A DNA stretch of 64,000 bases, taken from IMG/VR virus record IMGVR_UViG_3300018481_000018, positions 67,759 to 131,758 of that record; one strand, written 5' to 3'. This DNA is from a virus. Lineage: Duplodnaviria; Heunggongvirae; Uroviricota; Caudoviricetes. The translations under genes were made by a program, and so were the position numbers. How positions within the stretch are numbered: position 1 is the first letter of the stretch; each line of letters begins with the position of its first letter. This document shows, piece after piece, positions 1 through 64,000 of this stretch. The notes below the pieces were generated by a model, which was not told the origin of the DNA, did no database searches, and saw only the letters and a list, made by a program, of their open reading frames with translations.

Positions 1-111
1 GTTGACGTCCGCGTCGGAGATCGAGAAGAACACCAGCGACCCGAGGAACGCCTCCGGAGGAAGGTTCTTGATCGCGTCTGTGTATCCGCTCATGACTTGT
101 GTGTTGCCCAT
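1..111 (-). CDS. hypothetical protein, 5' part only (continues beyond left edge)
   Basis: ATG at 111..109 preceded by AAGGAGG on - strand; frame open to position 1. Confidence 0.45.
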   Translation of the reverse strand, partial: MGNTQVMSGYTDAIKNLPPEAFLGSLVFFSISDADVN

Positions 112-152
112 CAGTGGCCTCCTTGTGGCCTCTTTGAACGCGTGTCTGAACA

Positions 153-587
153 CTACTGCATCGGGATGACACCGAGGCTCTTGTAGACCTCGGCGAGTTC
201 TTCGTCAGTGGGCGGATCGTCGTGGAGCCGGAAGTTGTGCTCGCCGTAGTGGTTGTCGACGTACTGGCAGTACTCGAGTGCGTGGGTGCACGTGCTCGGG
301 TTGTCGCAGCGAAGGCAGATGCTTGCCGAGCAAGCACAATTTTCGCAGAACTGGGAGCCCGGCTCGCCTACGTACGCTTCGCACTGCGGGCACCGGGGGT
401 GGCAGGTGCACGTCTGGTCATACCAGTCGTTTCCACACTTCTGGCAGAACGCGCGGTGCCCACCACTGTGGCCGGGGACGTCGGTACAGATCGTTCCGGC
501 CATGAAGTCCTGTCCGCAGACCGGATTGCCCCACGAGTCGGTGTCCATGAGTCGCATCACAGCCCCCTGTCGATCACCGTCACCCAC
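153..587 (-). CDS. hypothetical Cys-rich protein (144 aa)
   Basis: ORF track; many CxxC pairs; tight spacing with neighbours. Confidence 0.6.
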   Translation of the reverse strand: MGDGDRQGAVMRLMDTDSWGNPVCGQDFMAGTICTDVPGHSGGHRAFCQKCGNDWYDQTCTCHPRCPQCEAYVGEPGSQFCENCACSASICLRCDNPSTCTHALEYCQYVDNHYGEHNFRLHDDPPTDEELAEVYKSLGVIPMQ

Positions 588-677
588 TCGACGAAGTAGC
601 CGAGCTTCTCGATGGCCTCGCGGATCTCATCCCCATCCACCAGGTCAGGATCGCTGGTGTGGATCTCGATGTCCATG

Positions 678-1481
678 TCACCCGCTCCAGTGCAGGTAGG
701 CATGGCCGTCCTGGGCGATCAGGTCCAGGAGCTCGTCGCAGAACTCGACAAGCACGTGCGCGGAGTCGATGTAGGACTCGTGCATCTTGAAGCGGTGGAT
801 GGCGTGCACGCACGGCGTTCCCATGAAGTCCACCCCGGGGATTAGGGCGACCACTTCGAGTGGGTCGCCCAGCCAGAAGTCGCCCTGGGCGGTGCCGAAG
901 GCGTCCCAGCCGGAGTTGTCGGCCTTCTCGGCGTGCTCCATCCGCATGGTGTGGAAGTAGCGCAGCGCCTGTTCCTGATTCATGGGCCCGTCGGTGTCCT
1001 GGGGCCGCAGTGAGATCGCACGCTGGGGATCGGCGCGGTAAACGTGCTCTCCACGCAGCTTCTCCAGGGCGGCTGCGCAGGTCACGGCGCGGTCGCGGCA
1101 CTCCTTAACCTTGGCCGGATCGTCGACCTTGATCAGGTAGTCATTCAGGTCGCCCAGCGGGGAGAAGATCCCGTAGTAGTCGAAGCTGTCGTTGTGCGTG
1201 ACCTCCGGGACGAAGCTGTTGAAGCCGCCGGCGTTGTAGCTCGAGCGCAGGTAGCGTCGGCTGTTGATGTTGTCGGGGTACTTCTGCGAAGGGGTGCTGG
1301 TCGGACCAGGGAGGGCTTCCCGCTCGGCCCACTCAGCCTTCTTCTCATCCTCGGTCCACTCGCCGTATGGCTTGCCGTAGGGGTTGTCGTTCCCTTCGTC
1401 GCTGTCTTCGTTCCAGCGAGCCGCGAAGGCGTCGTGCGCCTCCTGCTCGGCCCTGGTGTAGGTGTAGACGTCCAATCCCAT
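678..1481 (-). CDS. hypothetical protein (267 aa)
   Basis: ORF track; acidic protein-like composition; abuts next gene. Confidence 0.6.
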   Translation of the reverse strand: MGLDVYTYTRAEQEAHDAFAARWNEDSDEGNDNPYGKPYGEWTEDEKKAEWAEREALPGPTSTPSQKYPDNINSRRYLRSSYNAGGFNSFVPEVTHNDSFDYYGIFSPLGDLNDYLIKVDDPAKVKECRDRAVTCAAALEKLRGEHVYRADPQRAISLRPQDTDGPMNQEQALRYFHTMRMEHAEKADNSGWDAFGTAQGDFWLGDPLEVVALIPGVDFMGTPCVHAIHRFKMHESYIDSAHVLVEFCDELLDLIAQDGHAYLHWSG

Positions 1482-1482
1482 G

Positions 1483-1776
1483 TCACTTCTCCTTGGGGTG
1501 GTTGTGCCTGTGCGCGATCAGGCGCAGTTCCTCGTTGCTGTTCGTCCTGAGTTGGGTGAAGCAGGGCCAGCACGTGAAGGTGTACTGGGACTCCGGGATG
1601 GAGTTCTCCCACAGGATCTCCATTGTCCTGTCGTGCGATGTGGTGTTGGGGCCCCGCACCTTGTGCTGTCGATCAGTGCGGGCCACTCGGAAGCAGTGAG
1701 TGCACTGGTAGAGCCTTCGTCCATCGCTTTGAACGGCCGTCCGAAAGCTCAGGCTGGGGCAGAAGGTGGCGGTCAT
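1483..1776 (-). CDS. hypothetical Cys-containing small protein (97 aa)
   Basis: ORF track; 4-nt overlap (ATGA) with upstream gene. Confidence 0.5.
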   Translation of the reverse strand: MTATFCPSLSFRTAVQSDGRRLYQCTHCFRVARTDRQHKVRGPNTTSHDRTMEILWENSIPESQYTFTCWPCFTQLRTNSNEELRLIAHRHNHPKEK

Positions 1777-2471
1777 AGGGCGACCTCCACTTCATGCTCT
1801 TCGATGTAGAGGACCACGCCCTGGCGCTCGGTGAGCTCCTCGATCAGGTCTCCGCATCCCTGAGTGGTCGAGACATCGAACTTGCCCTCTGGGTCGAAGT
1901 TCTCCTGGAGCGTCTTGAACGCGTCCTCTTCGGTGCCATGGACGGTGGTGGCGATCTCGTCGGCGTCCGTGGTCAGGGTCCAGACTCGAACGCGAGCCTT
2001 GACCTCAGCCCCCAGGCTCTGGAGTGCCGCGCGCAGCTCCGCCTCGCTGACCGGCGGCACTTCGGGCTCCTCGTCGCCGTAGATGGTCTTGGCCTCGATC
2101 GTCTCGACCACGTTGTCGGTGACCTTGATCTTCCAGTTGTCGTCGGATTCCTCACCGTCGCAATAGATCTCCCCATTCACCTTGTGGTCGCAGGTGAAGT
2201 TCTTGAGTCGGGGGTCCTCGTTGATGTGCGCCTGGATGTATGCCTTGTCGGACAGCAGCCGAACGATGTAGGCCATCCACTCGGCGGAGTAGTAGAACTT
2301 CTCGCCGTCGTCCCACATGATCTCGGTGCCATCGTCGCTGGGGATCCACTGACACCACAGGCCCGGCTGATCCGGGTCGGAGCCGTTGTGGTTGAGCACC
2401 TCGTCGGGGCCGGCTCCCTGGCCGTACGCGCCCTCGCCTTTGACGAACAACGGCCCGCCAGTACGGTCCAT
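1773..2471 (-). CDS. hypothetical protein (232 aa)
   Basis: ORF track; acidic, protein-like; ATG start (first canonical start after HNH stop). Confidence 0.6.
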   Translation of the reverse strand: MDRTGGPLFVKGEGAYGQGAGPDEVLNHNGSDPDQPGLWCQWIPSDDGTEIMWDDGEKFYYSAEWMAYIVRLLSDKAYIQAHINEDPRLKNFTCDHKVNGEIYCDGEESDDNWKIKVTDNVVETIEAKTIYGDEEPEVPPVSEAELRAALQSLGAEVKARVRVWTLTTDADEIATTVHGTEEDAFKTLQENFDPEGKFDVSTTQGCGDLIEELTERQGVVLYIEEHEVEVAL

Positions 2472-2585
2472 CCGGCGGGTCTGGTTGAACTCCTTGAGGA
2501 AGGTGATCTCGTCGTCGTTCAGCGGTGGCTCGACGGTGACCGAGCCTGAGAAGTAGGTGGTGTAGCCAATAACTACTGCCCTCCT

Positions 2586-3062
2586 TTACTGTACGTGAGT
2601 CCACGACTTGCGGGTCACGATGTTCCGGATCTGCACGTTGCTTACTGAGTAGCGACGTGCGATTGACACGTACGTCTCGCCGCTTTGGGCGGCTTGTCGA
2701 ATCTCTCGTACCTGCTCGGCCGACACCTTGGCGTTGTTGCCCGGCCGACCACGCGAGCCGTGGTTGAACCGATCGCGCTTGAGGCTGTCTTGCATGTTGT
2801 CTGATCGCGTTCCGTCGATGATGTGGTCGGGGTTGCAGCAGGGTGGGTTGTCGCACGTGTGTCGGGCGACAACTGGCCAGCGCCCGTGAGCCAAGAAGAA
2901 GGTGACCCTGGTGGAGTTGACCTTGTTCTTGAAGCCGACGACGGTGATCGAACCGCGTCCCGTGTGGGGGTTGTGACTGTGCTCTGCCCGCCAGGGCCAG
3001 CACTCGTTTGGCCCTCGCACGTCTACCTTGGGCCAGAAGCGACTCGCCAGAGACTGAACCAT
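2586..3062 (-). CDS. HNH homing endonuclease
   Basis: Motif HTCDNPPCCNPDHI typical of phage HNH endonucleases; N-terminal CWPW; ORF track. Confidence 0.75.
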   Translation of the reverse strand: MVQSLASRFWPKVDVRGPNECWPWRAEHSHNPHTGRGSITVVGFKNKVNSTRVTFFLAHGRWPVVARHTCDNPPCCNPDHIIDGTRSDNMQDSLKRDRFNHGSRGRPGNNAKVSAEQVREIRQAAQSGETYVSIARRYSVSNVQIRNIVTRKSWTHVQ

Positions 3063-3080
3063 GTTTGTAGGGTACTTGGT

Positions 3081-3182
3081 TCAGACCTCGAATCCGATGG
3101 CTCGCAGTACCTCAGGGAAAGCGGAGTCGAGCCTGTTCTCCTTGGGCTGCACGAGCCCGATCAGCAGCAGGTCTGCGCCCAT
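3081..3182 (-). CDS. small ORF (33 aa), translationally coupled
   Basis: ATG 3182..3180 overlaps stop of upstream gene (ATGA); MGADLLLIGLVQPKENRLDSAFPEVLRAIGFEV. Confidence 0.3.
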   Translation of the reverse strand: MGADLLLIGLVQPKENRLDSAFPEVLRAIGFEV

Positions 3183-3946
3183 CAGCTGTTCTCCTTCTCC
3201 CAGAAGTTCTCTGCGTCTTCCGTCGTGGTGATGGCTGCCTTGATGTCGTCAGGCACCTCGAGGCTCTCGTCGCGGATCACCTCGTAGCCGTTCTCGACAC
3301 CGCGCTCGGTCTCGATGCGCTTGCGGAAGGCGGCACTGCGGGCGCTCTCGATGTTGTCGGCGTCCCATTCGGCCTTGACCTCGGCGTACGGCCTGCCGTA
3401 CAGCACCTCGGCCGCGAGCTCGTAGGGGTCATGGGCGACCTGGAAGTACTCGCCGTCCTCGATCCGGTAGTGGTCGAGGTTGGAGCCGAAGTCCTCGTCG
3501 GCGTACTTCACCTCGAACTCCTCGTCGGGGAACTTGGCGGAGAGTGCCTCAATGATCGGAATGGGGTGAGACCAGGCGGTCTGGAACGTCAGCCGGCACA
3601 GGTCGCCGGGCAGCGGCTCGATCTCGGTCGAGTAGGCGTTCCACTTGGTGCCCCAGTGCCCGATGTTCCAGGAGTACCAGCACACGACACCCGGCTCGTG
3701 CTGACTGTTGCAGCCGCCCTCCTCCTTGTTGGGCGGGCTCGGGACGATCAGCTCGAAGTCCACGAACCGCTTGGGCAGTTCCTCCTGGGGGTAGGGCCAC
3801 TCGTTGCCGGTGCGCTCCTTGTAGCGGACCTTGGTCTCGGCGTGCTGCTGGTCGTGCGCAGCGATCTCTGCGGCGGTGTGCTCGCGAGTAATCGCGTGGA
3901 TCACCTTCGGGTTCGCGATGATGATGTTGCTGACGTGATTCGGCAT
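3182..3946 (-). CDS. hypothetical protein, possibly DUF1281/Api92-like ferredoxin-fold family (254 aa)
   Basis: N-terminal MPNxxSN motif; strong SD CCAAGGAGGAA before ATG 3946. Confidence 0.6.
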   Translation of the reverse strand: MPNHVSNIIIANPKVIHAITREHTAAEIAAHDQQHAETKVRYKERTGNEWPYPQEELPKRFVDFELIVPSPPNKEEGGCNSQHEPGVVCWYSWNIGHWGTKWNAYSTEIEPLPGDLCRLTFQTAWSHPIPIIEALSAKFPDEEFEVKYADEDFGSNLDHYRIEDGEYFQVAHDPYELAAEVLYGRPYAEVKAEWDADNIESARSAAFRKRIETERGVENGYEVIRDESLEVPDDIKAAITTTEDAENFWEKENS

Positions 3947-3964
3947 GGTTCCTCCTTGGGAATC

Positions 3965-4050
3965 AGGTTTTGAACGTTCGTCGAAACTCCGAATCGACGG
4001 GACGATGGCACTGTCACGCTATGCGTAGGGAACGCCTCATGCGTGACGTG
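3965..4050 (-). repeat. intergenic repeat element A: GAAACTCCGAATCGACGGGACGATGG core plus TCATGCG/TGACGTG heptad-like tail
   Basis: 26-nt core nearly identical to 22511-22537; tail overlaps stop of gene 4037..4327. Confidence 0.65.
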
Positions 4051-4327
4051 CGCGAGCGGCCGCGATGTCTTCGTCCATGCCGGGCCAGTACCCGCGCACG
4101 ATCTCAGTCGGAGCGTGCCCCTCGCCGCCACCAACGCAGTTGCCTCGATGGCGACGCGGAAGGGAGCAGTCGTCCAGATGTAGGCCGTACTGCTCATTCT
4201 CGGGGCGCAGGGCCCCGGCGGGCATCAGGCAGCGCACGCACTGCGTCGTGTCTTCGTTGGGCCCCGCAGGGGGCTTGTGTGGCCCGTCGGGGCACTTGCT
4301 TGGGTCCTGGTAGTAGTCGCCGATCAT
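4037..4327 (-). CDS. hypothetical Cys-rich protein (96 aa)
   Basis: ORF track; 3' end (..ARARHA*) runs into the TCACGCG-type repeat element. Confidence 0.55.
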   Translation of the reverse strand: MIGDYYQDPSKCPDGPHKPPAGPNEDTTQCVRCLMPAGALRPENEQYGLHLDDCSLPRRHRGNCVGGGEGHAPTEIVRGYWPGMDEDIAAARARHA

Positions 4328-4530
4328 GAGCCCTCCATGTCCAGGGTCAACTGTCCCCCGTGTTCGAGGAACAGGTCCTCGTAGTGCTGTCGCGCGTCGT
4401 TGGCCCGGTCACGAGCCTTCCGAGCCTGAGCTTCAAGGCGCGAAGCGGCACGGTCGGCGTTCCGTGCTCGAGCGTAGGCGTGCATGAGCTCGTCCTGCGC
4501 TTCGGGTGGGAGCGGCTCAAGCTTGTTCAT
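4324..4530 (-). CDS. hypothetical basic small protein (68 aa; alt start 4569)
   Basis: ORF track 4324..4569; internal ATG 4530 with GGAAGAGG upstream reduces overlap with upstream gene. Confidence 0.45.
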   Translation of the reverse strand: MNKLEPLPPEAQDELMHAYARARNADRAASRLEAQARKARDRANDARQHYEDLFLEHGGQLTLDMEGS

Positions 4531-4879
4531 CCTCTTCCGCCTGATCTTTCGTCTGGGTCTCCAGGTCATCCAGGTCGACCAACTGGCCAGCCTTCACGTA
4601 GTGGCTCTCTCCGGTCAACATGTCGGTGACCGCGAAGGTGAAGGTGTCCAGGCCGACGTGCGCGATGTGACGCATCGTCGTCTCGACAGCCTCTTGGGGG
4701 GTGGCGGCGTCCTCCACCTGGAGGAGCAGCTGTACGGTCGCCGGCCCCGTGAGCAGTACGGTGGTCCCCAGGTCGTTGACCGCTTGCACGGTCGGAATCA
4801 GGTCGTCGATCGCCGCTCGCACGCGGTCGTCCGTGGTTTCGGCCGTGGTCTCTTCTGAACGGGTGTCAGAATCCGACAT
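4517..4879 (-). CDS. hypothetical protein (120 aa)
   Basis: ATG 4879..4877 (MSDSDTRSEE..) preceded by AAGGAGG; longer ORF-track N-terminus is out-of-frame-looking junk. Confidence 0.55.
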   Translation of the reverse strand: MSDSDTRSEETTAETTDDRVRAAIDDLIPTVQAVNDLGTTVLLTGPATVQLLLQVEDAATPQEAVETTMRHIAHVGLDTFTFAVTDMLTGESHYVKAGQLVDLDDLETQTKDQAEEDEQA

Positions 4880-5459
4880 CAGAGTCGTCCTCCTTCTTGG
4901 TCTGGCGCACCTTGGCGAGTGCGGCGTCGAGCCCCTCGTCCACGGCCGCTTCTCGTTGACTGGTCTCGGTGAACCCGTCCTCGCGCAGGTCGCGCAGCTC
5001 CTGGTCCATGGGCTCGACGTGACCACCGTAGTCCGGATCGTCGCTGTCGCCGCTGGTGTCGTCCGGGTCGATGATGCCTGCGTCACCCTTCTCGCCGGGT
5101 GCGATGATCTCGTAGCCGCGCGCCAGCAGGAACCGGATCACGGCGGCCACTCGGCGGTCTCGGTGCCGCAGGGTCACGGGCAGGGCCGGCTCGGCACTGC
5201 GGCGCTCGAAGGACTTAGTGAAGCGCTCGTCGCGCCACCGCTGCATGAACTCCGGCTCGACCGGCCCGCCCTTGCAGGTGCAAGCACTCGTTTGCTTGGA
5301 GCAGGCTCGGCACGTGGTCCAGGCGACGAAGGTGCCGTCGCCGATCTCGGTCATCATGTGCACCGAGCCATCGGGCCTGCTGTGCTGGACCGTGCGCGGC
5401 TCGTGCTGCTCGTCGACGTCCGGCTCGGTGCCGGTCACGGTCTCGTATGAGTTGGTCAC
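4866..5459 (-). CDS. hypothetical protein (197 aa)
   Basis: ORF track; CxxC..CxC cluster; ATGA overlap with upstream gene. Confidence 0.6.
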   Translation of the reverse strand: MTNSYETVTGTEPDVDEQHEPRTVQHSRPDGSVHMMTEIGDGTFVAWTTCRACSKQTSACTCKGGPVEPEFMQRWRDERFTKSFERRSAEPALPVTLRHRDRRVAAVIRFLLARGYEIIAPGEKGDAGIIDPDDTSGDSDDPDYGGHVEPMDQELRDLREDGFTETSQREAAVDEGLDAALAKVRQTKKEDDSDVGF

Positions 5460-5761
5460 TGACCTCTCGCTTTCTTGGTGATGCGGACAGCGTCTTCTGG
5501 CTCGACCAGCAGTGCGTTGGCCTCTTGGCCGTTGGGCTCCATGGTTGTCACGTCCTCGCGGTTCTCGAACTTGGCGAGGATCAGCTTCCGACCGTGAGAG
5601 TTCGCCAGCTCCTGAGCGACGTGCTCGAGGCTCTTCATGCGCTCCATGTCCGCGCCGATCAGGGGAAGCCAGCCGAGGTTCGGATCCAGGTAGGCGGCAA
5701 CCCCCTCTCCCTCGTCGTCGGTGGTGATCCAGGCGTACAGCCGGTCGATGCTGTGCGTCAC
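5456..5761 (-). CDS. hypothetical protein (101 aa)
   Basis: ORF track; ATGA overlaps both sides. Confidence 0.55.
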   Translation of the reverse strand: MTHSIDRLYAWITTDDEGEGVAAYLDPNLGWLPLIGADMERMKSLEHVAQELANSHGRKLILAKFENREDVTTMEPNGQEANALLVEPEDAVRITKKARGQ

Positions 5762-6282
5762 TGCTCCTCCTTGGGAATGAGGGCGGCCTTGAGCGCCTCC
5801 CCGATGGGGGCGAACGCCGCAGCCTGCTCGGGGGTGGGGCCCTCCGTGTTCATCTTGTCAAGCGCCTCTTGCCACTTCTCGCTCATGTCGACGGGATCGA
5901 CTGCGCCTCGGGCGAAGGCTTCAAGAACGCGGGGCCACTCGGCGATCCACTCGCCATTGGCCTCGACCATGTGCGCCGGCGGCGCGTCGGGGATGCGGAA
6001 GTAGTACGTCGCGTAGGTGCTGTCGAACTCGTCGTCGAAGTCGGCCAGGTACAGCTCGTGAGCGCGCAGCCTGTCAGTGACCTCCTGATAGTCGGGCCGG
6101 TTGCCGCCGCCGTTGCGGGTGTAGATGGCGTAGCGCAGGTCCTCGCCGTCACGCTCCACCCAGGCGTCCCGGAACCGACCGAACTCTCCGAGACTGTCGA
6201 GCTTGAGCATGGCGGCGCACAGAATGCCACGTCGGCCTTCATCTCCGTCGCCCATCACCAGGTTGTAGAGACCGCCGCTCAC
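5758..6282 (-). CDS. hypothetical protein (~174 aa)
   Basis: GTG 6282..6280 overlaps upstream stop (GTGA) and follows GAGGGTGG; alt ATG 6255. Confidence 0.55.
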   Translation of the reverse strand: MSGGLYNLVMGDGDEGRRGILCAAMLKLDSLGEFGRFRDAWVERDGEDLRYAIYTRNGGGNRPDYQEVTDRLRAHELYLADFDDEFDSTYATYYFRIPDAPPAHMVEANGEWIAEWPRVLEAFARGAVDPVDMSEKWQEALDKMNTEGPTPEQAAAFAPIGEALKAALIPKEEQ

Positions 6283-6548
6283 GAGTCCACCCTCACGATC
6301 GAGGTGATCTGCTCGTCGTAGGAGTGGCCCAGGTCGTGCGCCTCGGTCCGCCATGCATCCGTGGGCCCATCTTCCAGGAACTCCTGGACGTTGGCCTCGA
6401 GATCTTCGCCAAGGTCGTTCCGCAGGTCGTCGACAGTGGCGAACTCGGGCCCGCCGGCCGCGACGATCCAGGCCAGGAACTCCTGGTCGTCAACCTCGAT
6501 GGTCGAGGTGCGAAAGACGGTCTCTTCGTAGTTCAGCTTGACCTTCAT
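6279..6548 (-). CDS. hypothetical acidic protein (89 aa)
   Basis: ORF track; SD CCCAAGGAGGCAA before start. Confidence 0.6.
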   Translation of the reverse strand: MKVKLNYEETVFRTSTIEVDDQEFLAWIVAAGGPEFATVDDLRNDLGEDLEANVQEFLEDGPTDAWRTEAHDLGHSYDEQITSIVRVDS

Positions 6549-7048
6549 TCGGTTGCCTCCTTGGGCATGTAGTCATCAACGTCGTTGTACGCCTTGATGT
6601 CCTTGATCTTGGAGAGCCCGCCGTACCTCAGGTCGATGGGCTCCGGGTCTCGCTGCACCGCGCCGGGCGTGAGCATCTCCGTCTGGTAGGAGTTGCTGAT
6701 CAGTCGTCCCTCGGTGAACCCGATGCCGAGGCTGAACTGGAAGCACCACAGATGGAACTGGTTTGCCATGTCCACGATGCGTGACTCAGCCGGGTAGATC
6801 TCTACAGCTTCCCACTCGGGGCCGGCCAGTTGATTCTTGATCCGCTGGAAGTCGCGCCAGTCGCGTGCCGGCTCGCGGTCCTGTCGGCGCACGCTGAGGT
6901 GGATCATCGGTGGTACGTCAGGTTCCTTGGAGTGGTGGACACGCTTGTTCACGACGTACTGGTCGTTGGCCCACTGCTCCTCGGCTCCCAGGTCGATCGG
7001 CTTGCCGTAGCGATGCGGCACCGACCGTTCGAGCTCGTGCCAGGTCAT
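6545..7048 (-). CDS. hypothetical protein (167 aa)
   Basis: ATG 7048..7046 shares 1 nt with upstream stop (TGATG); ORF-track start 7093 would overlap upstream gene by 46 nt. Confidence 0.55.
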   Translation of the reverse strand: MTWHELERSVPHRYGKPIDLGAEEQWANDQYVVNKRVHHSKEPDVPPMIHLSVRRQDREPARDWRDFQRIKNQLAGPEWEAVEIYPAESRIVDMANQFHLWCFQFSLGIGFTEGRLISNSYQTEMLTPGAVQRDPEPIDLRYGGLSKIKDIKAYNDVDDYMPKEATE

Positions 7049-7266
7049 CAGTGGCTCGTGTGCCCAGGGTGGACGTCGGGGTCGTTCCGCCAATCAGGCG
7101 GTTGCCACGCGTTGACGTCGGCGACCTTGGGCTCGGTCGGCGTGTGGATCTGCACGGTGTTCGGCAGGATCTCGATGACTGCCTTCTGCTCGTCGGTCTG
7201 GACATCGAACTCGGCGGTGATGTCCTCGCCGCTGGGCTGATGGATGATCAGAGTCGCTCGGGTCAT
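7048..7266 (-). CDS. hypothetical protein (72 aa)
   Basis: ORF track; coupled to neighbours. Confidence 0.5.
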   Translation of the reverse strand: MTRATLIIHQPSGEDITAEFDVQTDEQKAVIEILPNTVQIHTPTEPKVADVNAWQPPDWRNDPDVHPGHTSH

Positions 7267-7730
7267 GATGCGGCCGCCTCTAGGATGGACCGGATGGCCC
7301 TTTCCTCCTTGGACTGGTCAATGGGGTGCGTCTTCTCCTGCTTGGAGAGCAGATTGCGCGCGAAGAGCGGACAGTCCTTGCGTTTCTGGCCCTGGTGGCC
7401 CTCGAACCTGAGGACCCACTCGCCCTCGACCCACTCGTAGACCGCGAAGTTGAGTGCGACCACGCCGCTGTAGCGGTCCGATCTGTACCTGGTGCCCCGC
7501 TCGGTGCGCGCCACCCACATCAGCGACTTGCGCGCGTCGGCCAGTGAGTAGTGATGGCGGAGTTTGCCCTCGCCTTTGCCGACGAGTTCGTAGTCGTAGA
7601 CCTCTTCACCTTGGGAGTTCGTGACTTTGCCGCGACTGGTGTAGTCAGCGTCCTCGAGCCACGACATCCAGGTCTGGATGGGAGGGAACATCGACGGATC
7701 GTTGGGGATCTTCTTGTTGGAGTAGGCCAT
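7263..7730 (-). CDS. hypothetical protein (155 aa)
   Basis: ORF track; protein-like composition. Confidence 0.6.
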   Translation of the reverse strand: MAYSNKKIPNDPSMFPPIQTWMSWLEDADYTSRGKVTNSQGEEVYDYELVGKGEGKLRHHYSLADARKSLMWVARTERGTRYRSDRYSGVVALNFAVYEWVEGEWVLRFEGHQGQKRKDCPLFARNLLSKQEKTHPIDQSKEERAIRSILEAAAS

Positions 7731-7993
7731 CAGCCGAACGACTCCACCGCGAGGCCCACCAAGTCGGGCCGGTCATCACACTCGAGCACCTCGACGAAGT
7801 ACCCGGCGTTTCCAGACGTCCGCCCAGTCCCGGTGTACTGCATCAGGTACTCCATGGCCCACTCCTCGTGGTCCAGGTCCTCGTTGGGGAAGCCGGCGAC
7901 CAGGCCGGCAGGCGAGGGCTCGTCCACGGTCTGAGTGACCTCGTAGGGGCTCTCGCCGTCGTAGACAGTGGTTGCCTTGATCTTGATCTTCAT
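7730..7993 (-). CDS. hypothetical protein (87 aa)
   Basis: ATG 7993..7991 (MKIKIKATTVYDG..) preceded by GAAGGAGCC; ORF-track N-terminal extension is Arg/Gly-rich junk. Confidence 0.55.
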   Translation of the reverse strand: MKIKIKATTVYDGESPYEVTQTVDEPSPAGLVAGFPNEDLDHEEWAMEYLMQYTGTGRTSGNAGYFVEVLECDDRPDLVGLAVESFG

Positions 7994-8601
7994 CCCAGGC
8001 TCCTTCGGAATGACTCGTCGGCGAGCTTCAGCATCGCCGCCTTCGTGGCTCGTTCGTCGGCAATCTTGCTGTGCAGGGCTTGGCGCTCGAGCTCGACGGC
8101 GGCATCCTTGTTGGCCAGCTCGTCGCCCGTCTCCAGGTCCAGGTTCACGTGCGTTCCGGCCGGCTCGGCCACCTGGCCCTGGTACTCCGGCAGGGGTGTG
8201 CCGAACGGCAGGCCCATGAGTCGTGTCATCGCGGCCTCGCAGGTGCGCAGGCCATAGACCGGTTCGGTGACCTCCACCTCGTCGCCCTCGTGGTGTCGCC
8301 ACTCGAGCATGTCGGGCAGGAACACGATCACGTCGCCGCAGTTCTTGCAGTCGTCCTCCATCGCGGTGTAACGCTCGTGCTCGAAGCGGGTGACCTCGCG
8401 GACCTCAGCCTGCTCGTGACACACCAGGCAGGGAGCGGAGTCGAGATCCTTGCTGCGTCCCTGCGCTTCGGCAGTGCCGCTGGTCTTGACGTCCATGTGC
8501 GCCCCGCAGTGTTCGGCGTGCCAGTAGCGTTCTACCTTCTCATCGGGGAGTGGGTTCGTGAGCTGGCCTTTCTGTTGGGCCAGGCGCTCGTCGTCGTTCA
8601 T
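7990..8601 (-). CDS. hypothetical protein with CxxC motifs (203 aa)
   Basis: ATG 8601..8599 overlaps upstream stop (ATGA); ORF track 7990..8643. Confidence 0.55.
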   Translation of the reverse strand: MNDDERLAQQKGQLTNPLPDEKVERYWHAEHCGAHMDVKTSGTAEAQGRSKDLDSAPCLVCHEQAEVREVTRFEHERYTAMEDDCKNCGDVIVFLPDMLEWRHHEGDEVEVTEPVYGLRTCEAAMTRLMGLPFGTPLPEYQGQVAEPAGTHVNLDLETGDELANKDAAVELERQALHSKIADERATKAAMLKLADESFRRSLG

Positions 8602-8813
8602 GATCCCTCGCAGTCGTTGCCGTGATGACCGCAGACGGGGCATTCGCCAGTGCCGACCTTCGGGTGTGGTCCGCTGTCTTGCTGCACCTCGAAGGTGTCC
8701 CAGTCCATGTCGGGGTCACGCAGGTCGTCGAGCGCGTATTCCTTGGCCTGCTCTTCGGTGTCGGCTGTCACCTGCACTGGGATGCGCACGGTCCAGATCT
8801 TTTCGCCATTCAT
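8598..8813 (-). CDS. hypothetical small protein with C-terminal CPVCGHHGNDC (71 aa)
   Basis: ATG 8813..8811 overlaps upstream stop; upstream ORF-track extension is junk. Confidence 0.5.
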   Translation of the reverse strand: MNGEKIWTVRIPVQVTADTEEQAKEYALDDLRDPDMDWDTFEVQQDSGPHPKVGTGECPVCGHHGNDCEGS

Positions 8814-9304
8814 AGATCCTCCTGCCAGGTGAGAGTGGTGGGTGGTGCGGCCATGAAGATGGGCTGACCTTCGTATTCGACCACCTGGGCGGTGTCGGTG
8901 ACGTAGAGCACGAATCGTTCGGGCCGGTTCGGGTCCACCGCGTCGAACAGCACACGCCCGTCGCTCAGGTTCGGCTTGGAGTAGCGGGCCGTGGGGGTTG
9001 CGATGTGCGGGCACACCTTCATGGCGTACTCCGCGCAGTCCGGGTGCATGGGCGGGTCCAGGAAGAGGTTCTGCTCAGCTGCCAGTGGGCCTCCGATGAA
9101 GGCGATCGGCTGGAACAACGTCGTCCCGCACAGTCCGCACAGATGGTCCTGAATGCAGCGCACGATCTTCTGGCCGTCGATGACGGTGAAGTCTGGACGA
9201 CCGTCCGAATCCATCAGCGTGACGAACGTGATCGGGAAGCCCCGCGCGTCGCGAGGGCGGTTGACGAGTTCAGCCGGCATCGGCACGCTCTGCCAGTCGA
9301 GCAT
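8810..9304 (-). CDS. hypothetical protein, Cys/His metal-binding-like (164 aa)
   Basis: ORF track; CGLCG..HPDC..CPH. Confidence 0.6.
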   Translation of the reverse strand: MLDWQSVPMPAELVNRPRDARGFPITFVTLMDSDGRPDFTVIDGQKIVRCIQDHLCGLCGTTLFQPIAFIGGPLAAEQNLFLDPPMHPDCAEYAMKVCPHIATPTARYSKPNLSDGRVLFDAVDPNRPERFVLYVTDTAQVVEYEGQPIFMAAPPTTLTWQEDL

Positions 9305-9585
9305 CAGAGGTCCTGGATGGTGACGTGGGTCTGGCCCGTGCAGGGTGTCCTGAAGTAGTCGCTGAAGCAGGACAGGCAGGTCCCGTCGTCGTTGCGGAGC
9401 TTGTCCCGGCGGGCAACCAGTTTCTCGATCGCGCCCTCGCCGAAGAAGTCCAGCGCCGCCACGTCGGCGTCCGAACTGCCGTCCGGGTGCAGGATCGTGT
9501 TGAGAGCGAAGATCCCGACGCTGAGCGCGTCCTCGTCGGAGAGATCCTCGTCCCAGGTGGTGGGGTCTTGGAAGTCGATGGTCAC
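9304..9585 (-). CDS. hypothetical acidic protein (93 aa)
   Basis: ORF track; 1-nt overlap with downstream gene. Confidence 0.55.
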   Translation of the reverse strand: MTIDFQDPTTWDEDLSDEDALSVGIFALNTILHPDGSSDADVAALDFFGEGAIEKLVARRDKLRNDDGTCLSCFSDYFRTPCTGQTHVTIQDL

Positions 9586-9594
9586 GGGCCCTCC

Positions 9595-9975
9595 TCAGGG
9601 CTCGGGAGTGACGGTCACGCGGATGCGCGCGCCACTCTGGGTGGTAATGATGAAGTAGTTGAGGTAGTCACCGTTGTTGTCGGTGTCCATGTCGACCTCG
9701 GCGATCTTCATGTTCAACGCCTCGGTGTTGCCGCTCCTGGCTTGGAGGGCCATGCCAACCATCTCGCCTTGCAGGAACGCGGCGTAGATGTTCGCGTCCG
9801 GATGGTGAGGCGATGGCGGAATCGGCTGGCCGGTGATGGAGGAGACTGCTTGGGCAATTTCCTCTACTCTCGGCGGCTTGCTCACGTCGTACGCACAGGC
9901 GCAGCGACTGCCGTCGTAGTGGACCACTTGGCAGCCGCGCTCGTGCAGATCGTGGCTACACGACGGGCACTTCAT
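9595..9975 (-). CDS. hypothetical protein with N-terminal CxxC..C..C (126 aa)
   Basis: ORF track. Confidence 0.55.
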   Translation of the reverse strand: MKCPSCSHDLHERGCQVVHYDGSRCACAYDVSKPPRVEEIAQAVSSITGQPIPPSPHHPDANIYAAFLQGEMVGMALQARSGNTEALNMKIAEVDMDTDNNGDYLNYFIITTQSGARIRVTVTPEP

Positions 9976-10372
9976 CTTCGCCCTTGTCCATGTCCGCCTG
10001 CTCGGCCCGCAGTTCGTCGATGACGTCGTAGGGCACGCTGTATCCCAGGTCGCGCAGCATAGCCACGGTGTCGGCCGCCTCGCCTGGACTGTCCAGGTTG
10101 AAGGTCTCGCCGGCGTACGGCAGTTCGATGCTCTCGCGTCGGTAGTTCGCGCCCTCGTGCTTCTCGTCCATCATGTGCAGGACCTCGAGGTGGCGATGGA
10201 CGAATCGGTGCGCCTGGTCTTCGTCTCTGGGTGGCCATGGCACCTCCTCGGGCAGGTCCACGAGCCAGATGGTTCGGTTGCCGGCGACGTGGATGGTCCA
10301 CTTGCCGGAGACGTTGGCGTAGACGTACAGGTCGCACTTGAAGTCGTCGGTGGACCAGCGGCTGTAGCTCAC
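9956..10372 (-). CDS. hypothetical protein (138 aa)
   Basis: ORF track. Confidence 0.55.
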   Translation of the reverse strand: MSYSRWSTDDFKCDLYVYANVSGKWTIHVAGNRTIWLVDLPEEVPWPPRDEDQAHRFVHRHLEVLHMMDEKHEGANYRRESIELPYAGETFNLDSPGEAADTVAMLRDLGYSVPYDVIDELRAEQADMDKGEDEVPVV

Positions 10373-10686
10373 TCTTCCTCCCGCTCCTTGATGTCGTTCA
10401 TGGCCTTGATGATTGCGGCTTGGCCCTCGTCGGTTTCGAGGTCCGCCTCGACGATGGCGTCGGCCACCAGCCGGAGCTTCTCGGGCACCCGCATCCCGGG
10501 CTGGATCAGCGCGATGATCGGCTTGTCGAGCATGATCATCGCGCCCAGCTCTAGGCAGAACTTGGCGTCGACCCAGAGGTCCTCGTCCTCAGGGATGACG
10601 GTGACCGCCACGAAACTCTCGGCCAGCTTGGGGACCAGCCCCTCCATCACGACCTTCTGGAACTCGTCGTCTTTGCTCATTGTCAC
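10369..10686 (-). CDS. hypothetical protein (105 aa)
   Basis: ORF track; first gene downstream of promoter-like motif at 10692-10733; SD CAGGAGTGA. Confidence 0.6.
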   Translation of the reverse strand: MTMSKDDEFQKVVMEGLVPKLAESFVAVTVIPEDEDLWVDAKFCLELGAMIMLDKPIIALIQPGMRVPEKLRLVADAIVEADLETDEGQAAIIKAMNDIKEREEE

Positions 10687-10691
10687 TCCTG

Positions 10692-10733
10692 AAAATCGGG
10701 TGGTGGGTGGTCGGTGACCAATGTTCGGATTGG
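10692..10733 (-). promoter_or_regulatory. conserved promoter-like motif (CAATCCGAACATT core plus CACCCACCACCC tract)
   Basis: Near-identical 40-mers at 17770, 24368, 28300; lies 5-45 nt upstream of gene start 10686. Confidence 0.55.
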
Positions 10734-10734
10734 G

Positions 10735-11241
10735 TCAGTCGTTGGTGATCTGATCGCCGTCTCGCCACGGCCGGACCGGCTCGATGGTGTGCTCGCGCAC
10801 CGCCGCCCAGATGATCTCGAGCGGGCCCAGGTGGGTCTCGTTGTGCAGGCCCAGGTATCGCCGCTCCAGCCCCGACCAGTCGTTGACGCTGACCATGCCG
10901 GCGCAGGTTGGGCAGCAGTTGTAGCCGCCACGGTTCTTGTAGATCTGGATCTCATCGGCCCCGGTCTTGGGGTTCCGCCAGGCCATGCCGAGGTCGAAGT
11001 CGCTGACCGGCAAGTAGCTACGCTCGGCCAGTGCGACCTGCTCGCCGCAGAAGTCGCAGACGCTCACGAGGAACTGGTCCTCGTACGGGATGGGCAGCAC
11101 CTCGTGGTCGATCTTCTTGAACTGTTCGGAGGGGTGGCCCCAGCGAGCGACGACGCTGCCGTTCTCCTTGAGCAACAGCCAGCTCAGGGTGATCCCGCAT
11201 CGGCCACAGATCATGGTGCCGACCTTGCCCTCCCTGTTCAT
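10735..11241 (-). CDS. hypothetical protein with CGRCG/CDFCG/CCPTC zinc-finger-like motifs (168 aa)
   Basis: ORF track. Confidence 0.6.
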   Translation of the reverse strand: MNREGKVGTMICGRCGITLSWLLLKENGSVVARWGHPSEQFKKIDHEVLPIPYEDQFLVSVCDFCGEQVALAERSYLPVSDFDLGMAWRNPKTGADEIQIYKNRGGYNCCPTCAGMVSVNDWSGLERRYLGLHNETHLGPLEIIWAAVREHTIEPVRPWRDGDQITND

Positions 11242-11342
11242 CAGAACGCCCCTCCCTTGAGTGCCAGTTCAGCCAGGACCCAGCCTGCGAGCGCCGCGAG
11301 GGGCAGGACGATCAGCCAGCCACGCAGGGACAGGCCCGTCAT
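11241..11342 (-). CDS. small membrane peptide (33 aa; alt start 11363)
   Basis: ATG 11342..11340 overlaps upstream stop (ATGA); hydrophobic LIVLPLAALAGWVLAELAL. Confidence 0.35.
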   Translation of the reverse strand: MTGLSLRGWLIVLPLAALAGWVLAELALKGGAF

Positions 11343-11823
11343 GTCTTTCGCTCGGTCAGCCATGACCCCAGGGCCTCCTCGTCGAACACCGTGATGGTGT
11401 CGGTGGATGGGTGGTAGGTGCCGATCGCCCTGACCAGCGTCGAGCCCACGAACACGCGGGCGCTGGTGGGGTAGGCGGTGACCATGCGGCCGGCGGCGTG
11501 CTGGACGCCCGCCTCCCACCGGCCCCGAGCGTCCCGGTTGGCGTACTGCGCAGCGCCGTACTTCCAGCCCTCGTAGTGGACGTCGACGCTGGTCTCTCCG
11601 GCAGGCCGACCAGCGCGGAGCCTGGGTCGATGCCCAGCCTTCCGGCGTCGGTGGGCACGTAGATCACCAGGCTCACGTCGTTGTACACGTAGCGGCCGCG
11701 CTCGTGGTACTGCGGAGCGGCTTGGCACTCCACACACTGGGGCCAGCCCCACTGCGTGTTGTGGGTGGTGTGCGTGGCGTCTCGCCAGCACGTCCACACG
11801 GATGTTGAGGTCGTCGTGGTCAT
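11339..11823 (-). CDS. hypothetical protein split over two frames (apparent -1 frameshift/indel near 11600-11625)
   Basis: N-terminal half is coding-like (high GC3) in the frame of ORF 11356..11823; C-terminal half is coding-like in the frame of ORF 11339..11797; switch at ..CTGCCGGAGAGACCAGC.. Confidence 0.45.
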
Positions 11824-12353
11824 GGCTTCTCCTCGGGGTCGATGCCGTGCTTCTCCAGGAGGGCGGTCAATCGCTCGACCTTCGCCTCGGCCTGCTTGCG
11901 CATGGCCAGCGGCGTGCGGTCCTCGGCGACGGAGATCGACAGCACGTACTGGCTGTCATCGGGCGCGTTGCCCGTCTTGACCTCCCACTCGACGTGGTTG
12001 ATCGCCTGGGGCTGGTGGGCCGAGAAGATCGCGTGAGCCACGCGCCCAAGGTCCAGGCACAGTTCCTCCGGCGGAGCGAATGCCAGCCAACCCTCGTCGC
12101 GGAAGCCGAGGAATTGCCCCTCGTACTCCGCGTCATCCTCGCTGCTCTTGGCCAGCCGCTTGAGGAACTCCGCGTCCAGGTCCTCGGCCGGGCCGTGCGG
12201 GATCCTCATGTGCAGGGCGTGGCGTGACGACGGTTCGATCACCGCGTCGGGCCAGGCCGCGCCGATCATCTGCATGAGCGCGCCGGCCACGTTGAGCGGT
12301 AGCGGCGACTCGATTCGGATGGGCATCCATTCCGACGTGTCCTGGTCGGTCAT
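11820..12353 (-). CDS. hypothetical protein (177 aa)
   Basis: ATG 12353..12351 (MTDQDTSEW..) overlaps upstream stop; ATGA overlap with downstream gene. Confidence 0.55.
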   Translation of the reverse strand: MTDQDTSEWMPIRIESPLPLNVAGALMQMIGAAWPDAVIEPSSRHALHMRIPHGPAEDLDAEFLKRLAKSSEDDAEYEGQFLGFRDEGWLAFAPPEELCLDLGRVAHAIFSAHQPQAINHVEWEVKTGNAPDDSQYVLSISVAEDRTPLAMRKQAEAKVERLTALLEKHGIDPEEKP

Positions 12354-12556
12354 TCCGCGACCTTCATGATGGAGGCGATGGCCTGCTCGACCTCGCGGGC
12401 TGTTACGCGTCGTTCGTCGATGCCGTCCAGGATGTTGGAGGGCAAGTCGTTGCAGCCGGTCGTTTCCCGGCAGGTCTCGCACCGGCCCCAGGACTGGAAC
12501 TCCTTGGGGAACTTCGGGTACCTGCTCTTGTCGGCGCACTCGTTGCAGTAGAACAT
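12350..12556 (-). CDS. hypothetical small Cys protein (68 aa)
   Basis: ORF track; CNEC..CETC..C. Confidence 0.5.
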   Translation of the reverse strand: MFYCNECADKSRYPKFPKEFQSWGRCETCRETTGCNDLPSNILDGIDERRVTAREVEQAIASIMKVAE

Positions 12557-12563
12557 CAGGCCA

Positions 12564-12902
12564 TCAGTCCTCCACGGGAGTCAGGCCGCGCTGCTTGGCC
12601 CACTGATCATCGAACAGGCACTCGTCGGCATCAGCCTGCCTGAGCGCCTGCTTGGGGTAGCCCCGGCCCTCCGGACGAGCGTCTTCGTAGTCCCCGCGCG
12701 CGGCTCGCCGCATCCGTTCGACCTGGGCCTCTGCGAACTTGCGTCGAGTCTTGGGGAACGTCCTGTAGTCCAGGTGCGCCTCGAGCACGGTGGCTTCGTA
12801 GGCGAGCAGGGCTCGCAAGGCGTAGATCTCGTCGACGGCCACGCTCAGGTCGGAGAACGTCACGCCTGGCCGCTCGCGCTTCTCCCAGCGCTGCTTGGCC
12901 AT
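12564..12902 (-). CDS. hypothetical protein (112 aa)
   Basis: ORF track. Confidence 0.55.
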   Translation of the reverse strand: MAKQRWEKRERPGVTFSDLSVAVDEIYALRALLAYEATVLEAHLDYRTFPKTRRKFAEAQVERMRRAARGDYEDARPEGRGYPKQALRQADADECLFDDQWAKQRGLTPVED

Positions 12903-13066
12903 CAGAGACCCTCCGGTCCAGTCAGTTCGAGTCGGTACGGCTCATCCGTGTCGTCGTCTACCAGGTCCAGGTAGGTGCGCCCGGTCCCTTTCGAGTCGTC
13001 GACGACCGAGAACCTGAACGGCACCCCGGTCTCTGCGATCTGGCGCAGCAGTTTCTCGAGGTCCAT
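12902..13066 (-). CDS. hypothetical small acidic protein (54 aa)
   Basis: ATG 13066..13064 (MDLEKLLRQ..) adjacent to upstream stop; ORF-track extension is junk. Confidence 0.4.
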   Translation of the reverse strand: MDLEKLLRQIAETGVPFRFSVVDDSKGTGRTYLDLVDDDTDEPYRLELTGPEGL

Positions 13067-13629
13067 CAGAGCGATCCGCTCATCAGGCGCTGGCCCAGGA
13101 CCTGCTCGGTCAGGGACATGGCGGTTGCTACCTCGTCGTGCTTGTCGCGGACGACCTCCCACGCCTTCTTGAGTTCCTCGAACTCGGTGTGAACGTCCTC
13201 GAAGGTGCGCTCGCCGGCCGTCTCGAGTAGGCGGCGGGCCTTCTTCGCCACGTCGTCGTAGTGCTGGAGTACAGCCTGCGCGTCGCCTTCATACGCCGGG
13301 TTGAGCCGAGCGTCGTGGAAGAGCCGGGTTAGGGCGTGCGGGTCTTGGCGTTGGCACGCCTCGTTCAGCACGTCGGAGTCGAGGCTGAACTTGAAGTCTT
13401 CCGTGACGGGTGAGTAGCCGCCGGTCTTCTTGGAGTACAGCTGGCGTTTGCCCAGCGCCTCGGCGTCATCGGCCCGAGGGAACTTCTGGATCTTCGCCTG
13501 ACCCTTGGTGCCGATGCCGCCCCATGCGGTGACGACGACGCCGTTCTCGGAGAGCAGGACGCAATAGAACTTGTTGTGACTGCCGATCCTGTTCTCCAGG
13601 TACCAGCCGGTGACGGGGATGTTGGTCAT
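13066..13629 (-). CDS. WGR domain-containing protein
   Basis: WYLENRIGSHNKFYCVLLSENGVVVTAWGGIGTKG matches WGR domain consensus (as in PARP N-terminal region). Confidence 0.65.
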   Translation of the reverse strand: MTNIPVTGWYLENRIGSHNKFYCVLLSENGVVVTAWGGIGTKGQAKIQKFPRADDAEALGKRQLYSKKTGGYSPVTEDFKFSLDSDVLNEACQRQDPHALTRLFHDARLNPAYEGDAQAVLQHYDDVAKKARRLLETAGERTFEDVHTEFEELKKAWEVVRDKHDEVATAMSLTEQVLGQRLMSGSL

Positions 13630-13955
13630 GATGCGGCCTCCTCGGGCCTAGACAGGATGGATTGTACGGCTTCAGCAACCTCTTCGTCGGTGGGCTCCAT
13701 GGGTACTAGAGCATCCTCGCGGATCCAGTGGCCGCTTCCGGACTTCCACATCTCATCGTTCAGGTGTGTGGTCACGATGACGTGAGGGTCCTTGTGGTCC
13801 ATGGTGTAGCCGTCGCTTGGGTCGCAGACGATGATCTCGGCGCACTCGGGCACGCCGTTCGAGGTCGGCATGTTCTGTTGCCGGCCGTCTCGGAACCAGT
13901 GTTTGCCCTTCAGTCTGGTGCGGTCACCGGGCTTGAAGTTGACGTACTGAGTCAT
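13626..13955 (-). CDS. hypothetical protein (109 aa)
   Basis: ATG 13955 (MTQYVNFKPGD..) preceded by CAGGAGGGCTG; upstream extension junk. Confidence 0.5.
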   Translation of the reverse strand: MTQYVNFKPGDRTRLKGKHWFRDGRQQNMPTSNGVPECAEIIVCDPSDGYTMDHKDPHVIVTTHLNDEMWKSGSGHWIREDALVPMEPTDEEVAEAVQSILSRPEEAAS

Positions 13956-14208
13956 CAGCCCTCCTGATGCTGGCGATTGCTTCGTTGATCTCGGCCTGCT
14001 TCTCGGCGAGGTGTTCGAGCGCCATGGGCAGCGTGCCACCTTCAGGCGAGTTGCCCTCCGCCAGGAACGCAGGATCGTTGGCAGCGTCGTAAGCCCGGCT
14101 CCACGCCCATGACAGACAGTGCCAGCCGCAAACGCACTCGCCGGCCCACTTGTAGGGCGTGCCGTTGAGGGTGCGCTGGAGTCGGATGGTGACGTGGTGA
14201 TCAGACAT
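13924..14208 (-). CDS. hypothetical protein (94 aa)
   Basis: ORF track. Confidence 0.5.
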   Translation of the reverse strand: MSDHHVTIRLQRTLNGTPYKWAGECVCGWHCLSWAWSRAYDAANDPAFLAEGNSPEGGTLPMALEHLAEKQAEINEAIASIRRADDSVRQLQAR

Positions 14209-14789
14209 CAGTTATCGAACCAGTAGACGATTCTGACGTGCGTCTGATTTCCATCGCACTTGGCGTAGGCGAGATCCTTCAGGCGCTCGAGTGCCTCCGC
14301 CCACTCCTTGTTGACATAGCCTGCGTGGGCTCGGTCGAACAGCGCCTTCCAGTCGACCTGCAAGAGCTCGTCCAGCGTCTGCCAGGAGGGCGTGTGGCCG
14401 TCCTCGCCCCAGGCTTCGTAGTCCTCGCGCACGTTGTCGCAGGCATCTTCAGGGAAGCCTCGTTCCTCCCAGATCTGGTGGTCGCGACCGCGCACGCCAG
14501 CCAGGGCGGAGAACAGCGCGTAGTCACGTCCTGTGTAGAACTTGTCCTCGTACTCGACGTCCCAGGTGGGCAGGCCGTCGTACTCGTCCCGGTAGTCCCC
14601 CACTCCTACCGTGTCGACGGCGGCGATTTTCTCCAGCAGCCACTTGCCAGCGCCGCTCTCGTCTTTGTGCGTCAGCTTCTCGGCGAACGTCCATTCGGGC
14701 GGGCCCTCGGGGACTACTTCGAGAGTAGGGTTCTTCAGCGTCTCTGAGGGGGCCAGGTACTCGACCCTCAGGTGGATGTCGCAGCCCAT
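14208..14789 (-). CDS. hypothetical protein (193 aa)
   Basis: ATG 14789..14787 (MGCDIHLRVEY..) preceded by CAGGAGGACAG; ORF-track N-terminal Arg-rich extension rejected. Confidence 0.6.
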   Translation of the reverse strand: MGCDIHLRVEYLAPSETLKNPTLEVVPEGPPEWTFAEKLTHKDESGAGKWLLEKIAAVDTVGVGDYRDEYDGLPTWDVEYEDKFYTGRDYALFSALAGVRGRDHQIWEERGFPEDACDNVREDYEAWGEDGHTPSWQTLDELLQVDWKALFDRAHAGYVNKEWAEALERLKDLAYAKCDGNQTHVRIVYWFDN

Positions 14790-14791
14790 GA

Positions 14792-15208
14792 TTACTGTCC
14801 TCCTGTGATGCTGGCGATGGCCTCGTCGATGGCCTTCTGTGAGACCGGGCGAGCCTTGCGGGGCTTCTCGGTGGCCTGCCACAGCGGGTGCTCGCTGCGC
14901 CAGTCGCCCTCCTGAACGTGAAACCTGAGCACCCAGCCCTCGCCGGCGTCGTCTACGACCCACTCGTAGACGAAGCCTTCGGCGAGGGGCCGCTCGTAGA
15001 TCTCGCGGCCGTTCAGTTTGGCGGATCGACCTTGCCTGCTGCCCAATTCGCGACCGGTGATGGCGTTCTTGCACTGACCGAGACTGTTGTGCAACTTGAA
15101 GGTGTCGGTGCGGCTGTAGATCCAGGTGGCCCAGCGAGGCTGCGGCGGGAACTTGGCGGGGTCGGGCTGGTTACTCGACCCCGCCAAGAGGGTGCCGGCT
15201 TGGCTCAT
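14792..15208 (-). CDS. hypothetical protein (138 aa)
   Basis: ATG 15208..15206 (MSQAGTLLAG..) overlaps upstream stop (ATGA). Confidence 0.55.
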   Translation of the reverse strand: MSQAGTLLAGSSNQPDPAKFPPQPRWATWIYSRTDTFKLHNSLGQCKNAITGRELGSRQGRSAKLNGREIYERPLAEGFVYEWVVDDAGEGWVLRFHVQEGDWRSEHPLWQATEKPRKARPVSQKAIDEAIASITGGQ

Positions 15209-15696
15209 CGCAGCGCGTCTCGGATGACGTCCGGCACCCCTCCGAGGGCAGGGAGCAGGTTCGGCTCGTCCCACGTGACATGGCCTTGCGCTCCACGCAC
15301 GAACGGCACGACGTAGCTCCAGGACTCGTCCATGGTGACACCCGTGATCTGCACGCACTCGGCCATGCTCTCGCCGGCATCGGCGCGGGCCTGGAGTTCC
15401 CCAGGCTGGAGGGACGGGCCGTTCTCGTACTCCTCCTTGTCGAACATCTTCACGTACGACTCGGCGGACACCAACACCCACTTGGGAGCGCCCAGCTTCT
15501 CCGTCGCCCTGTGCAGGATGTCGCGCAAGGTGGGCTGCATGCCACCCGGCAGCATGCCAGCCAGGGCGAAGATGGTCACCTCGCCCTTGGGGTCGCAGTA
15601 GGCGACCATCGGAATGGCCTGCTCGTTCTCCTCGACCAGGTGCCGGTAGAAGTCGAACGCCTGCTCGGGTGTCAGCATCTTGGTTTCCTCACTCAT
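15205..15696 (-). CDS. hypothetical protein (163 aa)
   Basis: ATG 15696..15694 (MSEETKMLTPEQ..) preceded by GAGGAGGGCG. Confidence 0.6.
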   Translation of the reverse strand: MSEETKMLTPEQAFDFYRHLVEENEQAIPMVAYCDPKGEVTIFALAGMLPGGMQPTLRDILHRATEKLGAPKWVLVSAESYVKMFDKEEYENGPSLQPGELQARADAGESMAECVQITGVTMDESWSYVVPFVRGAQGHVTWDEPNLLPALGGVPDVIRDALR

Positions 15697-15814
15697 CACG
15701 CCCTCCTCGGTGCTTGTGGTGCACGGCGTTGCGTCGGCTCTCGTAGACCGTGGCACTGATCCCAACCAGGACCAGTGCCACGATCGCGAGGAGGATGAGC
15801 AGCAGGATCTCCAT
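15689..15814 (-). CDS. small membrane peptide (41 aa)
   Basis: MEILLLILLAIVALVLVGISATVYE..; stop overlaps downstream start; very high GC3; below ORF-track size cutoff. Confidence 0.35.
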   Translation of the reverse strand: MEILLLILLAIVALVLVGISATVYESRRNAVHHKHRGGRDE

Positions 15815-15972
15815 CAGGCACCTGGGCAGTGGTAGACGGTCACGACCTGCGGACCGTGGTCAGGCTGCCATTCCCACGGGTGAGGTGGATGCGGCTCGGT
15901 CTTGGGCTCGAACTTCCGCCCGCCGTCGACCAGGGTGCCGCAGGGGCTCTCGCCCCCATCTTTCTTCTTCAT
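15814..15972 (-). CDS. small ORF (52 aa)
   Basis: ATG 15972 preceded by AGGAGAG; stop TGA shares a base with next start (TGATG); MKKKDGGESPCGTLVDGG.. Confidence 0.4.
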   Translation of the reverse strand: MKKKDGGESPCGTLVDGGRKFEPKTEPHPPHPWEWQPDHGPQVVTVYHCPGA

Positions 15973-15982
15973 GGATTCTCTC

Positions 15983-17743
15983 CTAGACCTTCTCGAAGAT
16001 CCGCTTGACCGATTCGGGCTTCAGGTCAGAGACGGGGATCACCACGTCGCTGATCTTGTTAAGCAGGCCCACCGGTCCGGTCTGGTAGGTCATGTCGTGA
16101 GCGCCTCCGATGTAGACCGAGTAGACCCGTACGCCGACGCGGTTGCGCTCGGCGTTGAACCTCTCGATCCACGTCTCGTCGAGGTGGGACTGGCCGTCGG
16201 TGATGAAGATGATGTCGGCCTTATCCTTCCCCGACTTGTCGAAGTCCTTGGTCGCCTTCTCCAGCGCCTCGGTGAGCACGCCGTCGAACTGCGTGCCCCC
16301 GTTGGCCTGAGTCCCGAGGAACGACATGACCTTCTCGAACGGCCCCTTGCCCTCGGGGAAGTCGAACCGCTCGCGGTCGTTGTTGTTGCCGAAGAACATC
16401 GCGTAGTAGTCACGATCCTCGTCGGCAGCGAACCGTTGCAGCGCCTCGGCCACGCCCATCGCCCACATGAAGGGCGAGCCCCCCATGGAGCCGGACTTGT
16501 CGATGGCGATCACGATGGGGCCCTTGCCGACCTCTTCGGTGCCGCGCATCTTGTAGACGAGCAGCTCCTTTTCCAGGTATCGGCGGTAGAACTCGTACGT
16601 CGTGTCCTTGTGCCCCAGGAGGGCGAACTGCGCCCGGAGCGTGCGACGAAGGTCGTCACCCGTCTCCACGTCGTACGCCTCGTGTGGCACGTCGTTGACC
16701 CTGGTGGCCTTGACGCCCAGTGCGAACCGCTTCATCTGTCCGATCACCTCGGACAGCGCCTTCATCTCCGGCGTGCGGAGTCGCTCGGCGAATGCCAGTC
16801 GTTCCTCGGGGTTCATGCTGTGCCACTCGCCGTCCTCCAGGCCGATGCCCTTGCGGAGGTTGTCGAGCTCGGATGCTTCGCGCTCGGCGGCGTCCAGCAT
16901 CTTGTTGGCCATGCGGTCGAGGTCGAGGTCGTCCAGCATGGCGTCGAACTCGGCCTCCCACTCCGCCTCGGCCTGGTTCATGGCGTCCTCGGAGTCGGGG
17001 TCGAACTCGTCGTCGCCCTCGCCAGTCAGATCCTCCTCAACCTCGGACCCATCGCCCTCGCCGGGGTCGAAGTCGTCGCCGGGAGATGCGCCGCCGGCAC
17101 CTTGGCTCCCACCCTCGCCCTGGCCTTCACCTGGGCTCGGCTGGCCCTCACCCTGGCCTTCACCGCCCTCGCCTTCGCCTTCACCTTGGCCTTCGCCTTG
17201 GCCCTTTCCGCCACCCTTCTTCTTCTTGCCGCCCGGCTGGGGCGGCGGGGGCGGCGGCGGGATGCGGCCGATGATCTCCCGGAGCGGCTCCGCCATGGCG
17301 TCGAGCGCCACGGTCGCCATCACCGGGTCGTTGACGGTGAACTCCTGGAGCTCCTTGAGCTTGGGGTTGTCCGCCACCTCCTCCAGGATCTTGCGCACCG
17401 GGTAGAGCTCGCGCTCGAGGTTGCGCTTGGCCTCCAGGCGAGGGTTCGCCTTGTAGAAGGACTGGAACAGACCCTCGACCAACTCCGGCGCGGGCTCGAA
17501 GCCTTCGCGGTGCCCGTTCTCACGGTGAGTGTCGCCGATCACCAGGTCTTCCACCAGGTCGTCAACGCTCTCGGTCTTGCGCGCCTCCTTCCACACTCGG
17601 TCGTCCCAGCGGTTGGTCTTGATGACCTTCCGGGACTTCTCCTTGGGCTGGGGCGGCGGGGTGAGGCCAGGACCCAGGAAGCCCTGGTTGCTGGCCATGC
17701 GGGACTTGAGCCTGTCGATGAAACTCACGGGCTGTGTGGTCAT
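15983..17743 (-). CDS. von Willebrand factor type A (vWA) domain protein with Gly/Glu low-complexity linker
   Basis: C-terminal IVIAIDKSGSM..GGTQF..IIFITDGQS: DxSxS metal-ion-dependent adhesion site plus conserved T/D; SD CAAGGAGGGGGA. Confidence 0.8.
   Translation of the reverse strand: MTTQPVSFIDRLKSRMASNQGFLGPGLTPPPQPKEKSRKVIKTNRWDDRVWKEARKTESVDDLVEDLVIGDTHRENGHREGFEPAPELVEGLFQSFYKANPRLEAKRNLERELYPVRKILEEVADNPKLKELQEFTVNDPVMATVALDAMAEPLREIIGRIPPPPPPPQPGGKKKKGGGKGQGEGQGEGEGEGGEGQGEGQPSPGEGQGEGGSQGAGGASPGDDFDPGEGDGSEVEEDLTGEGDDEFDPDSEDAMNQAEAEWEAEFDAMLDDLDLDRMANKMLDAAEREASELDNLRKGIGLEDGEWHSMNPEERLAFAERLRTPEMKALSEVIGQMKRFALGVKATRVNDVPHEAYDVETGDDLRRTLRAQFALLGHKDTTYEFYRRYLEKELLVYKMRGTEEVGKGPIVIAIDKSGSMGGSPFMWAMGVAEALQRFAADEDRDYYAMFFGNNNDRERFDFPEGKGPFEKVMSFLGTQANGGTQFDGVLTEALEKATKDFDKSGKDKADIIFITDGQSHLDETWIERFNAERNRVGVRVYSVYIGGAHDMTYQTGPVGLLNKISDVVIPVSDLKPESVKRIFEKV
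17100..17260 (-). repeat. GC-rich short tandem repeats encoding (GEGQ)n/Gly-Lys low-complexity tract inside the vWA gene
   Basis: ggccttcgccttcaccttggccttcgcc.. periodicity visible in sequence. Confidence 0.6.
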
Positions 17744-17769
17744 TCCCCCTCCTTGGGGTGGGTGTGAAG

Positions 17770-17810
17770 ATTTCGCGTGGGTGGTGCTGGGACTGAATGT
17801 TCGGATTGAG
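17770..17810 (-). promoter_or_regulatory. conserved promoter-like 40-mer (..CAATCCGAACATTCAGTCCCAGCACCACCCACGCGAAATC.. on - strand)
   Basis: Same element as 10692, 24368, 28300; immediately upstream of vWA gene start 17743. Confidence 0.55.
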
Positions 17811-17816
17811 CGCCCA

Positions 17817-18320
17817 TCACCCTCCCTCCCCGCAGTCGCAACCTTGGGGATCGTGTGGCTGTCCGGGCTGGCACCACGGGTAGCGATACCCCTGGAACTC
17901 GGCGGGCGGCTCCATGCCGAACGACCTGTAGAGATCGGCTATCTCCTGTGCGGTGACCTCGGCCGGGGGCCTGGTGCCCGATCCTGGGCAGAGTGCTCTC
18001 TGGAATGGGCCGATGTCGTGCGTCACGAACCGACCGCCGATGTCGGTGTCGGTGTAGTAGCCACACCGCTCGCACAGGTCGGTCGGCTCGCCCTTCAGGA
18101 CGGCCGCATCGTGGCTGGCCGCTTCCAGTCGTCTCTTGATCTCCTCAGCCGAGGCGGGCTTGAGGCGGAGGTACTCACACGCGCTCACCAGGTCACAGCC
18201 AGTGTCGTAGCAGTCCTGGCAGTAGTCGACGTCCGGGCGGCCGTCTCGACCCGAGTGCGTGAACGGAACCCGACTGATCGGCAGGCTCCGCTCACAGCAC
18301 TCGCAGTCTTTGTAAGGCAT
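17817..18320 (-). CDS. hypothetical Cys-rich protein (167 aa)
   Basis: ATG 18320 (MPYKDCECCERS..) adjacent to upstream stop; many CxxC. Confidence 0.55.
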   Translation of the reverse strand: MPYKDCECCERSLPISRVPFTHSGRDGRPDVDYCQDCYDTGCDLVSACEYLRLKPASAEEIKRRLEAASHDAAVLKGEPTDLCERCGYYTDTDIGGRFVTHDIGPFQRALCPGSGTRPPAEVTAQEIADLYRSFGMEPPAEFQGYRYPWCQPGQPHDPQGCDCGEGG

Positions 18321-18322
18321 GG

Positions 18323-19141
18323 TCAGGCCATCACGTGCTCGCCCTGGGTGGCAGGGCAGACCGCGTTCTCGGTCGAATCGTCGAGCACGACCCGGCCGTC
18401 GGCCAGTTGCTTGACGACCGAGACGCACGTGCTGCACATGCCGCGCTTGACCGGCGCGTTGCCAGCTTCGCGCTGGGCGTTGACGGCCTCATCCACGATC
18501 CGATCGCCCTGGGTGGCTCCGGGCTTGTAGCCCGCCTTGGTGGCCCCCTTGGGCTCCTGGTACATGAACAGGTAGCCGCCGCCGTTGTCCAGGACTCCGA
18601 CCCGACCGAGTCGCCCGGTCTTGAGCAGGAAGTCCAGCATGGCCAAGGCGGCCACGCTGTCGGCAGGGTCGACTTCGGCCAGCGCGTCCTCGAACGTTGC
18701 CGGTCCCGTGTTCATCAGTCCACCCAGCGCGCTGTTCACGGCGTTCTGGACGAGCGTCGAAATGTCGGGCTGCGGAGCGGCCGCCGCCGGCTGGGTGGTG
18801 AAGGCGGAGCCCGGAAGGGGCGCGATCCCCAGGTCGGAGCAGAGCCGCTCGTAGATGTCCGGCTTCTCGCCGATGTACTCGTTCAGGTACTCCTCGACCG
18901 TGCGGTCGGGGCCGACGTGCTGCTGGAACAGGTCGTAGTGCTCCGTGATGTGGTCGATCTGGGCGGCGGTGATGATTGCGCCCGGTCGCACGATGTCTTT
19001 CGTCATGGATTCCTCCTGGTGGTGTTCATGGCAAGTGGCGTACGGCCCGTATGGCCCCTGCGAGACGTGCGCGGCGGGGCGGGGAGGTTCGATCCCGTCC
19101 TCGATGCACCGCTCGCAGAGACCATCCAGGTATCCGTCCAT
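18323..19141 (-). CDS. hypothetical protein (272 aa; alt start 19006 with CCAGGAGGAA SD)
   Basis: ORF track; ATG 19141 shares a base with MoxR stop (TGATG). Confidence 0.6.
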   Translation of the reverse strand: MDGYLDGLCERCIEDGIEPPRPAAHVSQGPYGPYATCHEHHQEESMTKDIVRPGAIITAAQIDHITEHYDLFQQHVGPDRTVEEYLNEYIGEKPDIYERLCSDLGIAPLPGSAFTTQPAAAAPQPDISTLVQNAVNSALGGLMNTGPATFEDALAEVDPADSVAALAMLDFLLKTGRLGRVGVLDNGGGYLFMYQEPKGATKAGYKPGATQGDRIVDEAVNAQREAGNAPVKRGMCSTCVSVVKQLADGRVVLDDSTENAVCPATQGEHVMA

Positions 19142-20400
19142 CAGGCCGGCGAGTTGACGGCTGCGGCGTTGGCCAGGTTCTGCTGGGCCGTGGCGTCGAT
19201 GCCGAAGATGTCCTTGCCGATCTGGAGCTTGAACGAGTTCGCCTTGCCGATCACCTCGACCAGCCGAGTGGTCGCCGCACCAGCGGCCTGGGCCTTGGTG
19301 AGGTGCTCGTTGGCCTCAGCGAGCAGGCGGTCGATGTTCTTGACCTGCTCCACGCCGATCCGCTTCTTGCGGCTGTCGTCGACGTCGGGCTTGGACGCGG
19401 CGTTGATCTCGTCACGCACCTTGTCCAGGTCCTCGAGCAGGTCCAGTGCAGCCTTCTCGCCGGGGTTGGTGGCGGCCAGGATGACCGACCGGGCCTCGGG
19501 ACGCTGCTCCTGCACGGTCCACCACATGTTGGCGAGGACGTCCAGGTCGGCGACCTTCACCTCGTTGTGACCCCGGACCCAGGCGTTGGCCATGACGGCG
19601 GCCATGCCTTCGACCGAACGGCGGTCGCTGATGTTGATCTGGGCCTTGCCCTGGCGCAGCTCGTCGCGAATGTCGAAGAACATCGCCACCACCGGGTCGG
19701 ACACCGGCAGGGCCAGCGCCTCCTTGTGGGCCTGGTCGAGCTCGTCGAGCGTGACGATCGTCTTGCTCTGGCCGGGCACCATGGTGCTCACGCCGCGACC
19801 CACCAGGGCCATGCGAGCGATCGCGTCGCCCACCAGGTCGATCTGGTTCTGGCGGTCGGCCACGTAGTCGACGATGTGCCGGATGTGGATTCGGTCCCAC
19901 AGCGCGGCCTGGTCGGCATCGGCGTTCAGCTTGTTGGTGCCGGCGAACATCGAGCGCAGCTCGATCTCGTGCGGGATGCCGTTGTTGTGGAACACCCGCT
20001 CGTTCAGGATCGGCTGCATCGAGTGGAGCAGCGGACCGTTGGCGTTGAAGAACTCGTCGCAGAAGGCGTGAGTCGCCTCCGGCAGCATGCCGGTGGTGAC
20101 GCGGCGGGTCTTGCCGTCCTCGACCATGGCCTTGATGTCAGGCGGGCCGAAGACCTGCGAGGGGTCCGTGGTCTCGTCGAACGCGGACTCGAAGTACACC
20201 GAGCCCTCGATGTGGCTGCACATCCGACGGACGGCGTAGGACTTGCCGGTACCTGCCGGGCCGAGCATGAGCAGGTGCTCCTGAGCGACGGCGGCGACCC
20301 ACATGTCGTGGATCAGGGCCTCGCGCTCCTTGATGTCCTGGCTCATCTCGGCCACGATGTTGAGCACGCGGTCCTGAACGCTCGTGGTAGTGGTGGTCAT
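19141..20400 (-). CDS. MoxR-like AAA+ ATPase (AAA_5 type)
   Basis: Walker A LGPAGTGKS; MoxR-like spacing of later motifs; ATG 20400 preceded by GAGGAGGAGAC; ORF-track N-terminal Arg-rich 145 aa rejected. Confidence 0.8.
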   Translation of the reverse strand: MTTTTTSVQDRVLNIVAEMSQDIKEREALIHDMWVAAVAQEHLLMLGPAGTGKSYAVRRMCSHIEGSVYFESAFDETTDPSQVFGPPDIKAMVEDGKTRRVTTGMLPEATHAFCDEFFNANGPLLHSMQPILNERVFHNNGIPHEIELRSMFAGTNKLNADADQAALWDRIHIRHIVDYVADRQNQIDLVGDAIARMALVGRGVSTMVPGQSKTIVTLDELDQAHKEALALPVSDPVVAMFFDIRDELRQGKAQINISDRRSVEGMAAVMANAWVRGHNEVKVADLDVLANMWWTVQEQRPEARSVILAATNPGEKAALDLLEDLDKVRDEINAASKPDVDDSRKKRIGVEQVKNIDRLLAEANEHLTKAQAAGAATTRLVEVIGKANSFKLQIGKDIFGIDATAQQNLANAAAVNSPA

Positions 20401-20425
20401 GCGAGTCTCCTCCTCGGAGATTGGG

Positions 20426-20446
20426 TTCTGGACGTTCGTCTGAACT
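20426..20446. promoter_or_regulatory. imperfect palindrome GTTCTGGACG-TT-CGTCTGAAC (operator-like family member)
   Basis: ~26 nt upstream of MoxR start; related to sites at 35145, 44976, 46649, 47119. Confidence 0.4.
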
Positions 20447-20465
20447 GGCAGTTCGTTGGTAGCGG

Positions 20466-21701
20466 TCACTCTTGCCGCATGTGCTTGCGCTCGCGGATCG
20501 TTGCCCGAGCCCGTTTCTGCTGGCTTCGCTGTGCAGCCTCTCGGGCGTAGGCGATGAGGGTATCTTCCTCGCCGGTCAGGGACGCAACGGTTCGCGCCTC
20601 GTCCCACTTCTCGGCGATCTCGCCGTGATTCACCTGGGCGTGACAGTTGACCACGAACGTGCCGGTGGGTAGGTGCATGGTCAGGCTGTGCTGGTAGTCG
20701 AACCCGCTTTGAGTTTCGCCGTCGTGGACACTCTCGATGCTGACGGTGACCCCAGAGGCGTCGCCGCTGAGCAGCGCCTTCTGGAAGTCGTTCTCGGTCT
20801 TGTCGTCGATCACCATGCCGATGCCTCGCAGGCATGTTTGGAGCTCCCTGTAGAGGCGAAGGGCCTCGGTCAGGGTGGGCGTGCCGTCGAGGTAGTCGGT
20901 GAGGTCGGTGGTGAAGCCGCTGTGCATGTTCGTCTCGTACAGCTCCAGGTCCATCCAGGTCGGGTTCTCCGGGTCGCGGAGGTCGGGCACTTGAATGGTC
21001 TCGAAGTCGTCGATGTTGCGCACCTGGTTCAGTAGTCCTTCGACCAGCGCTCGCTCGGAGGTGTACTGGTTACGACCCAGCCAAGCAGCCCAGGTTGCCG
21101 GGTCGTCCCGGACGAACTCGCGTGCCGTGGCTGCCGCCTGGGTGTTCGGTGATACCGAGTTGATCAAGGTGTCGAAGGTGTGGTTCTGCACCCTGTAGGC
21201 AGCTGGGTGCAGCGCCTCCCACGCCCTGATCCCCACCGGCGCGGTGCGAGGAAGCATGACTGCGGTCTCGATCTTGTGCGCGCTGGATCCATTGGGATGG
21301 ACCCGGCCAGCGCTGACTACGACCAGCGCTTCGATCGGCAGCGTGGGATGTTTGAAGCGCCACCACACATTCGTCTTCGTGTGGAAGTTTTGGTCGAGGA
21401 CGTACAGCTCGGCGCGCGTCTCGGCCGGCTTGAAGCCCGCCTCGTCCTCGACCCTCTCCTCGTAGTCGTGCAGGGGCATCCAGATCGACGCCGCGTTCTT
21501 CTCGGCGTATGCCTGGACGGTGCGCATCACGAGTTCGTCCATGTCCTTGGTGAACGCGCTCAGGTCGGTGCCCGCGACGCGAACCTTCCGACCCGAGCCG
21601 GACTGCTCGAGCGCGGGTTCGGCCACGATCGTTCCGTCGGTGAGCAGCCACTGGCGCGACTGCTCAAAGTTGGTTCGTGGGTGCCAGGCTGTCTGCCCCA
21701 T
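20466..21701 (-). CDS. hypothetical protein (411 aa)
   Basis: ORF track; SD CGAGGAGGCTCAGC before ATG 21701. Confidence 0.6.
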   Translation of the reverse strand: MGQTAWHPRTNFEQSRQWLLTDGTIVAEPALEQSGSGRKVRVAGTDLSAFTKDMDELVMRTVQAYAEKNAASIWMPLHDYEERVEDEAGFKPAETRAELYVLDQNFHTKTNVWWRFKHPTLPIEALVVVSAGRVHPNGSSAHKIETAVMLPRTAPVGIRAWEALHPAAYRVQNHTFDTLINSVSPNTQAAATAREFVRDDPATWAAWLGRNQYTSERALVEGLLNQVRNIDDFETIQVPDLRDPENPTWMDLELYETNMHSGFTTDLTDYLDGTPTLTEALRLYRELQTCLRGIGMVIDDKTENDFQKALLSGDASGVTVSIESVHDGETQSGFDYQHSLTMHLPTGTFVVNCHAQVNHGEIAEKWDEARTVASLTGEEDTLIAYAREAAQRSQQKRARATIRERKHMRQE

Positions 21702-22491
21702 GCTGAGCCTCCTCGGGCCTCTTGAGTCGGGTGGTCTTGGCGGGTTGTTCGGCTTGGATCAGTGCGAGCAGGCGGTCGATCGCCTGAGTGGTACCCAGAG
21801 GCTTACTGCCTGCCTTCACGATAGGGATGCGTTCTGACATCCCCCACGGCTCGGCGGAGCCGGCAGTGCGGGCCTGGTTCTCGTACCTCAAGTAGCGTCG
21901 TTCGATCAGTTTCTCGTAGCGCACCCAGTCCTCCAGGATCGTCTCATCGACCACGCGTTCGGAGCGACCGGGCCAGCCCTGGTCGAGGGCGGGCTGGATG
22001 GTCCAGCTGCCGGCGCGCGCCTTGAGTTCGACCCAGCGGTTGGTCTGGGAGTAGGTGCGGCACCCGAGCAGGTCCTCGCTGACGTAGTGGCGGCGATCGT
22101 TCCAGTCCTGCAATCCCCGGTAGCCGATGTACTCCATCGGCTTGTCGGCTATGAGCCACTGGTAGCGGCCGTGCAGGTGGCTCCACTGAAGGAAGGGCAC
22201 GTACTCGGTGATCCTGCTGCGGCGGGTGTAGCCCCACATGGTGTTGAACATGAAGCGCCCGCCCCGAGTCAAGGTGAAGTGGGTACTGAGCCCTCGGTCC
22301 CCCCACTGTTGACCAAGGCCGATGCAGTCATCCGGTGAAGGCGAGGAGTCCTGGTGCTGCCACTCCACGCCCCAGGCGAAGCGCCCGAAGGCGCAGACCT
22401 CGTTGCCCCAGGCATTCAGGACGGCTTCCCACTGGCGGAACAGGGCGATTGCTGGTTGCGCGTCGGGTTGCTCGAACAGAGCATCGTTCAT
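21664..22491 (-). CDS. hypothetical protein (275 aa)
   Basis: ORF track; SD GAAGGAGAAACC before ATG 22491; first gene downstream of repeat element B. Confidence 0.6.
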   Translation of the reverse strand: MNDALFEQPDAQPAIALFRQWEAVLNAWGNEVCAFGRFAWGVEWQHQDSSPSPDDCIGLGQQWGDRGLSTHFTLTRGGRFMFNTMWGYTRRSRITEYVPFLQWSHLHGRYQWLIADKPMEYIGYRGLQDWNDRRHYVSEDLLGCRTYSQTNRWVELKARAGSWTIQPALDQGWPGRSERVVDETILEDWVRYEKLIERRYLRYENQARTAGSAEPWGMSERIPIVKAGSKPLGTTQAIDRLLALIQAEQPAKTTRLKRPEEAQHGADSLAPTNQL

Positions 22492-22504
22492 GGTTTCTCC
22501 TTCG

Positions 22505-22600
22505 ATCCATGGAAACTCCGAATCGACGGGACGATGGAGTTGTCACGCCACGCGAATACCGCCTCACGCATCACGCGTCACGCGGCGTGTGTGCGCCTGG
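22505..22600 (-). repeat. intergenic repeat element B: GGAAACTCCGAATCGACGGGACGATGG core plus 3 tandem TCACGCR heptads
   Basis: Homologous copies at 3965-4050 and 37185-37275; heptads overlap stop codon of gene 22571..22921. Confidence 0.7.
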
Positions 22601-22921
22601 CTTCCACGATGGGTGATAGCCGTTGCGGGCCACGTTGGCGGCCGCGCTCAGGCCCTCCTTGATGCCGGTGAGGATGTTGTGGCTGGCCTGGCTCACGCCT
22701 TCTGGGTCGTAGTCGTTCCATCCTCGGCCCTGGTCGTCGCGCTCGCCCTCGATGTCCTTGGCGATCTGCTCGCGTTGCCTGGCGAGCATGTCCTCGGCGA
22801 ATGCGAGCAGGTCCAGTTCAGCCTCCAGTCCTTCAGTGTCGGCGTAGCGGGTCGCGTCCAGGGTCTTGGCGACTCTCGCCATCACCCAGGGGTCCTTGTG
22901 CAAGTCGCTCGTCATCCCCAC
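22571..22921 (-). CDS. hypothetical protein (116 aa) ending ..TPRDA*
   Basis: ORF track; last codons encoded by the heptad repeat. Confidence 0.5.
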   Translation of the reverse strand: MGMTSDLHKDPWVMARVAKTLDATRYADTEGLEAELDLLAFAEDMLARQREQIAKDIEGERDDQGRGWNDYDPEGVSQASHNILTGIKEGLSAAANVARNGYHPSWKPGAHTPRDA

Positions 22922-23322
22922 CCCTTGTCACCGTTGGGCCACAAGAACTCAGGCACCTCGTGGATGACCGTGCCATTCTGGATTCGGTAGCGCGAGAAGT
23001 CGGAGGACTCCTCGCCGTCCAGGTAGAGCGCGCCGATCATGGTCGCGCCCTGCTTCTTCGCGACATCGGCCAAGGTGCCAACTGTCTCGTCCAGGGTGTA
23101 CGCCTTGAACGGCTCCTCGAGGCGGCACTCAACCTCGGTCCAGGAGTTGCCCGAGATCACCGCGATCTGCCCGTTGACCAGGCCCACGGTGTCCGGCGTG
23201 CCGCCCGACTTGCAGATCAACTCGCTTTCACCGTCCTCGTGCATGTCCAGCTGCTCGATCACGCTGTCGGGTAGGGATGGCTCGATCTTGTAGCCCCCTA
23301 TGACGTAAGTCTCGTAGCCCAT
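22912..23322 (-). CDS. hypothetical protein (136 aa)
   Basis: ATG 23322 (MGYETYVIGGYK..) preceded by AAGGAGCACTT; ORF-track extension junk. Confidence 0.55.
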   Translation of the reverse strand: MGYETYVIGGYKIEPSLPDSVIEQLDMHEDGESELICKSGGTPDTVGLVNGQIAVISGNSWTEVECRLEEPFKAYTLDETVGTLADVAKKQGATMIGALYLDGEESSDFSRYRIQNGTVIHEVPEFLWPNGDKGWG

Positions 23323-23705
23323 AAGTGCTCCTTGTGTCCTGGGTGGACCTGGGCTCCGCAGCGGCCGTGACAGGTGTCGCAGACGTACTCGGGCCAGTTG
23401 GCAGTCATCGTTCCCCCGCATCGTTGAGCGGTCAGATCGCGTTGTTCGATGTCGTTGCAGCAGGGAAGCTTCACGCTGATCGCCTCCCAAGGCTCGTGTT
23501 GGCCGTATGTGGAACGCTCGATCTCGTGGGACCAGCAAGTCCACCAATCGCGAGGTCGGCCGTCGGGTGGAGTGTCGACCGGAATCCAGGTCGTGCCGCT
23601 GGTTGCGCCGGTGTGCTTGAGCATCAGCTGGCAGTGGATGCACGGCGAGTTGCGGTAAGGCCCCTTCGGGTAGTGGTTCGGTCGGAGTTGGGTTTGGTCA
23701 CGCAT
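23298..23705 (-). CDS. hypothetical Cys/His-rich protein (135 aa)
   Basis: ORF track. Confidence 0.55.
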   Translation of the reverse strand: MRDQTQLRPNHYPKGPYRNSPCIHCQLMLKHTGATSGTTWIPVDTPPDGRPRDWWTCWSHEIERSTYGQHEPWEAISVKLPCCNDIEQRDLTAQRCGGTMTANWPEYVCDTCHGRCGAQVHPGHKEHLWATRLTS

Positions 23706-24354
23706 CGCCCTTGATCGCCTTCCTCATCCGATCGTGGAACTCGTCCCAGATCGCCTTGTTGACCTCTCGGTCGGGCACGCCTTCGATGGCGTCGAGCTGC
23801 GCCCGTCGCCACGAGTTGACCGCTTCGATCCGCTTGTCCTTCTCATGCTGCTCGAGCGTCTTGGGGGCCCAGCGCTTGGACTCGTTCTCGATCTGGGCGA
23901 TCCGGTTCTGCTCGATCAGCTCAGCATGGATGGCCTCATCGAAGGGCCGCATGAGGTCGAACAGGGCCTGGTTCATGGGCGAGTAGGGCCAGTCCTCTTG
24001 ATCGCGGTCGACCAGCGATCCGTCGTCGAGGTGGTACCACCGACCCTTGCTGCTCTCGGGCTCGTCAGTCCGCCATTCCACCCGGCGGTCGTGCGCGTGG
24101 CACAGGGAGTCCAGGTTCTCCACCATCGGGATTTCGGGCGGAACGTCCACGTCGAGGTCCTCGACGGCGTGAGCGGTGCCGTAGGGCGCGCCAGTCTCGT
24201 AGTGGAACTCCTCGAACAGGTACAGGTGGCCGAACTTCTCGCGGATGCCGATGAAGCCCCGGCTCTCGGCCCGCCACGCGCCGACGACGAGGTTCCGGGA
24301 TCTGATGCGGTAGACGCGTCGATCCACAAGCTCGGGCATGGGGATGGATTCCAT
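23698..24354 (-). CDS. hypothetical protein (218 aa)
   Basis: ORF track; first gene after promoter-like motif at 24368-24408; SD TGAGGAGCC. Confidence 0.6.
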   Translation of the reverse strand: MESIPMPELVDRRVYRIRSRNLVVGAWRAESRGFIGIREKFGHLYLFEEFHYETGAPYGTAHAVEDLDVDVPPEIPMVENLDSLCHAHDRRVEWRTDEPESSKGRWYHLDDGSLVDRDQEDWPYSPMNQALFDLMRPFDEAIHAELIEQNRIAQIENESKRWAPKTLEQHEKDKRIEAVNSWRRAQLDAIEGVPDREVNKAIWDEFHDRMRKAIKGDA

Positions 24355-24367
24355 GAGGCTCCTCAGG

Positions 24368-24408
24368 ATTTCGCGTGGGTGGTGTTGAGGTCCAATGTTC
24401 GGATTGAG
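24368..24408 (-). promoter_or_regulatory. conserved promoter-like 40-mer (CAATCCGAACATTGGACCTCAACACCACCCACGCGAAATC on - strand)
   Basis: Third copy of the long motif; 14 nt upstream of ATG 24354. Confidence 0.55.
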
Positions 24409-24420
24409 GCTAGTCGAAGC

Positions 24421-24858
24421 TCACGCCTCACCTTGGCCGTCCTCTAGGAACTCGTCGGTCGGCTTGTCGCCCGTGAAGTCCGGGTCGATCCCGAACAGGT
24501 CGCTCGCCTTGGGGCGTGAGCGCTCGAGCATCGCGCCCATGACGAAGCCGTCGAAGTACGCCTGCACCGACTTGACGTAGGACTCGTGCGACGCGGGATC
24601 GCCCATCACCCGTATCCAGTCAGCGCCGGTCTCGATGTTGTGCAACGCCATGCCGGCCTGCATGGCGCAGTAGGCGATGGAGTCGAAGTCGCCGAGTGCT
24701 TCGTAGGCGGCTCGCCAGGAGGTCATGGCCTGGTTGATCGACGTGGCTTCCGTCTGGTCAGCCTTGAGCTTCAGGATGATCTCCGACAGCTTCCAGAAGT
24801 CGGGATGCTCCGGACGCTTGATGCCGGTCGGTGCGGTCAGGATGTCGTTGATGTCCAT
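24421..24858 (-). CDS. hypothetical protein (145 aa)
   Basis: ORF track. Confidence 0.55.
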   Translation of the reverse strand: MDINDILTAPTGIKRPEHPDFWKLSEIILKLKADQTEATSINQAMTSWRAAYEALGDFDSIAYCAMQAGMALHNIETGADWIRVMGDPASHESYVKSVQAYFDGFVMGAMLERSRPKASDLFGIDPDFTGDKPTDEFLEDGQGEA

Positions 24859-25262
24859 CAGGTTCCTCCCAGGATGGATTGAATGGCGGCCCGTTCTTCC
24901 TCAGGGTCAACTGGCGGCGGCTTGAGTGGAATCTCGCCGTCCTCCCAGAGGGTGGTGAGGAACTTCATCAGGTCGTACGCCTCCTCCCCTTCGGGAACGG
25001 GGCCGTTCGCGCGCTCCCATTCGGCGATCATGGCTGGGTCGGCTTTCGGAATGTCGAAGGCGCTGGCCCAGGGGACCTCGAAGCAGGTGGTGAACCATTC
25101 CTGCTGGATGTAGACGTCGGGATGATTGCCGATCGCGTCCGCCAGGCCCTTGTTCCACTCTTCGGCAGACGCCTGGGACTTGAAGGCTCCTGTCCAGAGC
25201 GGCTCGGCGGCCTCGACCATCGAGCCACCGCCACTGTGAAGTGCCACGACCCACATACTCAT
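24858..25262 (-). CDS. hypothetical protein (134 aa)
   Basis: ORF track. Confidence 0.55.
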   Translation of the reverse strand: MSMWVVALHSGGGSMVEAAEPLWTGAFKSQASAEEWNKGLADAIGNHPDVYIQQEWFTTCFEVPWASAFDIPKADPAMIAEWERANGPVPEGEEAYDLMKFLTTLWEDGEIPLKPPPVDPEEERAAIQSILGGT

Positions 25263-25480
25263 GGCATGACCTCCCTCAGGACGACACGCTTGCCCTTGAT
25301 GCAGATGCGCTCGCTTTCGAGCTCACCCACTTCACCATCCTTGAGTGCGCAGGCGGTGTTGAAGTCGTCGTGCTGATTCAGGCGCTCGTCCAAACGCTCT
25401 GGGAGCGGCCAGATCGCCCAGGTAACGAACCCGACCAGGCTCAGGTAGACGGCTCCGGCCTTCCAGTTTCGCTCCATCAC
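25259..25480 (-). CDS. hypothetical membrane-associated small protein (73 aa)
   Basis: ORF track; ATGA overlap. Confidence 0.5.
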   Translation of the reverse strand: MMERNWKAGAVYLSLVGFVTWAIWPLPERLDERLNQHDDFNTACALKDGEVGELESERICIKGKRVVLREVMP

Positions 25481-25767
25481 CGCGCCTCCTTGATGCTTTG
25501 GATCGCGGCTTCGATCTCATCGGGCTCGGGAGCCTCGAAGATGACCTCATATCGCTCTACCGGCAACTGCCAGGTGTGAGAGGAGGTCGCGTCGTCGAGG
25601 TGAATCCAGAGGTGCCCGTCGTTGGTGTGCTTGGGCTCGAAAGTCGGCCACTCCTCCTTGACGCGCGGGTCGGCCTCAGGATCGATGAGCGTGCCCACCT
25701 TCCCAATGAAGGAGTCCGAGCTTCCGTCGTCGATCACTATCACGCGGTCGCCGATCTTGACTGCCAT
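25477..25767 (-). CDS. hypothetical protein (96 aa)
   Basis: ORF track. Confidence 0.55.
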   Translation of the reverse strand: MAVKIGDRVIVIDDGSSDSFIGKVGTLIDPEADPRVKEEWPTFEPKHTNDGHLWIHLDDATSSHTWQLPVERYEVIFEAPEPDEIEAAIQSIKEAR

Positions 25768-25771
25768 GTCG

Positions 25772-26098
25772 TTACACCTCGTTGAGGATGTCGATGCGGG
25801 GGAGGTCGCACTCCTCCGCGAACTCGTCGAGGACCTCGGTGAGCGTCATGTTGTGCTGGCTTGGCAGCGTGAGGATGTGGTCGATGTTGTTCTGAACGTG
25901 CGTCCGAACCTCCTGGAGGAACTGCTCCATCCTGAACTTCTTGAGGTAGCCGGCGTCGGCCGGCAAGGTCGTCACTTCGTCGATCACCAGGTCGTCCGGC
26001 GTCTCGGTGATGTGAACCTGGAACATGACGCCCTCGAACGCACGTTCCTCACTCGTGGCGACATAGCCGTCGACTTGCAGTACATGCTTGGTGTTCAC
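25772..26098 (-). CDS. hypothetical protein (108 aa), coupled to ligase gene
   Basis: GTG 26098..26096 overlaps ligase stop (GTGA), preceded by GGAGG; ORF-track start 26149 would overlap ligase by 55 nt. Confidence 0.5.
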   Translation of the reverse strand: MNTKHVLQVDGYVATSEERAFEGVMFQVHITETPDDLVIDEVTTLPADAGYLKKFRMEQFLQEVRTHVQNNIDHILTLPSQHNMTLTEVLDEFAEECDLPRIDILNEV

Positions 26099-26904
26099 AG
26101 CGCCTCCAGGACCTTCTTGTTCACGTGCCGGAGTTGGCCGGTGGTGCATTCGTGCATCGCCTTGTCGTCCCGCTTGCGCAGGATGGTGGGCTGGTAGAGC
26201 CGCCCGCCGGCACCGGTGTAGAGGTAACGCACCTCGAGCACGTCACCCATGGCGATAGTCCCGCCCTTCTCCTTGCCAATCAGACTGGCGCGGCCCACTG
26301 AGACCACATCCCCGTCCTCGACCAGCCCCAGGTCCACGGAGTCCTTGCCGTCGGTTCGGACGCCCGTCACGATGCAGTCGGCGGTCGAGACGAACTTGAG
26401 CTTGAGCCACTCCTCGGTGCGGCCACCGGATCTGTAGGGCGAGTTCGCCTTCTTGAGCATGAGTCCCTCGAAGCCATCTTGCAGAGCGCGGCTGGCGAGT
26501 TTGATCTTCTCGTCGAGCGTCTTCGCCTGAGGTACCAACTTGAAGTCGTTGGGCACCGAGCCCAGGAAGGTCTCCAAGCCTGCGCGCCGCTGGAAGAGCG
26601 GCTTGTCGGCCCACAGCAGTGTGGGCGTCAGGGGCATGTCGAACACCCAGAAGACGTCTCCCACGAGCTCGCCGTCCAGCGCCCACTCCCCTGCCGGGAA
26701 GCGGAAGTCGATCACGCTGCGCGGCAACTTCTTGGAGTAGATCGAGCCGTTGCGGGTGATGGCGTTGCCGGGCATGTCCATGCCGGGCGACATCAGCAGG
26801 ATGCGGTTGCCGTCCAACTTCTGCTCCATGACCCAGGAGTCGTCCTTGATGAATGCTTCGAGCGAGGTCACCTCGGCCGACTTGGCCAGTTGGGGGTACA
26901 ACAT
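26095..26904 (-). CDS. ATP-dependent DNA ligase (minimal, ~269 aa)
   Basis: Adenylation motif I EQKLDGNR; further nucleotidyltransferase motifs (FDxP, EGLMLK, KLK); ATG 26904..26902 overlaps upstream stop; ORF-track N-terminal 118 aa extension is junk. Confidence 0.8.
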   Translation of the reverse strand: MLYPQLAKSAEVTSLEAFIKDDSWVMEQKLDGNRILLMSPGMDMPGNAITRNGSIYSKKLPRSVIDFRFPAGEWALDGELVGDVFWVFDMPLTPTLLWADKPLFQRRAGLETFLGSVPNDFKLVPQAKTLDEKIKLASRALQDGFEGLMLKKANSPYRSGGRTEEWLKLKFVSTADCIVTGVRTDGKDSVDLGLVEDGDVVSVGRASLIGKEKGGTIAMGDVLEVRYLYTGAGGRLYQPTILRKRDDKAMHECTTGQLRHVNKKVLEAL

Positions 26905-27122
26905 CACTTCACCTCCAAGGTGATGATCGGGTCGAACTCGAAGAATCCGACGATGAGGCCGAATCCGTAGATGAGGAAGAAGAAGACGGCCACCGTGAAC
27001 ACGCCAGCGAACAACGCAGGCAGCCAGCCGGGGCCGATCTCGCCCATCCCTGTCACCAGGACCATCCACCAACAGCCAGCTGCGATGAACGGGGCCAGGA
27101 TGAACAGCAGCGACAGCATCAC
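26904..27122 (-). CDS. small integral membrane protein (72 aa, 2-3 TM)
   Basis: ORF track; highly hydrophobic; ATGA overlaps both sides. Confidence 0.5.
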   Translation of the reverse strand: MMLSLLFILAPFIAAGCWWMVLVTGMGEIGPGWLPALFAGVFTVAVFFFLIYGFGLIVGFFEFDPIITLEVK

Positions 27123-27355
27123 TTGCTCCTGACGGGAAACTTCTCGATGTGCCAGAAGTCGCTGTAGTCACTCCGCTGGAGGTTCGCGCTCGCCCAGGAG
27201 GAGCCATCCTCCTGGAGGTACCAGCGCTTGACTTCTGGGCGTGACGCTTTGGCGACATCCGCGTCGACGAATACCTGCTCCACCTCGCTCCCCTCGTAGG
27301 GGAAGACGTGGGTGAGGACGAACACCTCCTCGACGGCTAGCTTCGGCCTAGGCAT
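27119..27355 (-). CDS. hypothetical protein (78 aa)
   Basis: ORF track; coupled between Ku and membrane protein. Confidence 0.5.
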   Translation of the reverse strand: MPRPKLAVEEVFVLTHVFPYEGSEVEQVFVDADVAKASRPEVKRWYLQEDGSSWASANLQRSDYSDFWHIEKFPVRSK

Positions 27356-28203
27356 CAGACGGCCTCACGCTCCGCCTTGGCGGCCTCCACGGACGCCGAG
27401 AGCATGGCCAGGAGGTCCGGTGCGGCAGCGGGGGCCGCAGCGACCACGCGCTCGCCCTCGGCGGGCTTGCCGAAGTCGCCGGCACTGGCCTTCTCGTCGG
27501 CGAACGTCTGGATCAGGGCGGTTCGCTCGTCGGTGAAGTCCAGTGGCTGGTCCTCCCACACGGTCTTGATGAGCGTGCCCATCATGGCGACCTCGGCGTC
27601 GACGACCTCGGTCTCCGGGAACTCGCGCTGCTCACGAACAGCGTCGGTGTGGTGCACGAGCCACAGTCGCCCGTCGGGCATCAGGACGCAGGGCTTCGGC
27701 TTGCCTCGCGTGGTGAGCTCGCAGACCGCCATCGCGTTCTGCTCGCGCATCGCCTTGAACAGCGTCGCCATGAGCTTGGTTGCCACCGGGTCCGGCTTGC
27801 CCTTGGCCTTGCCTGAGTCGCCCTTGCGCGGCTCGGTGTAGAGCAGGCCGGAGGGGACGAAGTGACCCTGGTGGAAGTTGTGCTGCGGCTCGAACTCCCG
27901 GACGACCAGGGTGTCGGGCTGGAGCGTGAACAGTTGCTCGATCTCGTGGTCCTCCACGTAGACCGGGCCGTACTCGGTGTCGATCTTCTTGATGACCTCT
28001 GCGCCGGGTTCGAGCAGCTCGCCCGTTTCCTTGTTGGTCAGGCCGCGACCCACGGGAGCCTCGCCGTCGTCGGTGACGACGAACTGCTTGCGCGTGATGC
28101 CGTGGTCGGACACGGTGCCGGTGTAGAGGGTGATCGGGATGTTGACGAGGTTGAACGAGAGGTTGACCTTGTTCAGCGAGCGACCGCTGGGCTGTGCCTT
28201 CAT
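27355..28203 (-). CDS. ku: Ku-like DNA end-binding protein (non-homologous end-joining)
   Basis: N-terminus LSFNLVNIPITLYTGT matches bacterial Ku core (cf. ISFGLVNIPVKLY); 282 aa; C-terminal Ala/Lys tail. Confidence 0.8.
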   Translation of the reverse strand: MKAQPSGRSLNKVNLSFNLVNIPITLYTGTVSDHGITRKQFVVTDDGEAPVGRGLTNKETGELLEPGAEVIKKIDTEYGPVYVEDHEIEQLFTLQPDTLVVREFEPQHNFHQGHFVPSGLLYTEPRKGDSGKAKGKPDPVATKLMATLFKAMREQNAMAVCELTTRGKPKPCVLMPDGRLWLVHHTDAVREQREFPETEVVDAEVAMMGTLIKTVWEDQPLDFTDERTALIQTFADEKASAGDFGKPAEGERVVAAAPAAAPDLLAMLSASVEAAKAEREAV

Positions 28204-28236
28204 GGTGGCCTCCTGGGGCCTAGGTTTGGACGAGTG

Positions 28237-28635
28237 TCAGTTTCTGCTGGCGAACCAGTTGTCGACACGCGCCGCAAGAGCGTATCGCGCATCGTCGAGC
28301 CGTTGGAGCAGATTTCGTCGTGGGCGTTCCGGGACTGAACGTTCGGAATGCTCCAGAGCGCAGAGCGCCGGGTAGAGGTCGGGCATGTCTCGCACGCACG
28401 TCAGGACCTCGATCACGAGGTCTCGGTCATGCGGGATCTTGTCGTCGTCCGTCGCGCCCGCTCCGACGCTTCGACCGTGGAAGAAGCCCCGGACGTAGCC
28501 CATGACGGCCGCATCCTTGACGAGCTGTTGCTCGTGCTCGGTCATGGCCTCCCACATCTTGCCGGCGGCGGTCAGGCGTTCGTTGTCGCGGGCTGCGAGG
28601 TACGCCTCGAAGCCCTCAGGCAGGCTGGTGGTCAT
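28237..28635 (-). CDS. hypothetical protein (132 aa); 3' end contains promoter-like 40-mer
   Basis: ATG 28635 overlaps upstream stop; C-terminal codons coincide with motif copy at 28300-28341. Confidence 0.5.
   Translation of the reverse strand: MTTSLPEGFEAYLAARDNERLTAAGKMWEAMTEHEQQLVKDAAVMGYVRGFFHGRSVGAGATDDDKIPHDRDLVIEVLTCVRDMPDLYPALCALEHSERSVPERPRRNLLQRLDDARYALAARVDNWFASRN
28300..28341 (-). promoter_or_regulatory. promoter-like 40-mer embedded in coding 3' end, 95-135 nt upstream of Ku start
   Basis: CATTCCGAACGTTCAGTCCCGGAACGCCCACGACGAAATC (- strand) matches 30/40 positions of the 17770 copy. Confidence 0.5.
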
Positions 28636-29114
28636 TCCTGCACCTGCTCCGAGAAGGAGGCGAAGATGGACTCCACGACCCCCTCGACGCTGCCCGGAGT
28701 GGCCAGGAGCGCGTTCCAGGCGATGTAGGACTGGCTCTCGGGCTCCTCGTTGGTGCCAGCGATATGCCTGGGCACGAGCGGGTACTCGTGGTGCCCCACG
28801 GACTCGACTGCCATGGTGGTGACGAAGCGATCTCCCTCGAAGAACACCAGCACGTCGCCCATCGACAGCGAGCGGTTCTTGCGCTGGCGGTAGGCGGTCA
28901 CCTGAGGCGCGTAGACGCCCAGGTCGGCCCTGATCGCTGTCAGGTGGTTGGCGCCGTCGACGTTGCACAGCGTCCACACCAGGTCGGCGGCCTGCTCCGG
29001 GTTATCGGCCACGATCTCGAAGTCGTGAGCGTGGAACAACTCGGAACCCTCAGAGTGGTAGCTGGCGAACATGCCCGGCCCCACAGCGTGCAGCACCTTG
29101 ACGGTGAGGTTCAT
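28632..29114 (-). CDS. hypothetical protein (160 aa)
   Basis: ATG 29114 (MNLTVKVLHAV..); ORF-track N-terminal extension junk. Confidence 0.5.
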   Translation of the reverse strand: MNLTVKVLHAVGPGMFASYHSEGSELFHAHDFEIVADNPEQAADLVWTLCNVDGANHLTAIRADLGVYAPQVTAYRQRKNRSLSMGDVLVFFEGDRFVTTMAVESVGHHEYPLVPRHIAGTNEEPESQSYIAWNALLATPGSVEGVVESIFASFSEQVQE

Positions 29115-29395
29115 GACTCGTCCTTCCAATGAGTGTGCCGCCACGGGTTGTCCGCTCGCGCGGCCTCCTTGGCGGGTGTGGACCCTTCGTCCCAGGATGA
29201 GTACGTGACGTTCCGAGTGCGAACGAAGAACCGCTCGACCTCGGACATGTCCATGTTGTGCTCGTGCTCGTTCATCTCGTGGTAGTACAGGGCGGCCTTG
29301 GTCAGGGCGCTGTCGGCGCTGACACAACTTGCCACGAACTTCACCTCGCCGCCTTGGGTCGTGGTGAAGACGCCGTGCTGGACGGTGGTGATCAC
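29111..29395 (-). CDS. hypothetical protein (94 aa)
   Basis: GTG 29395..29393 overlaps upstream stop (GTGA). Confidence 0.45.
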   Translation of the reverse strand: MITTVQHGVFTTTQGGEVKFVASCVSADSALTKAALYYHEMNEHEHNMDMSEVERFFVRTRNVTYSSWDEGSTPAKEAARADNPWRHTHWKDES

Positions 29396-29601
29396 TCGAT
29401 CGCCTTGAGCAGCTCCGCCCAGCGGGAGTTGGTGGCTCTGTACTGACTGGCGGCTGGGAACTCCCCACTCCCCAGGAACGCCCACAGGTAGCTAAGCGAG
29501 TCCATCGCGCCGTATAGGTACTCGGGATCGAGCGTGTCGACGTCCGCGTCCTTGATCTTGTCTCGCAACTGGAGCAGTTGCTCCTGAGTGATCTGGGCCA
29601 T
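29392..29601 (-). CDS. hypothetical protein (69 aa)
   Basis: ORF track. Confidence 0.5.
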   Translation of the reverse strand: MAQITQEQLLQLRDKIKDADVDTLDPEYLYGAMDSLSYLWAFLGSGEFPAASQYRATNSRWAELLKAIE

Positions 29602-29604
29602 GTC

Positions 29605-30084
29605 CTATCCCTTCACTGGGACGACCTTGAGGCCGGCCTCGGTGGTGACGACTTTCTCCTTGAGCTTCTTGGCGCGCTTGCGCCAGTTGTCGTCGCGCCG
29701 CAGGTCGTCCAGAATGATGCCGATCCACACCACGTCGACCAGGATGTCGACGCTGTTCTGTAGGCCGGGCCCACCGAACACGGTGAGCGCAAGGTCTGCG
29801 ATGAACACCAGCAACATGGGCACGCGGGCCACGTTCAGCAGGCGCGTGGACCGCACGACCAGGTTCACCCAGAAGCTGGCGGTTAGCGTGATCTTCTCCG
29901 CACTCTTCTTGGACAGGCGTTTGAAATACCACTGAGGCGCGTGCGGCCACGCGAAGATGAACGAGTCATCCTCGAACTTGATCGTTGGCATGAAGATCCG
30001 CGCAATGATCCGGACCGCCCAGGTGAGGGTGAACCAGATGATGAGGAGGTTCAGGGCGATCTCTATGGCGATCATCGTTTCCAC
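29605..30084 (-). CDS. integral membrane protein (159 aa)
   Basis: ORF track; several hydrophobic helices. Confidence 0.55.
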   Translation of the reverse strand: METMIAIEIALNLLIIWFTLTWAVRIIARIFMPTIKFEDDSFIFAWPHAPQWYFKRLSKKSAEKITLTASFWVNLVVRSTRLLNVARVPMLLVFIADLALTVFGGPGLQNSVDILVDVVWIGIILDDLRRDDNWRKRAKKLKEKVVTTEAGLKVVPVKG

Positions 30085-30617
30085 ACTCCAAACAGGGAGT
30101 CGGGCTTCCCGTCGCTGAACTTACCTCCGTAGAAGGTTCGTTCCTCGACCTGGAAGCCATGACGTTGCAGGTCGCCGGCGTGAACCTCGGCTACGTGTGT
30201 GGGGTCCATGCCCAGCACGTCCATGGTCATGGGGTTGGGCGTCGAGACGACGATACCGACGGTGGCCGCCGACTGCATTCGCTTGACCAGGAGCTCCCAG
30301 TTGTTCAGGTGCTCCAGGAGCTCGAGCGCGACGAACCAGTGAGCCTCGCGGGGCGGGGTCCAGTCGTTCAGATCGGTGCCGTCGATGCCGCCGTCCACGG
30401 GGATGTAGCGACCGCGCCAGCCGAACTCACCGCGCAGGCAGTAGTCGAACTCGGTCATGCCAGCCCCGACGTCGAACACCGTCATGGCATCGGTCAGGCC
30501 GATGGCGTGCATGACCCTGATGGAGTGGCGATACCGGATGGCACGCCACTGGTACTTCCCGGTTCGGTCGTCTGCGTACTGATCGCAGTTGGCGATCGTG
30601 GGAGTCCAGTCGGTCAC
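30072..30617 (-). CDS. putative small SAM-dependent methyltransferase (181 aa)
   Basis: VFDVGAGMTEF (motif I-like), acidic residue after next strand (IPVDG), FVALELLEHL; GTG 30617 overlaps upstream stop, SD GAGGGAGGAC. Confidence 0.45.
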   Translation of the reverse strand: MTDWTPTIANCDQYADDRTGKYQWRAIRYRHSIRVMHAIGLTDAMTVFDVGAGMTEFDYCLRGEFGWRGRYIPVDGGIDGTDLNDWTPPREAHWFVALELLEHLNNWELLVKRMQSAATVGIVVSTPNPMTMDVLGMDPTHVAEVHAGDLQRHGFQVEERTFYGGKFSDGKPDSLFGVWKR

Positions 30618-30799
30618 AAGTCCTCCCTCGGGGTCCTGGGGGCGGGAGTGACGCCCTCTTTGGCGCACTCTTCGGCGTGGTACTTGCGGTACTCCTCGGG
30701 ATGGGCCCGCCGCAAGCGCTTGAGCGCTCGCTGGCGGGCCCTGCTAGCGGCACGAATCTGCTGCCGCTGGCGTTCCCGAGCCTCGGGGGTGCGAGGCAT
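30614..30799 (-). CDS. small Arg/Lys-rich protein (61 aa), possible nucleic-acid binder
   Basis: ATG 30799 overlaps upstream stop; MPRTPEARERQRQQIRAASRARQRALKRLRRAHPEEY.. Confidence 0.45.
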   Translation of the reverse strand: MPRTPEARERQRQQIRAASRARQRALKRLRRAHPEEYRKYHAEECAKEGVTPAPRTPREDL

Positions 30800-31380
30800 T
30801 ACTGGTCCTGCGGCTCCGGGGCCGGGGGCTCTGGCCTGACGTCCACCACGGCGGTAGCCAAGCGGCAGTAGTCCAGTTCCCAGGTCTCCACGGCCTCGCG
30901 GTCGAAGTCCTGGTTCTCCCTCACCGCCGCCAGTGCCTCGTACTGTCGACGGCACTTGAAGACCACTACGTCGCCAGGAAGCAACGCGGTGGCCTTGGTG
31001 TCACTGACCTTGAGGATGGACACGCTGCCCTCGCGGGCCAGCTCGGTGCTCGGCGAGGAGCTCTGCACCAGGATGCGGACGAAGCCCTTCCCCCCGGTCA
31101 CCTCGCCGAAGTACGAACCGCTGAACGATCCGTAGCCGCCGAACACAGTGCCGCCCGAAGAGCCTTGGGCGGGTGCGATCTGGCGAGTGACCGAGTTGAC
31201 CTCGGCCACGATCTCGCCCTCGATCGTGTACACCTCATCGTCCACGGCGACCTTGGAGCCGACCTTGTAGGACTGGCTGGAGTCGGACTCGACCTCCGGC
31301 TCCTCGTTGGCGGCCGAGCAGCCACTCAGCAGCGCTCCGGCCAGAATCGGCACAACCAGCATCCTCCTCATGACAGGCAC
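30799..31380 (-). CDS. putative lipoprotein (193 aa)
   Basis: Signal peptide plus lipobox LLSGC; ORF track. Confidence 0.55.
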   Translation of the reverse strand: MPVMRRMLVVPILAGALLSGCSAANEEPEVESDSSQSYKVGSKVAVDDEVYTIEGEIVAEVNSVTRQIAPAQGSSGGTVFGGYGSFSGSYFGEVTGGKGFVRILVQSSSPSTELAREGSVSILKVSDTKATALLPGDVVVFKCRRQYEALAAVRENQDFDREAVETWELDYCRLATAVVDVRPEPPAPEPQDQ

Positions 31381-31547
31381 CTTTCGATGTCGCGTTGTTC
31401 TTGGGCAGAGCCGGACTCGCCCGTGGAGTAGCAGTCGCCTTCACTTGTGAGCACCGTGAACACTGCCCACAGCACGAACACAACGACTGCGCCCAGCACC
31501 AGGATCAGGCAGCCGTTCGCCGCACCGGCTTCGTTCCGATGCTTCAC
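31368..31547 (-). CDS. small membrane protein (59 aa)
   Basis: GTG 31547 overlaps upstream stop (GTGA); TM segment LILVLGAVVVFVLWAVFTVL. Confidence 0.4.
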   Translation of the reverse strand: MKHRNEAGAANGCLILVLGAVVVFVLWAVFTVLTSEGDCYSTGESGSAQEQRDIERCLS

Positions 31548-32449
31548 TGGGGCGACCCGCCGTACAGGAACTGGTCGCGGTACGGGTTGCCGCACGACGG
31601 GGTGGTGACACACAGGTAGCGGAGGTATTCCTCGACTCCGCCGAACCCGTTGATCTCCTCCCGCTTCGCACGCGCCTCGGCCGCAGCCAGCGCCTCCTGC
31701 GCCTTGGCGGTTGCCACGTCGGCCTGCGCCTTCGCCTCAGCTGCGCGAGCCTGCGCGATTCCCGCCTGCTCGTCGGCGATGGCCTGGACGAGGTTGCCGT
31801 CCACCGGCTCCGGCTTCTGGATCAGGACCGTGAAGTCACGGAAGAAGTCACCACCTGCCTGCTCGTTCACCAAGCCCTCGATCGACTCGCGGACCTCGGT
31901 CTGCATCTCCAGGCGCACCGCGTCGTCGTTCCACACGTCGCGCCATTCGTACTCGGAGGCGACCCGGACCAGTGTGTTGTCCAGCGGTTTGCCGATGATG
32001 TCGTTGAGCATGTCCACCCAGCCGCTCGGGTAGTCGGCCGAAGTGGTCTCTCCGTCGTCGGTCACGTCGGCCTGGATCGCCGCGTCGTAGCGGGCCGCGA
32101 CCTCTTCGTGCATCTCTCGGAGCACCGTGCAGTCGGTGTCGAGGCGGAACGTCAGGCGGACCGGCACGTACAGCTCGGCGGAGTCGGACGACACCACCTT
32201 GAACCTGCCGCGCTCGGCGTTGCCCGACTCGGACGCTTCGTAGCTGATCTGGCGGGTCGGGTAGTAGTAGTAGCGGTCGCCGGGTGAGAAGTCCCTAGAG
32301 GACGGCTCGATGCAGTCCTTGAACTTCTTCGCCTGGGTGGCTCCGCCGGAGTAGTGGACGCCCTTCAGGTCGGCGGGCGCTGATGTGGTCGAGCACCCGG
32401 TCAACAGCAGCGCCAGGGCTGCCACGGTTCCTCCGATGATCTTCTTCAC
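31544..32449 (-). CDS. putative lipoprotein (301 aa)
   Basis: MKKIIGGTVAALALLLTGCS signal/lipobox; Ala/Glu-rich coiled-coil C-terminus. Confidence 0.6.
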   Translation of the reverse strand: MKKIIGGTVAALALLLTGCSTTSAPADLKGVHYSGGATQAKKFKDCIEPSSRDFSPGDRYYYYPTRQISYEASESGNAERGRFKVVSSDSAELYVPVRLTFRLDTDCTVLREMHEEVAARYDAAIQADVTDDGETTSADYPSGWVDMLNDIIGKPLDNTLVRVASEYEWRDVWNDDAVRLEMQTEVRESIEGLVNEQAGGDFFRDFTVLIQKPEPVDGNLVQAIADEQAGIAQARAAEAKAQADVATAKAQEALAAAEARAKREEINGFGGVEEYLRYLCVTTPSCGNPYRDQFLYGGSPQ

Positions 32450-32700
32450 AGTTCGTTACCCCTCTTGCGGTAGGTCGCGTTGGCTTCGTCCAGCGCGATG
32501 CGTGCGAATGAATCTCCGAGCGCGATGTGCTCGGGGGCTTGCATCTGGATGTTCTGCCGCATCGCCAGGAGGCGGCCGTACTCCTCCCGCTCTCCGCGAG
32601 TCAGGCTGTCCCTGCGGGGACCGATCGTGTTGTAGACCAATACGCCGATCCCTGCCAGCGCCAGCACTCCGAGAATGCTGGCAAGGACGATGAGTCCCAT
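32446..32700 (-). CDS. membrane protein (84 aa)
   Basis: ATG 32700 (MGLIVLASILGVLALAGIGVLV..) shares a base with upstream stop. Confidence 0.5.
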   Translation of the reverse strand: MGLIVLASILGVLALAGIGVLVYNTIGPRRDSLTRGEREEYGRLLAMRQNIQMQAPEHIALGDSFARIALDEANATYRKRGNEL

Positions 32701-32978
32701 TACGAGTCCTCCTTGGGGGTCACGCGGTTCATGAGGAGCACGGTCATCTCGTGGATTTCGGTGTCTCCGTCGGGCCAGGCGTTGAGCCAGTCGGCCGCCT
32801 CCTGAGGGGTGTCGAACGGCCCGTGGTAGGTCACCGACTCCCGCTGCGTCTCCTCGTCCTCGACGTCGATTTCGCGACCCTCGGAGTCGGTGTTGTACTC
32901 GATCATGGCGAACCAGCACTCGCCGAAGCCGGCGGAAGTGATGATGTTGCCGTCGTCGTCACGGGGCAGGTCGGTCAT
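32700..32978 (-). CDS. hypothetical acidic protein (92 aa)
   Basis: ORF track. Confidence 0.55.
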   Translation of the reverse strand: MTDLPRDDDGNIITSAGFGECWFAMIEYNTDSEGREIDVEDEETQRESVTYHGPFDTPQEAADWLNAWPDGDTEIHEMTVLLMNRVTPKEDS

Positions 32979-33310
32979 GCGCTACTCCTCTGGTAGATCA
33001 CGTTGTCGCCTCCGCGCGTCTGCGGGTGGCGAACGTAGCCCTTCGCTCTTAGACGGATGTCCAGAACGTCGATCACGGCATCCTCGACCACGTGGCCGAG
33101 TTCGTAGCGCACGTCCTGAGAGCACGCCTCACATATGCCCGCGACGACGACATCGCCACCGAATCGTCTGGTACCGACGGTGTGGATCAGCAGCTTGTCG
33201 TGCTGGCAGGTGTTTGCCGCCTTCTTCTTGCGCCAACGGCCCACGTACTTGCAGATCACGGCCCCAACGAGGCAGCCGATGGCGAATGCGATCAGGACGA
33301 GAACGCTCAT
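32975..33310 (-). CDS. membrane-anchored protein (111 aa)
   Basis: N-terminal TM MSVLVLIAFAIGCLVGAVI; ATGA overlap. Confidence 0.5.
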   Translation of the reverse strand: MSVLVLIAFAIGCLVGAVICKYVGRWRKKKAANTCQHDKLLIHTVGTRRFGGDVVVAGICEACSQDVRYELGHVVEDAVIDVLDIRLRAKGYVRHPQTRGGDNVIYQRSSA

Positions 33311-33699
33311 CGGTCATCCTTCCGGTTGTTGAGGTAGTCCGCCACGACGTTGCGCGCGTCCTCGGCGTCCCACATGCCCTGGTCGATCATGGTGACGACC
33401 TGGTGGAGCATGTCCAGGTCGGGCCTGCCGTGACCCGCCTCGAAGGGCTGCGTCACCTCGACGCGTCGCGCCTTGGCCAACTCAGCATTGGCCTCGCGCG
33501 TCTCGGCCTCCACCTCGTCGGCGATGTCGAGCACGAACATCATGGAGGACAGGAGCGCCTGCTTGAACTGCGACTTCTGGAAGCCCTCCAGGTCGTCCCA
33601 GGGCGTCTCAACGAGGCCGGCCTGCACGTTGGCCTCGTGAGTCCGGCTCGCCATGCGCTCCATGATCTCGGTCAGATTGTGCTCGCTGCGGTTGGTCAT
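33307..33699 (-). CDS. hypothetical protein (130 aa)
   Basis: ATG 33699 (MTNRSEHNLTEIM..) overlaps upstream stop. Confidence 0.5.
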   Translation of the reverse strand: MTNRSEHNLTEIMERMASRTHEANVQAGLVETPWDDLEGFQKSQFKQALLSSMMFVLDIADEVEAETREANAELAKARRVEVTQPFEAGHGRPDLDMLHQVVTMIDQGMWDAEDARNVVADYLNNRKDDR

Positions 33700-34082
33700 T
33701 CGGGCACCTCCACGCTGTTGCCGGGGAACACGCAGAGCCCGTGGTCGGACCTGTCCAGCAGGTCCGCCGGCACCCAGCCGCCTCCCCGCTCGACGCAGTT
33801 GGCCTCGCGGCCCGCCTCGCTGGTCTTGTAGTCCTCGGGCGTTTGTGGGTCGTCGTCGATCCAAATGGCCCAGATGCCGGCGGTCAGGACCAGCGCCACG
33901 GCGAAGGCGATGCCGGTCGAGATCCAGGCCATGGTGCGCTGGGCCTTCCGGTTCTCCTTGGCGACCTTGATGTCCCGGTTGGCCTCGATCTGCACGAGCT
34001 CGCGCTGTTGCTCAGCCTCGAACCGAAGTCGGTCCATCGTTTCGATGTGCGTCTCGGGGATGGTGAAGTCCTCGGTCATCAC
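33696..34082 (-). CDS. membrane protein (128 aa)
   Basis: TM MAWISTGIAFAVALVLTAGIWAIWI; ORF track. Confidence 0.5.
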   Translation of the reverse strand: MMTEDFTIPETHIETMDRLRFEAEQQRELVQIEANRDIKVAKENRKAQRTMAWISTGIAFAVALVLTAGIWAIWIDDDPQTPEDYKTSEAGREANCVERGGGWVPADLLDRSDHGLCVFPGNSVEVPE

Positions 34083-34723
34083 TCCACCTCACGCATGGTC
34101 TCGACGTTGTAGACCTTGTAGTTCGGGCTGTCGAGGTCCTGGCGCACCCTGCCCCAGGTCGAGTGGGCCGCGCCTATGAACCACTCGCCGTCGTGCTTGG
34201 AATGGGTCCTGACGGGGCGGTCGTACACCGTCTCGACGGTCAGGTAGGTGCCGTCCGCAAAGTAGTCCTTGCGACGGTTCTCGACCTCGGAGCGAACCGT
34301 ACGCGCTCGCTCGAGCTCGGCCTCGGCTCGCTCGACGGCTCGGTTGGCTACCTCCAGCTCGCGCTCGTCCTGGGTCATGGGCTTGACCTTGGCGACCTCA
34401 CGCTGCTTGGACCTGGATGCCCTGTAGATGTCCTCCTGCGAGATGCCGAGCGCCACTCTGCCGACCTCGACCTTCAGGGCGCTTGCCCGCTCGGACAGGC
34501 TGGGGTGTTGGGTCGCTCCCCGCTTGAACCTTTCCAGTCTCTTGACCAGCTCGATGGCGTCGCGCCTCTTGCCGTACTCGTCGTGGCTCCTGCCGTACTC
34601 GGCCTGGAGCGTGCGCCACTCCTCCTCGATGGCCAGGAGGTTCAGGTTGAGGTTGTTGTGCTTGCGCTCCTCGCAGCAGGTTCCCAGCGGGTGGCATCCG
34701 CACGCGCTGTGGCAGATGGGCAT
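34079..34723 (-). CDS. hypothetical coiled-coil protein with N-terminal Cys cluster (214 aa)
   Basis: ORF track; MPICHSACGCHPLGTCCEE. Confidence 0.55.
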   Translation of the reverse strand: MPICHSACGCHPLGTCCEERKHNNLNLNLLAIEEEWRTLQAEYGRSHDEYGKRRDAIELVKRLERFKRGATQHPSLSERASALKVEVGRVALGISQEDIYRASRSKQREVAKVKPMTQDERELEVANRAVERAEAELERARTVRSEVENRRKDYFADGTYLTVETVYDRPVRTHSKHDGEWFIGAAHSTWGRVRQDLDSPNYKVYNVETMREVE

Positions 34724-34724
34724 G

Positions 34725-35114
34725 TCAGTTCTCCTCGTGGTAGGGAACGAAGGCGGGCGTCTTGACGGTCCTGGTCACGGTGGCACCGTCCAGAGCCTCG
34801 CAGTACCAGCGGTAGGCGGCTGCGAACTGCTGGGTGAACCCGGTCTCGTCGGTCACGTCCCAGAACGCACCGCCTTCGACCTTGACGACTGAGGTGATGA
34901 CCCGCTTGCCGCCGCGAGCCTGACCCTTGACGAAGGGCCGCACCGTCATGCCCTTCTCCAGGTGCTTGGTCTTGATCACCCCGTCATGGATGGACTGGAC
35001 CTCCGTGGGCACCAGGCCCGGTCGGACGACCTTGGCCTTGCCGTCGGAGTCGACCTGGGCGACCTGGCGCTGCTTGGCCAGGTTGGCGAGGAGTGTGGGG
35101 TTCGGCGTGGACAT
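34725..35114 (-). CDS. hypothetical protein (129 aa)
   Basis: ATG 35114 (MSTPNPTLLANL..) preceded by CAGGAGGCTATG; ORF-track 124-aa N-terminal extension junk. Confidence 0.5.
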   Translation of the reverse strand: MSTPNPTLLANLAKQRQVAQVDSDGKAKVVRPGLVPTEVQSIHDGVIKTKHLEKGMTVRPFVKGQARGGKRVITSVVKVEGGAFWDVTDETGFTQQFAAAYRWYCEALDGATVTRTVKTPAFVPYHEEN

Positions 35115-35144
35115 GACATAGCCTCCTGGGGCTTCGGTTGGGAT

Positions 35145-35160
35145 TCTGACGGGCGTCAGA
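35145..35160. promoter_or_regulatory. palindrome TCTGACG-GG-CGTCAGA (operator-like family)
   Basis: 30 nt upstream of gene start 35114; family members at 20426, 44976, 46649, 47119. Confidence 0.45.
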
Positions 35161-35224
35161 ACCTCGTCCCCCGCCTGGCCTCGGAACCAGGGCGGGCCGC
35201 TTTGACGGCGCTCGGGGGCAGCGG

Positions 35225-36148
35225 CTAGTTCCCGCTGAGGCGGCGACGCATGCCTGCGCCGCCGATCAATGCCAGACCACCGACCACCAGCCAGGCCCAC
35301 AGGCTGTTGTCGTTGCTGGTCGGGGTGCTGCTCAGGCCAGCGTCGACCGCTGTGGGAACCTCCGGCATGGCCGGCGTCTCGGGCTGGTCGGGCTGGCTCG
35401 GCTGCTCCGGCACCTCGTGGATCACGGGCGGGCTCACCGGGGGCTGGCAGTCCGGGTTGTAGATCGGTCGCCCAATCGTCGGACACTCGACCGGAGGCTC
35501 GTCACACTGGCCCGGCTCGACCGGCGTCTCGGTGACCGTGACCGCGTTCCACGGCTCGCCCAGGACCCACTCGCTGGTGCCCTCGTCCCAGACGTACGGG
35601 GTGGTGGTCACCGTGTGGATGGTCACCTGCACCTTGTCGTCGCAGTCGAGCGAGGTCTCCGAGGTCTCCTGGACCAGCGGCTCGGGCTGCTCAGGCTGGT
35701 CGGGCGGACACTCCACGGCCGGGTGGTCGAAGGCGAAGCGGTATTCGGTCAGGTAGTCGTAGACCTTCACCCGCTCCAAGTAGAACCAGTCGCCTTTGCC
35801 GGAGCCGCCGTGACTGCGGAAGTACGGGCCTTCGACGCCGACGTTGTGGGGGTCGCCCTTCACGTTGGGCTGCCAGCGCGGGTCGGGGAACGGCGGCGGC
35901 TGAGTGTTGGACTCCCACGGGCCGTTCCAGGAGTACCGCTGCCAGCCCTCCTCGACGAGCACCTCAGTGGTGCGCTTGTCGACCTGGTACCAGCCGGGTC
36001 CGGGCGACTCGGCGACCCATCCGGTCGTCTCGGTCCAGGCGTCCTTGGGGGCGCAATCGTCGGTCGCAGTGGCTGGTGCGATGGTGATGGAGAAGAGACC
36101 CAGGCTCACGGCCAGGAGGGTCAGGATGGTGATGAGCAGGCGCTTCAT
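35225..36148 (-). CDS. secreted Pro-rich surface protein with N-terminal signal peptide and C-terminal TM anchor plus RRR tail (307 aa)
   Basis: MKRLLITILTLLAVSLGLFS..; C-terminal LWAWLVVGGLALIGGAGMRRRLSGN; SD GAAAGGAGCG. Confidence 0.6.
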   Translation of the reverse strand: MKRLLITILTLLAVSLGLFSITIAPATATDDCAPKDAWTETTGWVAESPGPGWYQVDKRTTEVLVEEGWQRYSWNGPWESNTQPPPFPDPRWQPNVKGDPHNVGVEGPYFRSHGGSGKGDWFYLERVKVYDYLTEYRFAFDHPAVECPPDQPEQPEPLVQETSETSLDCDDKVQVTIHTVTTTPYVWDEGTSEWVLGEPWNAVTVTETPVEPGQCDEPPVECPTIGRPIYNPDCQPPVSPPVIHEVPEQPSQPDQPETPAMPEVPTAVDAGLSSTPTSNDNSLWAWLVVGGLALIGGAGMRRRLSGN

Positions 36149-36198
36149 GAAGCGCTCCTTTCGAGAGGGTGGTGCAGTTGGGGGTAGAGCGGGGGGCA

Positions 36199-36231
36199 GC
36201 CGGGAGCCTACGTCAGTTGCAGGCTCCCGGC
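36199..36231. terminator. perfect 11-bp stem hairpin GCCGGGAGCCT/AGGCTCCCGGC
   Basis: Seen directly; between convergent ends of gene 36239.. and promoter region of 36148 gene; no U-tract. Confidence 0.5.
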
Positions 36232-36238
36232 GTGATGC

Positions 36239-36679
36239 TCAGTAGCGACGTGTCGTGCTGCCGAGCAGGCGGTGGTAGTCGGCGGTGGAGACCGGGACCT
36301 TGACCTCGGCGCTCATCTCCAGGAGTTCGATTGCGGTGGAGAGTTCCTGGGTGTCGCGTTCCAGGTTCTGCTTGATCTGTTCGAGGTAGTACTTGGCGTG
36401 CTCGACCTCGTAGCGGTGTCCCTCCTTCTTGGGCTTCTCCGGCACGCTCTTGGTGCTGCTGGCGAGGTTGCCGGCTGCGGTGGTCCGGATCTCACCGGCC
36501 TTGAGCATCTTGGCGACCTTGGCGAACCACTTCGCGGTCGCGGCGGCGTGGTCGTACTTCGAGTCGGCCAGCGCTTGGTACTTGTCGATCTCGACCTGGT
36601 AGTTGGCGGTGATCTCGTCGATCTTCGCCTGGAGCTTGGCGATCAGGTCGGCACGGTTGATCTTGATGTGGGCTTCCAC
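36239..36679 (-). CDS. hypothetical coiled-coil protein (146 aa)
   Basis: GTG 36679 preceded by AAGGAGGCGTGAC; ORF-track 36239..37141 N-terminal 154 aa (Pro/Ser/Arg) is wrong-frame junk. Confidence 0.5.
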   Translation of the reverse strand: MEAHIKINRADLIAKLQAKIDEITANYQVEIDKYQALADSKYDHAAATAKWFAKVAKMLKAGEIRTTAAGNLASSTKSVPEKPKKEGHRYEVEHAKYYLEQIKQNLERDTQELSTAIELLEMSAEVKVPVSTADYHRLLGSTTRRY

Positions 36680-36680
36680 G

Positions 36681-37109
36681 TCACGCCTCCTTGGTGAGGT
36701 TCTGCTGGGCGACGTCACCGCTCTCGGTCTTGAACACGACGACGGCGGCGACCCGGCCCTTGCCCGAGCTGGCCACGATCTCGGGCTTGCCGGTCTTGTG
36801 GACCCGGACGATGGCCTCGGCAAGTGCGGGCCCACCGTAGACGCGGCCCTTGGTGTGCTTGTAGCCCTGCTTCTCGACCAGCGCGTCGGCGGGGTTCTTG
36901 GCCTCGACAGCCTCGGCAGCGAGCGCCTCGGCAGCCTCCTCCTCAGAGAAGCCGGCGGCGAGCAGCGTGGCGGTGGCGTCGAGCTCGGGTTCGGGCTGCG
37001 TGTTCTTGCGGATGCGGTCGAAGGCGACCTTGGCCTTGGCCTGGGTACCCAGAACGGCGACGAGCGCCTGGAACTGCGGGTCGTTCTTGGTGGCGGCGTT
37101 GATGCCCAT
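36681..37109 (-). CDS. hypothetical protein (142 aa)
   Basis: ATG 37109 (MGINAATKNDPQF..) preceded by CACAGGAGGCCACC. Confidence 0.55.
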   Translation of the reverse strand: MGINAATKNDPQFQALVAVLGTQAKAKVAFDRIRKNTQPEPELDATATLLAAGFSEEEAAEALAAEAVEAKNPADALVEKQGYKHTKGRVYGGPALAEAIVRVHKTGKPEIVASSGKGRVAAVVVFKTESGDVAQQNLTKEA

Positions 37110-37184
37110 GATGGTGGCCTCCTGTGGCCTCGTGTGGACACGCTGCACGGGATCGTGCGGCGTGGGGGATTCTTCTTCGGTTCC

Positions 37185-37275
37185 TCGGACTACTCCGAAA
37201 TGTTGGGACGAAAGAGTTGTCACGCTACGTGTAGAACGCCTCACGCGTCACGCATCATGCGTCACGCGGTGTGCG
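37185..37275 (-). repeat. intergenic repeat element C: CTCCGAAATGTTGGGACGAAAGAGTTGTCACGC core plus 4 tandem TCACGCG/TCATGCG heptads
   Basis: Homologous to 3965-4050 and 22505-22600; heptads overlap stop of gene 37255..37623. Confidence 0.7.
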
Positions 37276-37623
37276 ACCCAGGATCGAGGCGATGGCTTCC
37301 TGCTCGGCCGCCTCAGCCTTGAGCAACTGGGCAGCGGCCAGTTTGTCGTGGTGAGCCATGACGTACTCGACCGCATCCTTGGCCTCCTTCAGTCCGATGC
37401 CGGCTCGCTGACGCACCTCCTTGATGGCGTTGATCTTCTTCTCGGGGATGTAGACGAGGATGTCCTCCTCGCCCATGATCCATTCGGCCACACCCACCAC
37501 ATCGACACCCTCCAGGGCGATGGCGAGCGTGCGTCCGCCGATGTCGATCATCTCGATGGCGGCGGCGATCGCCATGGAGGGTTGACGCTTGGACAGCGCC
37601 CTGATCCTCTCCTCGAAGTTCAC
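37255..37623 (-). CDS. ribosomal protein L7/L12 (bL12) C-terminal-domain-like protein
   Basis: KINAIKEVRQRAGIGLKEAKDAVE closely parallels bL12 CTD [24 protein letters not shown]; ends ..TPRDA* inside heptad repeat. Confidence 0.6.
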   Translation of the reverse strand: MNFEERIRALSKRQPSMAIAAAIEMIDIGGRTLAIALEGVDVVGVAEWIMGEEDILVYIPEKKINAIKEVRQRAGIGLKEAKDAVEYVMAHHDKLAAAQLLKAEAAEQEAIASILGRTPRDA

Positions 37624-39029
37624 GCTTCACTCACTCCCTTCACCATGTCCTCGCCGGTGACCAGCATGGCGAGGTGCTCGATCAGCGCCTCGGCGGCCTC
37701 AGCTGCGCTGGCGTACTTGAGCGTGGGCCGCAGCGGCTGGCGTACCGCAGGCTCGTCAGGAAGGTAGAACAACTCGAAGTCGCTCGCCATCACTGCGTGC
37801 GGACGACCACCTGGGCCCCGCATCGACCAGCCGATCATGTGCTGGTCGAACGAGTCGATCACCGAGATGATGAAACCCGGCAGCCAGTCGAACTCGTTGC
37901 GGACGTACTGACGAGCGGCGTCGCCTCGGGCCTTGCGAGCCCGGTCCATTGTCCACTCCTTGCCGTCCCGGTTGCGACCGGTCGTGGCGTTGACCACGGC
38001 CTGCCACAACCACTCACCCTCACCGTCAGGAGCCGAGCGGAACACGTCCTCGGCGTGCTTGCGCCACTTGAACGCGCCGTCGGCCCTGGTGTTGTCGAGC
38101 AGCAACTCGGCCAGCACGTCGAGTCCACGCTCTGCGATAGCAGCGTTGATCGCCGTGGCCAGCAGGGCGGGGTCGATACCACCAGGACGCTGGAACCTCG
38201 CGCCCTGGAACGCTGGCGCTCGGTCGGCCTTGAACCGGCTCATCATCGGGTCGTCGCCGACGCCGTTGATGTTGGCCATGATCGTGGCTACCAGGTCGAT
38301 GTTCTGCCACTTCAGGTTGTGCGAGCGGAAGTACACGTCGATCATCGTGTCCATCACTCGGTTGTTGGTGACCTGCATCAGCCACTTGCGAGCCTTGCTG
38401 ATCTGCTTGCGCTCAGCTCGCTCGTCATCGGTCAGCTGGTCACCGGGCACGTCACCCGTGCGCTTGGTCTCGCCACCGATCTGCTCGGCGGCCACCTCCA
38501 GCACGTCCAGGTCCTGATCGGACTTGGCGAGCATCAGCGCCATGGACTCGAGCACGTTGGCACCCACGTCGTCGGCGACGTCTCCGAGGTACCGGCCAGC
38601 CCAGCGTCGCTTGCTCTCAGCGATTCGGACGACCGTCGGAAACATGTGGGCCATGACTGCCCACGCCTGCTTCATGCGTGCTTCGTCGGGCTGACTCGGC
38701 GAGTTGACGATCTCGTCGAAGGCCAGCTTGCGCGCAGCTCGGGCACGAGCCGTCGCCTTGCGCTTCAGGCTCTTGTCGGCCTTGGCTGCCGCCAGTCCCT
38801 CGAACCTCGCCTCTTCCAAGGCGAGGCCCATGTTGTCACCCAGGCCGTCGACCTGGACCATGTTGCGAGCGGGATGCTTGTCGGACCCCTTGCGCAAGCC
38901 GGCGTCGGCCATGCTTGCGAGGTCGTGGTTGGCGAACGGGTTGTCCTCGGGACGATCCACCTTGGCTCGCTTGTGCTCCTCGAGCGCAGCGGTCAGGCGT
39001 TCGACCAGGGATCGGTCAGTCGTCTTCAT
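37620..39029 (-). CDS. hypothetical protein (469 aa)
   Basis: ORF track; SD CCCAAGGAGGCC before ATG 39029. Confidence 0.65.
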   Translation of the reverse strand: MKTTDRSLVERLTAALEEHKRAKVDRPEDNPFANHDLASMADAGLRKGSDKHPARNMVQVDGLGDNMGLALEEARFEGLAAAKADKSLKRKATARARAARKLAFDEIVNSPSQPDEARMKQAWAVMAHMFPTVVRIAESKRRWAGRYLGDVADDVGANVLESMALMLAKSDQDLDVLEVAAEQIGGETKRTGDVPGDQLTDDERAERKQISKARKWLMQVTNNRVMDTMIDVYFRSHNLKWQNIDLVATIMANINGVGDDPMMSRFKADRAPAFQGARFQRPGGIDPALLATAINAAIAERGLDVLAELLLDNTRADGAFKWRKHAEDVFRSAPDGEGEWLWQAVVNATTGRNRDGKEWTMDRARKARGDAARQYVRNEFDWLPGFIISVIDSFDQHMIGWSMRGPGGRPHAVMASDFELFYLPDEPAVRQPLRPTLKYASAAEAAEALIEHLAMLVTGEDMVKGVSEA

Positions 39030-39050
39030 GCGGCCTCCTTGGGCCTGTGT

Positions 39051-39401
39051 TCAGTGGTTCAGGTAGTCGATGTACGAGTCGTCGAGTGAGTGCTCACCGG
39101 AGCCTGAGTAGTAGTAGCCGTCGTCCGGGTCGGGCGGTGCCTCACCGTAGGCCTGGGCCATGGCGAGCGTGTCACGCTCGATGTCCTCGTCGGTCTCGTC
39201 GGGGCAGTACCCATCCTGCATGTAGTGCTTGGTCGAGCCGCACCGACACGCGCGACCCTGGAGCTCGGCGAGCCGGTCCAGGCAGGCGGTGCAGTTGACG
39301 TTGGTCGAGCAGTCCCGGACCAGGTTGTCCTTGTCCGGAGTTGCGCCACACAGCGTGGCCTGCACGTCGTTGGTCTTGAGGTCGAACAGGTGGCGCGTCA
39401 T
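39051..39401 (-). CDS. hypothetical Cys-rich acidic protein (116 aa)
   Basis: ATG 39401 (MTRHLFDLKTND..); codons upstream to the ORF-track GTG 39467 have low GC3. Confidence 0.5.
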   Translation of the reverse strand: MTRHLFDLKTNDVQATLCGATPDKDNLVRDCSTNVNCTACLDRLAELQGRACRCGSTKHYMQDGYCPDETDEDIERDTLAMAQAYGEAPPDPDDGYYYSGSGEHSLDDSYIDYLNH

Positions 39402-39489
39402 GGCCGACGCTCGCGGGTGTACTCCGGCAGGCCCAGGAACTCGCCGGTTGGCGTCATGAACCACCACCAGAATGCTTTCAATGCGCGCT

Positions 39490-39660
39490 TCATGAGGAGA
39501 TCCTTCCTTCGGGGTCGCACCCCACGTAGATCTTGTCGCCGATCCAGCCAGCGACGTAGCCCTCGGGCAGGTCGAAGGTGGGCCGGAAGTTGGCTGGGTC
39601 GAACGGGACGTCGTAGCGGTTGCACAGGTCGTGCAATGCCTTCTGTTGGGCCTCGGTCAT
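39490..39660 (-). CDS. hypothetical small protein (56 aa)
   Basis: ATG 39660 overlaps upstream stop (ATGA); ORF-track 123-aa N-terminal extension junk. Confidence 0.4.
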   Translation of the reverse strand: MTEAQQKALHDLCNRYDVPFDPANFRPTFDLPEGYVAGWIGDKIYVGCDPEGRISS

Positions 39661-39899
39661 GGTCGCTCCTTGTGGTGGATGGCGTTGTGCTCCCTGCGTA
39701 GCTCGAAGCACACCACGCAGGGGTTGAACACCTGGCTGATGGGCGTGGGCCCGGATCTGATGACCTTGGGGACGCCGCAGAAGGCGGTCACCGTGTCGCC
39801 GATCCCCACGTCTGGCAAGCACGTGGCGCACGCGCCGTGTACTGGTGCGTGCGCCGACGTGGTGGATTGCTCTACGCGCTCCTCGGTTGCTGTCGTCAC
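39657..39899 (-). CDS. hypothetical Cys-rich protein (80 aa)
   Basis: ORF track; ATGA overlaps both sides. Confidence 0.45.
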   Translation of the reverse strand: MTTATEERVEQSTTSAHAPVHGACATCLPDVGIGDTVTAFCGVPKVIRSGPTPISQVFNPCVVCFELRREHNAIHHKERP

Positions 39900-40339
39900 T
39901 TCTGCGACTCCTTCCAGGCGAGGAACTCGGCGAGATCCTCCTCCTTGACGTCGTGCTGGGCCAGGGTGTTGGCCAGCCTGATCTTGTCCTGGACGTAGCC
40001 GCCACCGGGCTGCCGGCGCTTGTACTCACTCGCCAGGAACTCGTTGATGCGGCGGCCGAGCAGGGAGTTGCGGTCCTTGTCGCCTCGGATGCCCTTGTAC
40101 TGCTCGAACAGGTGGTTGTACGGAGCCTTGCGGCTCTTGGGGCTCAGGTCCTGGAAGTGCTCGACCATCTCTGGGGTGAACACGATCTCGGACACCGGCA
40201 TCTTGTGCGGGTCGACGCCCTCAGGTGCCCACGGCACGATGCTGGGCTGCCTGGTGACCGGACGGACCAGTGCGGGTGCGTCCGGGTTCAGGCCGGCGGC
40301 CAGCAGGGTCTCGCGGCGCTGGGCTTCGGTCTTGGGCAT
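39896..40339 (-). CDS. hypothetical protein (147 aa)
   Basis: ORF track; SD CACAAGGAGGCAA. Confidence 0.55.
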   Translation of the reverse strand: MPKTEAQRRETLLAAGLNPDAPALVRPVTRQPSIVPWAPEGVDPHKMPVSEIVFTPEMVEHFQDLSPKSRKAPYNHLFEQYKGIRGDKDRNSLLGRRINEFLASEYKRRQPGGGYVQDKIRLANTLAQHDVKEEDLAEFLAWKESQK

Positions 40340-40379
40340 GGTTGTTGCCTCCTTGTGCTGGTTTGAACGGGTGTCTGGA

Positions 40380-40736
40380 TCAGTTGCCGGTGACGAGCAT
40401 GAGCAAGAGCGCGCCCATCATCAGCGAGCCGAACAGGATCGCTCCGAGGTCGAAGTCGTTGCTGTCGGTCACCTTGCGTCGCAGGCCGTTGTGGATCACG
40501 GATGCCGTGTCGATGAGCAGGTAGACCGCCAGCGTGACGTACTGCCAGGAGAGGTGATCCGCGCCGGTGACCAGCAGCGCCATCTGCGCCACGTTCCAGA
40601 GCGTCATCACCACGATCGTGACGGGCCCGCGCCTGAAGGGACGGGTGGTGAGCCAGATGCCGATGAACAGATCCAAGACCAGCCAGACGAACAGCACCTG
40701 GTGCTGCCAGGACATGTCGGTGTAGAGCTCGTACAT
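40380..40736 (-). CDS. integral membrane protein (118 aa)
   Basis: ATG 40736 (MYELYTDMSWQHQVLFVWLVL..) preceded by CCCAAGGAGGCCACC. Confidence 0.5.
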   Translation of the reverse strand: MYELYTDMSWQHQVLFVWLVLDLFIGIWLTTRPFRRGPVTIVVMTLWNVAQMALLVTGADHLSWQYVTLAVYLLIDTASVIHNGLRRKVTDSNDFDLGAILFGSLMMGALLLMLVTGN

Positions 40737-40770
40737 AGGTGGCCTCCTTGGGCCTCGGTGTTGCGGGTGG

Positions 40771-40986
40771 TCAGCGCCGGTCGTCCTGAGTAGGAGCCAG
40801 TCGGTCGGTCTCGTCGTGAATGACGACACCTGGGGTCTCGCGGAGCGCGTCGCCGTGCTCCTTGGCGTGGTGGGCGCAGAACCGAAGTTCTCCACCCGTG
40901 GGCAAGGTGGCGAGCAGGTACGCCTGCGCTCCACAGCGGTCACAGCGGTCGATGGCGGTCAGGGACTGTGCGGCCTGGACGGTCAT
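40771..40986 (-). CDS. hypothetical protein with CDRCG..C..HH (71 aa)
   Basis: ATG 40986 preceded by AGAGGAGGAGTC. Confidence 0.5.
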   Translation of the reverse strand: MTVQAAQSLTAIDRCDRCGAQAYLLATLPTGGELRFCAHHAKEHGDALRETPGVVIHDETDRLAPTQDDRR

Positions 40987-41026
40987 GACTCCTCCTCTGT
41001 TGAGTTGTTCATCGGTTACTGCTGGG

Positions 41027-41638
41027 TCAGGTTGTGCTGACGGGGTGCAGGGCGGCGACGTTGGGGTCGTCGTCACACGTCTTGCAGATCGGCCGACCGG
41101 GGTTGTCGTCGTTGATGTGACCACCCTCAGCGCACTCATCGGGGTTGTCCCAGGTGATCGCTCGCACGCTCACGTCGGAGTCGCCGATGATCCGGTTGAG
41201 TAGGTCCTCGCCGTACCCCGTGGCCTGCGCGACAGCTTCACTGGCGGCCGTCTTGCAGATCTCCTCGATACTGGCCGAGTGGTGCTCGTTCAGGTCCACG
41301 GTGAAGGTGACCAGTTGGATGCCGAAGAAGGAGACGAAGGAACCGGTCACGTGGTACGCGGTGATGGCACCGGACTCGACGGCAGCGCCTAGCACGGCGT
41401 CCATGAACTCCTTGCCGTGGGTGTCGCCGAACACCTGGTACTCAGCGACCAGGCGCAGCGGCACGGTGTCGGTGGTGGTCTCGGTCATGGTGGTCCTCGT
41501 TTCCTGTGCGTTGAGTTGTGCGTTGAGTGCGGCCTGGCAGGTGGGGCAGTACCACCGTCCATGGATCGTCGGCGCGGTGGTGCCACCCTCCTCCCAAACC
41601 AGCGGGGTGAAGTGGATGCTGCATGCGTCAGGCTTCAT
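41027..41638 (-). CDS. hypothetical protein (203 aa; alt start 41488)
   Basis: ORF track; ATGA overlap with upstream gene supports 41638. Confidence 0.5.
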   Translation of the reverse strand: MKPDACSIHFTPLVWEEGGTTAPTIHGRWYCPTCQAALNAQLNAQETRTTMTETTTDTVPLRLVAEYQVFGDTHGKEFMDAVLGAAVESGAITAYHVTGSFVSFFGIQLVTFTVDLNEHHSASIEEICKTAASEAVAQATGYGEDLLNRIIGDSDVSVRAITWDNPDECAEGGHINDDNPGRPICKTCDDDPNVAALHPVSTT

Positions 41639-41907
41639 GACAACCTCGCTGCGAGACTTCTGAGCAGGCGCTCGATGGGCTCACGCTGCTGGTTGTTGTC
41701 GAGGGTGATCCGGTACTCGACCTTGGTCATCACCCGCTTGGTGAACCAGCCGCGTTGGCCGATCACCTTCTCGTTGAGCGCGGTGACGGAGACTGCACTG
41801 TCGGGGCATCCCTCCTGCACTCGATCGGCCATGTAGCGCAGCGACCGCATGAATCCGTCGACCTCATCGGCGTAGCCCCACACGCGGCCGGTGATCACCC
41901 CGGTCAC
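41635..41907 (-). CDS. hypothetical protein (90 aa)
   Basis: ORF track. Confidence 0.5.
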   Translation of the reverse strand: MTGVITGRVWGYADEVDGFMRSLRYMADRVQEGCPDSAVSVTALNEKVIGQRGWFTKRVMTKVEYRITLDNNQQREPIERLLRSLAARLS

Positions 41908-42947
41908 ACCACACCGACCCTGACCAGGTGCTCGAGCGCCTCGTCGTAGGTCTTGCCGGTCACCTTGGCGAACGCTTCGACCTTGGCAACCTTGGCCTTG
42001 GCGTCAGGCTCGACCACAGCCACCAGGCGCTCCTGCTCGGGGGCGTCCTTGAACAGCCGCTTGTGGAGCTTGCGCACCTCGGCGTAGGTGACGTCGGGAC
42101 TGAGCAGCGTCTCGCCCAGCGAGTGCAGCACCTTGTTGTACGGGCTGCGCTCGTCGCGTGACACGGCCTCGTCCAGGTTGACCTCGGTGAAGTCCAGGGC
42201 GGGCACCTTCTTGCCGTTGACGGCGAACCCTCCCATCCACTTCTTGTGCAGGCTCTGCTCGGCGCGGTCAGCCTTCAACTGCGCCTTGTCGCGGGCCTCA
42301 CGCTCGGCCTTCTCGCGGATAGCCTGCTCCCTGCGCTCGGCCAGCGCAAGAGCCTCCTCGGCCTCCATCAGGTCACGCGCCTTGCCGGCCGCCTCGGCCA
42401 ACTCGGCGTTGGTGAAGTTGCTCAGGTTGAGCACGGGCTCCTCCTTCCACTCGGGCTTCTCGACACGGGCGTCGTGAATCACGATGCCCTGCTTGCCGTT
42501 GGTGCGTACCAGGGCACACGCCTGGCACACGGCGGTCCTAGGCATGGCGGTCAGGATCGCCAGATCCACGCCCTCGGGTGCGATCTCCACCATGAGCGGG
42601 CTCTGGCAGTCCGCGCAGTTGGTCTCGATCCAGCCCTCGCTGCGCAGGTCGATCTCCACGCCGTTGATCACGGTCACGGGCATGTCGGCCAGGCTCGGTT
42701 CGGGCTCGGCCCTGACTCCGGTGTGGGTCTGCTCGGAGTGGCTGCACGCGCACAGCTTGAAGCCGTCCTGGACTGTGCCGGAGGGCAGGAAGCCTTCGCA
42801 CTCAGCCTTGCAGCGCACTGCGCCACACGCCTTGCCGAGAATGGCCTTGGGCTGGGGTGTCACGTCGACACCAGCCTTCAGGTTGGTCTTCACGCGCTCG
42901 AGCGCCTCGATCTGCTCAGGTGAGAGCAGGTTGTTGATGTCGGTCAT
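41904..42947 (-). CDS. hypothetical protein, Cys-rich N-half plus Ala/Glu/Arg coiled-coil (347 aa)
   Basis: ATG 42947 (MTDINNLLSPEQ..) preceded by GGAAGGATAGACGC and overlapping upstream stop. Confidence 0.6.
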   Translation of the reverse strand: MTDINNLLSPEQIEALERVKTNLKAGVDVTPQPKAILGKACGAVRCKAECEGFLPSGTVQDGFKLCACSHSEQTHTGVRAEPEPSLADMPVTVINGVEIDLRSEGWIETNCADCQSPLMVEIAPEGVDLAILTAMPRTAVCQACALVRTNGKQGIVIHDARVEKPEWKEEPVLNLSNFTNAELAEAAGKARDLMEAEEALALAERREQAIREKAEREARDKAQLKADRAEQSLHKKWMGGFAVNGKKVPALDFTEVNLDEAVSRDERSPYNKVLHSLGETLLSPDVTYAEVRKLHKRLFKDAPEQERLVAVVEPDAKAKVAKVEAFAKVTGKTYDEALEHLVRVGVV

Positions 42948-43138
42948 GCGTCTATCCTTCCGTGGTTCTCGACCCCGTGCTCGGAGTCGATCTTGTGGTG
43001 CTCGCGCACGATGGCGCGCTTGAGCAGGGGCCAGATCAGCCCCAGGAACAGCAGGTCGACGAGGATCATGAAGGTCACCTCGGCGGCCATGTGGGCAGGG
43101 TCGGCGACGATGTGCCACCACGCGGCCAGGAAGTCCAT
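42944..43138 (-). CDS. small membrane protein (64 aa)
   Basis: ORF track; TM FMILVDLLFLGLIWPLL. Confidence 0.45.
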   Translation of the reverse strand: MDFLAAWWHIVADPAHMAAEVTFMILVDLLFLGLIWPLLKRAIVREHHKIDSEHGVENHGRIDA

Positions 43139-43260
43139 CAGGGCAGCGCCTTCCCGATCACGTAGACCAGGAGGACCATCCCTCCCACGTAGGCCAGGGC
43201 GGCCACGGCGTAGAGCGTGGCCCCGGTCTTGGACAGCTGGCGCGCTCTGTGCTTGCTCAT
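43138..43260 (-). CDS. small membrane peptide (40 aa)
   Basis: ATG 43260 preceded by GGAGGCATCGG and overlapping upstream stop (ATGA); MSKHRARQLSKTGATLYAVAALAYVGGMVLLVYVIGKALP. Confidence 0.35.
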   Translation of the reverse strand: MSKHRARQLSKTGATLYAVAALAYVGGMVLLVYVIGKALP

Positions 43261-43442
43261 CCGATGCCTCCGAACTTCTCGTAGGGGCTGGGCTCGGCCG
43301 GCTCGGCGACGGCCGGCGGCTTGGCGCGCAGCGTGAAGGGTGGGCGCTCCACCTTGGCTCGGCGGTCGGCTCGCACCTGAGCGATCAGGCGGCGTTGGGT
43401 CCTGGCAGCCTTGACTGCCTTGGCGCGTTCGGTGGGTGTCAT
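43257..43442 (-). CDS. small basic protein (61 aa)
   Basis: ATG 43442 (MTPTERAKAVKAAR..) shares a base with upstream stop. Confidence 0.45.
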   Translation of the reverse strand: MTPTERAKAVKAARTQRRLIAQVRADRRAKVERPPFTLRAKPPAVAEPAEPSPYEKFGGIG

Positions 43443-44413
43443 CACATGCTCCTCGATGTGAAGGGGTTGGGGCCTGGGCGGTTGCTCAGGCTGGTGGTAG
43501 GCCGGTTGCCCGGTCGTGGTGTTGGGCGTGGTGCCCGTTTCGGCACGGGCAGGAAGGGGTTGCGGCCGGGCCTCGGGCCCATGCCTGCATCCGGTACGGG
43601 GATGGGCTCGGGACGTGGAGCCTTGGCGCGCTGGCCCTCCTGCAAGAGCAGCATCCGCAGCGTGTTGCCGGGTGCGCGGTCCTCGCGCTCGCCGTACTTG
43701 GCCACGATCCACTCGCGGCCGAGCATCACAGCCTCAGCCACGGGCCTGGCCACCCAGGACTGGTGGGTCTTGACGTACTCGCCCGCCAGGCGCAGCACCT
43801 CGACGACGTGCTTGGACTCGACGCACAGGTCCTCAGCCAGTTGCCACACCCGGACGTAGTTGCCCTCGCGCAGCGGCTCGGGGCGCACCGGGTTCGGGCC
43901 CTCGATCACCCACGCGTCACCCAGGGCGTCGAAGAACTCGCTGGTGGGCGTGGCGAGCCAGTGGCGGTCGAACTCGTCCTCGGGCCAGTCCTCCTGTTCG
44001 GGCTCCTCGTACTGCTCGCAGTCCAGCCGGAAGGGAGAGCAGTCGTGGTGGTCGGAGCAGGAGTACTCGGGCTCGCCGTTGAGCAACTCGCGCTCCCAGT
44101 CGGCCAGCGGCTCCCACTCGGGCTCGCTCTGGACCGGCTCGGACCAGCCCAGGAGTTCGCGCTCCCAGTCAGCCAGGGGCTCTTCGTAGCGCTCGTCGGG
44201 CTCGGGCTGACGCTTCCACCAGTCGATCTGCCCGGCGGCGCTCAGGCCGTCGCCCACCATGCGCTCGGGCTCGGGCTCGGCGAGGCTCTCGACGATGGCC
44301 TGGCGCTTGGTCAGGCCATCGGGCTTGCGCCCGCACCAGTAGCACCCCTGGCAGCCGTCGCTGCGGCCGGCACGGTGTGTGCCCTTGATGCGAGGGTGAT
44401 CGGTGTTGCTCAT
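43442..44413 (-). CDS. hypothetical protein with internal duplicated PLADWERELL segment (323 aa)
   Basis: ATG 44413 (MSNTDHPRIKG..) preceded by GAAGGGAGATGCACA. Confidence 0.6.
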   Translation of the reverse strand: MSNTDHPRIKGTHRAGRSDGCQGCYWCGRKPDGLTKRQAIVESLAEPEPERMVGDGLSAAGQIDWWKRQPEPDERYEEPLADWERELLGWSEPVQSEPEWEPLADWERELLNGEPEYSCSDHHDCSPFRLDCEQYEEPEQEDWPEDEFDRHWLATPTSEFFDALGDAWVIEGPNPVRPEPLREGNYVRVWQLAEDLCVESKHVVEVLRLAGEYVKTHQSWVARPVAEAVMLGREWIVAKYGEREDRAPGNTLRMLLLQEGQRAKAPRPEPIPVPDAGMGPRPGRNPFLPVPKRAPRPTPRPGNRPTTSLSNRPGPNPFTSRSM

Positions 44414-44548
44414 TGTGCATCTCCCTTCGGAGTGTCTGCTCGGGCTGAGCAGGCCGAGCCAACGCACAAGCGCCCGCACCCGGACAGGTGAGGGTTTGCC
44501 TCACCCACCCAGGGGTCACGCTTGTGCGCTGGACAGCCCGCTAGCGGG

Positions 44549-44944
44549 CTAGGAGAGGACCAGGACGTGGTGGACGTGCGCCCACGCCACCTGGGCCTCG
44601 TGGTACTTGGAGCCGTAGACCGGGCTCTCGAGCCTGCCGGTGTGCGGCTGGACGACGATGCCCTCCTCGGTCGGGAAGTGGCCGGTGCGCGCCTGGATGG
44701 AGCCGCGCGTCAGTCGCTGGTCGATCGTGGGCAGCGCCTTGGCCTCGACCAGGACTGTGGCCTCGTCCCCGATGAACACGGCGAAGTCACCCGTCTCGTC
44801 GTAGTAGTCCGGCACCCGGAACACCGTGATGTCGGGCTGGATGGCGCTGGCTGGCTTCCTGCGCGGCTTGCGCACTCGGGCCGGCGCGTCAGGGTCGACG
44901 ACGGCGAGCAGGTTCTCGGTCATCTGGCTCTGGGTGGTGGTCAT
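44549..44944 (-). CDS. hypothetical protein (131 aa)
   Basis: ORF track; SD CCCCAAGGAGGCAGCC. Confidence 0.6.
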   Translation of the reverse strand: MTTTQSQMTENLLAVVDPDAPARVRKPRRKPASAIQPDITVFRVPDYYDETGDFAVFIGDEATVLVEAKALPTIDQRLTRGSIQARTGHFPTEEGIVVQPHTGRLESPVYGSKYHEAQVAWAHVHHVLVLS

Positions 44945-44975
44945 GGCTGCCTCCTTGGGGCATCGGTGTTGCGTG

Positions 44976-44999
44976 TGACTTCGGACGGGCGTCTGAAGT
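44976..44999. promoter_or_regulatory. imperfect palindrome GACTTCGGACG-GG-CGTCTGAAGTC (operator-like)
   Basis: 32 nt upstream of ATG 44944; one mismatch between arms. Confidence 0.5.
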
Positions 45000-45129
45000 C
45001 AGTTGTGCGGGTTGCGCTTGTCGTGCACCGCGATCGCCACGATGGCGAGTGCGGCCACGACCAGCAGGAACAGGCCGGTGGGCGAGAGCACGAGTGCCGC
45101 GATGGCCTCGCGTGCGGTCGGCTCGTCCA
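44998..45129 (-). CDS. small membrane peptide (43 aa)
   Basis: ATG 45129 adjacent to upstream stop; MDEPTAREAIAALVLSPTGLFLLVVAALAIVAIAVHDKRNPHN; high GC3. Confidence 0.35.
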
Positions 45130-45429
45130 TCAGGCACCGAAGTCGTCGAAGCTCAGGGCCGCGTAGGTCCTGCGCAGTCGGACGTGGAGCATCCGCATGG
45201 TCAGGCTCTGGGGCCTGCGCTGCGGGTTGCGGGCCAGGATGCGCTTGACCACGGCCTGACTCACGGGCCTACCGCCCGCGTCCTCGCTGTGGAAGATCAC
45301 CTGAGCCCGGATCGGGTCAGGGTGGGTGAGCAGCAGCCGCGCCTCCTCGTCGAGCATGGGCGTGTCGCCCCAACTGCGCCGGTCGAAGTTGGGGCTGATC
45401 GGGTCCAGGCTGTCGTCGTACTCGCTCAT
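45130..45429 (-). CDS. hypothetical protein (99 aa)
   Basis: ATG 45429 (MSEYDDSLDPI..) adjacent to upstream stop. Confidence 0.5.
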   Translation of the reverse strand: MSEYDDSLDPISPNFDRRSWGDTPMLDEEARLLLTHPDPIRAQVIFHSEDAGGRPVSQAVVKRILARNPQRRPQSLTMRMLHVRLRRTYAALSFDDFGA

Positions 45430-45430
45430 G

Positions 45431-45781
45431 TCAGTAGCCCATCTGCTCGGCGTAGTGGTCACGCTGGCTGCGCGCCTCGGTGTCGCACTCGTCGCGGCAG
45501 AACGTCGCCTCGACTGCGCGGTTGCCCTCGTCGGTCACCTCGTGCCAGGACAGGCGCGAGGTGTCGTCGTCGGCGAAGTAGGTCACGTTCAGCGTGGCCC
45601 CGGCGAGCGGCACGAAGGACACCACCGAGGCGAGCACGCGGTTCTTGAAGGCGTGCTCGCTGTGCTGGTCCTCGGGCGAGACCTGCTCGCCTCCGGGCTC
45701 CTGCGCCATGACCCAGGACCTGTCCAGCGGCCCGTCGCAGTCGATCGAGCGGCTCTCCAGGTGTGCGTGCAGTGCGCTCAT
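45431..45781 (-). CDS. hypothetical protein (116 aa)
   Basis: ATG 45781 (MSALHAHLESRS..) preceded by GAAAGGAGGTGCGCG. Confidence 0.55.
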   Translation of the reverse strand: MSALHAHLESRSIDCDGPLDRSWVMAQEPGGEQVSPEDQHSEHAFKNRVLASVVSFVPLAGATLNVTYFADDDTSRLSWHEVTDEGNRAVEATFCRDECDTEARSQRDHYAEQMGY

Positions 45782-45823
45782 CGCGCACCTCCTTTCGTCA
45801 GGGTTGACGGTCAACCCAAGGCC

Positions 45824-45852
45824 GGGGGCCAGCGCCCGAAACGCTGGCCCCC
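45824..45852 (-). terminator. 11-bp perfect stem hairpin GGGGGCCAGCG(cccgaaa)CGCTGGCCCCC
   Basis: 32 nt downstream of stop of gene 45886..46503; adjacent palindrome GGGTTGACGGTCAACCC at 45801-45817. Confidence 0.5.
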
Positions 45853-45885
45853 ACCCTGCTGCGACCGTCAGGCCGTCAGGGTTGC

Positions 45886-46503
45886 TCAGACCTGCGCGGC
45901 CACGGCCGCGTCGATCTCGTGGCGGTCGAACTTGCCGGTCTCGGCGAGCGACTCGCGCAGCGCCCACTCCGAGCGCGGCGTGATCCGGCCCATCGCGTCA
46001 CGCGGGCCGTCGGCCGGGCGCACCTTGGCCGGCGCGTTGGCGTCAACCTTGGCGACCTGGCGGGTGCCCTTGCGACCCTTGGCCTTCGAGCCCTTCTTGG
46101 CGCTCGACTTCTTGGCCTTGGCGGCCGACTTGGTGCCCACGCTGGGCGTGCCGAACTCGCCGGTCAGGACCTTGGTCTTGCGGCCCTCGCCGATGGCCCA
46201 CGGGCCCGTGAGCTCCTGCTCGCCCGCCACGACCGCCTCGGCGATCGCGTTGACCGACAGGCCCTGCGCCCACTTGTGGGTGCGCTTGAACGCGGCCTGG
46301 TTCTTGCGGGTCAGGTACCGGACCTCGCCCTTGGGCGCGGCCTTGGTGCCCTTGGCCTTGGTGCTGGCCTTCGAGCCCGCCTTGGAGCCCTTCTTGGCCG
46401 TGTTGGGCACGTTGCCCTCCAGGGCCGACAGCAGCGCGGTGATCTGCTCGCCGAGGGTCTCGACGGACTGCTCGAGCACGCTGATGCGGGTGTTGTTCGT
46501 CAT
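45886..46503 (-). CDS. lysine/alanine-rich histone H1-like DNA-binding protein (205 aa)
   Basis: Repeated AKKGSKA/KAKG tracts; ORF track. Confidence 0.55.
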   Translation of the reverse strand: MTNNTRISVLEQSVETLGEQITALLSALEGNVPNTAKKGSKAGSKASTKAKGTKAAPKGEVRYLTRKNQAAFKRTHKWAQGLSVNAIAEAVVAGEQELTGPWAIGEGRKTKVLTGEFGTPSVGTKSAAKAKKSSAKKGSKAKGRKGTRQVAKVDANAPAKVRPADGPRDAMGRITPRSEWALRESLAETGKFDRHEIDAAVAAQV

Positions 46504-46648
46504 GACATGACCTCCTGGGTCGGTTGCGTGCCTGGACTTCCCAGGTCACGCGCCTGCGGCATCGCATGACCGCCGTCGAATCGGCGGCCCGCTGTGCGCC
46601 CACAGGCTGGATGTGCGTCTATGTGCAGACGACACGCCCACCGAGCCG

Positions 46649-46670
46649 CTTCAAACGGGCGTCTGAAGCG
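46649..46670. promoter_or_regulatory. imperfect palindrome CTTCAAACG-GG-CGTCTGAAG (operator-like)
   Basis: Intergenic 46504-46685; family consensus. Confidence 0.45.
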
Positions 46671-46685
46671 GTCGGAAGGGGTGTG

Positions 46686-47066
46686 TCAGGCGGGGGTGCC
46701 CTGGATGTAGCACCCGTAGTTGCTGTTGTGCGCCACGACCCTGCGGCCGTGCTCGTTGGCGTAGACCTTGCAACCGAAGGCGCACTCGCTCATGGCGACC
46801 TCGCCCCAGGTGCCCTCGGGCAGGGGCTCGGTCACGCCGATCTCCACAGGGCGGCCCTCCATGAGCGCCTGCTCGGTGGGGGACATCTGGCGCTCCAGCA
46901 CGTGGCTCAGGCGCACGGTGGTGTCCACGCCGTCCTCCAGGGCCGCCTGAGCGGGGGTCCGGGAGAAGCGGTGCTTGCGCGTCTGGGGCACGTGCACCTT
47001 GGCCGGCGCGATCGGGGTCACCTCGGCGAGCAGGTGCTTGGGCAGGGTGGTGGTGGTGTCCTGCAT
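46686..47066 (-). CDS. hypothetical protein (126 aa)
   Basis: ORF track; SD GCCCAAGGAGGCAACCCC. Confidence 0.6.
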   Translation of the reverse strand: MQDTTTTLPKHLLAEVTPIAPAKVHVPQTRKHRFSRTPAQAALEDGVDTTVRLSHVLERQMSPTEQALMEGRPVEIGVTEPLPEGTWGEVAMSECAFGCKVYANEHGRRVVAHNSNYGCYIQGTPA

Positions 47067-47118
47067 GGGGTTGCCTCCTTGGGCATCTGCACATAGGGGC
47101 TTTCCCTAGGTGCGGTTC

Positions 47119-47132
47119 TGGACGGGCGTCCA
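47119..47132. promoter_or_regulatory. perfect palindrome TGGACG-GG-CGTCCA (operator-like)
   Basis: 53 nt upstream of ATG 47066. Confidence 0.5.
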
Positions 47133-47136
47133 TAGC

Positions 47137-47156
47137 GCGCCCTCCTGGGAGGGCGG
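47137..47156 (-). terminator. GC hairpin GCGCCCTCC..GGAGGGCG downstream of gene 47170..47397
   Basis: Inverted repeat seen in sequence. Confidence 0.35.
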
Positions 47157-47169
47157 CTAAAGCAGCCGG

Positions 47170-47397
47170 TCAGAGGGTGGGGCTCAGGTAGACGCCCTGG
47201 TGGTCGCAGTAGGGCGAGCACCAGGGCACCGTGGGGAGCGTGCCGTAGATCGCCATGCGCACAGTGGAGTGGGTGCGCTTGGAGTCCTGGCGCTGGTTGC
47301 GCCGGGTGCCCTCATGCGCCTCTGCGCACAGGGTGTTGAAGGTGGCCCCGATGTCGGGGTCATGGGTGCGGTAGACCGTCACCATGCGACGTTTCAT
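47170..47397 (-). CDS. hypothetical protein (75 aa)
   Basis: ORF track; SD CTGAGGAGGCGCG. Confidence 0.5.
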   Translation of the reverse strand: MKRRMVTVYRTHDPDIGATFNTLCAEAHEGTRRNQRQDSKRTHSTVRMAIYGTLPTVPWCSPYCDHQGVYLSPTL

Positions 47398-47666
47398 GCG
47401 CGCCTCCTCAGGCGTAGTGGGTTCTGGTGCTCGAGCGCGTCCTGCACGCGCTCGCTTAGCTCGACACGCTGGGTGGTGCGGTCACGGTCGAACCGGGCGA
47501 TAGCGGACATCTCGCCACGGGCCTTGCTGTGGGCGTAGTGCTTGCGCATCCGGTGCGTCACGCCCACCCGGTAGTCAGGCGCACCGTGGTTGAACCGGGG
47601 CCGTGCTGCCACCAGGGCGATCAGGTCACGCCCCTGCTGGGTGCGGGCCTCGTACTGGGCGCTCAT
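47394..47666 (-). CDS. hypothetical basic protein (90 aa)
   Basis: ATG 47666 overlaps upstream stop (ATGA). Confidence 0.5.
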   Translation of the reverse strand: MSAQYEARTQQGRDLIALVAARPRFNHGAPDYRVGVTHRMRKHYAHSKARGEMSAIARFDRDRTTQRVELSERVQDALEHQNPLRLRRRA

Positions 47667-47920
47667 GCGAACACCGGGTGAGTGCCGTCGATCACGGACA
47701 CGGGCACAACGGCGGTCACGAAGTAGCAACCCCGAGGCGCAGGGGCCGAGCACACGATCGCTCCCCCCAGGCCCAGGATCACGCGCCTGAAGTTAGCCAG
47801 GTGCTCAGCAGCAACCGTCTCTGTGGGCAGGGCGTGCATGACCACAGGTGCACTCGTGGTGTAGGGCACGGTCAGTGTGGTGGTGGGAGTAGGGGCGTGT
47901 GTGTGCTTGCGTCGGAACAT
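47663..47920 (-). CDS. hypothetical protein (85 aa)
   Basis: ORF track; SD ACAGGAGGACTGACCC. Confidence 0.5.
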   Translation of the reverse strand: MFRRKHTHAPTPTTTLTVPYTTSAPVVMHALPTETVAAEHLANFRRVILGLGGAIVCSAPAPRGCYFVTAVVPVSVIDGTHPVFA

Positions 47921-48051
47921 GGGTCAGTCCTCCTGTGTGTGGGTCAGCGTTGCGCAGCGGATTGCGGCGCAGATTGGAGCGCTGTTATGCACATATGGGC
48001 GGGGTCGTGACGTGTCCAAGGAGGGACATGTACACATAGCGTCCGATATGC

Positions 48052-48104
48052 GTGCCTGGGAGGGGAGTCGAACCCCTCTGAGCGGCCTTGAACCGCGCCA
48101 GGCA
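48052..48104 (-). other. tRNA-like fragment lacking D-arm (acceptor stem, anticodon-like stem-loop, T-arm GGGGTTCGACTCCCC); possible attP core or tRNA remnant
   Basis: Manual fold on - strand: GCCTGGC|GC|GGTTCAAGGCCGC|TCAG|AGGGGTTCGACTCCCCT|CCCAGGC; 6/7 acceptor pairs. Confidence 0.4.
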
Positions 48105-48123
48105 CCCCTTGCAGGGGTGTGCG

Positions 48124-48453
48124 TCAGAGGCCGAGGGCCTTGAGCGCCTGCTCAGGGGTCTTGCCGGCGTCGCGCAGGACCTGCGCCTCGGTCCAGCGGT
48201 CCATGAGCGCCTTGCAGGTGCCCGCCTTGCGCCCGTGGGCGGCCTTGCGGGTGATCTTCGAGTTCCACGCCTTGCGCTGGGCGCGCGTCAGCGCCTGTGC
48301 GGGCTTGGCGTCAGCCTTGGGGGCCTTCGCCTTGCGCGTGGTCTTGGCGGGCGCGTCCACCTCCAGGTGCGCGAGCAGCCTGTCGATGTTGGTGCTCAGC
48401 GCCTCGACCGAGGTCTCCAGGCGTGCGATCCGGTGTGCGTGCGTTGCGGCCAT
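48124..48453 (-). CDS. small basic Lys/Ala-rich protein (109 aa), possible DNA-binding/regulatory
   Basis: ORF track; SD ACAAGGAGCC. Confidence 0.55.
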   Translation of the reverse strand: MAATHAHRIARLETSVEALSTNIDRLLAHLEVDAPAKTTRKAKAPKADAKPAQALTRAQRKAWNSKITRKAAHGRKAGTCKALMDRWTEAQVLRDAGKTPEQALKALGL

Positions 48454-48640
48454 GATGGCTCCTTGTGTGTGTCGAGCCTCCTTGTGAGCCTCGATTCACC
48501 CTTGATCGAGCGACCCTCTAATCGGCTCTGCGTCGCATCCATGTTTCTGACGATGCCCCCCCCGTTCTGGCAAGTCTTTTCCACGCTCAGCGAGAAGGGG
48601 TACGCCACGTACCCAGACACAGCTCGGGTTGGCTGAGCTC

Positions 48641-48656
48641 CCTTGTTCGGATTGGG
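48641..48656 (-). promoter_or_regulatory. promoter-like motif copy (CCCAATCCGAACAAGG on - strand)
   Basis: Matches CAATCCGAACA core; start of 520-bp non-coding region. Confidence 0.4.
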
Positions 48657-49158
48657 CAGGCGCACAGCAGGCACTCCCAGAGACCACTGCACACAGCAGA
48701 GATACAGACGCGCGTCGATATTCGGGCCCCAGGTGTCTCCCCAGCTCAGCGCGGTGGACTGGCCGGTTTACCCGTCACGCGTAGATCAGGTAGATCCGCA
48801 GGGCTCACCGCTCTTCCCCAGGACCACGAGGGTCGGTCAGTAGCAGGAGACGGGCCCTCGAGCTCACAGCCGGCACCAGACAGCCCAGGACCGTCAGATG
48901 GGCACCCGGGCGCACAGCATGGGTCACGGTTCGCCCAGGACGAGCTCCGACGAGCTCCTGGATTACGCGCGAATTACCGCGCGGGCCGAATTTTCGTCGA
49001 TCGCCTGCGGCGATGGATTCCTGCTGGGCCTGTGAGCTGGGCCTGTACCGCGCGTGTGATGTGCGTGAACCAGAGAGCACCGCCTGCGTAGTATTTTCAG
49101 ACAGGCGTTCAAAGTGGCGTTGTGTGCATGGGAATGTGGTTGACCGTTCGGACGAGTG

Positions 49159-49521
49159 TCAGGAAGAGGCGCTTTCTTCCTCGGCGCGCCTACGGAGCCA
49201 GTCGGAGACGTACTGGGCGTTGGCCATCCGCTCCTGGACTCGGTCCGGTCTCCTGGGAGCGTCAGCCCACTGGCCGGTCTGCCAGGCGTCGGCAGCTTCG
49301 CGCAGGGCAGTGGCCTTGATCTGCTGGATGGCGCTGGCTCGGTAGACCGGGACCCGGGGCCGGTGGGACAGGCTGGCGTGGCTACGCAGGCTCGCTTCGG
49401 CGTCCTCGCGGGTCTTGTTGCCCTGGCTGTGCGTCCAGCCACACCGGTCGATGGCGCAGACGGCCTCCCACTCGCTCCATCGGGCCTGTTGCACGTAGCC
49501 GATCTGCTCGTCATCAGTCAT
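49159..49521 (-). CDS. hypothetical protein (120 aa)
   Basis: ORF track; very high GC3. Confidence 0.55.
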   Translation of the reverse strand: MTDDEQIGYVQQARWSEWEAVCAIDRCGWTHSQGNKTREDAEASLRSHASLSHRPRVPVYRASAIQQIKATALREAADAWQTGQWADAPRRPDRVQERMANAQYVSDWLRRRAEEESASS

Positions 49522-49819
49522 GGGACTGGCTCTCCTGCTGTCGGACCACTTCGGCGCAACTCGGGCAGAAGGTGAGCACTACATCGAGGTCATGACCCTG
49601 GTCGTCGTCGGCCTTCTCGTCCGGGAAGCACGAGCCGTAGCAGGCCAGCCACCCGAACTTCTTGACCCCGACGCGCGACCACCGCCGCGTGACCGTGACC
49701 GCCGCGCCGCAGCCCATGAGGGACGGCACCCCGTCACAGCGGTACTCCCAACCGCCACCCACCTTCTCGGCCAGACCGTCGAAGCCAGTCCATCCGTTCC
49801 TTCGCGCCAACGTGGTCAT
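49514..49819 (-). CDS. hypothetical Cys-containing protein (~101 aa)
   Basis: ATG 49819 (MTTLARRNGWTGF..) overlaps upstream stop; ORF track 49514..49894. Confidence 0.45.
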   Translation of the reverse strand: MTTLARRNGWTGFDGLAEKVGGGWEYRCDGVPSLMGCGAAVTVTRRWSRVGVKKFGWLACYGSCFPDEKADDDQGHDLDVVLTFCPSCAEVVRQQESQSHD

Positions 49820-50016
49820 GGTGCGGCGGGGATAAACTTGTACTCCACCTCCGAGGCCCAGGTCGTCTTTTGCAGGTGCTGGTACCTGTCCCACGCAGTG
49901 TCGCGAAACTTGATGACCTCCTCGTGGCGCACGATCTCGCCGTTGTCGTACGACGTGTACGAGACGAGGTAGTTCAGGGCCGGGTCCTCGTAGCCCGAGG
50001 TTGGCTCGTGCCTCAT
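49816..50016 (-). CDS. hypothetical protein (66 aa)
   Basis: ORF track; ATGA coupling. Confidence 0.45.
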   Translation of the reverse strand: MRHEPTSGYEDPALNYLVSYTSYDNGEIVRHEEVIKFRDTAWDRYQHLQKTTWASEVEYKFIPAAP

Positions 50017-50219
50017 GCGTCCTCCTGGACTCGTAGGTTCTCGGGCATCACGTGATCCTCGCGGGGGCTGGCCAGGTCGTTGAAAGCCTCGTCGATGCGC
50101 GCCGTCTCGGCTGGGAAGTCGCGCGCGAGCTCGTGTCCCAGCCGGGTTCCATCACAGTGCGCCAGGTTGCAGCTGTGCGTCACCATCGCGCACCGCGTTT
50201 GCGGGCGATCGCGATACAC
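50013..50219 (-). CDS. hypothetical protein (68 aa)
   Basis: ORF track. Confidence 0.4.
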   Translation of the reverse strand: MYRDRPQTRCAMVTHSCNLAHCDGTRLGHELARDFPAETARIDEAFNDLASPREDHVMPENLRVQEDA

Positions 50220-50398
50220 CGTGGGCAGTCGACCTGGGCCCAGTCATCGGTCCAGGTGCCAGCCTTGGGTCCGCACACCGTGTCGGTGTCGCGGTTTCTC
50301 GGCCGGCCGGGTTTCGGCTTGGCGTAGTAGACGCCGTGCACGGTCTCGGTGGTGATTCTGGGTTTGGTCTCAGTCTTGGTCGACATGCCCGGCATCAT
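50180..50398 (-). CDS. hypothetical basic protein (~72 aa)
   Basis: ATG candidates 50398/50395/50386 right after promoter-like motif; ORF-track start 50416 is TTG inside the motif. Confidence 0.4.
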   Translation of the reverse strand: MMPGMSTKTETKPRITTETVHGVYYAKPKPGRPRNRDTDTVCGPKAGTWTDDWAQVDCPRCIAIARKRGARW

Positions 50399-50402
50399 AC
50401 CT

Positions 50403-50419
50403 GGCAATCCGAACAAAGG
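50403..50419 (+). promoter_or_regulatory. promoter-like motif GGCAATCCGAACAAAGG at divergent switch region
   Basis: CAATCCGAACA core; last - strand gene starts at 50398, first + strand gene at 50430. Confidence 0.5.
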
Positions 50420-50429
50420 GCGCTAGTCT

Positions 50430-50675
50430 GTGCTCGTGAACTCTCCTTGGAACAAGGCCAGTGGCGATCAACGACTCGTAGCGCTGACCCAGGCATCATG
50501 GCTCATGTCGGCGGCGGGGATCGGGTTGGCAATCGGCTGGCTGGTGGAGAACACCGATGCGGGGCCTGATGACATCGGCCTGTACCTGGTACTCACGTTC
50601 TTCTTGATCTCGGCCGGGTTGCGGATCCATGCCTCTCGCTACAGGCATCACCACCGTAAGGACTCTGGGCTGTGA
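50430..50675 (+). CDS. small membrane protein (start uncertain: GTG 50430/50436 or ATG 50505)
   Basis: ORF track; TM LVLTFFLISAGL; GC3 rises after 50505. Confidence 0.4.
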   Translation: MLVNSPWNKASGDQRLVALTQASWLMSAAGIGLAIGWLVENTDAGPDDIGLYLVLTFFLISAGLRIHASRYRHHHRKDSGL

Positions 50676-50857
50676 CGGAGTTCCAGTGCCCGTACGCCGA
50701 GAAGGGTCAGAGCCGGTGCCATCCGGCGATCTGCGACTGCTTCATCGAAACTCATCCCGATGACCCGTTCGGTCTGCATCCTGAGGACTTCCTGGTCAAC
50801 GGACACCGCTATGACCTGGAGGGCCACATGGCCGATTGTCCTGGATGTCTCCCATGA
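50672..50857 (+). CDS. hypothetical Cys/His-rich small protein (61 aa)
   Basis: ORF track; ATGA overlap. Confidence 0.5.
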   Translation: MTEFQCPYAEKGQSRCHPAICDCFIETHPDDPFGLHPEDFLVNGHRYDLEGHMADCPGCLP

Positions 50858-51126
50858 GCGTCACCTTGACTGACAGTGAGGTCGCCCTGACGTGTCAGGA
50901 CGGTCGATGCAACGTGCCGCACTTTCATGCCAGTGCGATTCACGCGATCAAGGCGGACGCGATGGCCAGGGTGCTCGAGCGCGAGGCCGAGTCGCTGATC
51001 CAGGAGACCTGCTCGGGCAACTACAACCCGAACGCGTGCGAGACCTGCCGAGTAGTGGAGGGCTTGCGCGCTACGGCGGCTTACATCCGGGCCGACTATC
51101 TGAAGAATCACTTCAACGAGTCCTGA
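50854..51126 (+). CDS. hypothetical protein (90 aa)
   Basis: ATG 50854 overlaps upstream stop (ATGA). Confidence 0.5.
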   Translation: MSVTLTDSEVALTCQDGRCNVPHFHASAIHAIKADAMARVLEREAESLIQETCSGNYNPNACETCRVVEGLRATAAYIRADYLKNHFNES

Positions 51127-51139
51127 GGAGGACCATCTG

Positions 51140-51289
51140 ATGGAGACCTACGCGTTCTGCGAGTACGGCGACTGTCGCGTGCTGCTGTTCCAGATCGAGG
51201 ACCCCGCCGGCGATACGGCCGTGAACGGCAACTGCCCCAGCTGTGGCCGCTTCGGTCGGACCAAGGACAAGGCCAGTGCCGGAGACTGA
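51140..51289 (+). CDS. zinc-ribbon small protein (49 aa)
   Basis: ATG 51140 preceded by TGAGGAGGACC; CxxC..CPSC; below ORF-track size cutoff. Confidence 0.5.
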   Translation: METYAFCEYGDCRVLLFQIEDPAGDTAVNGNCPSCGRFGRTKDKASAGD

Positions 51290-51671
51290 GCCCTACCAGG
51301 GCACGCAGCGTTGGTTCGGGCAGGCGTTCGACTCGCCGATGTACGAGGGCATGCCCGAGGTTCCCACTCCGGTCGGCAAGGACTGCGGCTTCTGCGATGA
51401 GCCGATCCTCGAGGGCGAGCCCGGCCTGACGATGCCGGGCCTCGTGAAGCAAGGTGCGGACTGGGAGCCGATTCAGATGGCCATCCATACCGAGTGCCAG
51501 ATCCGCTCGGTCCTCGGTGGTCCCTCACACCTGGACGGCACCTGCTCGTGCCACTCGGACTGCGGCCCAGTCGAGAACGTCGTCGCTGGCAAGACTGACC
51601 GCGAGGAAGCGCGCGAGGTCATTGCTCGCGTGTGGGGCCCCGATTGGCAGACCTCTGCTGTACGGCCCTAG
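51276..51671 (+). CDS. hypothetical Cys-rich protein (131 aa)
   Basis: GTG 51276 preceded by AAGGACAAGG; GC3 rises from there; ORF track 51243..51671. Confidence 0.5.
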   Translation: MPETEPYQGTQRWFGQAFDSPMYEGMPEVPTPVGKDCGFCDEPILEGEPGLTMPGLVKQGADWEPIQMAIHTECQIRSVLGGPSHLDGTCSCHSDCGPVENVVAGKTDREEAREVIARVWGPDWQTSAVRP

Positions 51672-51674
51672 CGG

Positions 51675-51839
51675 TCAGGCGTTGTCGACGCCCTTCAGCT
51701 CGTCGATGAGCTCTTCAAGCCGCTGGTCGTAGGCGCGCTCACGTGCCGAGTCGACCTGCGCCCAGCTGATCAGCATGCCCAGGATCGCGCCCACCAGGAA
51801 GGCGATGAGCAGCGGCACCGCCTTGTCGAAGAGCTTCAT
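51675..51839 (-). CDS. small membrane protein (54 aa)
   Basis: ATG 51839 (MKLFDKAVPLLIAFLVGAILGMLISW..); near-saturated GC3. Confidence 0.45.
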   Translation of the reverse strand: MKLFDKAVPLLIAFLVGAILGMLISWAQVDSARERAYDQRLEELIDELKGVDNA

Positions 51840-51854
51840 GTGTTCATCGTAGGG

Positions 51855-51868
51855 CAATCCGAACAAAG
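51855..51868 (+). promoter_or_regulatory. promoter-like motif CAATCCGAACAAAG upstream of tRNA cluster
   Basis: Same core as other copies; ~95 nt before first tRNA. Confidence 0.5.
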
Positions 51869-51962
51869 ATCGTGTACCCTCGCCGCATGAGATTCGGAAG
51901 GCACTGGCGCAACTCCGCCTGATCGTCGGCTACGTGCGGCCGGCGATCAGCCATGGCCCGTA

Positions 51963-52034
51963 GCTCAGCGGAAAGAGCACCCGCCTCCTAAGCGGTTGGC
52001 GCAGGTTCGAGTCCTGCCGGGCCAGCACGAGTGG
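51963..52034 (+). tRNA. tRNA-Arg (anticodon CCT)
   Basis: Manual cloverleaf: acceptor TGGCCCG/CGGGCCA, D-stem GCTC/GAGC, anticodon loop CTCCTAA, T-arm GCAGG-TTCGAGT-CCTGC. Confidence 0.75.
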
Positions 52035-52039
52035 GCATA

Positions 52040-52113
52040 GCTCAAGTTGGCAGAGCATCGGTCTCCAAAACCGAAGGTTGCAGGTTCGAGCCCTGCTGCC
52101 CATGCGATCCGGA
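52040..52113 (+). tRNA. tRNA-Trp (anticodon CCA)
   Basis: Manual cloverleaf: anticodon stem TCGGT/ACCGA perfect, loop CTCCAAA, T-arm GCAGG-TTCGAGC-CCTGC. Confidence 0.75.
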
Positions 52114-52168
52114 CTACGACCTCGGCCGAGATGAGGCACGAGCATCAATGATCCGGACTGGTCCCGTA

Positions 52169-52241
52169 GCTCAAGTGGCAGAGCGCCCGGCCCGAAGCTG
52201 GGAGGCTGGAGGTTCGAGTCCTCCCGGGAACGCAGGATGGG
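52169..52241 (+). tRNA. tRNA, isotype uncertain (anticodon loop CCCGAAG reads CGA with C33; short variable arm)
   Basis: Acceptor GGTCCCG/CGGGAAC (one G.A mismatch), D-arm GCTC-AAGTGGCA-GAGC, T-arm GGAGG-TTCGAGT-CCTCC. Confidence 0.55.
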
Positions 52242-52599
52242 CATGTGTTTGCATAAAGGCGCATAAGTGCACTAAGTTAGCCTACTTAGCGCCTAAGTCG
52301 CCCCATAGCCGCTCGTTCGGGGGCGAATTGGACATATAACACCCGTCTGTACAGGCAATTCGGGACCGGTTCTCGAATCCTGGCAAATCAGATGGACAAG
52401 TCTTTCGATTTTGCAGACAAGGCGACACAGTAGGTGGTATGGCTGCCGGTCACCCCTACCCGCACAGCCGTGTCAGGAACATGGCTGAGCTCTATACGCG
52501 CGCCTACTGGCGCTACTACGTCGTGGCGGTGACGTGGGCAGGAGTCAGTTGCGCGTGCTTCCAACTCCTGCCCGCACCGTTCTCGCCTAGGTAGTCGCC

Positions 52600-53214
52600 C
52601 TACTCGTAGATCTCCAGGGCGGCGTGGCCGAACAGGCAGCCGCCTCCAGCCTTCGCGGCTCCCCATCCTCCGCCGCCGGCGAGCGCTCCAATCACGGCGA
52701 GGCCGCCGCAGCGGAACATCAGCTTGTTCGTCTCCAGGAGCGTGTTGTTCACGGCCTTCTGGCCCGCGCCGCAGGTCGACTGGTTCACGCTGATCGGGTT
52801 CCAGATGATGCACGAGTTGAACTTCAGGTTCTCGCGCCACCAGTCGATCGGGCCTGCCTGGGCCTTCCAGGTGCCAGCTGCCTGCATGGCTGCCTGCTTC
52901 TTGGCGAGACGCTTGCGGATGTGCTTGGGCAGTCTCTTGCCCTTGGCGTTGCCGAGCTTGCCCTTGTCGAACTGGCGGGTCCTCTTCTTGGCCCACTCGT
53001 TCTGACAGTCCGTCTCGCAGACCGGGTACTTCAGACTGGCTCCCGCTACAGGACCCTCGGTCGCATTGGTGGCTGGTGCCCCTTCGGCCGTCTTCGCGTC
53101 GTAGACGAGCATCCCAATGAGTAGGACCAGGACTACCGGGGCGACTGTCAGCCACCACTTCTTCGTTCCGATCGCGTTCTTCAGGTGGCTCTCTCTCTGT
53201 TCGGTGTCGTTCAT
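52600..53214 (-). CDS. membrane-anchored Cys-containing protein (204 aa)
   Basis: ATG 53214 preceded by GAAGGAGTGTC; TM WWLTVAPVVLVLLIGMLVY; Gly-rich C-terminus. Confidence 0.55.
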   Translation of the reverse strand: MNDTEQRESHLKNAIGTKKWWLTVAPVVLVLLIGMLVYDAKTAEGAPATNATEGPVAGASLKYPVCETDCQNEWAKKRTRQFDKGKLGNAKGKRLPKHIRKRLAKKQAAMQAAGTWKAQAGPIDWWRENLKFNSCIIWNPISVNQSTCGAGQKAVNNTLLETNKLMFRCGGLAVIGALAGGGGWGAAKAGGGCLFGHAALEIYE

Positions 53215-53264
53215 GACACTCCTTCGTGACATGCGTCCGGGGGAGACGCTTCCGAGTCCGAACT

Positions 53265-53293
53265 GAATGTTCGGATTCCCAATGTTCGGTTAC
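53265..53293 (-). promoter_or_regulatory. two tandem promoter-like motif copies (GAATGTTCGGATTCCCAATGTTCGGTTAC)
   Basis: Seen in sequence; 50-80 nt upstream of - strand gene start 53214. Confidence 0.5.
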
Positions 53294-53439
53294 AGCAGCG
53301 CAAAGGTCAATGCTCGTCGTGTACCTTCTGTGGCGGTCGGGCCTCGCGTCCCTCCGATGGGAGGGGAAGTGACCTCACTGGATCGAGAGCCGGTGAGCGA
53401 TCGGGGAAGAGCGCGGGGCCTGACCGTTTGTCTCGGCGC

Positions 53440-53452
53440 GTCGAAACCGACG
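53440..53452 (+). promoter_or_regulatory. motif variant GTCGAAACCGACG (cf. GTCGAAACCGAACATT at 61905)
   Basis: ~30 nt upstream of ATG 53482. Confidence 0.3.
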
Positions 53453-53481
53453 GCCGTCCATTCAGGGTGATACTGGCGGCC

Positions 53482-53757
53482 ATGATGATGGAGACGCTGC
53501 GCCTGATGGAGAAGCAGTACGACGTCGTGCTCGGGCCATGTCCAGGCTGCCAGCTCTGGCAGCTCGACTACACATACACCGCCGCCCAGACCTACACCTC
53601 GATCCGAATCAGTGAGATGTTCGAGTTCGGGTCCTCGGATCCCGTGACCTTCCCGGACATCGACATCTCCGGCTTCCACGAGGCCGTGGAGAGCGCTCTC
53701 CAGGAGCATCTCGAGGAGTGCCCGCACCTCCAGCGCGCGCTGTTCGACTTCGGCTGA
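53482..53757 (+). CDS. hypothetical protein with CPGC (91 aa; ORF-track start 53428)
   Basis: ATG triplet at 53482-53490; GC3 rises there. Confidence 0.45.
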   Translation: MMMETLRLMEKQYDVVLGPCPGCQLWQLDYTYTAAQTYTSIRISEMFEFGSSDPVTFPDIDISGFHEAVESALQEHLEECPHLQRALFDFG

Positions 53758-53896
53758 TTTTTCCGAACAAACGCGGCGAAGTTCCTGGTGAACGTCGTGG
53801 CCGTCATCTAATGTGCATAGCAGCCGGCGTGGCGGAGGACCCCGTTGCTCTCCACGCCGGTCACCATGCCGCTACCAACAGGCCCTGGGAGGCCGA

Positions 53897-54154
53897 GTGA
53901 CTTCCAGTCCGTGTGAACTTCACGAGCTGACGAACTGCTCGACGTGCACTGGCGTCGACAAGCGTCACGAGGAGACCTTGCGAGAAGTGCCCTGGGATCG
54001 AGGCTCCCTGCCCAGGATCAGGGGTGGGCCGACTATCTGGGCGCAGTACGCCGGCAACTGCCTCAGCTGCGGCCGTCGCTGGGAGCCGGGGGCCCCGATT
54101 CATCGTTCCGAGGAGTACGACGGTTGGATCGGCGTGGAGTGCTGCGCATCATGA
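53897..54154 (+). CDS. zinc-ribbon-like small protein (85 aa)
   Basis: GTG 53897 preceded by GGGAGG; CxxC..CxxC..CC; upstream ORF-track codons have low GC3. Confidence 0.45.
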   Translation: MTSSPCELHELTNCSTCTGVDKRHEETLREVPWDRGSLPRIRGGPTIWAQYAGNCLSCGRRWEPGAPIHRSEEYDGWIGVECCAS

Positions 54155-54840
54155 GTGGCTCGAAAGCTGGGCCGCCTCCCGGGTTACCTATGAACATGCG
54201 TCTGGATCCGATCGTCGCCGAGCAGGGCCCCTGGATCTGGTGGGTGGTCACCGACTATGGCCTGCGAACGGCCTGGACAGGAGAACCGATGAAGTGTCCT
54301 GTGTGCGGAGGTGGTCGCGAGGCGATGCCGACCTGTGATGAGTGCCGGGGGACTGGCTTCGTGAACCACGTGCCGTTTGCCGATCGGCCTTGGGACGAGA
54401 TCGTTCCGCATCTGTGGCTCGGCGGTCACGACTGTCAGCCGAACGGGGCCGCTGGATGCCCGGACGGCAACGTGTTCATCCACGAGAAGGATGGCTTCGA
54501 CTTGGTGGTGAGTCTTCACTATCGGTTCGGCAACTCGCCTCCGATGTTCACCGAGCACCACACCTATCGACTGGCCGATTCGGATCTGGATCCCGAGCAT
54601 CACACCCATCTCGACGAGATGGCCGAGGTCGTGGAGAAGTCGGTACGCAACGGCCGCAAGACTCTTGTGCGATGCCAGGCCGGCCTGAACCGCTCGGCCC
54701 TGATCGCGGGGTTAGCCATGCTGCGGCTGGGCTACTCGGCCGATGATGCGATTCGGGCGATGCGCCAGAAGCGCTCGCCCTACGTTCTGTGCAACGAGTC
54801 GTTCGTTGCCTACCTCAAGGACAAGGAGAAGGAGAACTGA
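54151..54840 (+). CDS. dual-specificity protein phosphatase with N-terminal CxxC zinc ribbon
   Basis: CX5R active-site loop VRCQAGLNRSALIAG (HCxxGxxRS-type); ATG 54151 overlaps upstream stop (ATGA). Confidence 0.7.
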   Translation: MSGSKAGPPPGLPMNMRLDPIVAEQGPWIWWVVTDYGLRTAWTGEPMKCPVCGGGREAMPTCDECRGTGFVNHVPFADRPWDEIVPHLWLGGHDCQPNGAAGCPDGNVFIHEKDGFDLVVSLHYRFGNSPPMFTEHHTYRLADSDLDPEHHTHLDEMAEVVEKSVRNGRKTLVRCQAGLNRSALIAGLAMLRLGYSADDAIRAMRQKRSPYVLCNESFVAYLKDKEKEN

Positions 54841-55523
54841 TGGTCAAGATGGCTCTGGTGTCGCGGTCCACTTTGGATGGGCCCACCGATGAAGAGATCA
54901 TGCACGTGCTCGGCCTGACGGCCACCTCGACCGGGCAGCTGTGCGATCGCCTGCGCAACCTGTTCACAGGTCGCGACATTCACTCGGGCGAGAAGTTGCT
55001 CACCGAGATGCAGCAGCGGGTCCGCCAGGTGAACGTAGCCAACGGGTGGTTCGACGAGGATCGGTCCTTGGGCGACGGGATCGCCCTGATTCACTCGGAG
55101 ATCTCGGAAATGTTCGAGGCGTACCGCGACCACGGGTTCCGCGACGCGACCCTCGATCACCTTGGCTCGGGGAAGCTGGAAGATCGAGGCAAGTTGCCCA
55201 AGCCTGAAGGCTTCGGGTCCGAGGCTGCCGATGTGCTGGTGCGGATCCTGGATGAGTCCGACCGTCAGGGTTGGACCCTGGATTGGCCCACGCTCCAGGA
55301 GGTTTCGGACTGGGACTACGACGACTTCGACAACCAGGCGACCGTGGGCGCGCACATTGCGAGCATGCATCAGCTGACCGCTCGGGTCGAGATCAACAAG
55401 CTGCTGAGCTACCTCGTGACGTGGTGCCGGCGACTCGATGACATCCACCTCCAGGAGGAGTTCGAGCGGAAGCTGGCCTACAACGCCACGCGCGGCCACA
55501 AGCACGGCGGGAAGCTCCTGTGA
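54840..55523 (+). CDS. MazG-like nucleoside triphosphate pyrophosphohydrolase
   Basis: ALIHSEISEMFEAYR and EAADVLVRILD helices match MazG EExxE/D metal-binding pattern; TGATG overlap. Confidence 0.7.
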   Translation: MVKMALVSRSTLDGPTDEEIMHVLGLTATSTGQLCDRLRNLFTGRDIHSGEKLLTEMQQRVRQVNVANGWFDEDRSLGDGIALIHSEISEMFEAYRDHGFRDATLDHLGSGKLEDRGKLPKPEGFGSEAADVLVRILDESDRQGWTLDWPTLQEVSDWDYDDFDNQATVGAHIASMHQLTARVEINKLLSYLVTWCRRLDDIHLQEEFERKLAYNATRGHKHGGKLL

Positions 55524-55858
55524 ACGGGGCAGAGCGCATCGCTGCCGAGCGTCGTCGGCAGGTCGAGGGGGAGGGGTATGACCCCGAGCATGATGCCGAG
55601 CACCGAAGCGGCGCTTTGGCGTACGCGGCTGCCTGCTATGCCGCACCGGAGACGATCTATCACCTGACTGTTGACGAGCATGTCGATCCCGATGGCGTGC
55701 CCGTCGGGAAGATGGTGTGGCATGAGCCGTGGCCGACGCAGTGGAAGCGTCGCGCGCAGAACACCACCACGCGCGTCGATCGCCTCGACGACCTGACCAA
55801 GGCCGGCGCACTGATTGCGGCCGAGATCGACCGGCTGCTTGCCCAGGAGGAGCTGTGA
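55520..55858 (+). CDS. hypothetical protein (112 aa)
   Basis: GTG 55520 overlaps upstream stop (GTGA); ORF track. Confidence 0.55.
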   Translation: MNGAERIAAERRRQVEGEGYDPEHDAEHRSGALAYAAACYAAPETIYHLTVDEHVDPDGVPVGKMVWHEPWPTQWKRRAQNTTTRVDRLDDLTKAGALIAAEIDRLLAQEEL

Positions 55859-56037
55859 GGCAGGTCTGCAACGAGGACTACTGGAAGGGCATGGAGCAGG
55901 TGCTCGCTCGCAACGGCGATCCAGAGAACCCCGGCGAGCCATGCGGGAGAATCTTCGACGACTTCGATCACTCGACCATCTGCCCTCACGAGTACTTCCC
56001 GCCTGGCCCGGTCATCCGTTCTGATGGGGCGACCTGA
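55855..56037 (+). CDS. hypothetical small protein (60 aa)
   Basis: GTG 55855 overlapping upstream stop, preceded by CAGGAGGAG. Confidence 0.45.
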   Translation: MRQVCNEDYWKGMEQVLARNGDPENPGEPCGRIFDDFDHSTICPHEYFPPGPVIRSDGAT

Positions 56038-56672
56038 TGCGCGCGACGTTCCGCCCTCTCCGCATGGAGACCTGGGACGGCGAGCCGACGCCGGATTGGG
56101 AGCGTCGCTCTCGGAACACGTTCTCAGCCTCCTGGCTGGACACGTTGGACCTGCTGGGTCGCGAGCTCGAGCACCTCGGCGCGGAGCGGTTCGTGATCGA
56201 AGCTGACTTCGCGGAATCAGACATCCGTCTGGATGGGATGCCACGTTCCGGCGCGAAGGCTCCGAAGTTTCCCGGCATCCGAGTGGCGTTCGACTCCAAG
56301 CACGGCCCTCTGGTCTACCAGGCCGACAACTGCCTCTACTGGCAGCACAACGTCCGGTCGATCGCCCTAGGTCTTCAGGCGTTGCGCGCGGTTGACCGAT
56401 ACGGCATCACTCACAGGGCCGAGCAGTACACCGGCTTCAAGGCCCTGCCGAGCGGGGGTAGCAACGGCGGGATCACCGCCGAAGAGGCCAAGGCGCTGCT
56501 GGTCAACCGAAGTGGCATGCGCGAGTGGCCTACCAACCCGGATGCTGTTCGCAAGCTGGTGCGCCTGGCTCGGGCCCGGGCGCATCCTGACGTCTTCGAT
56601 GGTGACCACGCTCCTTGGAACGAGGTCGAAGGTGCGATCACGCACCTGAGGAAGGAGAGGGTGATCGCATGA
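56037..56672 (+). CDS. hypothetical protein with C-terminal J-domain-like segment
   Basis: ..LVRLARARAHPDVFDGDHAPWNEVEGAITHL contains HPD tripeptide in J-domain-like helical context; TGATG coupling. Confidence 0.5.
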   Translation: MRATFRPLRMETWDGEPTPDWERRSRNTFSASWLDTLDLLGRELEHLGAERFVIEADFAESDIRLDGMPRSGAKAPKFPGIRVAFDSKHGPLVYQADNCLYWQHNVRSIALGLQALRAVDRYGITHRAEQYTGFKALPSGGSNGGITAEEAKALLVNRSGMREWPTNPDAVRKLVRLARARAHPDVFDGDHAPWNEVEGAITHLRKERVIA

Positions 56673-56818
56673 TCTGTCGTCTACGAGTGGCGCTCTTCGG
56701 TTTCCAGAAGGGGCATGACTGGAAGCCGATTACGGGAACGACGACGCACTTCAAGGGGAAGCTGTCTTCGGCCCAGTACTGCCAACGGTGCGGCGAGAAC
56801 GGATGGAGGATCTTGTGA
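56669..56818 (+). CDS. small zinc-ribbon-like protein (49 aa)
   Basis: ATG 56669 overlaps upstream stop (ATGA); MICRLRVALFGFQKGHDW..CQRCGENGW. Confidence 0.4.
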   Translation: MICRLRVALFGFQKGHDWKPITGTTTHFKGKLSSAQYCQRCGENGWRIL

Positions 56819-57348
56819 GGGTCGACCAGCAGATACGCAGGAAGGGTTGGTGCGGCTTGATGAGTGAGCATCGAGGCGCTTGCTACCGCCCTGTGCATGA
56901 TGACGATCTGCACGTCACCGAAGCCGGTGATGAGTGGCATGCGGAGCTGACCGACATGGAGCGGCGCGTTCCCATCGAGCCCACGCGCACCCGGCCGGGC
57001 GACCAGGTGCTGCCTGATGGCGATGAGACCCTCTCCTCCGATCAGGAGTTCTTGATCGAGGCGGTTCAGCGGCGGCGAGAGCTGGGGGTTGAGCGGTATG
57101 GCCAAGAGCATCGCCCGTTCAACGGCCGCGACACTCTCCAGGACCTGTTCGAAGAGCAACTGGACTTCATGGTCTACCTGACCTCTCTCAAGCGGATGTC
57201 GGAGGCGTCCAGGGAAGAGGTGGTGCTGGTCATCGCCACCGAGCTCGGCAAGAACGGGTTCCAGGAGATCGTCAGCACGGCGATGGCCGACCAGATCTAC
57301 GTCCGGCTTCAGAGTTGGCTTGCCGCCAAGATGATGGAGGGGCAGTGA
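56815..57348 (+). CDS. hypothetical protein, possibly all-alpha NTP-pyrophosphatase-like (177 aa)
   Basis: GTG 56815 overlapping upstream stop, preceded by GGAGGAT; ELGVERYGQ..DLFEEQLDFMVYL. Confidence 0.45.
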   Translation: MRVDQQIRRKGWCGLMSEHRGACYRPVHDDDLHVTEAGDEWHAELTDMERRVPIEPTRTRPGDQVLPDGDETLSSDQEFLIEAVQRRRELGVERYGQEHRPFNGRDTLQDLFEEQLDFMVYLTSLKRMSEASREEVVLVIATELGKNGFQEIVSTAMADQIYVRLQSWLAAKMMEGQ

Positions 57349-57947
57349 CCGAGAAGGAGACTGCTCGCGTTGCGATGGAGTGGCCTGTCGACCTCAAGGA
57401 TCAGGTGCGCGAGAAGGTGGGTCCGCGTGGCCTGACTGACTTCACCATCGATGCGGTGCGAGCCAAGCTCGCCACTCATACCGCACACCAGGCCGCCGTC
57501 GAGGAGCTCGAAGAGGTCAAGTTCCTCGCACAGCAGCTGGCTGACGCGATCGCCCTGGGCGGTGACTACGAGGACACGGCAGAGACGCTTCGGCTGTTTG
57601 ACCTGCCGTCGTGGATCGAGACCACTGGCTGGTCCGATGAGCTTGTGGCCATCGTGCGGGACGAGGATGACTACCGACCTGCGCACCCTCCAGACAGGGG
57701 CCCGATTCGTCCCGTCGAGGATCATGAACTGCCGGCCGTGGGTGACCCGGGCACTGTCCGATCCGCGCCTCCTGTGGCCCCCAAGGGAGATCTTCTCGAA
57801 CGAGTGCGTAACAAAGCACGGGAGAAGGGAGTTGATCTCAGTGGAGTTGACCTCAGGCCGGCAACGGAGATCGAGGCTCCCCCGGCTACGAATGCCTGTC
57901 CAAACTGCGGCAGCGAGCTTGTTGCCGGCGAATGCTGGGAGTGCTGA
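57345..57947 (+). CDS. hypothetical protein with C-terminal CPNCG..C..C (200 aa)
   Basis: GTG 57345 overlaps upstream stop (GTGA). Confidence 0.5.
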   Translation: MTEKETARVAMEWPVDLKDQVREKVGPRGLTDFTIDAVRAKLATHTAHQAAVEELEEVKFLAQQLADAIALGGDYEDTAETLRLFDLPSWIETTGWSDELVAIVRDEDDYRPAHPPDRGPIRPVEDHELPAVGDPGTVRSAPPVAPKGDLLERVRNKAREKGVDLSGVDLRPATEIEAPPATNACPNCGSELVAGECWEC

Positions 57948-57951
57948 ACAT

Positions 57952-58683
57952 ATGCCTAGAACCGAGAAGGTCATCGTCGCCAACTTCTATGGAGGCGGCA
58001 ACAAGCAAGGGGATCGGCTGCGACGTTGGCTCTCCTTCATCGGGTTCCATGTTGTCTTGATCTCCGAGCTCGGCCATCTGATCGACGAGCTCGAGAAGAT
58101 CGGCAAGGTCTACTACAACCGCAAGGAGTCCAGGCCCTACGACGTGGGGATTCTCGTCTCCAGTTCTGTGATGAACCGGTCTGCGCGAGCGATCTCCTGG
58201 ATGGGCGGGAAGTTGACGCCCTTCGTCCGGCGCAAGGGTCCGGCCAAGCGTCTGTGGCGCGACCGCTGGTTCGTGCGCGTGCGGATCTGGGGTCGGGTCT
58301 ACTACTCGATCCACGCCAATGCAGCGATCACGGGCCCGAAGGGGAACTGGGTCCACAACAAGGGTGCCGCCGTCTGGAAGGAGGCCCTCCGCGAGCTCCA
58401 GGGGATGATCCGCGAGGACATCAAGAAGGGGCTGCGGGTCCGAGTTGGCGGTGACTTCAACATGATCGAGAGCGATGCGGAGAACGCGCCCAATGACTTC
58501 TTCGAAGAGCTCGGCATGAGGCATGTGCACGATCGAGTCATGTGGTTCGGGTGGAACCCCGACACTGACAGGCTCGTGGAGCACAGGGTCCTCGGCATTG
58601 CTCCAGGAGCCGATGCTCACAACGTTCTGGTCGTCAAGCTTCGGCGCATTCGACGCAAGCGGAACCGCAAGAATCGCCGCTGA
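57952..58683 (+). CDS. endonuclease/exonuclease/phosphatase (EEP) superfamily-like protein (243 aa)
   Basis: VGGDFN motif and HANAAITGP; ATG 57952; ORF-track upstream part junk. Confidence 0.55.
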   Translation: MPRTEKVIVANFYGGGNKQGDRLRRWLSFIGFHVVLISELGHLIDELEKIGKVYYNRKESRPYDVGILVSSSVMNRSARAISWMGGKLTPFVRRKGPAKRLWRDRWFVRVRIWGRVYYSIHANAAITGPKGNWVHNKGAAVWKEALRELQGMIREDIKKGLRVRVGGDFNMIESDAENAPNDFFEELGMRHVHDRVMWFGWNPDTDRLVEHRVLGIAPGADAHNVLVVKLRRIRRKRNRKNRR

Positions 58684-58695
58684 TCCAGTTGCCTC

Positions 58696-58709
58696 AATCC
58701 GAACATTCG
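58696..58709 (+). promoter_or_regulatory. promoter-like motif CAATCCGAACATTC
   Basis: Exact core; followed ~220 nt later by intrinsic terminator. Confidence 0.5.
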
Positions 58710-58962
58710 GGCATCATTGGTCCTGGCGCAGGATGGCTAGAAACGGGAACCGGTGGTGTGAACACTGGCCCCCTCGGAGTCCATGACCGCATGCAAGAGC
58801 CGTTGCTTTGGGAGTGCACCCCGGGTCTCGGTGGCTACAGACGGGTGGGGCTTCGGCCCGGATGAGGACCGTGTGCACCGCGAGCGGAATGCTGCTGATC
58901 TGAAACCAGGTTTCTGCGCCACCGTGAAAGCCCCGATTCGTTACCGCATCGGGGCTTTTTCG
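58710..58962 (+). ncRNA. candidate small non-coding RNA (promoter-to-terminator unit, ~230 nt)
   Basis: Bounded by motif at 58696 and hairpin+U-tract at 58927-58962; no ORF with RBS inside. Confidence 0.35.
58927..58962 (+). terminator. rho-independent terminator AAAGCCCCGAT(tcgttaccgc)ATCGGGGCTTTTTCG
   Basis: 11-bp stem plus T5 tract; only canonical U-tract terminator in window. Confidence 0.75.
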
Positions 58963-59048
58963 TGCGCTAGGGTTGGTCTCGGTCGGGTTGGGCGTCACGG
59001 CCCCCTCGCAGCCAGTCCCGTTGAGTACTACTCCAGGAGGTTGCGATC

Positions 59049-59471
59049 ATGTCTGTCCGCGCGAAGTTCTTTGTTACCAGGCTGGTGAACCCCGAGGGTG
59101 CCACGGCCGCCGAAGTCGGTCTGACGCCCGTGTGTCGGGGTGTCGAGAACGCCCTGTGGTCTCAGGCCACTCCGTCCGGCTCGATCACGATGCATGTCAA
59201 GAACAACCCGGCCTTCGAGCAGTTCGAGCAAGGTGCCGAGTACGAGGTGACCTTCCGCAAGGTTGAGAAGCCCATGCCTGGTGACGGTCACCAGGTCAAG
59301 CCGGTCACCAACATGCACGGGTGGGACGTGTGCGAGATCTGTGGTGCTCACCTCGGTGCCAGTCACGCGCTGGTCGAGAGGGAGACCTGGCGAGCGGGGT
59401 ACGGCCCCGACAGTGAGGCGTACAAGAAGGCCCTGGTCATGCACGAGGAGACGTACGCCAAGGCTGAGTGA
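59049..59471 (+). CDS. hypothetical protein (140 aa)
   Basis: ORF track; SD CCAGGAGGTTGCGATC. Confidence 0.6.
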   Translation: MSVRAKFFVTRLVNPEGATAAEVGLTPVCRGVENALWSQATPSGSITMHVKNNPAFEQFEQGAEYEVTFRKVEKPMPGDGHQVKPVTNMHGWDVCEICGAHLGASHALVERETWRAGYGPDSEAYKKALVMHEETYAKAE

Positions 59472-59692
59472 GGTGTGGGGCCGGGCCCGGCTATCGCACT
59501 ACCCGCAAGCGGGCGGCTGTGCGCCGGTTCGCTCGAGGAAGAGTCCCGGCCCCCTTAACACCAGACACCTGTTGCTGGAAGGCACCAGTCGTGAAGAATC
59601 AGCACGCGCCGATCTTCACTTGTGTCCCCCGACGGTTGTCGGGTTGCGCCACAGGCTACTACGACACGACGGAGAATGAGGGTTTCAGACGC

Positions 59693-60523
59693 ATGTCTGG
59701 AATCTTGTGGCACCATTCCTTCATGGAGCAAGTGAAGCTCGAGCCTGAAGTGCTCGACAACGCGTGGGCCGACTACAAGCTCAAGGGCGATCTCTCAGCT
59801 CGCAACGACCTTGCTCTCCACTACGTATCGCTGGTACGCGTGGTCGCGTTCAAGATCGCTGCGCAGCTGCCGAAGATGGTCGACCGCGAGGACCTGATGT
59901 CGTACGGGCTCTTCGGGCTCCTCGACGCGATCGAGAAGTATGACTTCGACAAGCAGGTGAAGTTCGAGACCTACGCGGTCACCAGGATCCGAGGAAGCAT
60001 CTTCGACGAGATCCGGGGCCTGGACTGGGTGCCCCGAACCGTCAGGGCCAAGGCCAGGGACATCGAGCGAGCGGAAACCGAGCTTCATGCCAAGCTCGGC
60101 CGGCCGGCAGCGGATGCGGAGGTGGCGGCGCACCTGGGCGTGACGCTGATCGACCTCTGGCAGACCCAAGCCCTGGCAGATAACGGCGTCGTCAACAGCT
60201 ACTACGACGACATCGGGGAGGGTGGAGCCGATGGCAAGACGGTGAGCGAGCGGTTCGCCTACACGAAGGCGGCCTACGATCCGACAGCCAATCCCGAGGA
60301 TCTCTACGCATCGCAGGAGGTTTGCGAGCTCTTGGCCGAAGCGGTCGACATGCTCCCTCAGCGATCAAAGACCATCCTCGTCCTCTACTACCTCTACGAG
60401 ATGACCCTGGCCGAGATCGGCGACATCCTCGGGGTCACGGAAAGCCGCGTGTGTCAGCTACAGAGCAAGCTCCTTCAGACACTTCACGTGTCCCTCGCGG
60501 AGGGACTCGTGGCGGCAGCTTGA
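59693..60523 (+). CDS. sigma-70 family RNA polymerase sigma factor (FliA/WhiG-like)
   Basis: Region 2 YGLFGLLDAIEKYD..FETYAVTRIRGSIFDEIR; region 4 HTH LTLAEIGDILGVTESRVCQLQSKLL; ATG 59693 after GGAGAATGAGGG; ORF-track upstream 75 aa rejected. Confidence 0.75.
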   Translation: MSGILWHHSFMEQVKLEPEVLDNAWADYKLKGDLSARNDLALHYVSLVRVVAFKIAAQLPKMVDREDLMSYGLFGLLDAIEKYDFDKQVKFETYAVTRIRGSIFDEIRGLDWVPRTVRAKARDIERAETELHAKLGRPAADAEVAAHLGVTLIDLWQTQALADNGVVNSYYDDIGEGGADGKTVSERFAYTKAAYDPTANPEDLYASQEVCELLAEAVDMLPQRSKTILVLYYLYEMTLAEIGDILGVTESRVCQLQSKLLQTLHVSLAEGLVAAA

Positions 60524-60625
60524 GCTGCCCGCGCTGCACCACCCAGGACGCCTGCTCCTGGTACTGCCCGGTCCACGATCAGCACCACGTCGTGCCCAGC
60601 CTTGTTCAGGCTTGTCTCGAGCGCG

Positions 60626-60877
60626 CTACTGCGCCGCCTGCTTGATCGACTCGATGGCTTCGTCGATCTCGGCCTGGGAGACTCGCTTCTCAAGTCCGGG
60701 CATCGCGCCCCGGATCCTGTCGTAGTCGCCCTCCAGGACGGACTTCGAGAGCAGGGCTTTCTGGAACTCGCTCATCTTGATGCCCACGTCATCGAGAGCG
60801 GCCTGCATTGATTCGGCGTAGACGTCGAGGAACATAGCTTGCCGGCCGTGGTTGGGCTCGTTCCACCCGTCAGGCAT
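60626..60877 (-). CDS. hypothetical protein (83 aa)
   Basis: ORF track; high GC3. Confidence 0.5.
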   Translation of the reverse strand: MPDGWNEPNHGRQAMFLDVYAESMQAALDDVGIKMSEFQKALLSKSVLEGDYDRIRGAMPGLEKRVSQAEIDEAIESIKQAAQ

Positions 60878-61259
60878 GGCTGCGCCACAGGCAATCGTTG
60901 CAGGTGATCCCGTGGTCCCTCAGGGTCGCGGTGTGGCCAGGGTTGCCGTCGCGATGCCGGTCCCATTGATCAGGCGCGGAGAGTTTCTCGACCTTCTTAC
61001 GAGGCATGGCCTCGCGGATCGACTTCAGGGCCTGACTGATCTCTTCCTCGGTGGGGGGCTCGGGCCCGGGTTCGGACCCTAGCGTCCAGGGGATGTGAGC
61101 CGTGGTCGTCGTGGGCGCGATGGTCGTGTAGGTGAGGCTGTCGGTGTTGTTGGTGATCATGATCTGGGAGTTGTCGAGCGGGATCCACTGCGTGCCGTCC
61201 CAAACTCTCACCTGGCCGTTGTTAGCCAGCTGCATGTCGCCCGCGCTCTGCATCGTCAT
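60870..61259 (-). CDS. hypothetical protein (129 aa)
   Basis: ORF track. Confidence 0.55.
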   Translation of the reverse strand: MTMQSAGDMQLANNGQVRVWDGTQWIPLDNSQIMITNNTDSLTYTTIAPTTTTAHIPWTLGSEPGPEPPTEEEISQALKSIREAMPRKKVEKLSAPDQWDRHRDGNPGHTATLRDHGITCNDCLWRSHA

Positions 61260-61879
61260 GCCATCGCCCTCCTGATGGACTCCACCGCTGCCGCCTCTTC
61301 ATCGGCCGGCACGGGCGGTGGTTGCGCCGTGCCCAGCGAGTTCTCGACCACCTGGAAGCCGACGGACTCGAGACTCTGGTCGATCTCGATCACGTGGTCT
61401 CTCCACTCGGCCGTTCTTGCCGGCCGCGTCTCGGTCCAGCCATTGACCTCTTCGGGGGGGATGGTGATCGCGAGCGGCTTGAAGCGCTGGACGAGCAGGC
61501 GCGTCAGTACGTTCATCCAGTCCCTGAACGTCCCAGTGCTGGCTGTATGCGCCGTCAACGTCTCGTCAGTCACCGCGTAGATGGCGGCCTCCATGAAGTC
61601 TTGGTTCGTTCTTCGGCTCCGGATCTCGATTCGGAACTCGTCTCGTTGGAAGTCGCGCGTGACCGCGAACTCTGTCCTGACGCCGAAGGGGGCCAACTGT
61701 CCACGAACCAGGCTGTCCAGGCCCTGGCCCAAACGCTGGGCCACTTGTTCCTCGAGTGCGATCTCATTGGCCCTGGCGCTGACGATGCGGCCAGGTTCCC
61801 GCTCGGCCGCCATGCGAGCCTCGGCTCTCTTCAGGACTTCTGCAAGGCGGGATCCGTGAGAAGTGAGCTTGGCCGTCAT
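61256..61879 (-). CDS. hypothetical protein (~207 aa; ORF-track start 61918)
   Basis: ATG 61879 (MTAKLTSHG..); 61918 start lies inside the + oriented promoter motif. Confidence 0.5.
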   Translation of the reverse strand: MTAKLTSHGSRLAEVLKRAEARMAAEREPGRIVSARANEIALEEQVAQRLGQGLDSLVRGQLAPFGVRTEFAVTRDFQRDEFRIEIRSRRTNQDFMEAAIYAVTDETLTAHTASTGTFRDWMNVLTRLLVQRFKPLAITIPPEEVNGWTETRPARTAEWRDHVIEIDQSLESVGFQVVENSLGTAQPPPVPADEEAAAVESIRRAMA

Positions 61880-61904
61880 GGGCCAAGAGTAGTCCCGTGG
61901 CGTG

Positions 61905-61920
61905 TCGAAACCGAACATTG
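61905..61920 (+). promoter_or_regulatory. promoter-like motif GTCGAAACCGAACATTGAG
   Basis: CCGAACATT core 14 nt upstream of ATG 61934; divergent region. Confidence 0.45.
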
Positions 61921-61933
61921 AGATGCGATTGGC

Positions 61934-62227
61934 ATGATGTCGGTCGTGACAGCCAAGCCAGCCCGTCCGGATCGTTACGTCGTCGACCGAATGGGTACGT
62001 CAGACCCTGCGACGTCGGAGTACTTCGTCCTCGACATCGTGAACGACTGGCAGGCGCGTGAGGCGGTCGCCAGGTTGGGCAACATGTACAGGCAGCACGG
62101 CAAGGCGCAGTTGGCCGAAGAGTGCTTCGCTGCGCTCAAGGCGACCAACGATGCGCACGGCAAGATCATGGAGGCCCGGAACCCCCAAAGGAAGAAGGGC
62201 AGCAAGAAGGAAGTCGTGCACCCATAG
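61934..62227 (+). CDS. hypothetical protein (97 aa)
   Basis: ORF track. Confidence 0.5.
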   Translation: MMSVVTAKPARPDRYVVDRMGTSDPATSEYFVLDIVNDWQAREAVARLGNMYRQHGKAQLAEECFAALKATNDAHGKIMEARNPQRKKGSKKEVVHP

Positions 62228-62269
62228 GTGCCGATGACCGACCATGCGCGCGCGAGAGGAGGTGACAAC

Positions 62270-62563
62270 ATGAGCGATGACAAGAAGCAGGAAGAGGCCC
62301 CGTTCATCGACCCCAACAGCGGGGCGAGCATGCAGCCCGGTGCCTTCGTCTCAGGCCCAGCTCTGGCCGCCGAGGTGCCGGCGGCCGAAGAGCCGACCGA
62401 GCCGGATGCCGAGCCGGACGAGGACGAGGGTGAGTACTCCGAGCTCCTGAGCGGGACGGTGGGCGACGTCCAGGACTACCTGGAGGAGAACCCGGACGAG
62501 AGGGACGCTGTGGTCGCGGCCGAGAAGGCCGGCCAGAACCGCAAGGGGATCGTCGAGAGCTGA
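62270..62563 (+). CDS. hypothetical acidic protein (97 aa)
   Basis: ATG 62270 preceded by GAGAGGAGGTGACAAC; ORF track 62228..62563. Confidence 0.55.
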   Translation: MSDDKKQEEAPFIDPNSGASMQPGAFVSGPALAAEVPAAEEPTEPDAEPDEDEGEYSELLSGTVGDVQDYLEENPDERDAVVAAEKAGQNRKGIVES

Positions 62564-62574
62564 TTCTCCACAGA

Positions 62575-62627
62575 GTTAGGCCCCCTCTGTCGCCGGGCTG
62601 CAAGCGGGTGACGTGAGGGGGCCTAAC
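62575..62627. terminator. 13-bp perfect inverted repeat GTTAGGCCCCCTC..GAGGGGGCCTAAC (27-nt spacer) between convergent genes
   Basis: Seen in sequence; followed by direct repeats TGCTCGTTGC x2. Confidence 0.45.
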
Positions 62628-62728
62628 TGCGGCTGCTCGTTGCTCTCATGCGATGTTGCTCCTGCTCGTTGCGGTAAAAAGAACATCCGTCTGAAACAGG
62701 ATACCGAACATCTGTGTGCATGGAAAAG

Positions 62729-62956
62729 TCAGGCCAGTCTGGAGTCGAGCGTGAAGGTCGTGACAGTCGTCTCCCAGCGGCCACCCTCCCAGGCCACCTC
62801 GAGTTCCAGGTCGCCTTCGGGTAGGACGTAGTAGAAGTACCAGCACGGCTGGTCGTCGAGCTCTTCGATCTCGACGGGCCGCAGGTGTCCCAGGCCCTTG
62901 TGGTCCATGAACTGCTGCGCCACGCGCGCTTGGGGCGTGGTCGTGTCGATGTTCAA
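62729..62956 (-). CDS. hypothetical protein (75 aa)
   Basis: TTG 62956 overlapping upstream stop (TTGA), preceded by GAGGGGAAG. Confidence 0.45.
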   Translation of the reverse strand: MNIDTTTPQARVAQQFMDHKGLGHLRPVEIEELDDQPCWYFYYVLPEGDLELEVAWEGGRWETTVTTFTLDSRLA

Positions 62957-63291
62957 GACTTCCCCTCGCAGACATGGTTGGTGAGCAGTCCGCTGAGACT
63001 GTCCACTGTGGCTTCGGCGATGCGGAGCTTGTGGTTGAGCAACACCTTCTCGTCGATCGACTTAAACAGCTCCGCGTAGATCCCGCACATGCTTGGCACC
63101 AGGGCGGTCAGCATGCCTTCGTAGAGAACCGGGTCGAAGACGTAGTTATGGGTCTCCCAGAAGACCACCAGGGTCCGGATGTGCTTGAGCACGGCCTGTT
63201 CGAGGTTCTGGTCGTTCCTGCCCATCAGGTACTTGGCAGCCTCGGCCGGCAAGTGTGAGGCCACCTCCTCTAGCGGGGTGTCGGGCATCAT
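62953..63291 (-). CDS. hypothetical protein (112 aa)
   Basis: ATG 63291 overlaps upstream stop (ATGA); ORF track 62953..63321. Confidence 0.5.
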   Translation of the reverse strand: MMPDTPLEEVASHLPAEAAKYLMGRNDQNLEQAVLKHIRTLVVFWETHNYVFDPVLYEGMLTALVPSMCGIYAELFKSIDEKVLLNHKLRIAEATVDSLSGLLTNHVCEGKS

Positions 63292-63923
63292 CTGGCACCC
63301 CCAGGAAGCGCCTTCCACCATGCCTTGAGCATGATCCCCATCGCCTGCGCCGAGCCGTAGATGGTGATCGCCTCATCCAGGTATTCCGCCATCGCGATCC
63401 CTCCAAACGAGGTGGCTGCGTGAGCCTCTGGGTCACCATGCCTGGGCACGGTCATGAATCCGTTCGTCGGCAGCTTCTCTCCGCGCCGGAGTCGTCTGCC
63501 GCCCTCTAGTTTGCCGTGCGTCGGCTTCAATGACACGGACTTCTCGATCTTGTACTGGTACATCTGGACCTTGAGCCAGCTGTAGTCGTTGTCGTCCAGG
63601 ATCTCCAACGCGGCCTTGATCGCGGACTGAAGGTTCACCTGGGGCTCGAGCTTCTTCAGCTGATTCGTCGCCAACTCGAGCTTGTTCTCGGCCACGATGA
63701 GGTCGGCCCTGACGTCATCGAAGCGCGCCATCAGCTGGCACATCGGGCACTTCACCTGATCGTCCGCAGCGATGTAGTAGTCGATGGCGTGGGTCTCGCA
63801 GCGGTGTTTCTTGCCGTAGTCGGAGTCCTGGCTCAGGAGCTCGGTCTGGACTGGCGTGGCGCGGACGCGGGTGGCCCCACGCTTGTTGACCAAGCGCGCC
63901 TGTGGCGGTTGGTACTTCGCCAC
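63288..63923 (-). CDS. hypothetical protein with CxxC and coiled coil (211 aa)
   Basis: GTG 63923 immediately after upstream TGA; ORF track. Confidence 0.55.
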   Translation of the reverse strand: MAKYQPPQARLVNKRGATRVRATPVQTELLSQDSDYGKKHRCETHAIDYYIAADDQVKCPMCQLMARFDDVRADLIVAENKLELATNQLKKLEPQVNLQSAIKAALEILDDNDYSWLKVQMYQYKIEKSVSLKPTHGKLEGGRRLRRGEKLPTNGFMTVPRHGDPEAHAATSFGGIAMAEYLDEAITIYGSAQAMGIMLKAWWKALPGGAR

Positions 63924-64000
63924 TCAGTGCCCTTCCATCAGGTCGTTGTAGTTGAACTTCGTGCCGAGCGCGTCTTTGATGCTGATGCGCTCGGTGGTGT
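63924..64000 (-). CDS. hypothetical protein, 3' end only (..TTERISIKDALGTKFNYNDLMEGH*)
   Basis: Open frame from right edge to TGA at 63926..63924. Confidence 0.4.
   Translation of the reverse strand, partial: TTERISIKDALGTKFNYNDLMEGH

Follow-up and report, generated by a model that had tools for sequence, protein, structure and literature searches.

The window analysed here, a 64,000-nucleotide stretch of an uncultured soil phage genome of ~144 kb (144,413-bp contig), carries on its minus strand a gene for a Ku protein (27355..28203, 282 aa) and a gene for a minimal ATP-dependent DNA ligase (26095..26904, 269 aa). Ku is followed on the same strand by a 78-aa hypothetical protein (27119..27355), a 72-aa small protein (26904..27122), the ligase, and a 108-aa hypothetical protein (25772..26098), so that a 450-nt gap with two small overlapping genes separates Ku from the ligase. 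The original prediction of five minus-strand open reading frames in this string holds, positions included. A 33-nt intergenic gap before Ku contains AGGAGG, which we read from the sequence as a ribosome-binding site (28209..28214, minus strand, 5 nt before the Ku start codon). Beyond the 108-aa gene, four small genes (96, 73, 134, and 145 aa; 24421..25767, minus strand) complete the predicted transcription unit, which ends at the next promoter-like element (24367-24408).

The genes of the string had been described as joined by ATGA and GTGA overlaps. Overlaps can indeed be read at all four junctions, but two of them are TGATG rather than ATGA. Both the Ku/78-aa and the 72-aa/ligase junctions are of this form, each with a 1-nt overlap, and the ligase starts at ATG, not GTG. 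The 78-aa/72-aa junction is GTGA, with an overlap of 1 nt if the ATG three bases on is used, and a second GTGA joins the 108-aa gene to the ligase by overlapping the ligase stop codon. We note that such tight overlaps are the norm throughout the 50-kb minus-strand array and are not special to Ku and the ligase.

By Pfam, PDB profile, and fold, the product of 27355-28203 is a full-length bacterial-type Ku. The protein, which contains LSFNLVNIPITLY, matches PF02735 with E=1.8e-15 and 57.8 bits (cutoff 25) over residues 16-177, corresponding to the beta-barrel core domain; this search confirms the Ku homologue proposed at this position. The family phrog_4873 (‘Ku-like DNA end binding’) is matched at E=9e-9. 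The profile of the Ku family aligns over its full length (residues 3-286) with M. tuberculosis Ku (9i91/8v53, E=3e-12), including the segment DLLAKLEASV, and 50 of the 50 Foldseek PDB matches listed for the AF2 model (pLDDT 81.8) are Ku70/80 or bacterial Ku. The core is followed by the ‘minimal’ C-terminal helix PDLLAMLSASVEAAK, after which the protein ends without a basic extended C-terminal tail, an architecture of ‘core plus minimal C-terminus’. Against TIGR02772, the protein covers model positions 1-259 of 259 and scores 72.5 bits, below the cutoff of 150; under the NCBI rule, it is accordingly classed by its sequence as a divergent member and a non-equivalog of bacterial NHEJ Ku. In the Pfam scan (E≤0.1), PF02735 alone was returned, with no match to the Mu Gam family. 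A tblastn search of Ku against phage records gave no match at E≤1e-5 and only cluster J Ku at E≤10 (~25% identity, E ~1), while the more distant Ku of relative L017 gave no match.

As judged from motifs and model, the ligase is a complete, intact two-domain ATP-dependent DNA ligase, consisting of a nucleotidyltransferase (NTase) and an OB domain. It matches PF01068 with E=1.2e-16 and 61.4 bits (cutoff 26.2), bearing out the earlier description of a minimal ATP-dependent ligase with a KLDGN motif, and phrog_114 with E=1.2e-25. Its catalytic motifs are I (K29xDGxR34; KLDGNR at 26803-26820), III (D77G78E79), IIIa (F88D89), IV (E146G147..K151), V (K168xK170, in WLKLK), and VI (R245xD247K248, in the C-terminal OB domain), and these six are invariant in 26 of 26 sequences in the alignment of relatives. 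Motif V, the loss of which had been named as a sign of a truncated or inactive enzyme, is present, with lysines K168 and K170. The two-domain AF2 model (pLDDT 92.5) aligns with DNA ligase catalytic cores, and the best Foldseek matches are the human LigIV catalytic domain, the M. tuberculosis LigD ligase domain, and archaeal ligases; Lig E appears at rank 39, with the Lig E structures 6gdr and 4d05 among the fold matches. No DNA-binding, polymerase, or phosphoesterase domain and no extra Pfam or NCBIfam domain was found in the protein. Its score against TIGR02779, the NHEJ ligase domain, is 75.5 bits (below the cutoff of 227.75), at the same level as its score against the general dnl1 superfamily model (75.9 bits).

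Other assignments of the ligase were considered and rejected. LigD is set aside on account of the missing polymerase and phosphoesterase domains and the score below the TIGR02779 cutoff, and an RNA ligase on account of the OB domain with motif VI and of the fold matches listed, 50 of 50 of which are DNA ligases. For Lig E, a leader peptide was not evident on inspection of the translation.

For the 78-, 72-, and 108-aa open reading frames, no match in Pfam, PHROG, or NCBIfam is credible; the 108-aa protein reaches 13.7 bits and E=0.037 against TIGR00537 (cutoff 87), which is at chance level. A homologue of the 78-aa protein was found only in the identical contig L001. The 72-aa protein is strongly hydrophobic throughout, with a maximum Kyte-Doolittle average of 2.4 over 19 residues, and is likely membrane-spanning. 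Its gene is the second after Ku in the three closest genomes only, and tblastn detected it in L019 (62% identity) and L020 (47% identity) and in none of the other relatives. The ‘conserved membrane partner’ of the original prediction is therefore rejected: small hydrophobic open reading frames also follow Ku in several relatives, but they are non-homologous, and such frames are common here.

A scan of 24300-29000 detected neither a sigma-70-like promoter nor an intrinsic terminator. Upstream of Ku lies a degenerate copy of a promoter-like element (28311..28352, minus strand; AGCATTCCGAACGTT-N17-CACGACGAAATC; repeat family D14), embedded in the 3' end of the upstream open reading frame and with its own 3' end 107 nt before the Ku ATG. 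The promoter-like 40-mer first placed at 28300-28341 is thus real, but its position shifts and the copy is degenerate, being 71% identical to those at 17769-17810 and 24367-24408, which are intergenic and stand directly before genes. A search with the 19-nt core of the element (up to 3 mismatches) gave 2 matches against 0 expected, and the relatives contain 8 more matches at 7 distinct sites (L022 and L023 overlap on one contig), mostly 10-30 nt before a start codon. The element is lineage-specific. It lies directly before Ku in L007, in the same position as in the window in L019, and directly before the ligase in L020; that the copy upstream of Ku has been kept in place in L019 and L007 is a point in favor of end joining. 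Co-transcription of Ku and the ligase in the window genome is plausible.

The sequence context agrees with the claim that this locus is phage-borne, and the window is most likely part of an uncultured phage genome whose host is an actinobacterium. That it instead belongs to a plasmid or integrated element of an actinobacterium, with an ordinary cellular NHEJ pair, strikes us as extremely improbable. Such an element would fit the lack of any virion gene in the 64-kb window or the fetched flanks, and one relative is listed at NCBI under a Nonomuraea metagenome-assembled genome (MAG; P0077); we note that a virion gene could not be shown in the window because ~30 other window proteins are without a Pfam match. 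Against it stand many matches to phage-only PHROG families (phrog_19600, 24053, 9210, 351, 200, and 3301), one relative in IMG/VR, found by an alignment-based scan (single-protein scans returned none), and 0 relatives among the 185,579 species-representative genomes of GTDB. The contigs of the lineage, all from uncultured, phage-like genomes with no cultured relatives found, fall in a discrete range of 134-148 kb. The window also holds a tRNA cluster (three tRNAs and nothing else by Rfam) and long arrays of small overlapping genes without assigned function, and a 211-aa window protein is ~45% identical to Gordonia and Microbacterium phage proteins. A megablast search of 25700-28400 against 50,697 phage records gave no match.

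Comparison of the relatives reveals that Ku and the ligase occur together. The two match lists share 16 pairs of contigs with equal bp counts, and presence on the same record was checked directly in five genomes. Of the 11 Ku contigs longer than 90 kb, at least 10 have the ligase, and three large ligase contigs (135,373, 146,520, and 118,068 bp) are without Ku in the Ku match list. Co-occurrence extends down to 38% Ku identity (L017). On these match lists, Ku and the ligase are core genes that co-occur throughout the lineage.

The distance between the two genes is 0.45 kb in the window (and L001), 0.84 kb in L019, and 3.0 kb in L020, and only in this clade, with Ku identities of at least 83%, does the ligase lie within 0.5-3 kb. 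At Ku identities of 71% or less, it is either 6-18 kb downstream (6.4 kb in L017, 11.4 kb in contig_109929, and 17.9 kb in k141_6182525) or absent from the 8-10 kb downstream of Ku in view (L002, L003, L006, L021, L025, and L026). A conserved backbone lies downstream of Ku in every relative examined (13066..20400 in the window, minus strand) and includes genes for a bpMoxR AAA ATPase (19141-20400, minus strand), a VWA protein (15983-17743, minus strand), and a WGR-domain protein (13066-13629, minus strand). In the more distant relatives with known layout, the ligase is found beyond the MoxR, VWA, and WGR genes, just past the last of these. Twelve distinct Ku loci come with 8 kb or more of sequence downstream, and in 9 of these 12 the ligase lies over 6 kb from Ku or out of view; consequently, gene order gives little support for a coupling of Ku and ligase, and an ancestral Ku-ligase ‘operon’ is rejected. 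As far as gene order in these contigs tells, adjacency is derived, not ancestral. The genes between Ku and ligase differ in each of the three closest genomes. In L023, where the ligase is at its ancestral site, a homologue of the 108-aa protein (42% identity, E=2.5e-21) is encoded two genes downstream of the ligase, and the 108-aa gene therefore appears to have moved together with the ligase. In one sub-clade, then, the ligase appears to have come closer to Ku, followed by the 108-aa gene. Of the coupled operon that had been predicted, a plausible co-transcription in the window genome stands, but the conserved module does not, since adjacency is confined to the window's sub-clade.

The best-supported reading, to which we assign a probability of about one half, is that Ku and the phage ligase provide a self-contained end-joining function. 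A local block move would have placed the ligase and the 108-aa gene two small genes downstream of Ku, and Ku and ligase would share one promoter-like element, from which a translationally coupled string of genes is read. Ku made from this unit, predicted to be early from where it lies in the long small-gene array, would form a ring on linear phage DNA ends, either those of the entering genome or those of breaks made by host nucleases, and would bridge and shield them. The phage ligase would then seal the ends held by Ku, and end joining would therefore be independent of host LigD. In M. tuberculosis, a Ku that has the minimal C-terminus only is able to stimulate the isolated LigD ligase domain, which by itself seals nicks only and is bound by the Ku core (PMC9638933).

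Several observations weigh against this reading. Ku and the ligase each score below the NCBIfam equivalog cutoffs, and neither a polymerase nor a phosphoesterase partner was seen. The contigs of different relatives break at different places relative to Ku, with no common assembly end, an observation that argues against fixed, assembly-stopping ends. Large phages without Ku commonly have ATP-dependent ligases, which serve replication there (PMC7824862). Furthermore, a phage Ku need not pair with a phage ligase, because Mu Gam protects DNA and joins ends via a host ligase. Of the complete end-joining system first proposed, the two proteins are real and the ligase is intact, while the conserved module and the conserved membrane partner do not stand.

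The main alternative is that the two proteins act independently: Ku would behave like Mu Gam and cap linear phage DNA ends against host exonucleases of the AdnAB or RecBCD type, the ligase would be a general sealer of nicks in replication and recombination, and their proximity would be a by-product of frequent local gene shuffling in the region. We regard this as possible, although rather unlikely. It is in line with the position of the ligase in most relatives, 6-18 kb from Ku and just after the WGR gene, where in L023 a DNA methylase also precedes it, with the turnover of the intervening genes among the three closest genomes, and with the L020 ligase having a promoter-like element of its own. 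Large phages widely have such ligases as part of their replication machinery (PMC7824862), and Mu Gam shields linear Mu DNA against nuclease digestion (PMC1378119). However, the window Ku is a full-length, bacterial-type protein that keeps the ligation-stimulating minimal C-terminus, and the Mu Gam family is not among its Pfam matches at E≤0.1. Moreover, Ku and ligase have been kept together across the whole lineage, and no replication genes were seen beside the ligase in either arrangement.

A different division of labor is known from the mycobacteriophages Omega and Corndog, and the original prediction that they rely on host LigD agrees with the literature: both use host LigD for circularization at cos sites (PMC12848934; PMC4351075), and Corndog has a 4-base 3' extension (PMC4351075). 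By analogy, the phage Ku would recruit host LigD for short cohesive ends, leaving the phage ligase uninvolved. This has experimental precedent, as far as the work of Pitcher 2006 is described in later papers (PMC3706429, PMC4351075, PMC12848934). The conserved minimal C-terminal motif of bacterial Ku is also kept in the phage Ku. The likely hosts are actinobacteria, many of which carry LigD. We nevertheless consider such a use of host LigD improbable here: the window Ku family lacks the basic extended C-terminus that is critical for LigD interaction in M. tuberculosis, it shares only ~25% identity with cluster J Ku at a tblastn E of ~1, and the assemblies show no common end, which one would not expect of fixed short-overhang termini at which assembly stops. 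A far more inclusive proposal, to which we give very little weight, would make Ku, the bpMoxR AAA ATPase, the VWA protein, the WGR protein, and the ligase, which form a block kept in each relative examined, parts of one DNA-end sensing and joining machine. This would be a viral assembly of the eukaryotic break domain set, namely vWA and Ku core (Ku70/80), WGR (PARPs), and ligase IV, and the block would be undergoing compaction into a Ku-ligase operon in the window genome.

In sum, what is new is that one phage lineage carries Ku together with a ligase of its own, phage Ku alone being already known. The studied phage Ku proteins (Omega, Corndog, and Mu Gam) all borrow a host ligase; a lineage that retains the two as core genes would provide a first candidate for end joining that a virus performs autonomously in bacteria. 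The question matters for the survival of large linear phage genomes on entry and in the face of host exonucleases and of cuts by restriction or CRISPR systems. M. tuberculosis LigD alone has ~760 aa; the phage pair, should it be able to work alone, would amount to a two-gene end-joining kit of very small size (282 + 269 aa) and could serve genome engineering in bacteria without NHEJ.

Among known systems, Omega gp206 and Corndog gp87 (clusters J and O) are alike in being full-length bacterial-type Ku proteins of large actinophages, encoded within a long array of small non-structural genes. They differ in that their Ku is only ~25% identical (tblastn E ~1), and cluster J Ku carries an Lsr2-like C-terminal tail whereas the window Ku family ends after the minimal C-terminus. 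The cohesive end of Corndog is known to be 4 bases. No DNA ligase is mentioned in the cluster J and O mycobacteriophage papers, and no homologue of the window ligase was detected in the Ku phages of these clusters. With bacterial Ku and LigD, the window pair shares the Ku core with minimal C-terminus and the ATP-dependent ligase catalytic core, the M. tuberculosis LigD ligase domain being among the structural neighbors of the window ligase. In contrast to that system, the window ligase has no polymerase or phosphoesterase domain, both proteins fall below the TIGR cutoffs, and the genes are virus-encoded and non-adjacent in most relatives.

The ligase itself resembles Lig C, Lig E, and the Chlorella virus and T7-type ligases in having NTase and OB domains with no extra DNA-binding domain, and its 269 aa place it at the small end of the minimal two-domain class (PMC7470946, PMC8455567). 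Its identity to ligases of cultured phages is at most 34%, the best being those of Microbacterium phages Rasputia and Hendrix and Micrococcus phage Kurnik, in which no Ku was detectable. The ligase of SPbeta-group Bacillus prophages (yoqV/LigB-like) is similarly a phage-borne NHEJ-type ligase, with ~26% identity over the NTase domain, but represents the reverse case, in which the ligase is present and no Ku was detected in homology searches. Mu Gam, finally, is likewise a phage-encoded member of the Ku superfamily; it binds to DNA ends and is able to promote their joining. Its chain is much shorter, and it has a Pfam family to itself. The joining promoted by Mu Gam uses the ligase of its E. 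coli host (PMC8136500), whereas the window phage carries an ATP-dependent ligase of its own.

The predicted Ku at ORF 27355–28203 (minus strand; 282 aa) is borne out by a Pfam match (PF02735, E = 1.8e-15, 57.8 bits against a cutoff of 25) and by a match to PHROG 4873, "Ku-like DNA end binding". The profile of its 32-member family aligns over the full length with the M. tuberculosis Ku structures 9i91 and 8v53 (E ~1e-11 to 3e-12), and this alignment includes the C-terminal helix DLLAxLxASV. The AlphaFold model (pLDDT 81.8) finds only Ku70/80 and bacterial Ku among the 50 structure matches listed. The protein scores 72.5 bits against the NCBI equivalog cutoff of 150 for bacterial Ku, and we therefore regard it as a divergent, non-standard Ku. 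In the profile alignment, the phage family ends a few residues past the minimal C-terminal helix and lacks a basic tail.

Analysis of the 269-aa ORF 26095–26904 (minus strand) likewise supports its proposed identity as an ATP-dependent ligase (PF01068, E = 1.2e-16; phrog_114, E = 1.2e-25). Across 26 aligned relatives (55–81% identity), all catalytic motifs are invariant: motif I (K29-L-D31-G32-x-R34), motif III (D77-G78-E79), motif IIIa (F88-D89), motif IV (E146-G147-L148..K151), motif V (K168-x-K170), and motif VI (R245-x-D247-K248). The confident model (pLDDT 92.5) comprises two domains, nucleotidyltransferase and OB. In structure comparison it is closest to the catalytic core of human ligase IV, the ligase domain of M. 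tuberculosis LigD and archaeal ligases; Lig E ranks lower among the matches. The ligase lacks polymerase and phosphoesterase domains as well as any additional DNA-binding domain, and it scores far under the cutoffs of LigD-type NCBIfam models. Since both proteins match their Pfam families and the ligase motifs are complete, neither of the outcomes named as counting against the original prediction (no Ku or ligase matches; a truncated ligase without motif V) is observed. Judging from their sequences, the phage-encoded Ku and minimal ligase are apparently both functional, and both are kept across the lineage. One sub-group (family members P0160, P0192 and P0223) carries a conserved N-terminal ligase extension of ~85 aa (alignment A2 columns 1–85), which reads MN.NLPP.P.GA..YTHPQQGKT.Y.LP... 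and has no annotated domain.

No DNA match, near or distant, and no close protein match was found among 50,697 cultured or deposited phage records. Many window proteins match phage families, among them phrog_19600 (1e-66), phrog_24053 (9e-47) and phrog_9210 (3e-33), as well as phrog_351 (sigma factor) and phrog_3301 (pyrophosphatase), and a 211-aa protein is ~45% identical to Gordonia, Microbacterium and Mycobacterium phage proteins. Three tRNA genes (Arg-CCT, Trp-CCA, Ser-CGA) cluster at 51954–52233 on the plus strand, where the long minus-strand array switches to plus-strand genes, and the G+C content is 62–69%. The Ku and ligase families occur only in metagenomes (108 and 223 clusters, respectively; longest contigs 134–148 kb), and one of these contigs, of 147,685 bp, is catalogued among the viral genomes of IMG/VR; no relatives were found in 185,579 species-representative bacterial and archaeal genomes. 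From the phage families, the actinophage-like protein, the tRNAs, the G+C content and the IMG/VR relative, we conclude on sequence grounds that the window belongs to an uncultured lineage of large actinophages, and a non-phage element is very improbable. No virion genes were seen in the window and the flanks examined, which span only the non-structural region. G+C is raised (0.68–0.69) at 41900–47100 (minus strand), where 46–58-nt repeated coding motifs (families D1 and D2) suggest a small paralogous gene family without assigned function. Five relatives (L002, L003, L004, L019 and L020) conserve a Band_7/SPFH-family protein (PF01145) 2–9 kb upstream of Ku; the window copy, at 31544–32449 (minus strand), 3.3 kb upstream of Ku, is matched only by PHROG (phrog_200).

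The Ku and ligase families have 16 identical longest-contig sizes in common, and both genes are confirmed on one record for five genomes. Ku and ligase are thus core genes of the lineage, down to a Ku identity of 38% (L017). The lineage includes at least 10 near-complete genomes, and three large contigs with the ligase (135,373, 146,520 and 118,068 bp) have no counterpart among the Ku contigs listed. Their spacing, by contrast with the conserved operon originally proposed, varies with relatedness: the gap is 0.45 kb (two genes) in the window and the identical contig L001 (Ku identity 100%), 0.84 kb (three genes) in L019 (89%), 3.0 kb (eight genes) in L020 (83%), 11.4 kb in contig_109929 (69%), 17.9 kb in k141_6182525 (53%), and 6.4 kb in L017 (38%), while no ligase was found in six further Ku loci within the 8–10 kb of downstream sequence examined. 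In the common arrangement, Ku is followed by a few small genes, a ~405-aa protein, a bpMoxR ATPase, a VWA protein, a WGR-domain protein, (a DNA methylase) and the ligase; in L026 the VWA gene precedes the MoxR gene. The bpMoxR AAA ATPase, VWA and WGR genes always follow Ku (window 13066–20400, minus strand; L002, L003, L021–L026), and in the relatives with the older order the ligase lies 1.2–2.4 kb past the WGR gene. The sub-clade of the window departs from this order: its ligase has relocated to just behind Ku, and the 108-aa gene and the gene of a ~218-aa protein moved along with it. Adjacency is therefore a recent, derived state, outside which the gap is 6.4–17.9 kb or the ligase is out of view, and it hints at selection for co-expression. 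Nor is the supposed conserved membrane partner general, since of the related genomes only the two closest contain a recognisable copy of this strongly hydrophobic 72-aa protein, likely a membrane protein; no homologue of the 78-aa protein was found in related genomes. On a 142,192-bp contig, Ku is 47% and the ligase 66% identical to those of the window (P0090/P0136 vs P0092/P0227), a discordance in sequence identity that may reflect ligase gene exchange among sub-lineages. In eukaryotes, Ku and break sensing are associated with vWA and WGR domains. Fusions of WGR domains with ATP-dependent ligases are known in bacteria (PMC7470946).

All five minus-strand ORFs of the predicted string are present at the coordinates given for them, and its tight junctions are real (two TGATG one-base overlaps and two GTGA overlaps); such packing, however, is the norm throughout the 50-kb minus-strand array and not specific to the pair. 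A search inside the string returned no sigma-70-like promoter or terminator motif. The promoter-like 40-mer also proved real; it is specific to the lineage and has the consensus CAATCCGAACATT-N17/18-CACGCGAAATC. It occurs on the minus strand at 17769–17810 and 24367–24408, both intergenic and just before a gene, and as a 71%-identical copy at 28311–28352, within the 3' end of the ORF that precedes Ku. Scanning related genomes gave eight further matches at seven distinct sites, most of them 10–30 nt before a start codon; positions in relatives are 2877 (L007, directly before Ku), 9210 (L019), 8368 and 13782 (L020, where the ligase has its own copy directly before it), 16446 (L022), and 12326 and 19937 (L023). 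A looser search placed the L019 copy before Ku, at the position equivalent to that in the window. These positions predict a transcription unit that starts from 28352, takes in Ku, two small genes, the ligase and a further five small genes, and extends to the next element, at 24408; Ku and ligase are probably co-transcribed in the window genome. The element is unlike the sigma-70 consensus and might be read by the window's own sigma factor (59468–60523, plus strand). Its CCGAACA core recalls the TGTTCGGNNNCCGAACA repeat of cluster O mycobacteriophages (PMC4351075), which may be coincidence. A second conserved upstream element of 70 nt, with about four GCGTGA-like repeats followed by TCGTCCC..TTCGGAG, lies on the minus strand at 3986–4055 (just before the gene start at 3946), 22515–22584 (just before 22491) and 37192–37261 (a short way upstream of a candidate start at 37244 or 37141), and may serve as an operator or represent another class of promoter.

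We infer that Ku and ligase would act together, because an isolated LigD ligase domain only seals nicks, the ligase domain is a direct binding partner of the Ku core, and Ku with a minimal, but not an extended, C-terminus stimulates the isolated domain (PMC9638933). The extended basic Ku tail holds LigD via its polymerase domain (PMC9638933), and a tail-less phage Ku fits a bare ligase-domain partner better than host LigD. Recruitment of host LigD by the phage Ku is an unlikely arrangement. The strongest rival, which we consider possible though doubtful, assigns the proteins separate roles, with Ku capping ends in the manner of Gam and the ligase sealing nicks for the phage in general; in its favour are the unconserved Ku–ligase spacing and the fact that ATP-dependent ligases occur widely in large phages lacking Ku (PMC7824862). 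The case for joint function is drawn from genomic comparison, in which the gene-order argument is weaker than first assumed.

If Ku and ligase act together, their target might be the ends of the entering genome, as for Omega and Corndog, or sites where host nucleases have broken the phage DNA. In Omega and Corndog, cos-site circularisation uses host LigD (PMC12848934, PMC3706429), and Corndog has a 4-base 3' overhang (PMC4351075). Among near-complete contigs (113–148 kb), breaks lie 50 nt (L026), 1.2 kb (L021), 10.5 kb (L025), 22 kb (L003), 29 kb (L022), 53 kb (L004) and 97 kb (L010) upstream of Ku. Such widely differing break points suggest that the assemblies are circular, permuted or terminally redundant and do not stop at fixed ends; one phage is present in two assemblies (144,524 and 147,685 bp), which are mutually permuted.

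A mycobacterial Ku query matched 88 records of the phage collection, namely 87 mycobacteriophages and one unassigned fecal "Bacteriophage sp.", and the matches listed are cluster J and O members and one partial match in phage Nebkiss. The cluster J paper names an RNA ligase only, and the cluster O paper does not mention a ligase (PMC4351075). Searching with the window ligase (E up to 1) returned 137 phage records with Mycobacterium outside the ten commonest names, so that at most four Mycobacterium phage records match. No Ku was detected in the actinophages with the nearest ligases (Hendrix, Rasputia and Kurnik) or in the SPbeta group. We found no description of a phage with both Ku and ligase in the open-access literature, an absence that is not proof; phage Ku/Gam proteins are described there only with host ligases, whereas this lineage carries its own. 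The pairing offers a clear, cheaply testable hypothesis and possible value as a tool. Since Ku with a ligase-only protein is a known bacterial arrangement in Streptomyces, components and chemistry are familiar; the new feature is that Ku and a ligase are paired throughout a viral lineage.

Follow-up and report, generated by a model that had tools for sequence, protein, structure and literature searches.

Does a tRNA-like fragment between two small genes of a Caudoviricetes phage mark an integration site, is it what is left of a tRNA gene, or does it work as an RNA? The fragment lies in the window, by which we mean the whole 64-kb stretch of DNA that was analysed. It is flanked by an upstream 109-aa ORF (48124..48453, stop codon TGA at 48126-48124) without a Pfam domain and a downstream 85-aa ORF (47663..47920) that has a GGAGG ribosome-binding site. 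Both genes and the element are encoded on the minus strand.

The tRNA-like element spans 48103..48053 (-), with G1 at 48103 and A73 at 48053, and has a 6-bp acceptor stem that encloses a middle hairpin and a T-arm. In brief, the acceptor 5' strand GCCUGG (DNA GCCTGG; 48098..48103) pairs with the 3' strand CCAGGC (48054..48059), and the equivalent pairs covary across the family described below. A single C (48097) separates the 5' strand from the middle hairpin GCGG-UUCAAGG-CCGC (DNA GCGG-TTCAAGG-CCGC; 48082..48096), a variable module. TCA (48081-48079) links this hairpin to the T-arm GAGGGG-UUCGACU-CCCCUC (DNA GAGGGG-TTCGACT-CCCCTC; 48060..48078), which has a 6-bp stem and the 7-nt loop UUCGACU. 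The acceptor 3' strand is followed by a discriminator-like A73 (48053) and by C74 (48052), together 48052..48053. A further hairpin, ACCCCTGCAAGGGGT / ACCCCUGCAAGGGGU (48104..48118, -), lies between stop codon and element and begins 5 nt past the TGA. From the stop codon of the 109-aa ORF to G1 there are 20 nt, and about 130 nt separate the element from the next start.

A sequence-only reading of this DNA had described a 4-bp stem with loop TTCAAGG (48096-48082), a textbook T-arm (48078-48060) and an extra hairpin just 5' of the fragment (48118-48104), and all three were found on the minus strand. It had also proposed a 7-bp acceptor-like stem with 6 pairs; the six pairs are there, and the seventh "pair" is a C-C mismatch. 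In the layout that we prefer there are 6 acceptor pairs, and the pair G48078-C48060 brings the T stem to 6 bp; these two helices give a coaxial stack of 12 bp. The fragment had been called D-arm-less; all its described parts are present and the label is questionable, as the middle hairpin is readable as D-arm-like. The window element may be read at least as well as a tRNA that lacks the anticodon arm and has a D-arm-like hairpin. We also considered a "Leu" reading, in which the loop UUCAAGG holds the anticodon CAA and A73 follows the acceptor. It was not adopted as the primary reading, because the hairpin is missing in close orthologues and aligns to a linker, and because its loop fits a T-loop or a D-loop equally well.

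The motif GGTTCRANTCC has three matches in the window, two in real tRNAs and one in the element, compared with 0.23 in shuffled sequences. For the 51-nt element RNA the folding energy is -28.6 kcal/mol, which corresponds to z = -3.2; none of 200 shuffled sequences was as stable. A covariance model built from relatives with the window sequence excluded (R2) gave an end-to-end match at 48104-48052 (41.8 bits, E = 2.7e-7). The next-best match in the 64 kb, 19 bits at 47193-47229 (+), was rejected as a second copy since it is a plain hairpin within an ORF. Motif and covariance-model scans found no further copy in the window. The window element is confirmed as a real structured feature.

Homologues of the 109-aa protein were found on three metagenomic contig lineages (L078/L079, L080 and L081; proteins P0002-P0004), and in each the element comes directly past the stop codon. 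The upstream proteins of the window and the orthologous loci are 66-77% identical. The orthologues hardly differ in the 12 stem pairs and the T-loop, whereas the flanks diverge. The T-arm is the same in L078 and L081, and L080 deviates in the loop alone. The middle hairpin of the window element is shared only with L080; in L078 and L081 it is swapped for a 10-nt linker, AUGGUCGCAG. In the R2 alignment, cgcgguuc of the middle hairpin is an insertion and the GG of its loop aligns with the conserved GG of the linker. According to this alignment, the middle hairpin derives from the family's 10-nt linker (AUGGUCGYAG) through an 8-nt insertion. The extra 5' hairpin is lineage-specific and is missing in the aligned sequences of L078, L080 and L081. 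Model R1 gives 70.6 bits for the orthologous copies of both L078 and L081; it was built from 16 sequences including L078, and the L081 copy is identical to that of L078.

Downstream of the element, the motif GCTATGTG.A..TGTCC-N6-GGACA (48013..48040, -), a 5-N6-5 palindrome, is invariant in four lineages. It occurs once in the window and may be separate from the element.

When the 2.5-5.7 kb around the element were compared with 50,697 phage records by near and distant BLAST, no cultured-phage relatives emerged, and the window phage itself is therefore new. A BLAST search of 48040-48125 against phage records returned nothing beyond T-arm pieces of family members, and a plasmid search gave no match. 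In IMG/VR, an exact search with the window T-arm and acceptor gave 0 matches, as did a protein-based locus search with the 109-aa ORF.

The form with the linker was found in 34 IMG/VR contigs and also in cultured Gordonia, Mycobacterium, Streptomyces and Corynebacterium phages, where nearly all family matches fall at places with no annotated feature. Placement is intergenic and orientation is that of the flanking genes in 54 copies. The copies are located in early, non-structural operons, a median of 9 nt past the stop codon and a median of 34 nt ahead of the next start. The spacing from stop codon to element is very constant (4-12 nt), and a C-rich spacer and then a Shine-Dalgarno site follow downstream at constant distance. 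The repeat unit often extends over this spacer and the ribosome-binding site. Many genomes have several copies, in the extreme one in every intergenic gap. Each intergenic gap carries one copy in Indlulamithi and Morgana, and Mycobacterium phage Indlulamithi has at least seven copies in 6 kb. Gordonia phage Trine has three tandem copies with no ORF in between, copies 2 and 3 following no ORF; in this phage the element is annotated as a coding sequence.

A metagenome scan for window-type acceptors with any middle part gave a single contig, L239, whose element has yet another version of the middle module; 220 nt downstream on this contig lies a second element, which is more divergent. GC-rich hairpins stand alongside the element in Morgana and L239. 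The loose pattern GGGGTTCRANTCCCCTNNNNNGCAC returned mostly ordinary tRNAs ending in CCA, and after ARAGORN filtering the first distant family members. Abundant non-coding RNAs have been described at the right end of cluster A genomes (PMC5712189); the D29 right arm has no copy of the element, and these RNAs are therefore a different thing. A search of the open-access literature, which included the motif string, gave no published description of the family, which is apparently undescribed, and no mapped transcript ends for phages that carry the element.

In alignment A1, 99.5% of the cells pair, 7 of the 12 pairs show double changes, and 0 of 500 shuffles reached the observed percentage paired or covariation score, even though the pattern used in the search put no constraint on the acceptor or on the two outer pairs of the T stem. 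Among 28 distinct sequences, 98.8% of the cells pair and 10 of the 12 pairs covary, in an alignment that was fitted to the model structure and therefore leans toward it. RNAalifold recovered the same 12 pairs de novo. The acceptor and T stem add up to 12 bp in 30 of 41 copies, with a junction that shifts among 5+7, 6+6 and 7+5. The family T-loop is UUCRANU, the linker retains GG(U), and the element usually begins with G1. Of the 41 copies, 30 have A at N73 and 36 have C at N74, and the acceptor sequence varies freely between copies. The T-loop, the GG linker, the 12-bp stack, G1 and A73/C74 are features readable by RNase P, RNase Z and the CCA-adding enzyme. High-confidence family copies score 45-73 bits, compared with local T-arm matches only, of at most 20.7 bits, in 490 kb of host DNA around real tRNAs.

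A check with tRNA and tmRNA models had been proposed, and neither ARAGORN nor Rfam recognises the element. ARAGORN made no tRNA or tmRNA call on it in standard, low-threshold (-ps) or metazoan-mitochondrial mode. Rfam 15 recognised no family at gathering thresholds, and matches at E up to 10 were of chance level only: PyrR201 (22.7 bits), mascRNA (16.9 bits) and tRNA-Sec (14.1 bits, against a threshold of 47). The tRNA model RF00005 gave no match even at E up to 10. The best Rfam model of tRNA-like layout, RF01684 (mascRNA-menRNA), reaches 16.9 bits on the window sequence and 16.4 bits on contig L205, far under its gathering threshold of 42.5 bits, and there is therefore no homology.

The element has the T-arm GGTTCRANYCC, the 12-bp stack and the discriminator base of a canonical tRNA, and it lacks the four-arm cloverleaf with D-arm and anticodon arm. 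It resembles canonical phage tRNAs and tRNA-derived attP sites in T-arm consensus and acceptor complementarity; unlike these, it is multi-copy, does not adjoin an integrase, and most copies have no functional anticodon arm. The tRNA-like domain of tmRNA likewise has an acceptor stem and T-arm, a D-loop analogue in place of the D-arm and no anticodon arm. However, the element has C3-G70 instead of G3-U70 and neither a tag reading frame nor pseudoknots, and its two strands are contiguous whereas those of tmRNA lie about 300 nt apart. The mascRNA / MEN-beta and MHV68 tRNA-like RNAs are modules in longer transcripts that recruit RNase P and RNase Z and gain CCA with no role in decoding. They are, like the element, small and tRNA-shaped, but they are eukaryotic and form a cloverleaf with D- and anticodon-like stems.

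In plant mitochondria, RNase P and RNase Z make mRNA ends by cutting at t-elements, which have the same arm, GGTTCRANYCC, and the excised elements bear non-encoded C/A additions (Forner et al. 2007, PMC1920247). These are not tRNAs and have a T-arm and an acceptor-like stem in mRNA precursors beside coding regions, a structure and placement that the phage element shares. The t-elements are organellar, sporadic, about 74 nt long and non-canonical cloverleaves, whereas the phage element, a "top half" of two helices and 44-53 nt, has a defined linker, belongs to a covarying family that is often found at every gene junction, and has a predicted cleavage. A bacterial parallel is the Y RNA YrlA, also an actinobacterial and phage tRNA mimic. 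RNase P RNA cleaves Mycobacterium smegmatis YrlA in vitro, and in vivo YrlA is cut at the same site and gains CA after an encoded C (PMC4201824). The ends of YrlA form a Ro60-binding helix and its gene adjoins that of Ro60 (TROVE), whereas the ends of the element form an acceptor stem. We did not find TROVE near the element; the sole vWA protein in the window (15983-17743), 30 kb away, has no TROVE match.

Two rival readings concern the origin of the element. The sequence-only reading had offered an attP core, in which case the 3' end of a host tRNA would have been copied to serve an integrase whose gene lies in another part of the genome. In its favour, 23 nt of T-arm and acceptor 3' strand are identical to host tRNAs, mostly tRNA-Thr(CGT) of many Acidimicrobiales, where the discriminator base differs from that of the element; in two Acidobacteria MAGs, tRNA-Leu(UAA) matches these nucleotides and A73 as well. 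An exact search of 185,579 species genomes with the 42-nt part called "anticodon stem to 3' end", however, gave 0 matches, and the proposed comparison with host tRNA 3' halves thus came down to 23-24 shared nt. Genuine att-type tRNA-Thr fragments in host contigs (four cases) run from the anticodon region to the 3' end without the 5' acceptor strand, whereas the window element has a different middle part and a 5' acceptor strand. This strand covaries with the 3' strand, which argues against an att core, since such a core needs no complementary 5' strand. As had been noted before, no integrase is visible in the window: there is none among its 30 largest ORFs (205-586 aa), and the called genes of the 13-kb contig that surrounds the site have no recorded integrase domain. 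These scans cover the window and this contig out of a genome of about 144 kb, which leaves the attP reading some room. Family members are multi-copy and lie away from integrase genes; in Corynebacterium phage StAB the distance is 2.6 kb, with four other genes between. Neither 40-50 bp of host tRNA identity nor an integrase gene in the DNA scanned was found, and the family is not confined to a single site per genome; the attP reading is largely refuted, with hardly any probability left to it. The other origin is a decaying tRNA gene, an internally deleted pseudogene without function. The acceptor and T-arm appear tRNA-derived, and the window phage carries real tRNAs 4 kb from the element. Against decay, or the junction or remnant that had been considered before, the position of the element is kept and its stems and T-loop are near-invariant in orthologues whose neighbouring protein is 66-77% identical, and the family, which shows compensatory changes and keeps its 12-bp stack, occurs in phages that infect four host genera or more. 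This contradicts a neutral remnant, and we regard a pseudogene as very unlikely.

The element is a copy of a conserved family of tRNA "top-half" mimics on the sense strand of actinophage operons, whose structure, conservation, covariation, position and copy number are shown by the results above. We suggest, with a probability of about 0.55, that it serves as a processing signal for RNase P / RNase Z. The element would be transcribed in cis within a polycistronic mRNA, between the 109-aa and 85-aa genes. Its RNA has a 12-bp acceptor/T-stem stack capped by a canonical T-loop and followed by A73 and C74, with no anticodon arm, and the short G-G-containing linker (the small hairpin in the window) can dock on the T-loop like a D-loop. 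Host tRNA-maturation enzymes would recognise this shape: RNase P would cut directly 5' of G1, and the 3' end at A73/C74 would be made by RNase Z or by trimming, with CA perhaps added next. The operon transcript would then be split at gene boundaries and a 45-53-nt tRNA-like RNA, maybe CCA-tailed, released. A processed mini-RNA, also among the earlier proposals, comes closest to what the evidence favours, with the processing as its predicted part. It should be noted that the window has a single copy in 64 kb, and such "punctuation" is therefore no general strategy of this phage's genome. The tandem Trine copies, which have no ORFs between them, are easier to reconcile with an RNA product than with a signal that does nothing but separate mRNAs. 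The very uniform gap of 4-12 nt after the stop codon, which RNase P does not require, hints at coupling to translation termination.

Other functions have to be weighed against this processing signal. The released acceptor/T-arm RNA, possibly CCA-tailed, could act in trans by capturing host factors that recognise the top half of tRNAs, in the manner of a decoy or sponge; candidates are abortive-infection toxins that modify the acceptor end, the CCA-adding enzyme, EF-Tu and aminoacyl-tRNA synthetases. Numerous copies in early operons and the three Trine copies are consistent with such a mimic, as are A73 and C74, conserved as though seeding a CCA end, and the CA gained by M. smegmatis YrlA after its encoded C (PMC4201824). 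The fixed placement between stop codon and next ribosome-binding site suggests instead a cis role, the mimic has no known target, and the acceptor sequence varies freely among copies, so that no single synthetase identity is mimicked. We consider a trans-acting mimic possible, if rather unlikely; it overlaps with the processing signal because processing would still be needed. Acceptor-end-targeting defence toxins are common in actinobacteria. We speculate, more tentatively still, that the elements are genes for a new class of phage small RNAs, about 45-nt CCA-tailed top halves that host tRNA maturation would excise from early mRNAs and that would act in trans, with "punctuation" as a by-product; they could be decoys for such toxins, or titrate or redirect the CCA-adding enzyme, EF-Tu or a synthetase.

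A cis element at the level of translation, with a tRNA-shaped structure 4-12 nt past the stop that modulates termination, read-through or re-initiation, would account for the tight spacing (median 9 nt) and for the C-rich spacer and Shine-Dalgarno site at constant distance; recoding stimulators typically lie 5-9 nt past the site at which recoding occurs. For this, however, any simple hairpin or pseudoknot would suffice, whereas the conserved T-loop, GG linker, 12-bp ruler and A73/C74 are specific to tRNA-recognising enzymes. With the 20-nt spacing and distant next start in the window, and Trine copies 2 and 3 behind no ORF, we find this improbable. Slightly less probable again is a DNA-level element, whether a linker for recombination and mosaicism at gene boundaries, a miniature mobile element or a non-canonical terminator. 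It would suit such an element that copies recur where genes meet in mosaic actinophage genomes, that the repeat unit often takes in spacer and ribosome-binding site, and that GC-rich hairpins are present in Morgana and L239, but orientation strictly follows transcription, covariation keeps the pairing and not the sequence, and terminal repeats, target duplications and a U-tract after the element are absent.

The 44-nt motif, currently unannotated, is now usable by annotators, and a false lead that the window phage is temperate has been removed. Transcript cutting at tRNA-like structures is documented in organelles and eukaryotic nuclei, and to our knowledge not as a phage-wide RNA family. Culturable pairs of phage and host make the idea directly testable: Indlulamithi or HINdeR on M. 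smegmatis, and Morgana on G. rubripertincta. If processing by RNase P or RNase Z holds, many actinobacteriophages, including well-studied Mycobacterium, Gordonia, Streptomyces and Corynebacterium phages, would cut their operon transcripts at gene boundaries by means of host tRNA-processing enzymes, or make small tRNA-shaped RNAs.

The window is a new phage-like genome of high GC content. None of 50,697 phage records matched it at the DNA level; an ENA metagenome contig agrees with positions 45115-58269 at 100% identity, and a 144,413-bp JGI contig also carries the 109-aa protein encoded upstream of the element. Ku (27355-28203, - strand) and an ATP-dependent DNA ligase (26095-27258, - strand) are neighbours at 26095-28203 and make up a non-homologous end-joining pair. 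Other products are a vWA protein (15983-17743), a MoxR ATPase (19141-20835), an SPFH protein (31544-32449), a dual-specificity phosphatase (53944-54840) and a sigma-70-type factor (59468-60523). ARAGORN found only three tRNAs in the window (51954-52233) and none at the element, also in its mitochondrial and low-threshold modes. One of the three, called tRNA-Ser(CGA) (52160-52233, + strand; Rfam 48.6 bits), has just 74 nt, no long variable arm and the anticodon loop CCCGAAG with a C at position 33; it is an atypical phage tRNA of doubtful identity.

Two small genes on the - strand, 48124-48453 (109 aa) and 47663-47920, are 203 nt apart, and the element is situated between them. Directly 3' of the TGA stop codon (48126-48124) the - strand reads CGC AC-ACCCCTGCAAGGGGT-GCCTGG-C-GCGGTTCAAGGCCGC-TCA-GAGGGG-TTCGACT-CCCCTC-CCAGGC-A-C. 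All structural parts named in the sequence-only reading are present, except that its seventh acceptor position is not a pair but a C-C mismatch. Because the T stem in turn gains the pair G48078-C48060, the element is better described as a 12-bp stack of a 6-bp acceptor stem and a 6-bp T stem. The predicted fold of the 51-nt RNA has exactly this layout (-28.6 kcal/mol, z-score -3.2), and none of 200 shuffled sequences equalled its stability. Against an expectation of 0.23, the 64 kb has three matches to the T-arm consensus GGTTCRANTCC, and the two outside the element are genuine tRNAs. An Rfam scan of the element gave no match exceeding noise.

Three homologues of the 109-aa protein (66-77% identity) were found, and on all of their metagenomic contigs (L078/L079, L080 and L081) the element directly follows the stop codon. 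The four-way alignment shows no variation in the T stem, in either acceptor strand or in A73-C74-G, against a mean identity of 69% in the flanks. Only the window has the extra 5' hairpin, and only the window and L080 have the middle hairpin. In L078 and L081 the place of the middle hairpin is taken by a single-stranded linker of 10 nt, in the layout GCCTGG-ATGGTCGCAG-GAGGGG-TTCGACT-CCCCTC-CCAGGC-A. The hairpin's AAGGCCGC aligns with the linker's ATGGTCGC, so the hairpin arose from the linker by an 8-nt insertion (CGCGGTTC) that gave self-complementarity. What is conserved is thus a core of acceptor stem and T-arm, around a middle that varies as a module. In addition, a motif GCTATGTG.A..TGTCC-N6-GGACA, containing a 5-N6-5 palindrome, is situated 12-40 nt 3' of the element (48013-48040, - strand). 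It is invariant at all four loci, occurs once in the window, and could be an operator or promoter of the downstream 85-aa gene or an RNA hairpin.

The element belongs to a wider family. Scanning IMG/VR with the linker and inner T-arm gave 34 contigs, and on several of these the element is present two or three times. BLAST with the family consensus against cultured phages matched Gordonia phages Morgana, Cafasso, Aleemily, ObLaDi, VanLee, MakoManhole and Trine, Mycobacterium phages MyraDee, SWU2, HINdeR, Sheen, Odin, Superchunk and Indlulamithi, Streptomyces phage Dagobah and Corynebacterium phage StAB, nearly always in stretches with no annotated feature. With covariance model R1, Indlulamithi has a copy in each of seven intergenic gaps within 6 kb (six with E < 0.002, one with E = 0.11). 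Morgana has six on one strand of its early operon (four with E < 0.001, two weaker) and another one or two on a divergent operon, and Trine has a tandem array of three. The Trine copies (MH271318, 3765-4068) are spaced by (GGCAN)n pentamer repeats and lie within annotated gene 40 (3772-4575). An ATG at 4069, approximately 300 nt downstream of the annotated start, is preceded by GAGAGGA and is probably the true start of gene 40, so that the annotation is likely wrong. In Morgana (6044-6070, 6901-6925 and 8161-8185) a GC-rich tetraloop hairpin comes after each element, and after the hairpin comes GGCACGGC(AC), a short repeat common to Morgana and Trine. Two more variants on one metagenome contig (L239) have different hairpins as middle modules.

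A second model, R2, built from 53 copies excluding the window, matches window positions 48104-48052 end to end (41.8 bits, E = 2.7e-7). High-confidence family copies score 45-73 bits; in 490 kb of host sequence surrounding genuine tRNAs, the only matches were local T-arm ones of at most 20.7 bits. A further window match of 19 bits (47193-47229, + strand), antisense within a small ORF, is a 9-bp hairpin, GCCCTGGTG...CACCAGGGC, with a loop beginning GGTCGCAG-like and no T-arm; it is probably due to chance.

The structure of the element is under selection. A set of 16 distinct linker-type sequences came from a search pattern that constrained just the linker and the inner four T-stem pairs and left the six acceptor pairs and two outer T-stem pairs free. 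In this set, 99.5% of cells are paired and both sides have changed in 7 of the 12 pairs; none of 500 shuffles matched the percentage paired or the covariation score, and pairing fell to 48-66% when the partner was shifted by 1-3 columns. A set of 28 distinct sequences shows covariation at 10 of 12 pairs and has 98.8% of its cells paired, in an alignment that is model-fitted and biased towards structure. RNAalifold recovered the same 12 pairs de novo. Among 41 copies, the two stems total 12 bp in 30, with the junction shifting among 5+7, 6+6 and 7+5, the T-loop consensus is UUCRANU, and the linker measures 10-11 nt in 34 and keeps GG(U). The first base past the stack is A in 30 and the second is C in 36. 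We regard both structure and family as demonstrated.

The sequence-only reading had proposed an attP core or a tRNA remnant. A search of 185,579 species genomes gave no exact match to the 42-nt core, taken as the stretch between anticodon stem and 3' end. Only the 23-nt T-arm and acceptor part matches; it was found at 76 loci, nearly all of them Acidimicrobiales tRNA-Thr(CGT) with discriminator T, together with two Acidobacteria tRNA-Leu(UAA) with A73; this may hint at the tRNA ancestry of the element or at the host. At four of the host loci the Acidimicrobiales tRNA-Thr(CGT) sequence sets in only at the anticodon region and continues to the 3' end; unrelated DNA precedes it, with no 5' acceptor strand, a pattern that is the signature of integrated elements using the tRNA as attB. 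The window element differs from these real att-type fragments in its middle part, its 5' strand covaries, and its family is multi-copy; in StAB, 2.6 kb and four other genes separate the element from the integrase gene. As the earlier reading had noted, no integrase is seen in the window (0 of 30 ORFs of 205-586 aa). Neutral decay of a remnant is contradicted by the near-invariance of the element across diverged orthologues. For the window, the feature is real and conserved, yet it does not count as evidence of integration.

The copies are always oriented with transcription, and the operons that contain them are early or non-structural. In a census of 54 copies, including the window, the element starts a median of 9 nt (mostly 4-12 nt) after the upstream same-strand ORF and ends a median of 34 nt before the next start codon with a Shine-Dalgarno site; annotated genomes show the same placement. 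A ribosome terminating at the upstream stop codon would reach into the acceptor stem, and termination may therefore be coupled to folding or cleavage of the element.

The tRNA-maturation enzymes RNase P, RNase Z and CCA-adding enzyme read the 12-bp acceptor/T-stem ruler, a T-loop with a GG able to form the elbow, G1, the discriminator base and C74. These are the features conserved in the element, and the decoding parts are absent or freely replaced; we therefore read it as a mimic of the tRNA top half within a polycistronic mRNA. We infer that it is transcribed in cis and cleaved: it would recruit RNase P, and probably also a 3' activity and CCA addition, so that the transcript would be split at the gene boundary and a 45-53-nt RNA released. 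Two alternatives, that the element is a trans-acting decoy RNA or that it acts through coupling to translation termination, are kept alive by the Trine tandem array without ORFs, the conservation of A73 and C74, and the strikingly constant stop-codon distance.

The closest precedent for a top-half mimic is the plant-mitochondrial t-element, found by the same GGTTCRANYCC search, whose ends coincide with mRNA termini produced by RNase P and RNase Z (PMC1920247). In mycobacteria, the tRNA mimic YrlA is cut in vitro by RNase P RNA, and in vivo it is cut at the same site and CA is added after the encoded C (PMC4201824). We found no matching family in Rfam 15, no annotation of the element in annotated genomes, and no description of the family, motif string included, in open-access full text; a large IMG/VR survey of structured RNAs could include the motif without a name (PMC10690425). 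Processing elements and mimics resembling tRNA are already known as a concept, and a phage RNA family of such elements would be new.

Follow-up and report, generated by a model that had tools for sequence, protein, structure and literature searches.

The species 1 and 2 RNAs of bacteriophage T4 are stable small RNAs found beside the tRNA genes of the phage, and GOLLD and ROOL are large structured RNAs of prophages, ~600-800 nt in length and often located beside tRNAs. To our knowledge few structured non-coding RNAs have been described from phages and most of these are without known function. Sequence comparison leads us to consider it credible that the unit described here, which is found in an intergenic region of a phage contig, defines a previously undescribed family of phage non-coding RNA: the family has three sure members, each with a promoter-like motif at one end and an intrinsic terminator at the other.

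The window (the whole stretch of 64,000 nucleotides that was analysed) is part of a metagenomic contig of 144,413 bp and has a GC content of 61-70%; related contigs are of ~135-144 kb and one of these carries a terminase. A close relative among cultured phages was found neither at the DNA nor at the protein level, the sole DNA match to a cultured phage being a 42-nt 5′-UTR hairpin in cyanophage Pam4; we thus take the source to be an uncultured large phage. Its host is probably a member of the Actinomycetota; among the relatives there is one that carries the label of a Nonomuraea MAG. Besides three tRNAs (51954-52233, recognized by both the Rfam scan and ARAGORN), the window encodes Ku-like and ligase-like proteins and, at 59693-60523, a FliA/WhiG-type sigma factor, the gene for which is situated ~700 nt downstream of the RNA unit.

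The RNA unit itself (58695-58960) sits between two protein genes, one at 57952-58683 and the other beginning at 59049. The 243-aa product of the upstream gene has no Pfam or PHROG match of its own. However, two of its homologues (P0014 and a 234-aa protein of locus L012) contain PF03372 (Exo_endo_phos), and for this reason we regard the product as a probable nuclease or phosphatase of the exo/endonuclease-phosphatase (EEP) family. In loci L012-L017 the EEP-like gene is found downstream, rather than upstream, of the 140-aa gene that begins at 59049 in the window.

Relatives of the locus were retrieved using the flanking proteins as anchors and the RNA was then searched for with nhmmer among 60 loci. 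Homologues were found in two further metagenomic phage contigs, L006 (L007 is identical) and L008, with E values of 1e-68 to 1e-73; there were no others among the 60. When blocks specific to the RNA were searched for as patterns, neither IMG/VR nor the JGI metagenomes nor the GTDB genomes returned a true homologue: three genome and four viral matches were discarded as chance-like, all lying in coding-like sequence devoid of further similarity. Both L006 and L008 retain CAATCCGAACATTC upstream of the RNA and a terminator of their own downstream, and yet the gene ahead of the unit differs in every case: EEP-like in the window, an extra 123-aa gene in L006 and a Thy1-like gene in L008. A unit that occurs behind different genes, together with its own motif and terminator, is more readily understood as mobile and self-contained than as the 3′ UTR of gene 57952-58683, an alternative that the initial annotation had itself raised and which these arrangements rule out. 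Nucleotide identity between the window and L006 is 78% in the RNA core, 73% in the EEP gene and 86% in the genes for the 140-aa protein and the sigma factor.

Protein-anchored relatives bearing RNA units are limited to L006/L007, L008 and L010. The last of these contains two units in tandem (1955-2110 and 2112-2424) upstream of the 140-aa gene, each with motif and terminator; the first has a core of just 57 nt (1991-2047). Both share with the window RNA the blocks GAUGA(G/C)G...GA(C/U)C(C/U)GAAACC..GGU, and one of them presents a GUGUGAA-loop hairpin on an unrelated stem (AGCCA/UGGCU). A covariance model trained on the three sure members, and covering the core minus P2 and P3, gave the L010 units a score of 7.0 bits (E 2.5), which is not significant. 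The shared blocks are therefore suggestive only of a relationship with the window RNA, the first L010 unit being, perhaps, a minimal version. In L003 the corresponding position (3756-3910) is occupied by two tRNA genes; in L002 (3668-3900) a TATCCGAACAAT motif and a strong terminator flank ~190 nt that show no relationship with the window RNA, probably another non-coding RNA gene, distinct from that of the window. L005, L011 and L012 have no RNA at this position. With tRNAs in one relative, another RNA in a second and tandem units in a third, the position behaves as a slot for RNA genes.

Several open reading frames cross the region. The initial annotation recognized two frames inside the unit, but there are more on the plus strand: in addition to 58783-59088 (101 aa) there are 58808-58903 (31 aa) and 58689-58865 (58 aa, with a TTG start and beginning upstream of the motif). 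None of the plus-strand frames is conserved in L006 or L008. When compared in translation with the homologues, the RNA shows similarity only in stretches of 8-36 aa, which are spread across all six frames; within any one frame the best of the matches have 38-47% identity, compared with 70-95% for the flanking proteins. Furthermore, the three-way alignment of the RNA contains frame-breaking indels of 1 nt and 4 nt, and the 58783 frame meets a stop after ~27 codons in L006 and is without an ATG in L008. On these grounds a coding function was rejected and the region is considered non-coding.

The motif at the 5′ end of the unit, CAATCCGAACATTC, corresponds to the promoter-like core that the initial annotation had placed at 58696; the motif is indeed present, but we put its start one nucleotide earlier. 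Allowing up to three mismatches it occurs 13 times in the window, compared with 3.0 ± 1.8 times in shuffled sequence (none of 100 shuffles reached 13). Its core, AATCCGAACA, is found in 10 copies with no more than one mismatch, all oriented toward a downstream gene or the tRNA cluster: in five of the 10 a ribosome-binding site and start codon follow ~45-60 nt past the core, and the copy at 51856 lies ~90 nt upstream of the tRNAs. In its recurrent form, (A/G)AATCCGAACA(TT), the motif stands upstream of operons on both strands and has no clear −35 element; it is also found ahead of the RNA in L006, L008, L010 and L002. On the minus strand a conserved leader, CACCACCCAC, comes after three of the copies.

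The motif core TCCGAACA resembles GCCGATAA, which we take to be the −10 element of sigma-28/WhiG promoters. Since a FliA/WhiG-type sigma factor is among the products of the phage, this likeness suggests the holoenzyme involved: the motif probably defines a promoter class recognized by the phage's own sigma factor. If 58695-58708 does act as a promoter of this class, then transcription of the RNA is predicted to start near 58712-58716.

At the other end of the unit AAAGCCCCGAT (58927-58937) pairs with ATCGGGGCTTT (58948-58958) over a 10-nt loop to form a GC-rich stem, with the T-run at 58956-58960. The 11-bp stem and T5 of the initial annotation are thus confirmed, and its description of the structure as the only canonical U-tract terminator of the window is essentially right: when hairpins at every T-run of four or more were ranked on both strands of the 64 kb, this one came first at −20.3 kcal/mol, followed at −15.6 kcal/mol by the antisense of a tRNA. 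A standard terminator scan missed the hairpin (58927-58958) because its loop is longer than 8 nt. In the homologues each terminator has a sequence of its own, with four stem pairs changed on both sides.

Structure prediction, as the initial annotation had recommended, yielded a multi-helix fold common to the three copies. Details of the fold are given in the table, together with the remaining features of the locus. The core is closed by P1, in which two adjacent pairs swap from A-U/G-C to G-C/A-U in L006. In P2 two pairs are changed on both sides in L006. P3 is a long-range helix formed by UCGGAGUCC (58774-58782) and GGGCUUCGG (58848-58856): it is 100% paired in all three sequences and shows a double swap, again from A-U/G-C to G-C/A-U, in L006. 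GGAUGAGGACC, at P4, is invariant across the three members, as are the pairs of P6. Compensatory changes occur in P1, P2, P3 and P3b, as well as in the terminator.

Across the alignment of three sequences 94.9% of cells are paired in the proposed fold. Pairs changed on both sides number 11, compared with 4.0 ± 1.5 in shuffles (none of 500 reached 11) and 0-1 when the partners are slid; P5 was left out of the count, which is drawn from three independent sequences only and leans toward the fold because the structure was derived from those same three sequences. Unconstrained minimum free energy (MFE) structures of the L006 and L008 cores contain P1, P2 and P3, and in the window the constrained fold, P3 included, comes within 0.5 kcal/mol of the MFE. 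The folding energy of the single sequence is unremarkable (z = −0.6 on the plus strand, −1.0 on the minus strand), a measure that is uninformative at 63% GC. A local UUCG hairpin, GGGC-UUCG-GCCC (58848-58859), was replaced by the long-range P3 since the changes in L006 are compensatory in P3, but yield only wobbles in the hairpin.

The junction sequence UGGCUAGAAAC has a near-repeat at 58832-58845. In longer form the two copies read GAUGGCUAGAAACGGG (58734-58749) and GGUGGCUACAGACGGG (58830-58845); the repeat is present in L006 and absent from L008. It could represent an internal duplication, or provide an alternative pairing with the run of five C at 58769-58773.

Table. Features of the RNA locus (positions refer to the window)
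Feature	Position	Strand	Basis or remark
Promoter-like motif CAATCCGAACATTC	58695-58708	+	Recurrence, orientation, presence ahead of the RNA in relatives
Motif (A/G)AATCCGAACA(TT), plus-strand copies	50406-50415, 51856-51865, 58696-58705, 61908-61917	+	
Motif (A/G)AATCCGAACA(TT), minus-strand copies	10722-10731, 17798-17807, 24396-24405, 48644-48653, 53268-53277	-	
P1 5′ strand GGCGCAGGA, closing helix of core	58725-58733	+	9 bp with 58912-58920
Conserved unpaired junction UGGCUAGAAAC	58734-58744	+	Alignment blocks GAUGGC and GAAC
P2 hairpin, GGG/CCC plus CCGGUG/CACUGG, conserved loop GUGUGAA (58756-58762)	58745-58773	+	
P3 domain, encloses variable hairpins	58774-58856	+	
P4 mini-hairpin CGG/CCG, invariant loop AUGAGGA	58859-58871	+	3 bp only, weak support
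P5 variable hairpin	58875-58892	+	By eye; sequence differs, hairpin at the same place in each member
P6 hairpin AUCUG/CAGGU, loop AAAC, in invariant block GAUCUGAAACC	58898-58911	+	
P1 3′ strand UUCUGCGCC	58912-58920	+	
Intrinsic terminator: 11-bp stem, 10-nt loop, T5	58927-58960	+	Strongest T-tract-linked hairpin in the window
TAGGGT, host-type −10 candidate (TANNNT) for 140-aa gene, outside the RNA	58968-58973	+	
5′-UTR hairpin GGUCGGG-YU-[stem]-CCUCGCAGCC of 140-aa gene, neighbouring unit	58981-59013	+	

The gene that follows appears to be a separate unit. It has the strong ribosome-binding site ascribed to it in the initial annotation (AGGAGG), preceded by a hairpin beginning GGUCGGG that lies ~35-60 nt before the start codon throughout this family of 140-aa genes. 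The hairpin is found in 16 loci, including loci without the RNA and the cyanophage Pam4. Loci containing it are the window, L002, L003, L005, L006, L008, L010-L012, L018-L020, L023-L025 and L029; in Pam4 it is located at ON014756.1 4810-4842 (L009 1501-1533). Its outer stem, which includes a CA bulge, is invariant and the inner stem covaries (G-C, C-G and A-U types). Between actinophage-like contigs and the cyanophage the hairpin is ~90% identical, whereas the proteins are only ~35-40% identical. A covariance model of the hairpin found exactly one copy per locus at 33-48 bits, three loci outside the training set included; there was no match in Rfam. It may be a translational operator or a 5′-end stability element, and could be of more interest to specialists than the RNA gene itself.

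In 13 of 16 loci, cyanophage included, the hairpin is preceded at 6-9 nt by a TANNNT hexamer, a spacing that would make the first G of the hairpin the expected start of the mRNA of the 140-aa gene. The hexamer is replaced in L011 and L012 by a GCCGAAGTA motif, which resembles both the phage motif and the sigma-28 −10 element. With its own −10 candidate located after the terminator, the downstream gene would, as far as the sequence can tell, have no need of read-through; candidate and hairpin together argue for two transcription units, divided by the terminator at 58960.

We consider the chances to be slightly better than even that 58695-58960 is a stand-alone gene for a structured non-coding RNA: driven by a phage promoter, ended by a terminator and acting in trans, by way of its fold, with a protein or ligand partner. 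The RNA would be transcribed from the phage-specific promoter class with core TCCGAACA, presumably by the phage FliA/WhiG-type sigma factor. The transcript, predicted at ~245-250 nt, would fold into a core closed by P1 and bearing arms P2 to P6, with conserved nucleotides left unpaired at UGGCUA..GAAC and in the loops GUGUGAA, AUGAGGA and AAAC; the strong terminator would end the RNA and its hairpin would also protect the 3′ end. Action in trans would be by shape: the RNA would bind a small ligand, or a protein of phage or host origin, and serve as a component of a ribonucleoprotein or as a decoy; antisense pairing would not be its main mode of action.

The layout of the locus – promoter-like motif, P1-closed domain, terminator 6 nt after P1, genes – is also that of a classic riboswitch or attenuator leader. 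It is possible, though on balance unlikely, that the RNA is a cis-acting leader (a riboswitch-like attenuator, or a processive-antitermination RNA of the HK022 put/EAR kind) gating read-through past 58960, in which case transcripts from the TCCGAACA promoter would either stop there or reach the genes for the 140-aa protein and the sigma factor. The segment GGGGCUU (58847-58853) has two potential partners: it pairs in P3, and as GGGGCUU(C) of the P3 3′ strand it complements AAGCCCC in the 5′ arm of the terminator. The alternative pairing amounts to 7 bp in the window and 8 bp in L008, and in L006 a U-A pair becomes C-G, P3 being double-swapped as well; this, however, is a single compensatory change, chosen post hoc. 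Given that the downstream region encodes a sigma factor that may read the TCCGAACA class, a feedback loop is conceivable. Against a leader function, the 140-aa gene has its own conserved −10 element (a predicted promoter) and 5′ hairpin irrespective of whether the RNA is present; regulated attenuators do not usually have terminators as strong as these; and an antiterminator could form only if both P1 and P3 were undone, which is non-canonical, and it is absent from L010. The tandem units of L010, each with promoter motif and terminator, and the tRNAs in the L003 slot also count against a leader.

The initial annotation described the arrangement as typical of a small regulatory RNA. Insofar as this means a stand-alone non-coding unit, comparison with the relatives bears it out; insofar as it means a conventional RNA whose conserved single-stranded loops pair with host or phage mRNAs, we regard it as quite improbable. 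The unit has the promoter motif, the Rho-independent terminator and the lack of an ORF that such an RNA would have, and the loops GUGUGAA and AUGAGGA and the C-rich CCCCCUCGG could act as seeds, but CCCCCUCGG is largely paired in the model, and what is conserved is an entire core of ~200 nt, made up of several helices of which the long-range ones covary, which is atypical of RNAs built from a seed and a terminator. A core of this size, with helices enclosed by P1 and conserved junction and loop nucleotides, looks more like a protein- or ligand-binding RNA. That the region is instead a non-functional remnant – a decayed gene or recombination module caught between a promoter and a terminator of its neighbours – we find very hard to believe. 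In favour of a remnant are the small number of known members (three), the unexceptional folding energy and the lack of a match to any database family; yet the RNA is as well conserved as a neighbouring protein gene, compensatory changes are found in four core helices (P1, P2, P3 and P3b) and in the terminator, the unit moves together with its promoter motif and terminator, and the translated similarity holds no trace of a decayed ORF. A bolder reading, which we think unlikely, sees the RNA as the first of a new class of functional phage RNA: either a switch, responsive to a ligand or protein, that gates expression of the phage FliA/WhiG sigma region, or a structured RNA that attaches to host machinery (RNA polymerase or a defence protein, for example) and re-programs it. 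The 57-nt unit of L010 would then be the functional core.

Taken together, the analyses identify a well-supported candidate for a non-coding RNA gene, based on three sequences. The candidate is compact and clearly bounded by promoter motif and terminator, and the phages to which it belongs, of ~140 kb and with their own sigma factor, form a large clade that is uncultured throughout. Should the transcript be confirmed, it would constitute a tractable new RNA family in which to test for protein or ligand partners, and would offer a first handle on the TCCGAACA promoter class of these phages.

Comparison with known RNAs, including the Rfam scan proposed at the outset, placed the RNA in no described family. 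At the gathering threshold the 4227 models of Rfam 15 returned, from the whole window, only the three tRNAs. A permissive scan of 58500-59150 (E ≤10) produced sub-threshold hits only, mostly to the terminator (ohsC, sar, NsiR1), along with a spurious snoZ6. The RNA units of L002, L006, L008 and L010 likewise match no Rfam family, the unit of L002 giving nothing beyond terminator look-alikes, and ARAGORN found neither tRNA nor tmRNA in the RNA region. The sequence GAUGA ... CUGA/GAAAC raised the possibility of a hammerhead ribozyme or a box C/D kink-turn. For the former, the core reads CGGAUGA or GCGAUGA and lacks U4, the would-be stem III loop is of 0-1 nt and there is no match to an Rfam ribozyme; for the latter, there is no complementarity that would form the flanking C-stem, CUG-AAAC-CAG forming a hairpin instead. 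Both were rejected, as were resemblances to cobalamin and TPP riboswitches arising from short motifs.

Two RNA polymerase-binding RNAs, 6S RNA and Ms1, are also structured and of ~200-300 nt, and the fact that the window RNA adjoins a sigma-factor gene makes modulation of RNA polymerase conceivable; however, its multi-branch junction is unlike the long irregular hairpin with central bubble of 6S/Ms1, and no Rfam match links them. With riboswitches, attenuators and put/EAR leaders it shares the order of promoter-like motif, P1-closed domain, terminator and genes, along with a segment that has two potential partners. It differs from them in the promoter-like element and 5′ hairpin of the downstream gene, the tandem units of L010 with a promoter motif each, the strength of the terminators and the lack of an Rfam riboswitch match.

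The closest parallels are with RNAs encoded by other phages. Like the pRNA of phi29, the window RNA is phage-encoded, of ~170-250 nt and multi-helix, is predicted to be independently transcribed and is proposed to act by shape with a protein; the two differ in that there is no match in sequence or model, no location at a genome end and no link to packaging genes, and the phage lineages are unrelated. With T4 species 1 and 2, GOLLD and ROOL it has in common that it is structured, non-coding, encoded by a phage and not known to base-pair with a target, and it echoes their association with tRNAs: tRNAs occupy the slot in L003 and the motif precedes the tRNA cluster of the window. At ~250 nt it is far smaller than GOLLD and ROOL, and it has no Rfam match and no similarity to tRNA. 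The window RNA is thus a member of none of these families, but in kind it resembles T4 species 1 and 2, phi29 pRNA, GOLLD and ROOL.
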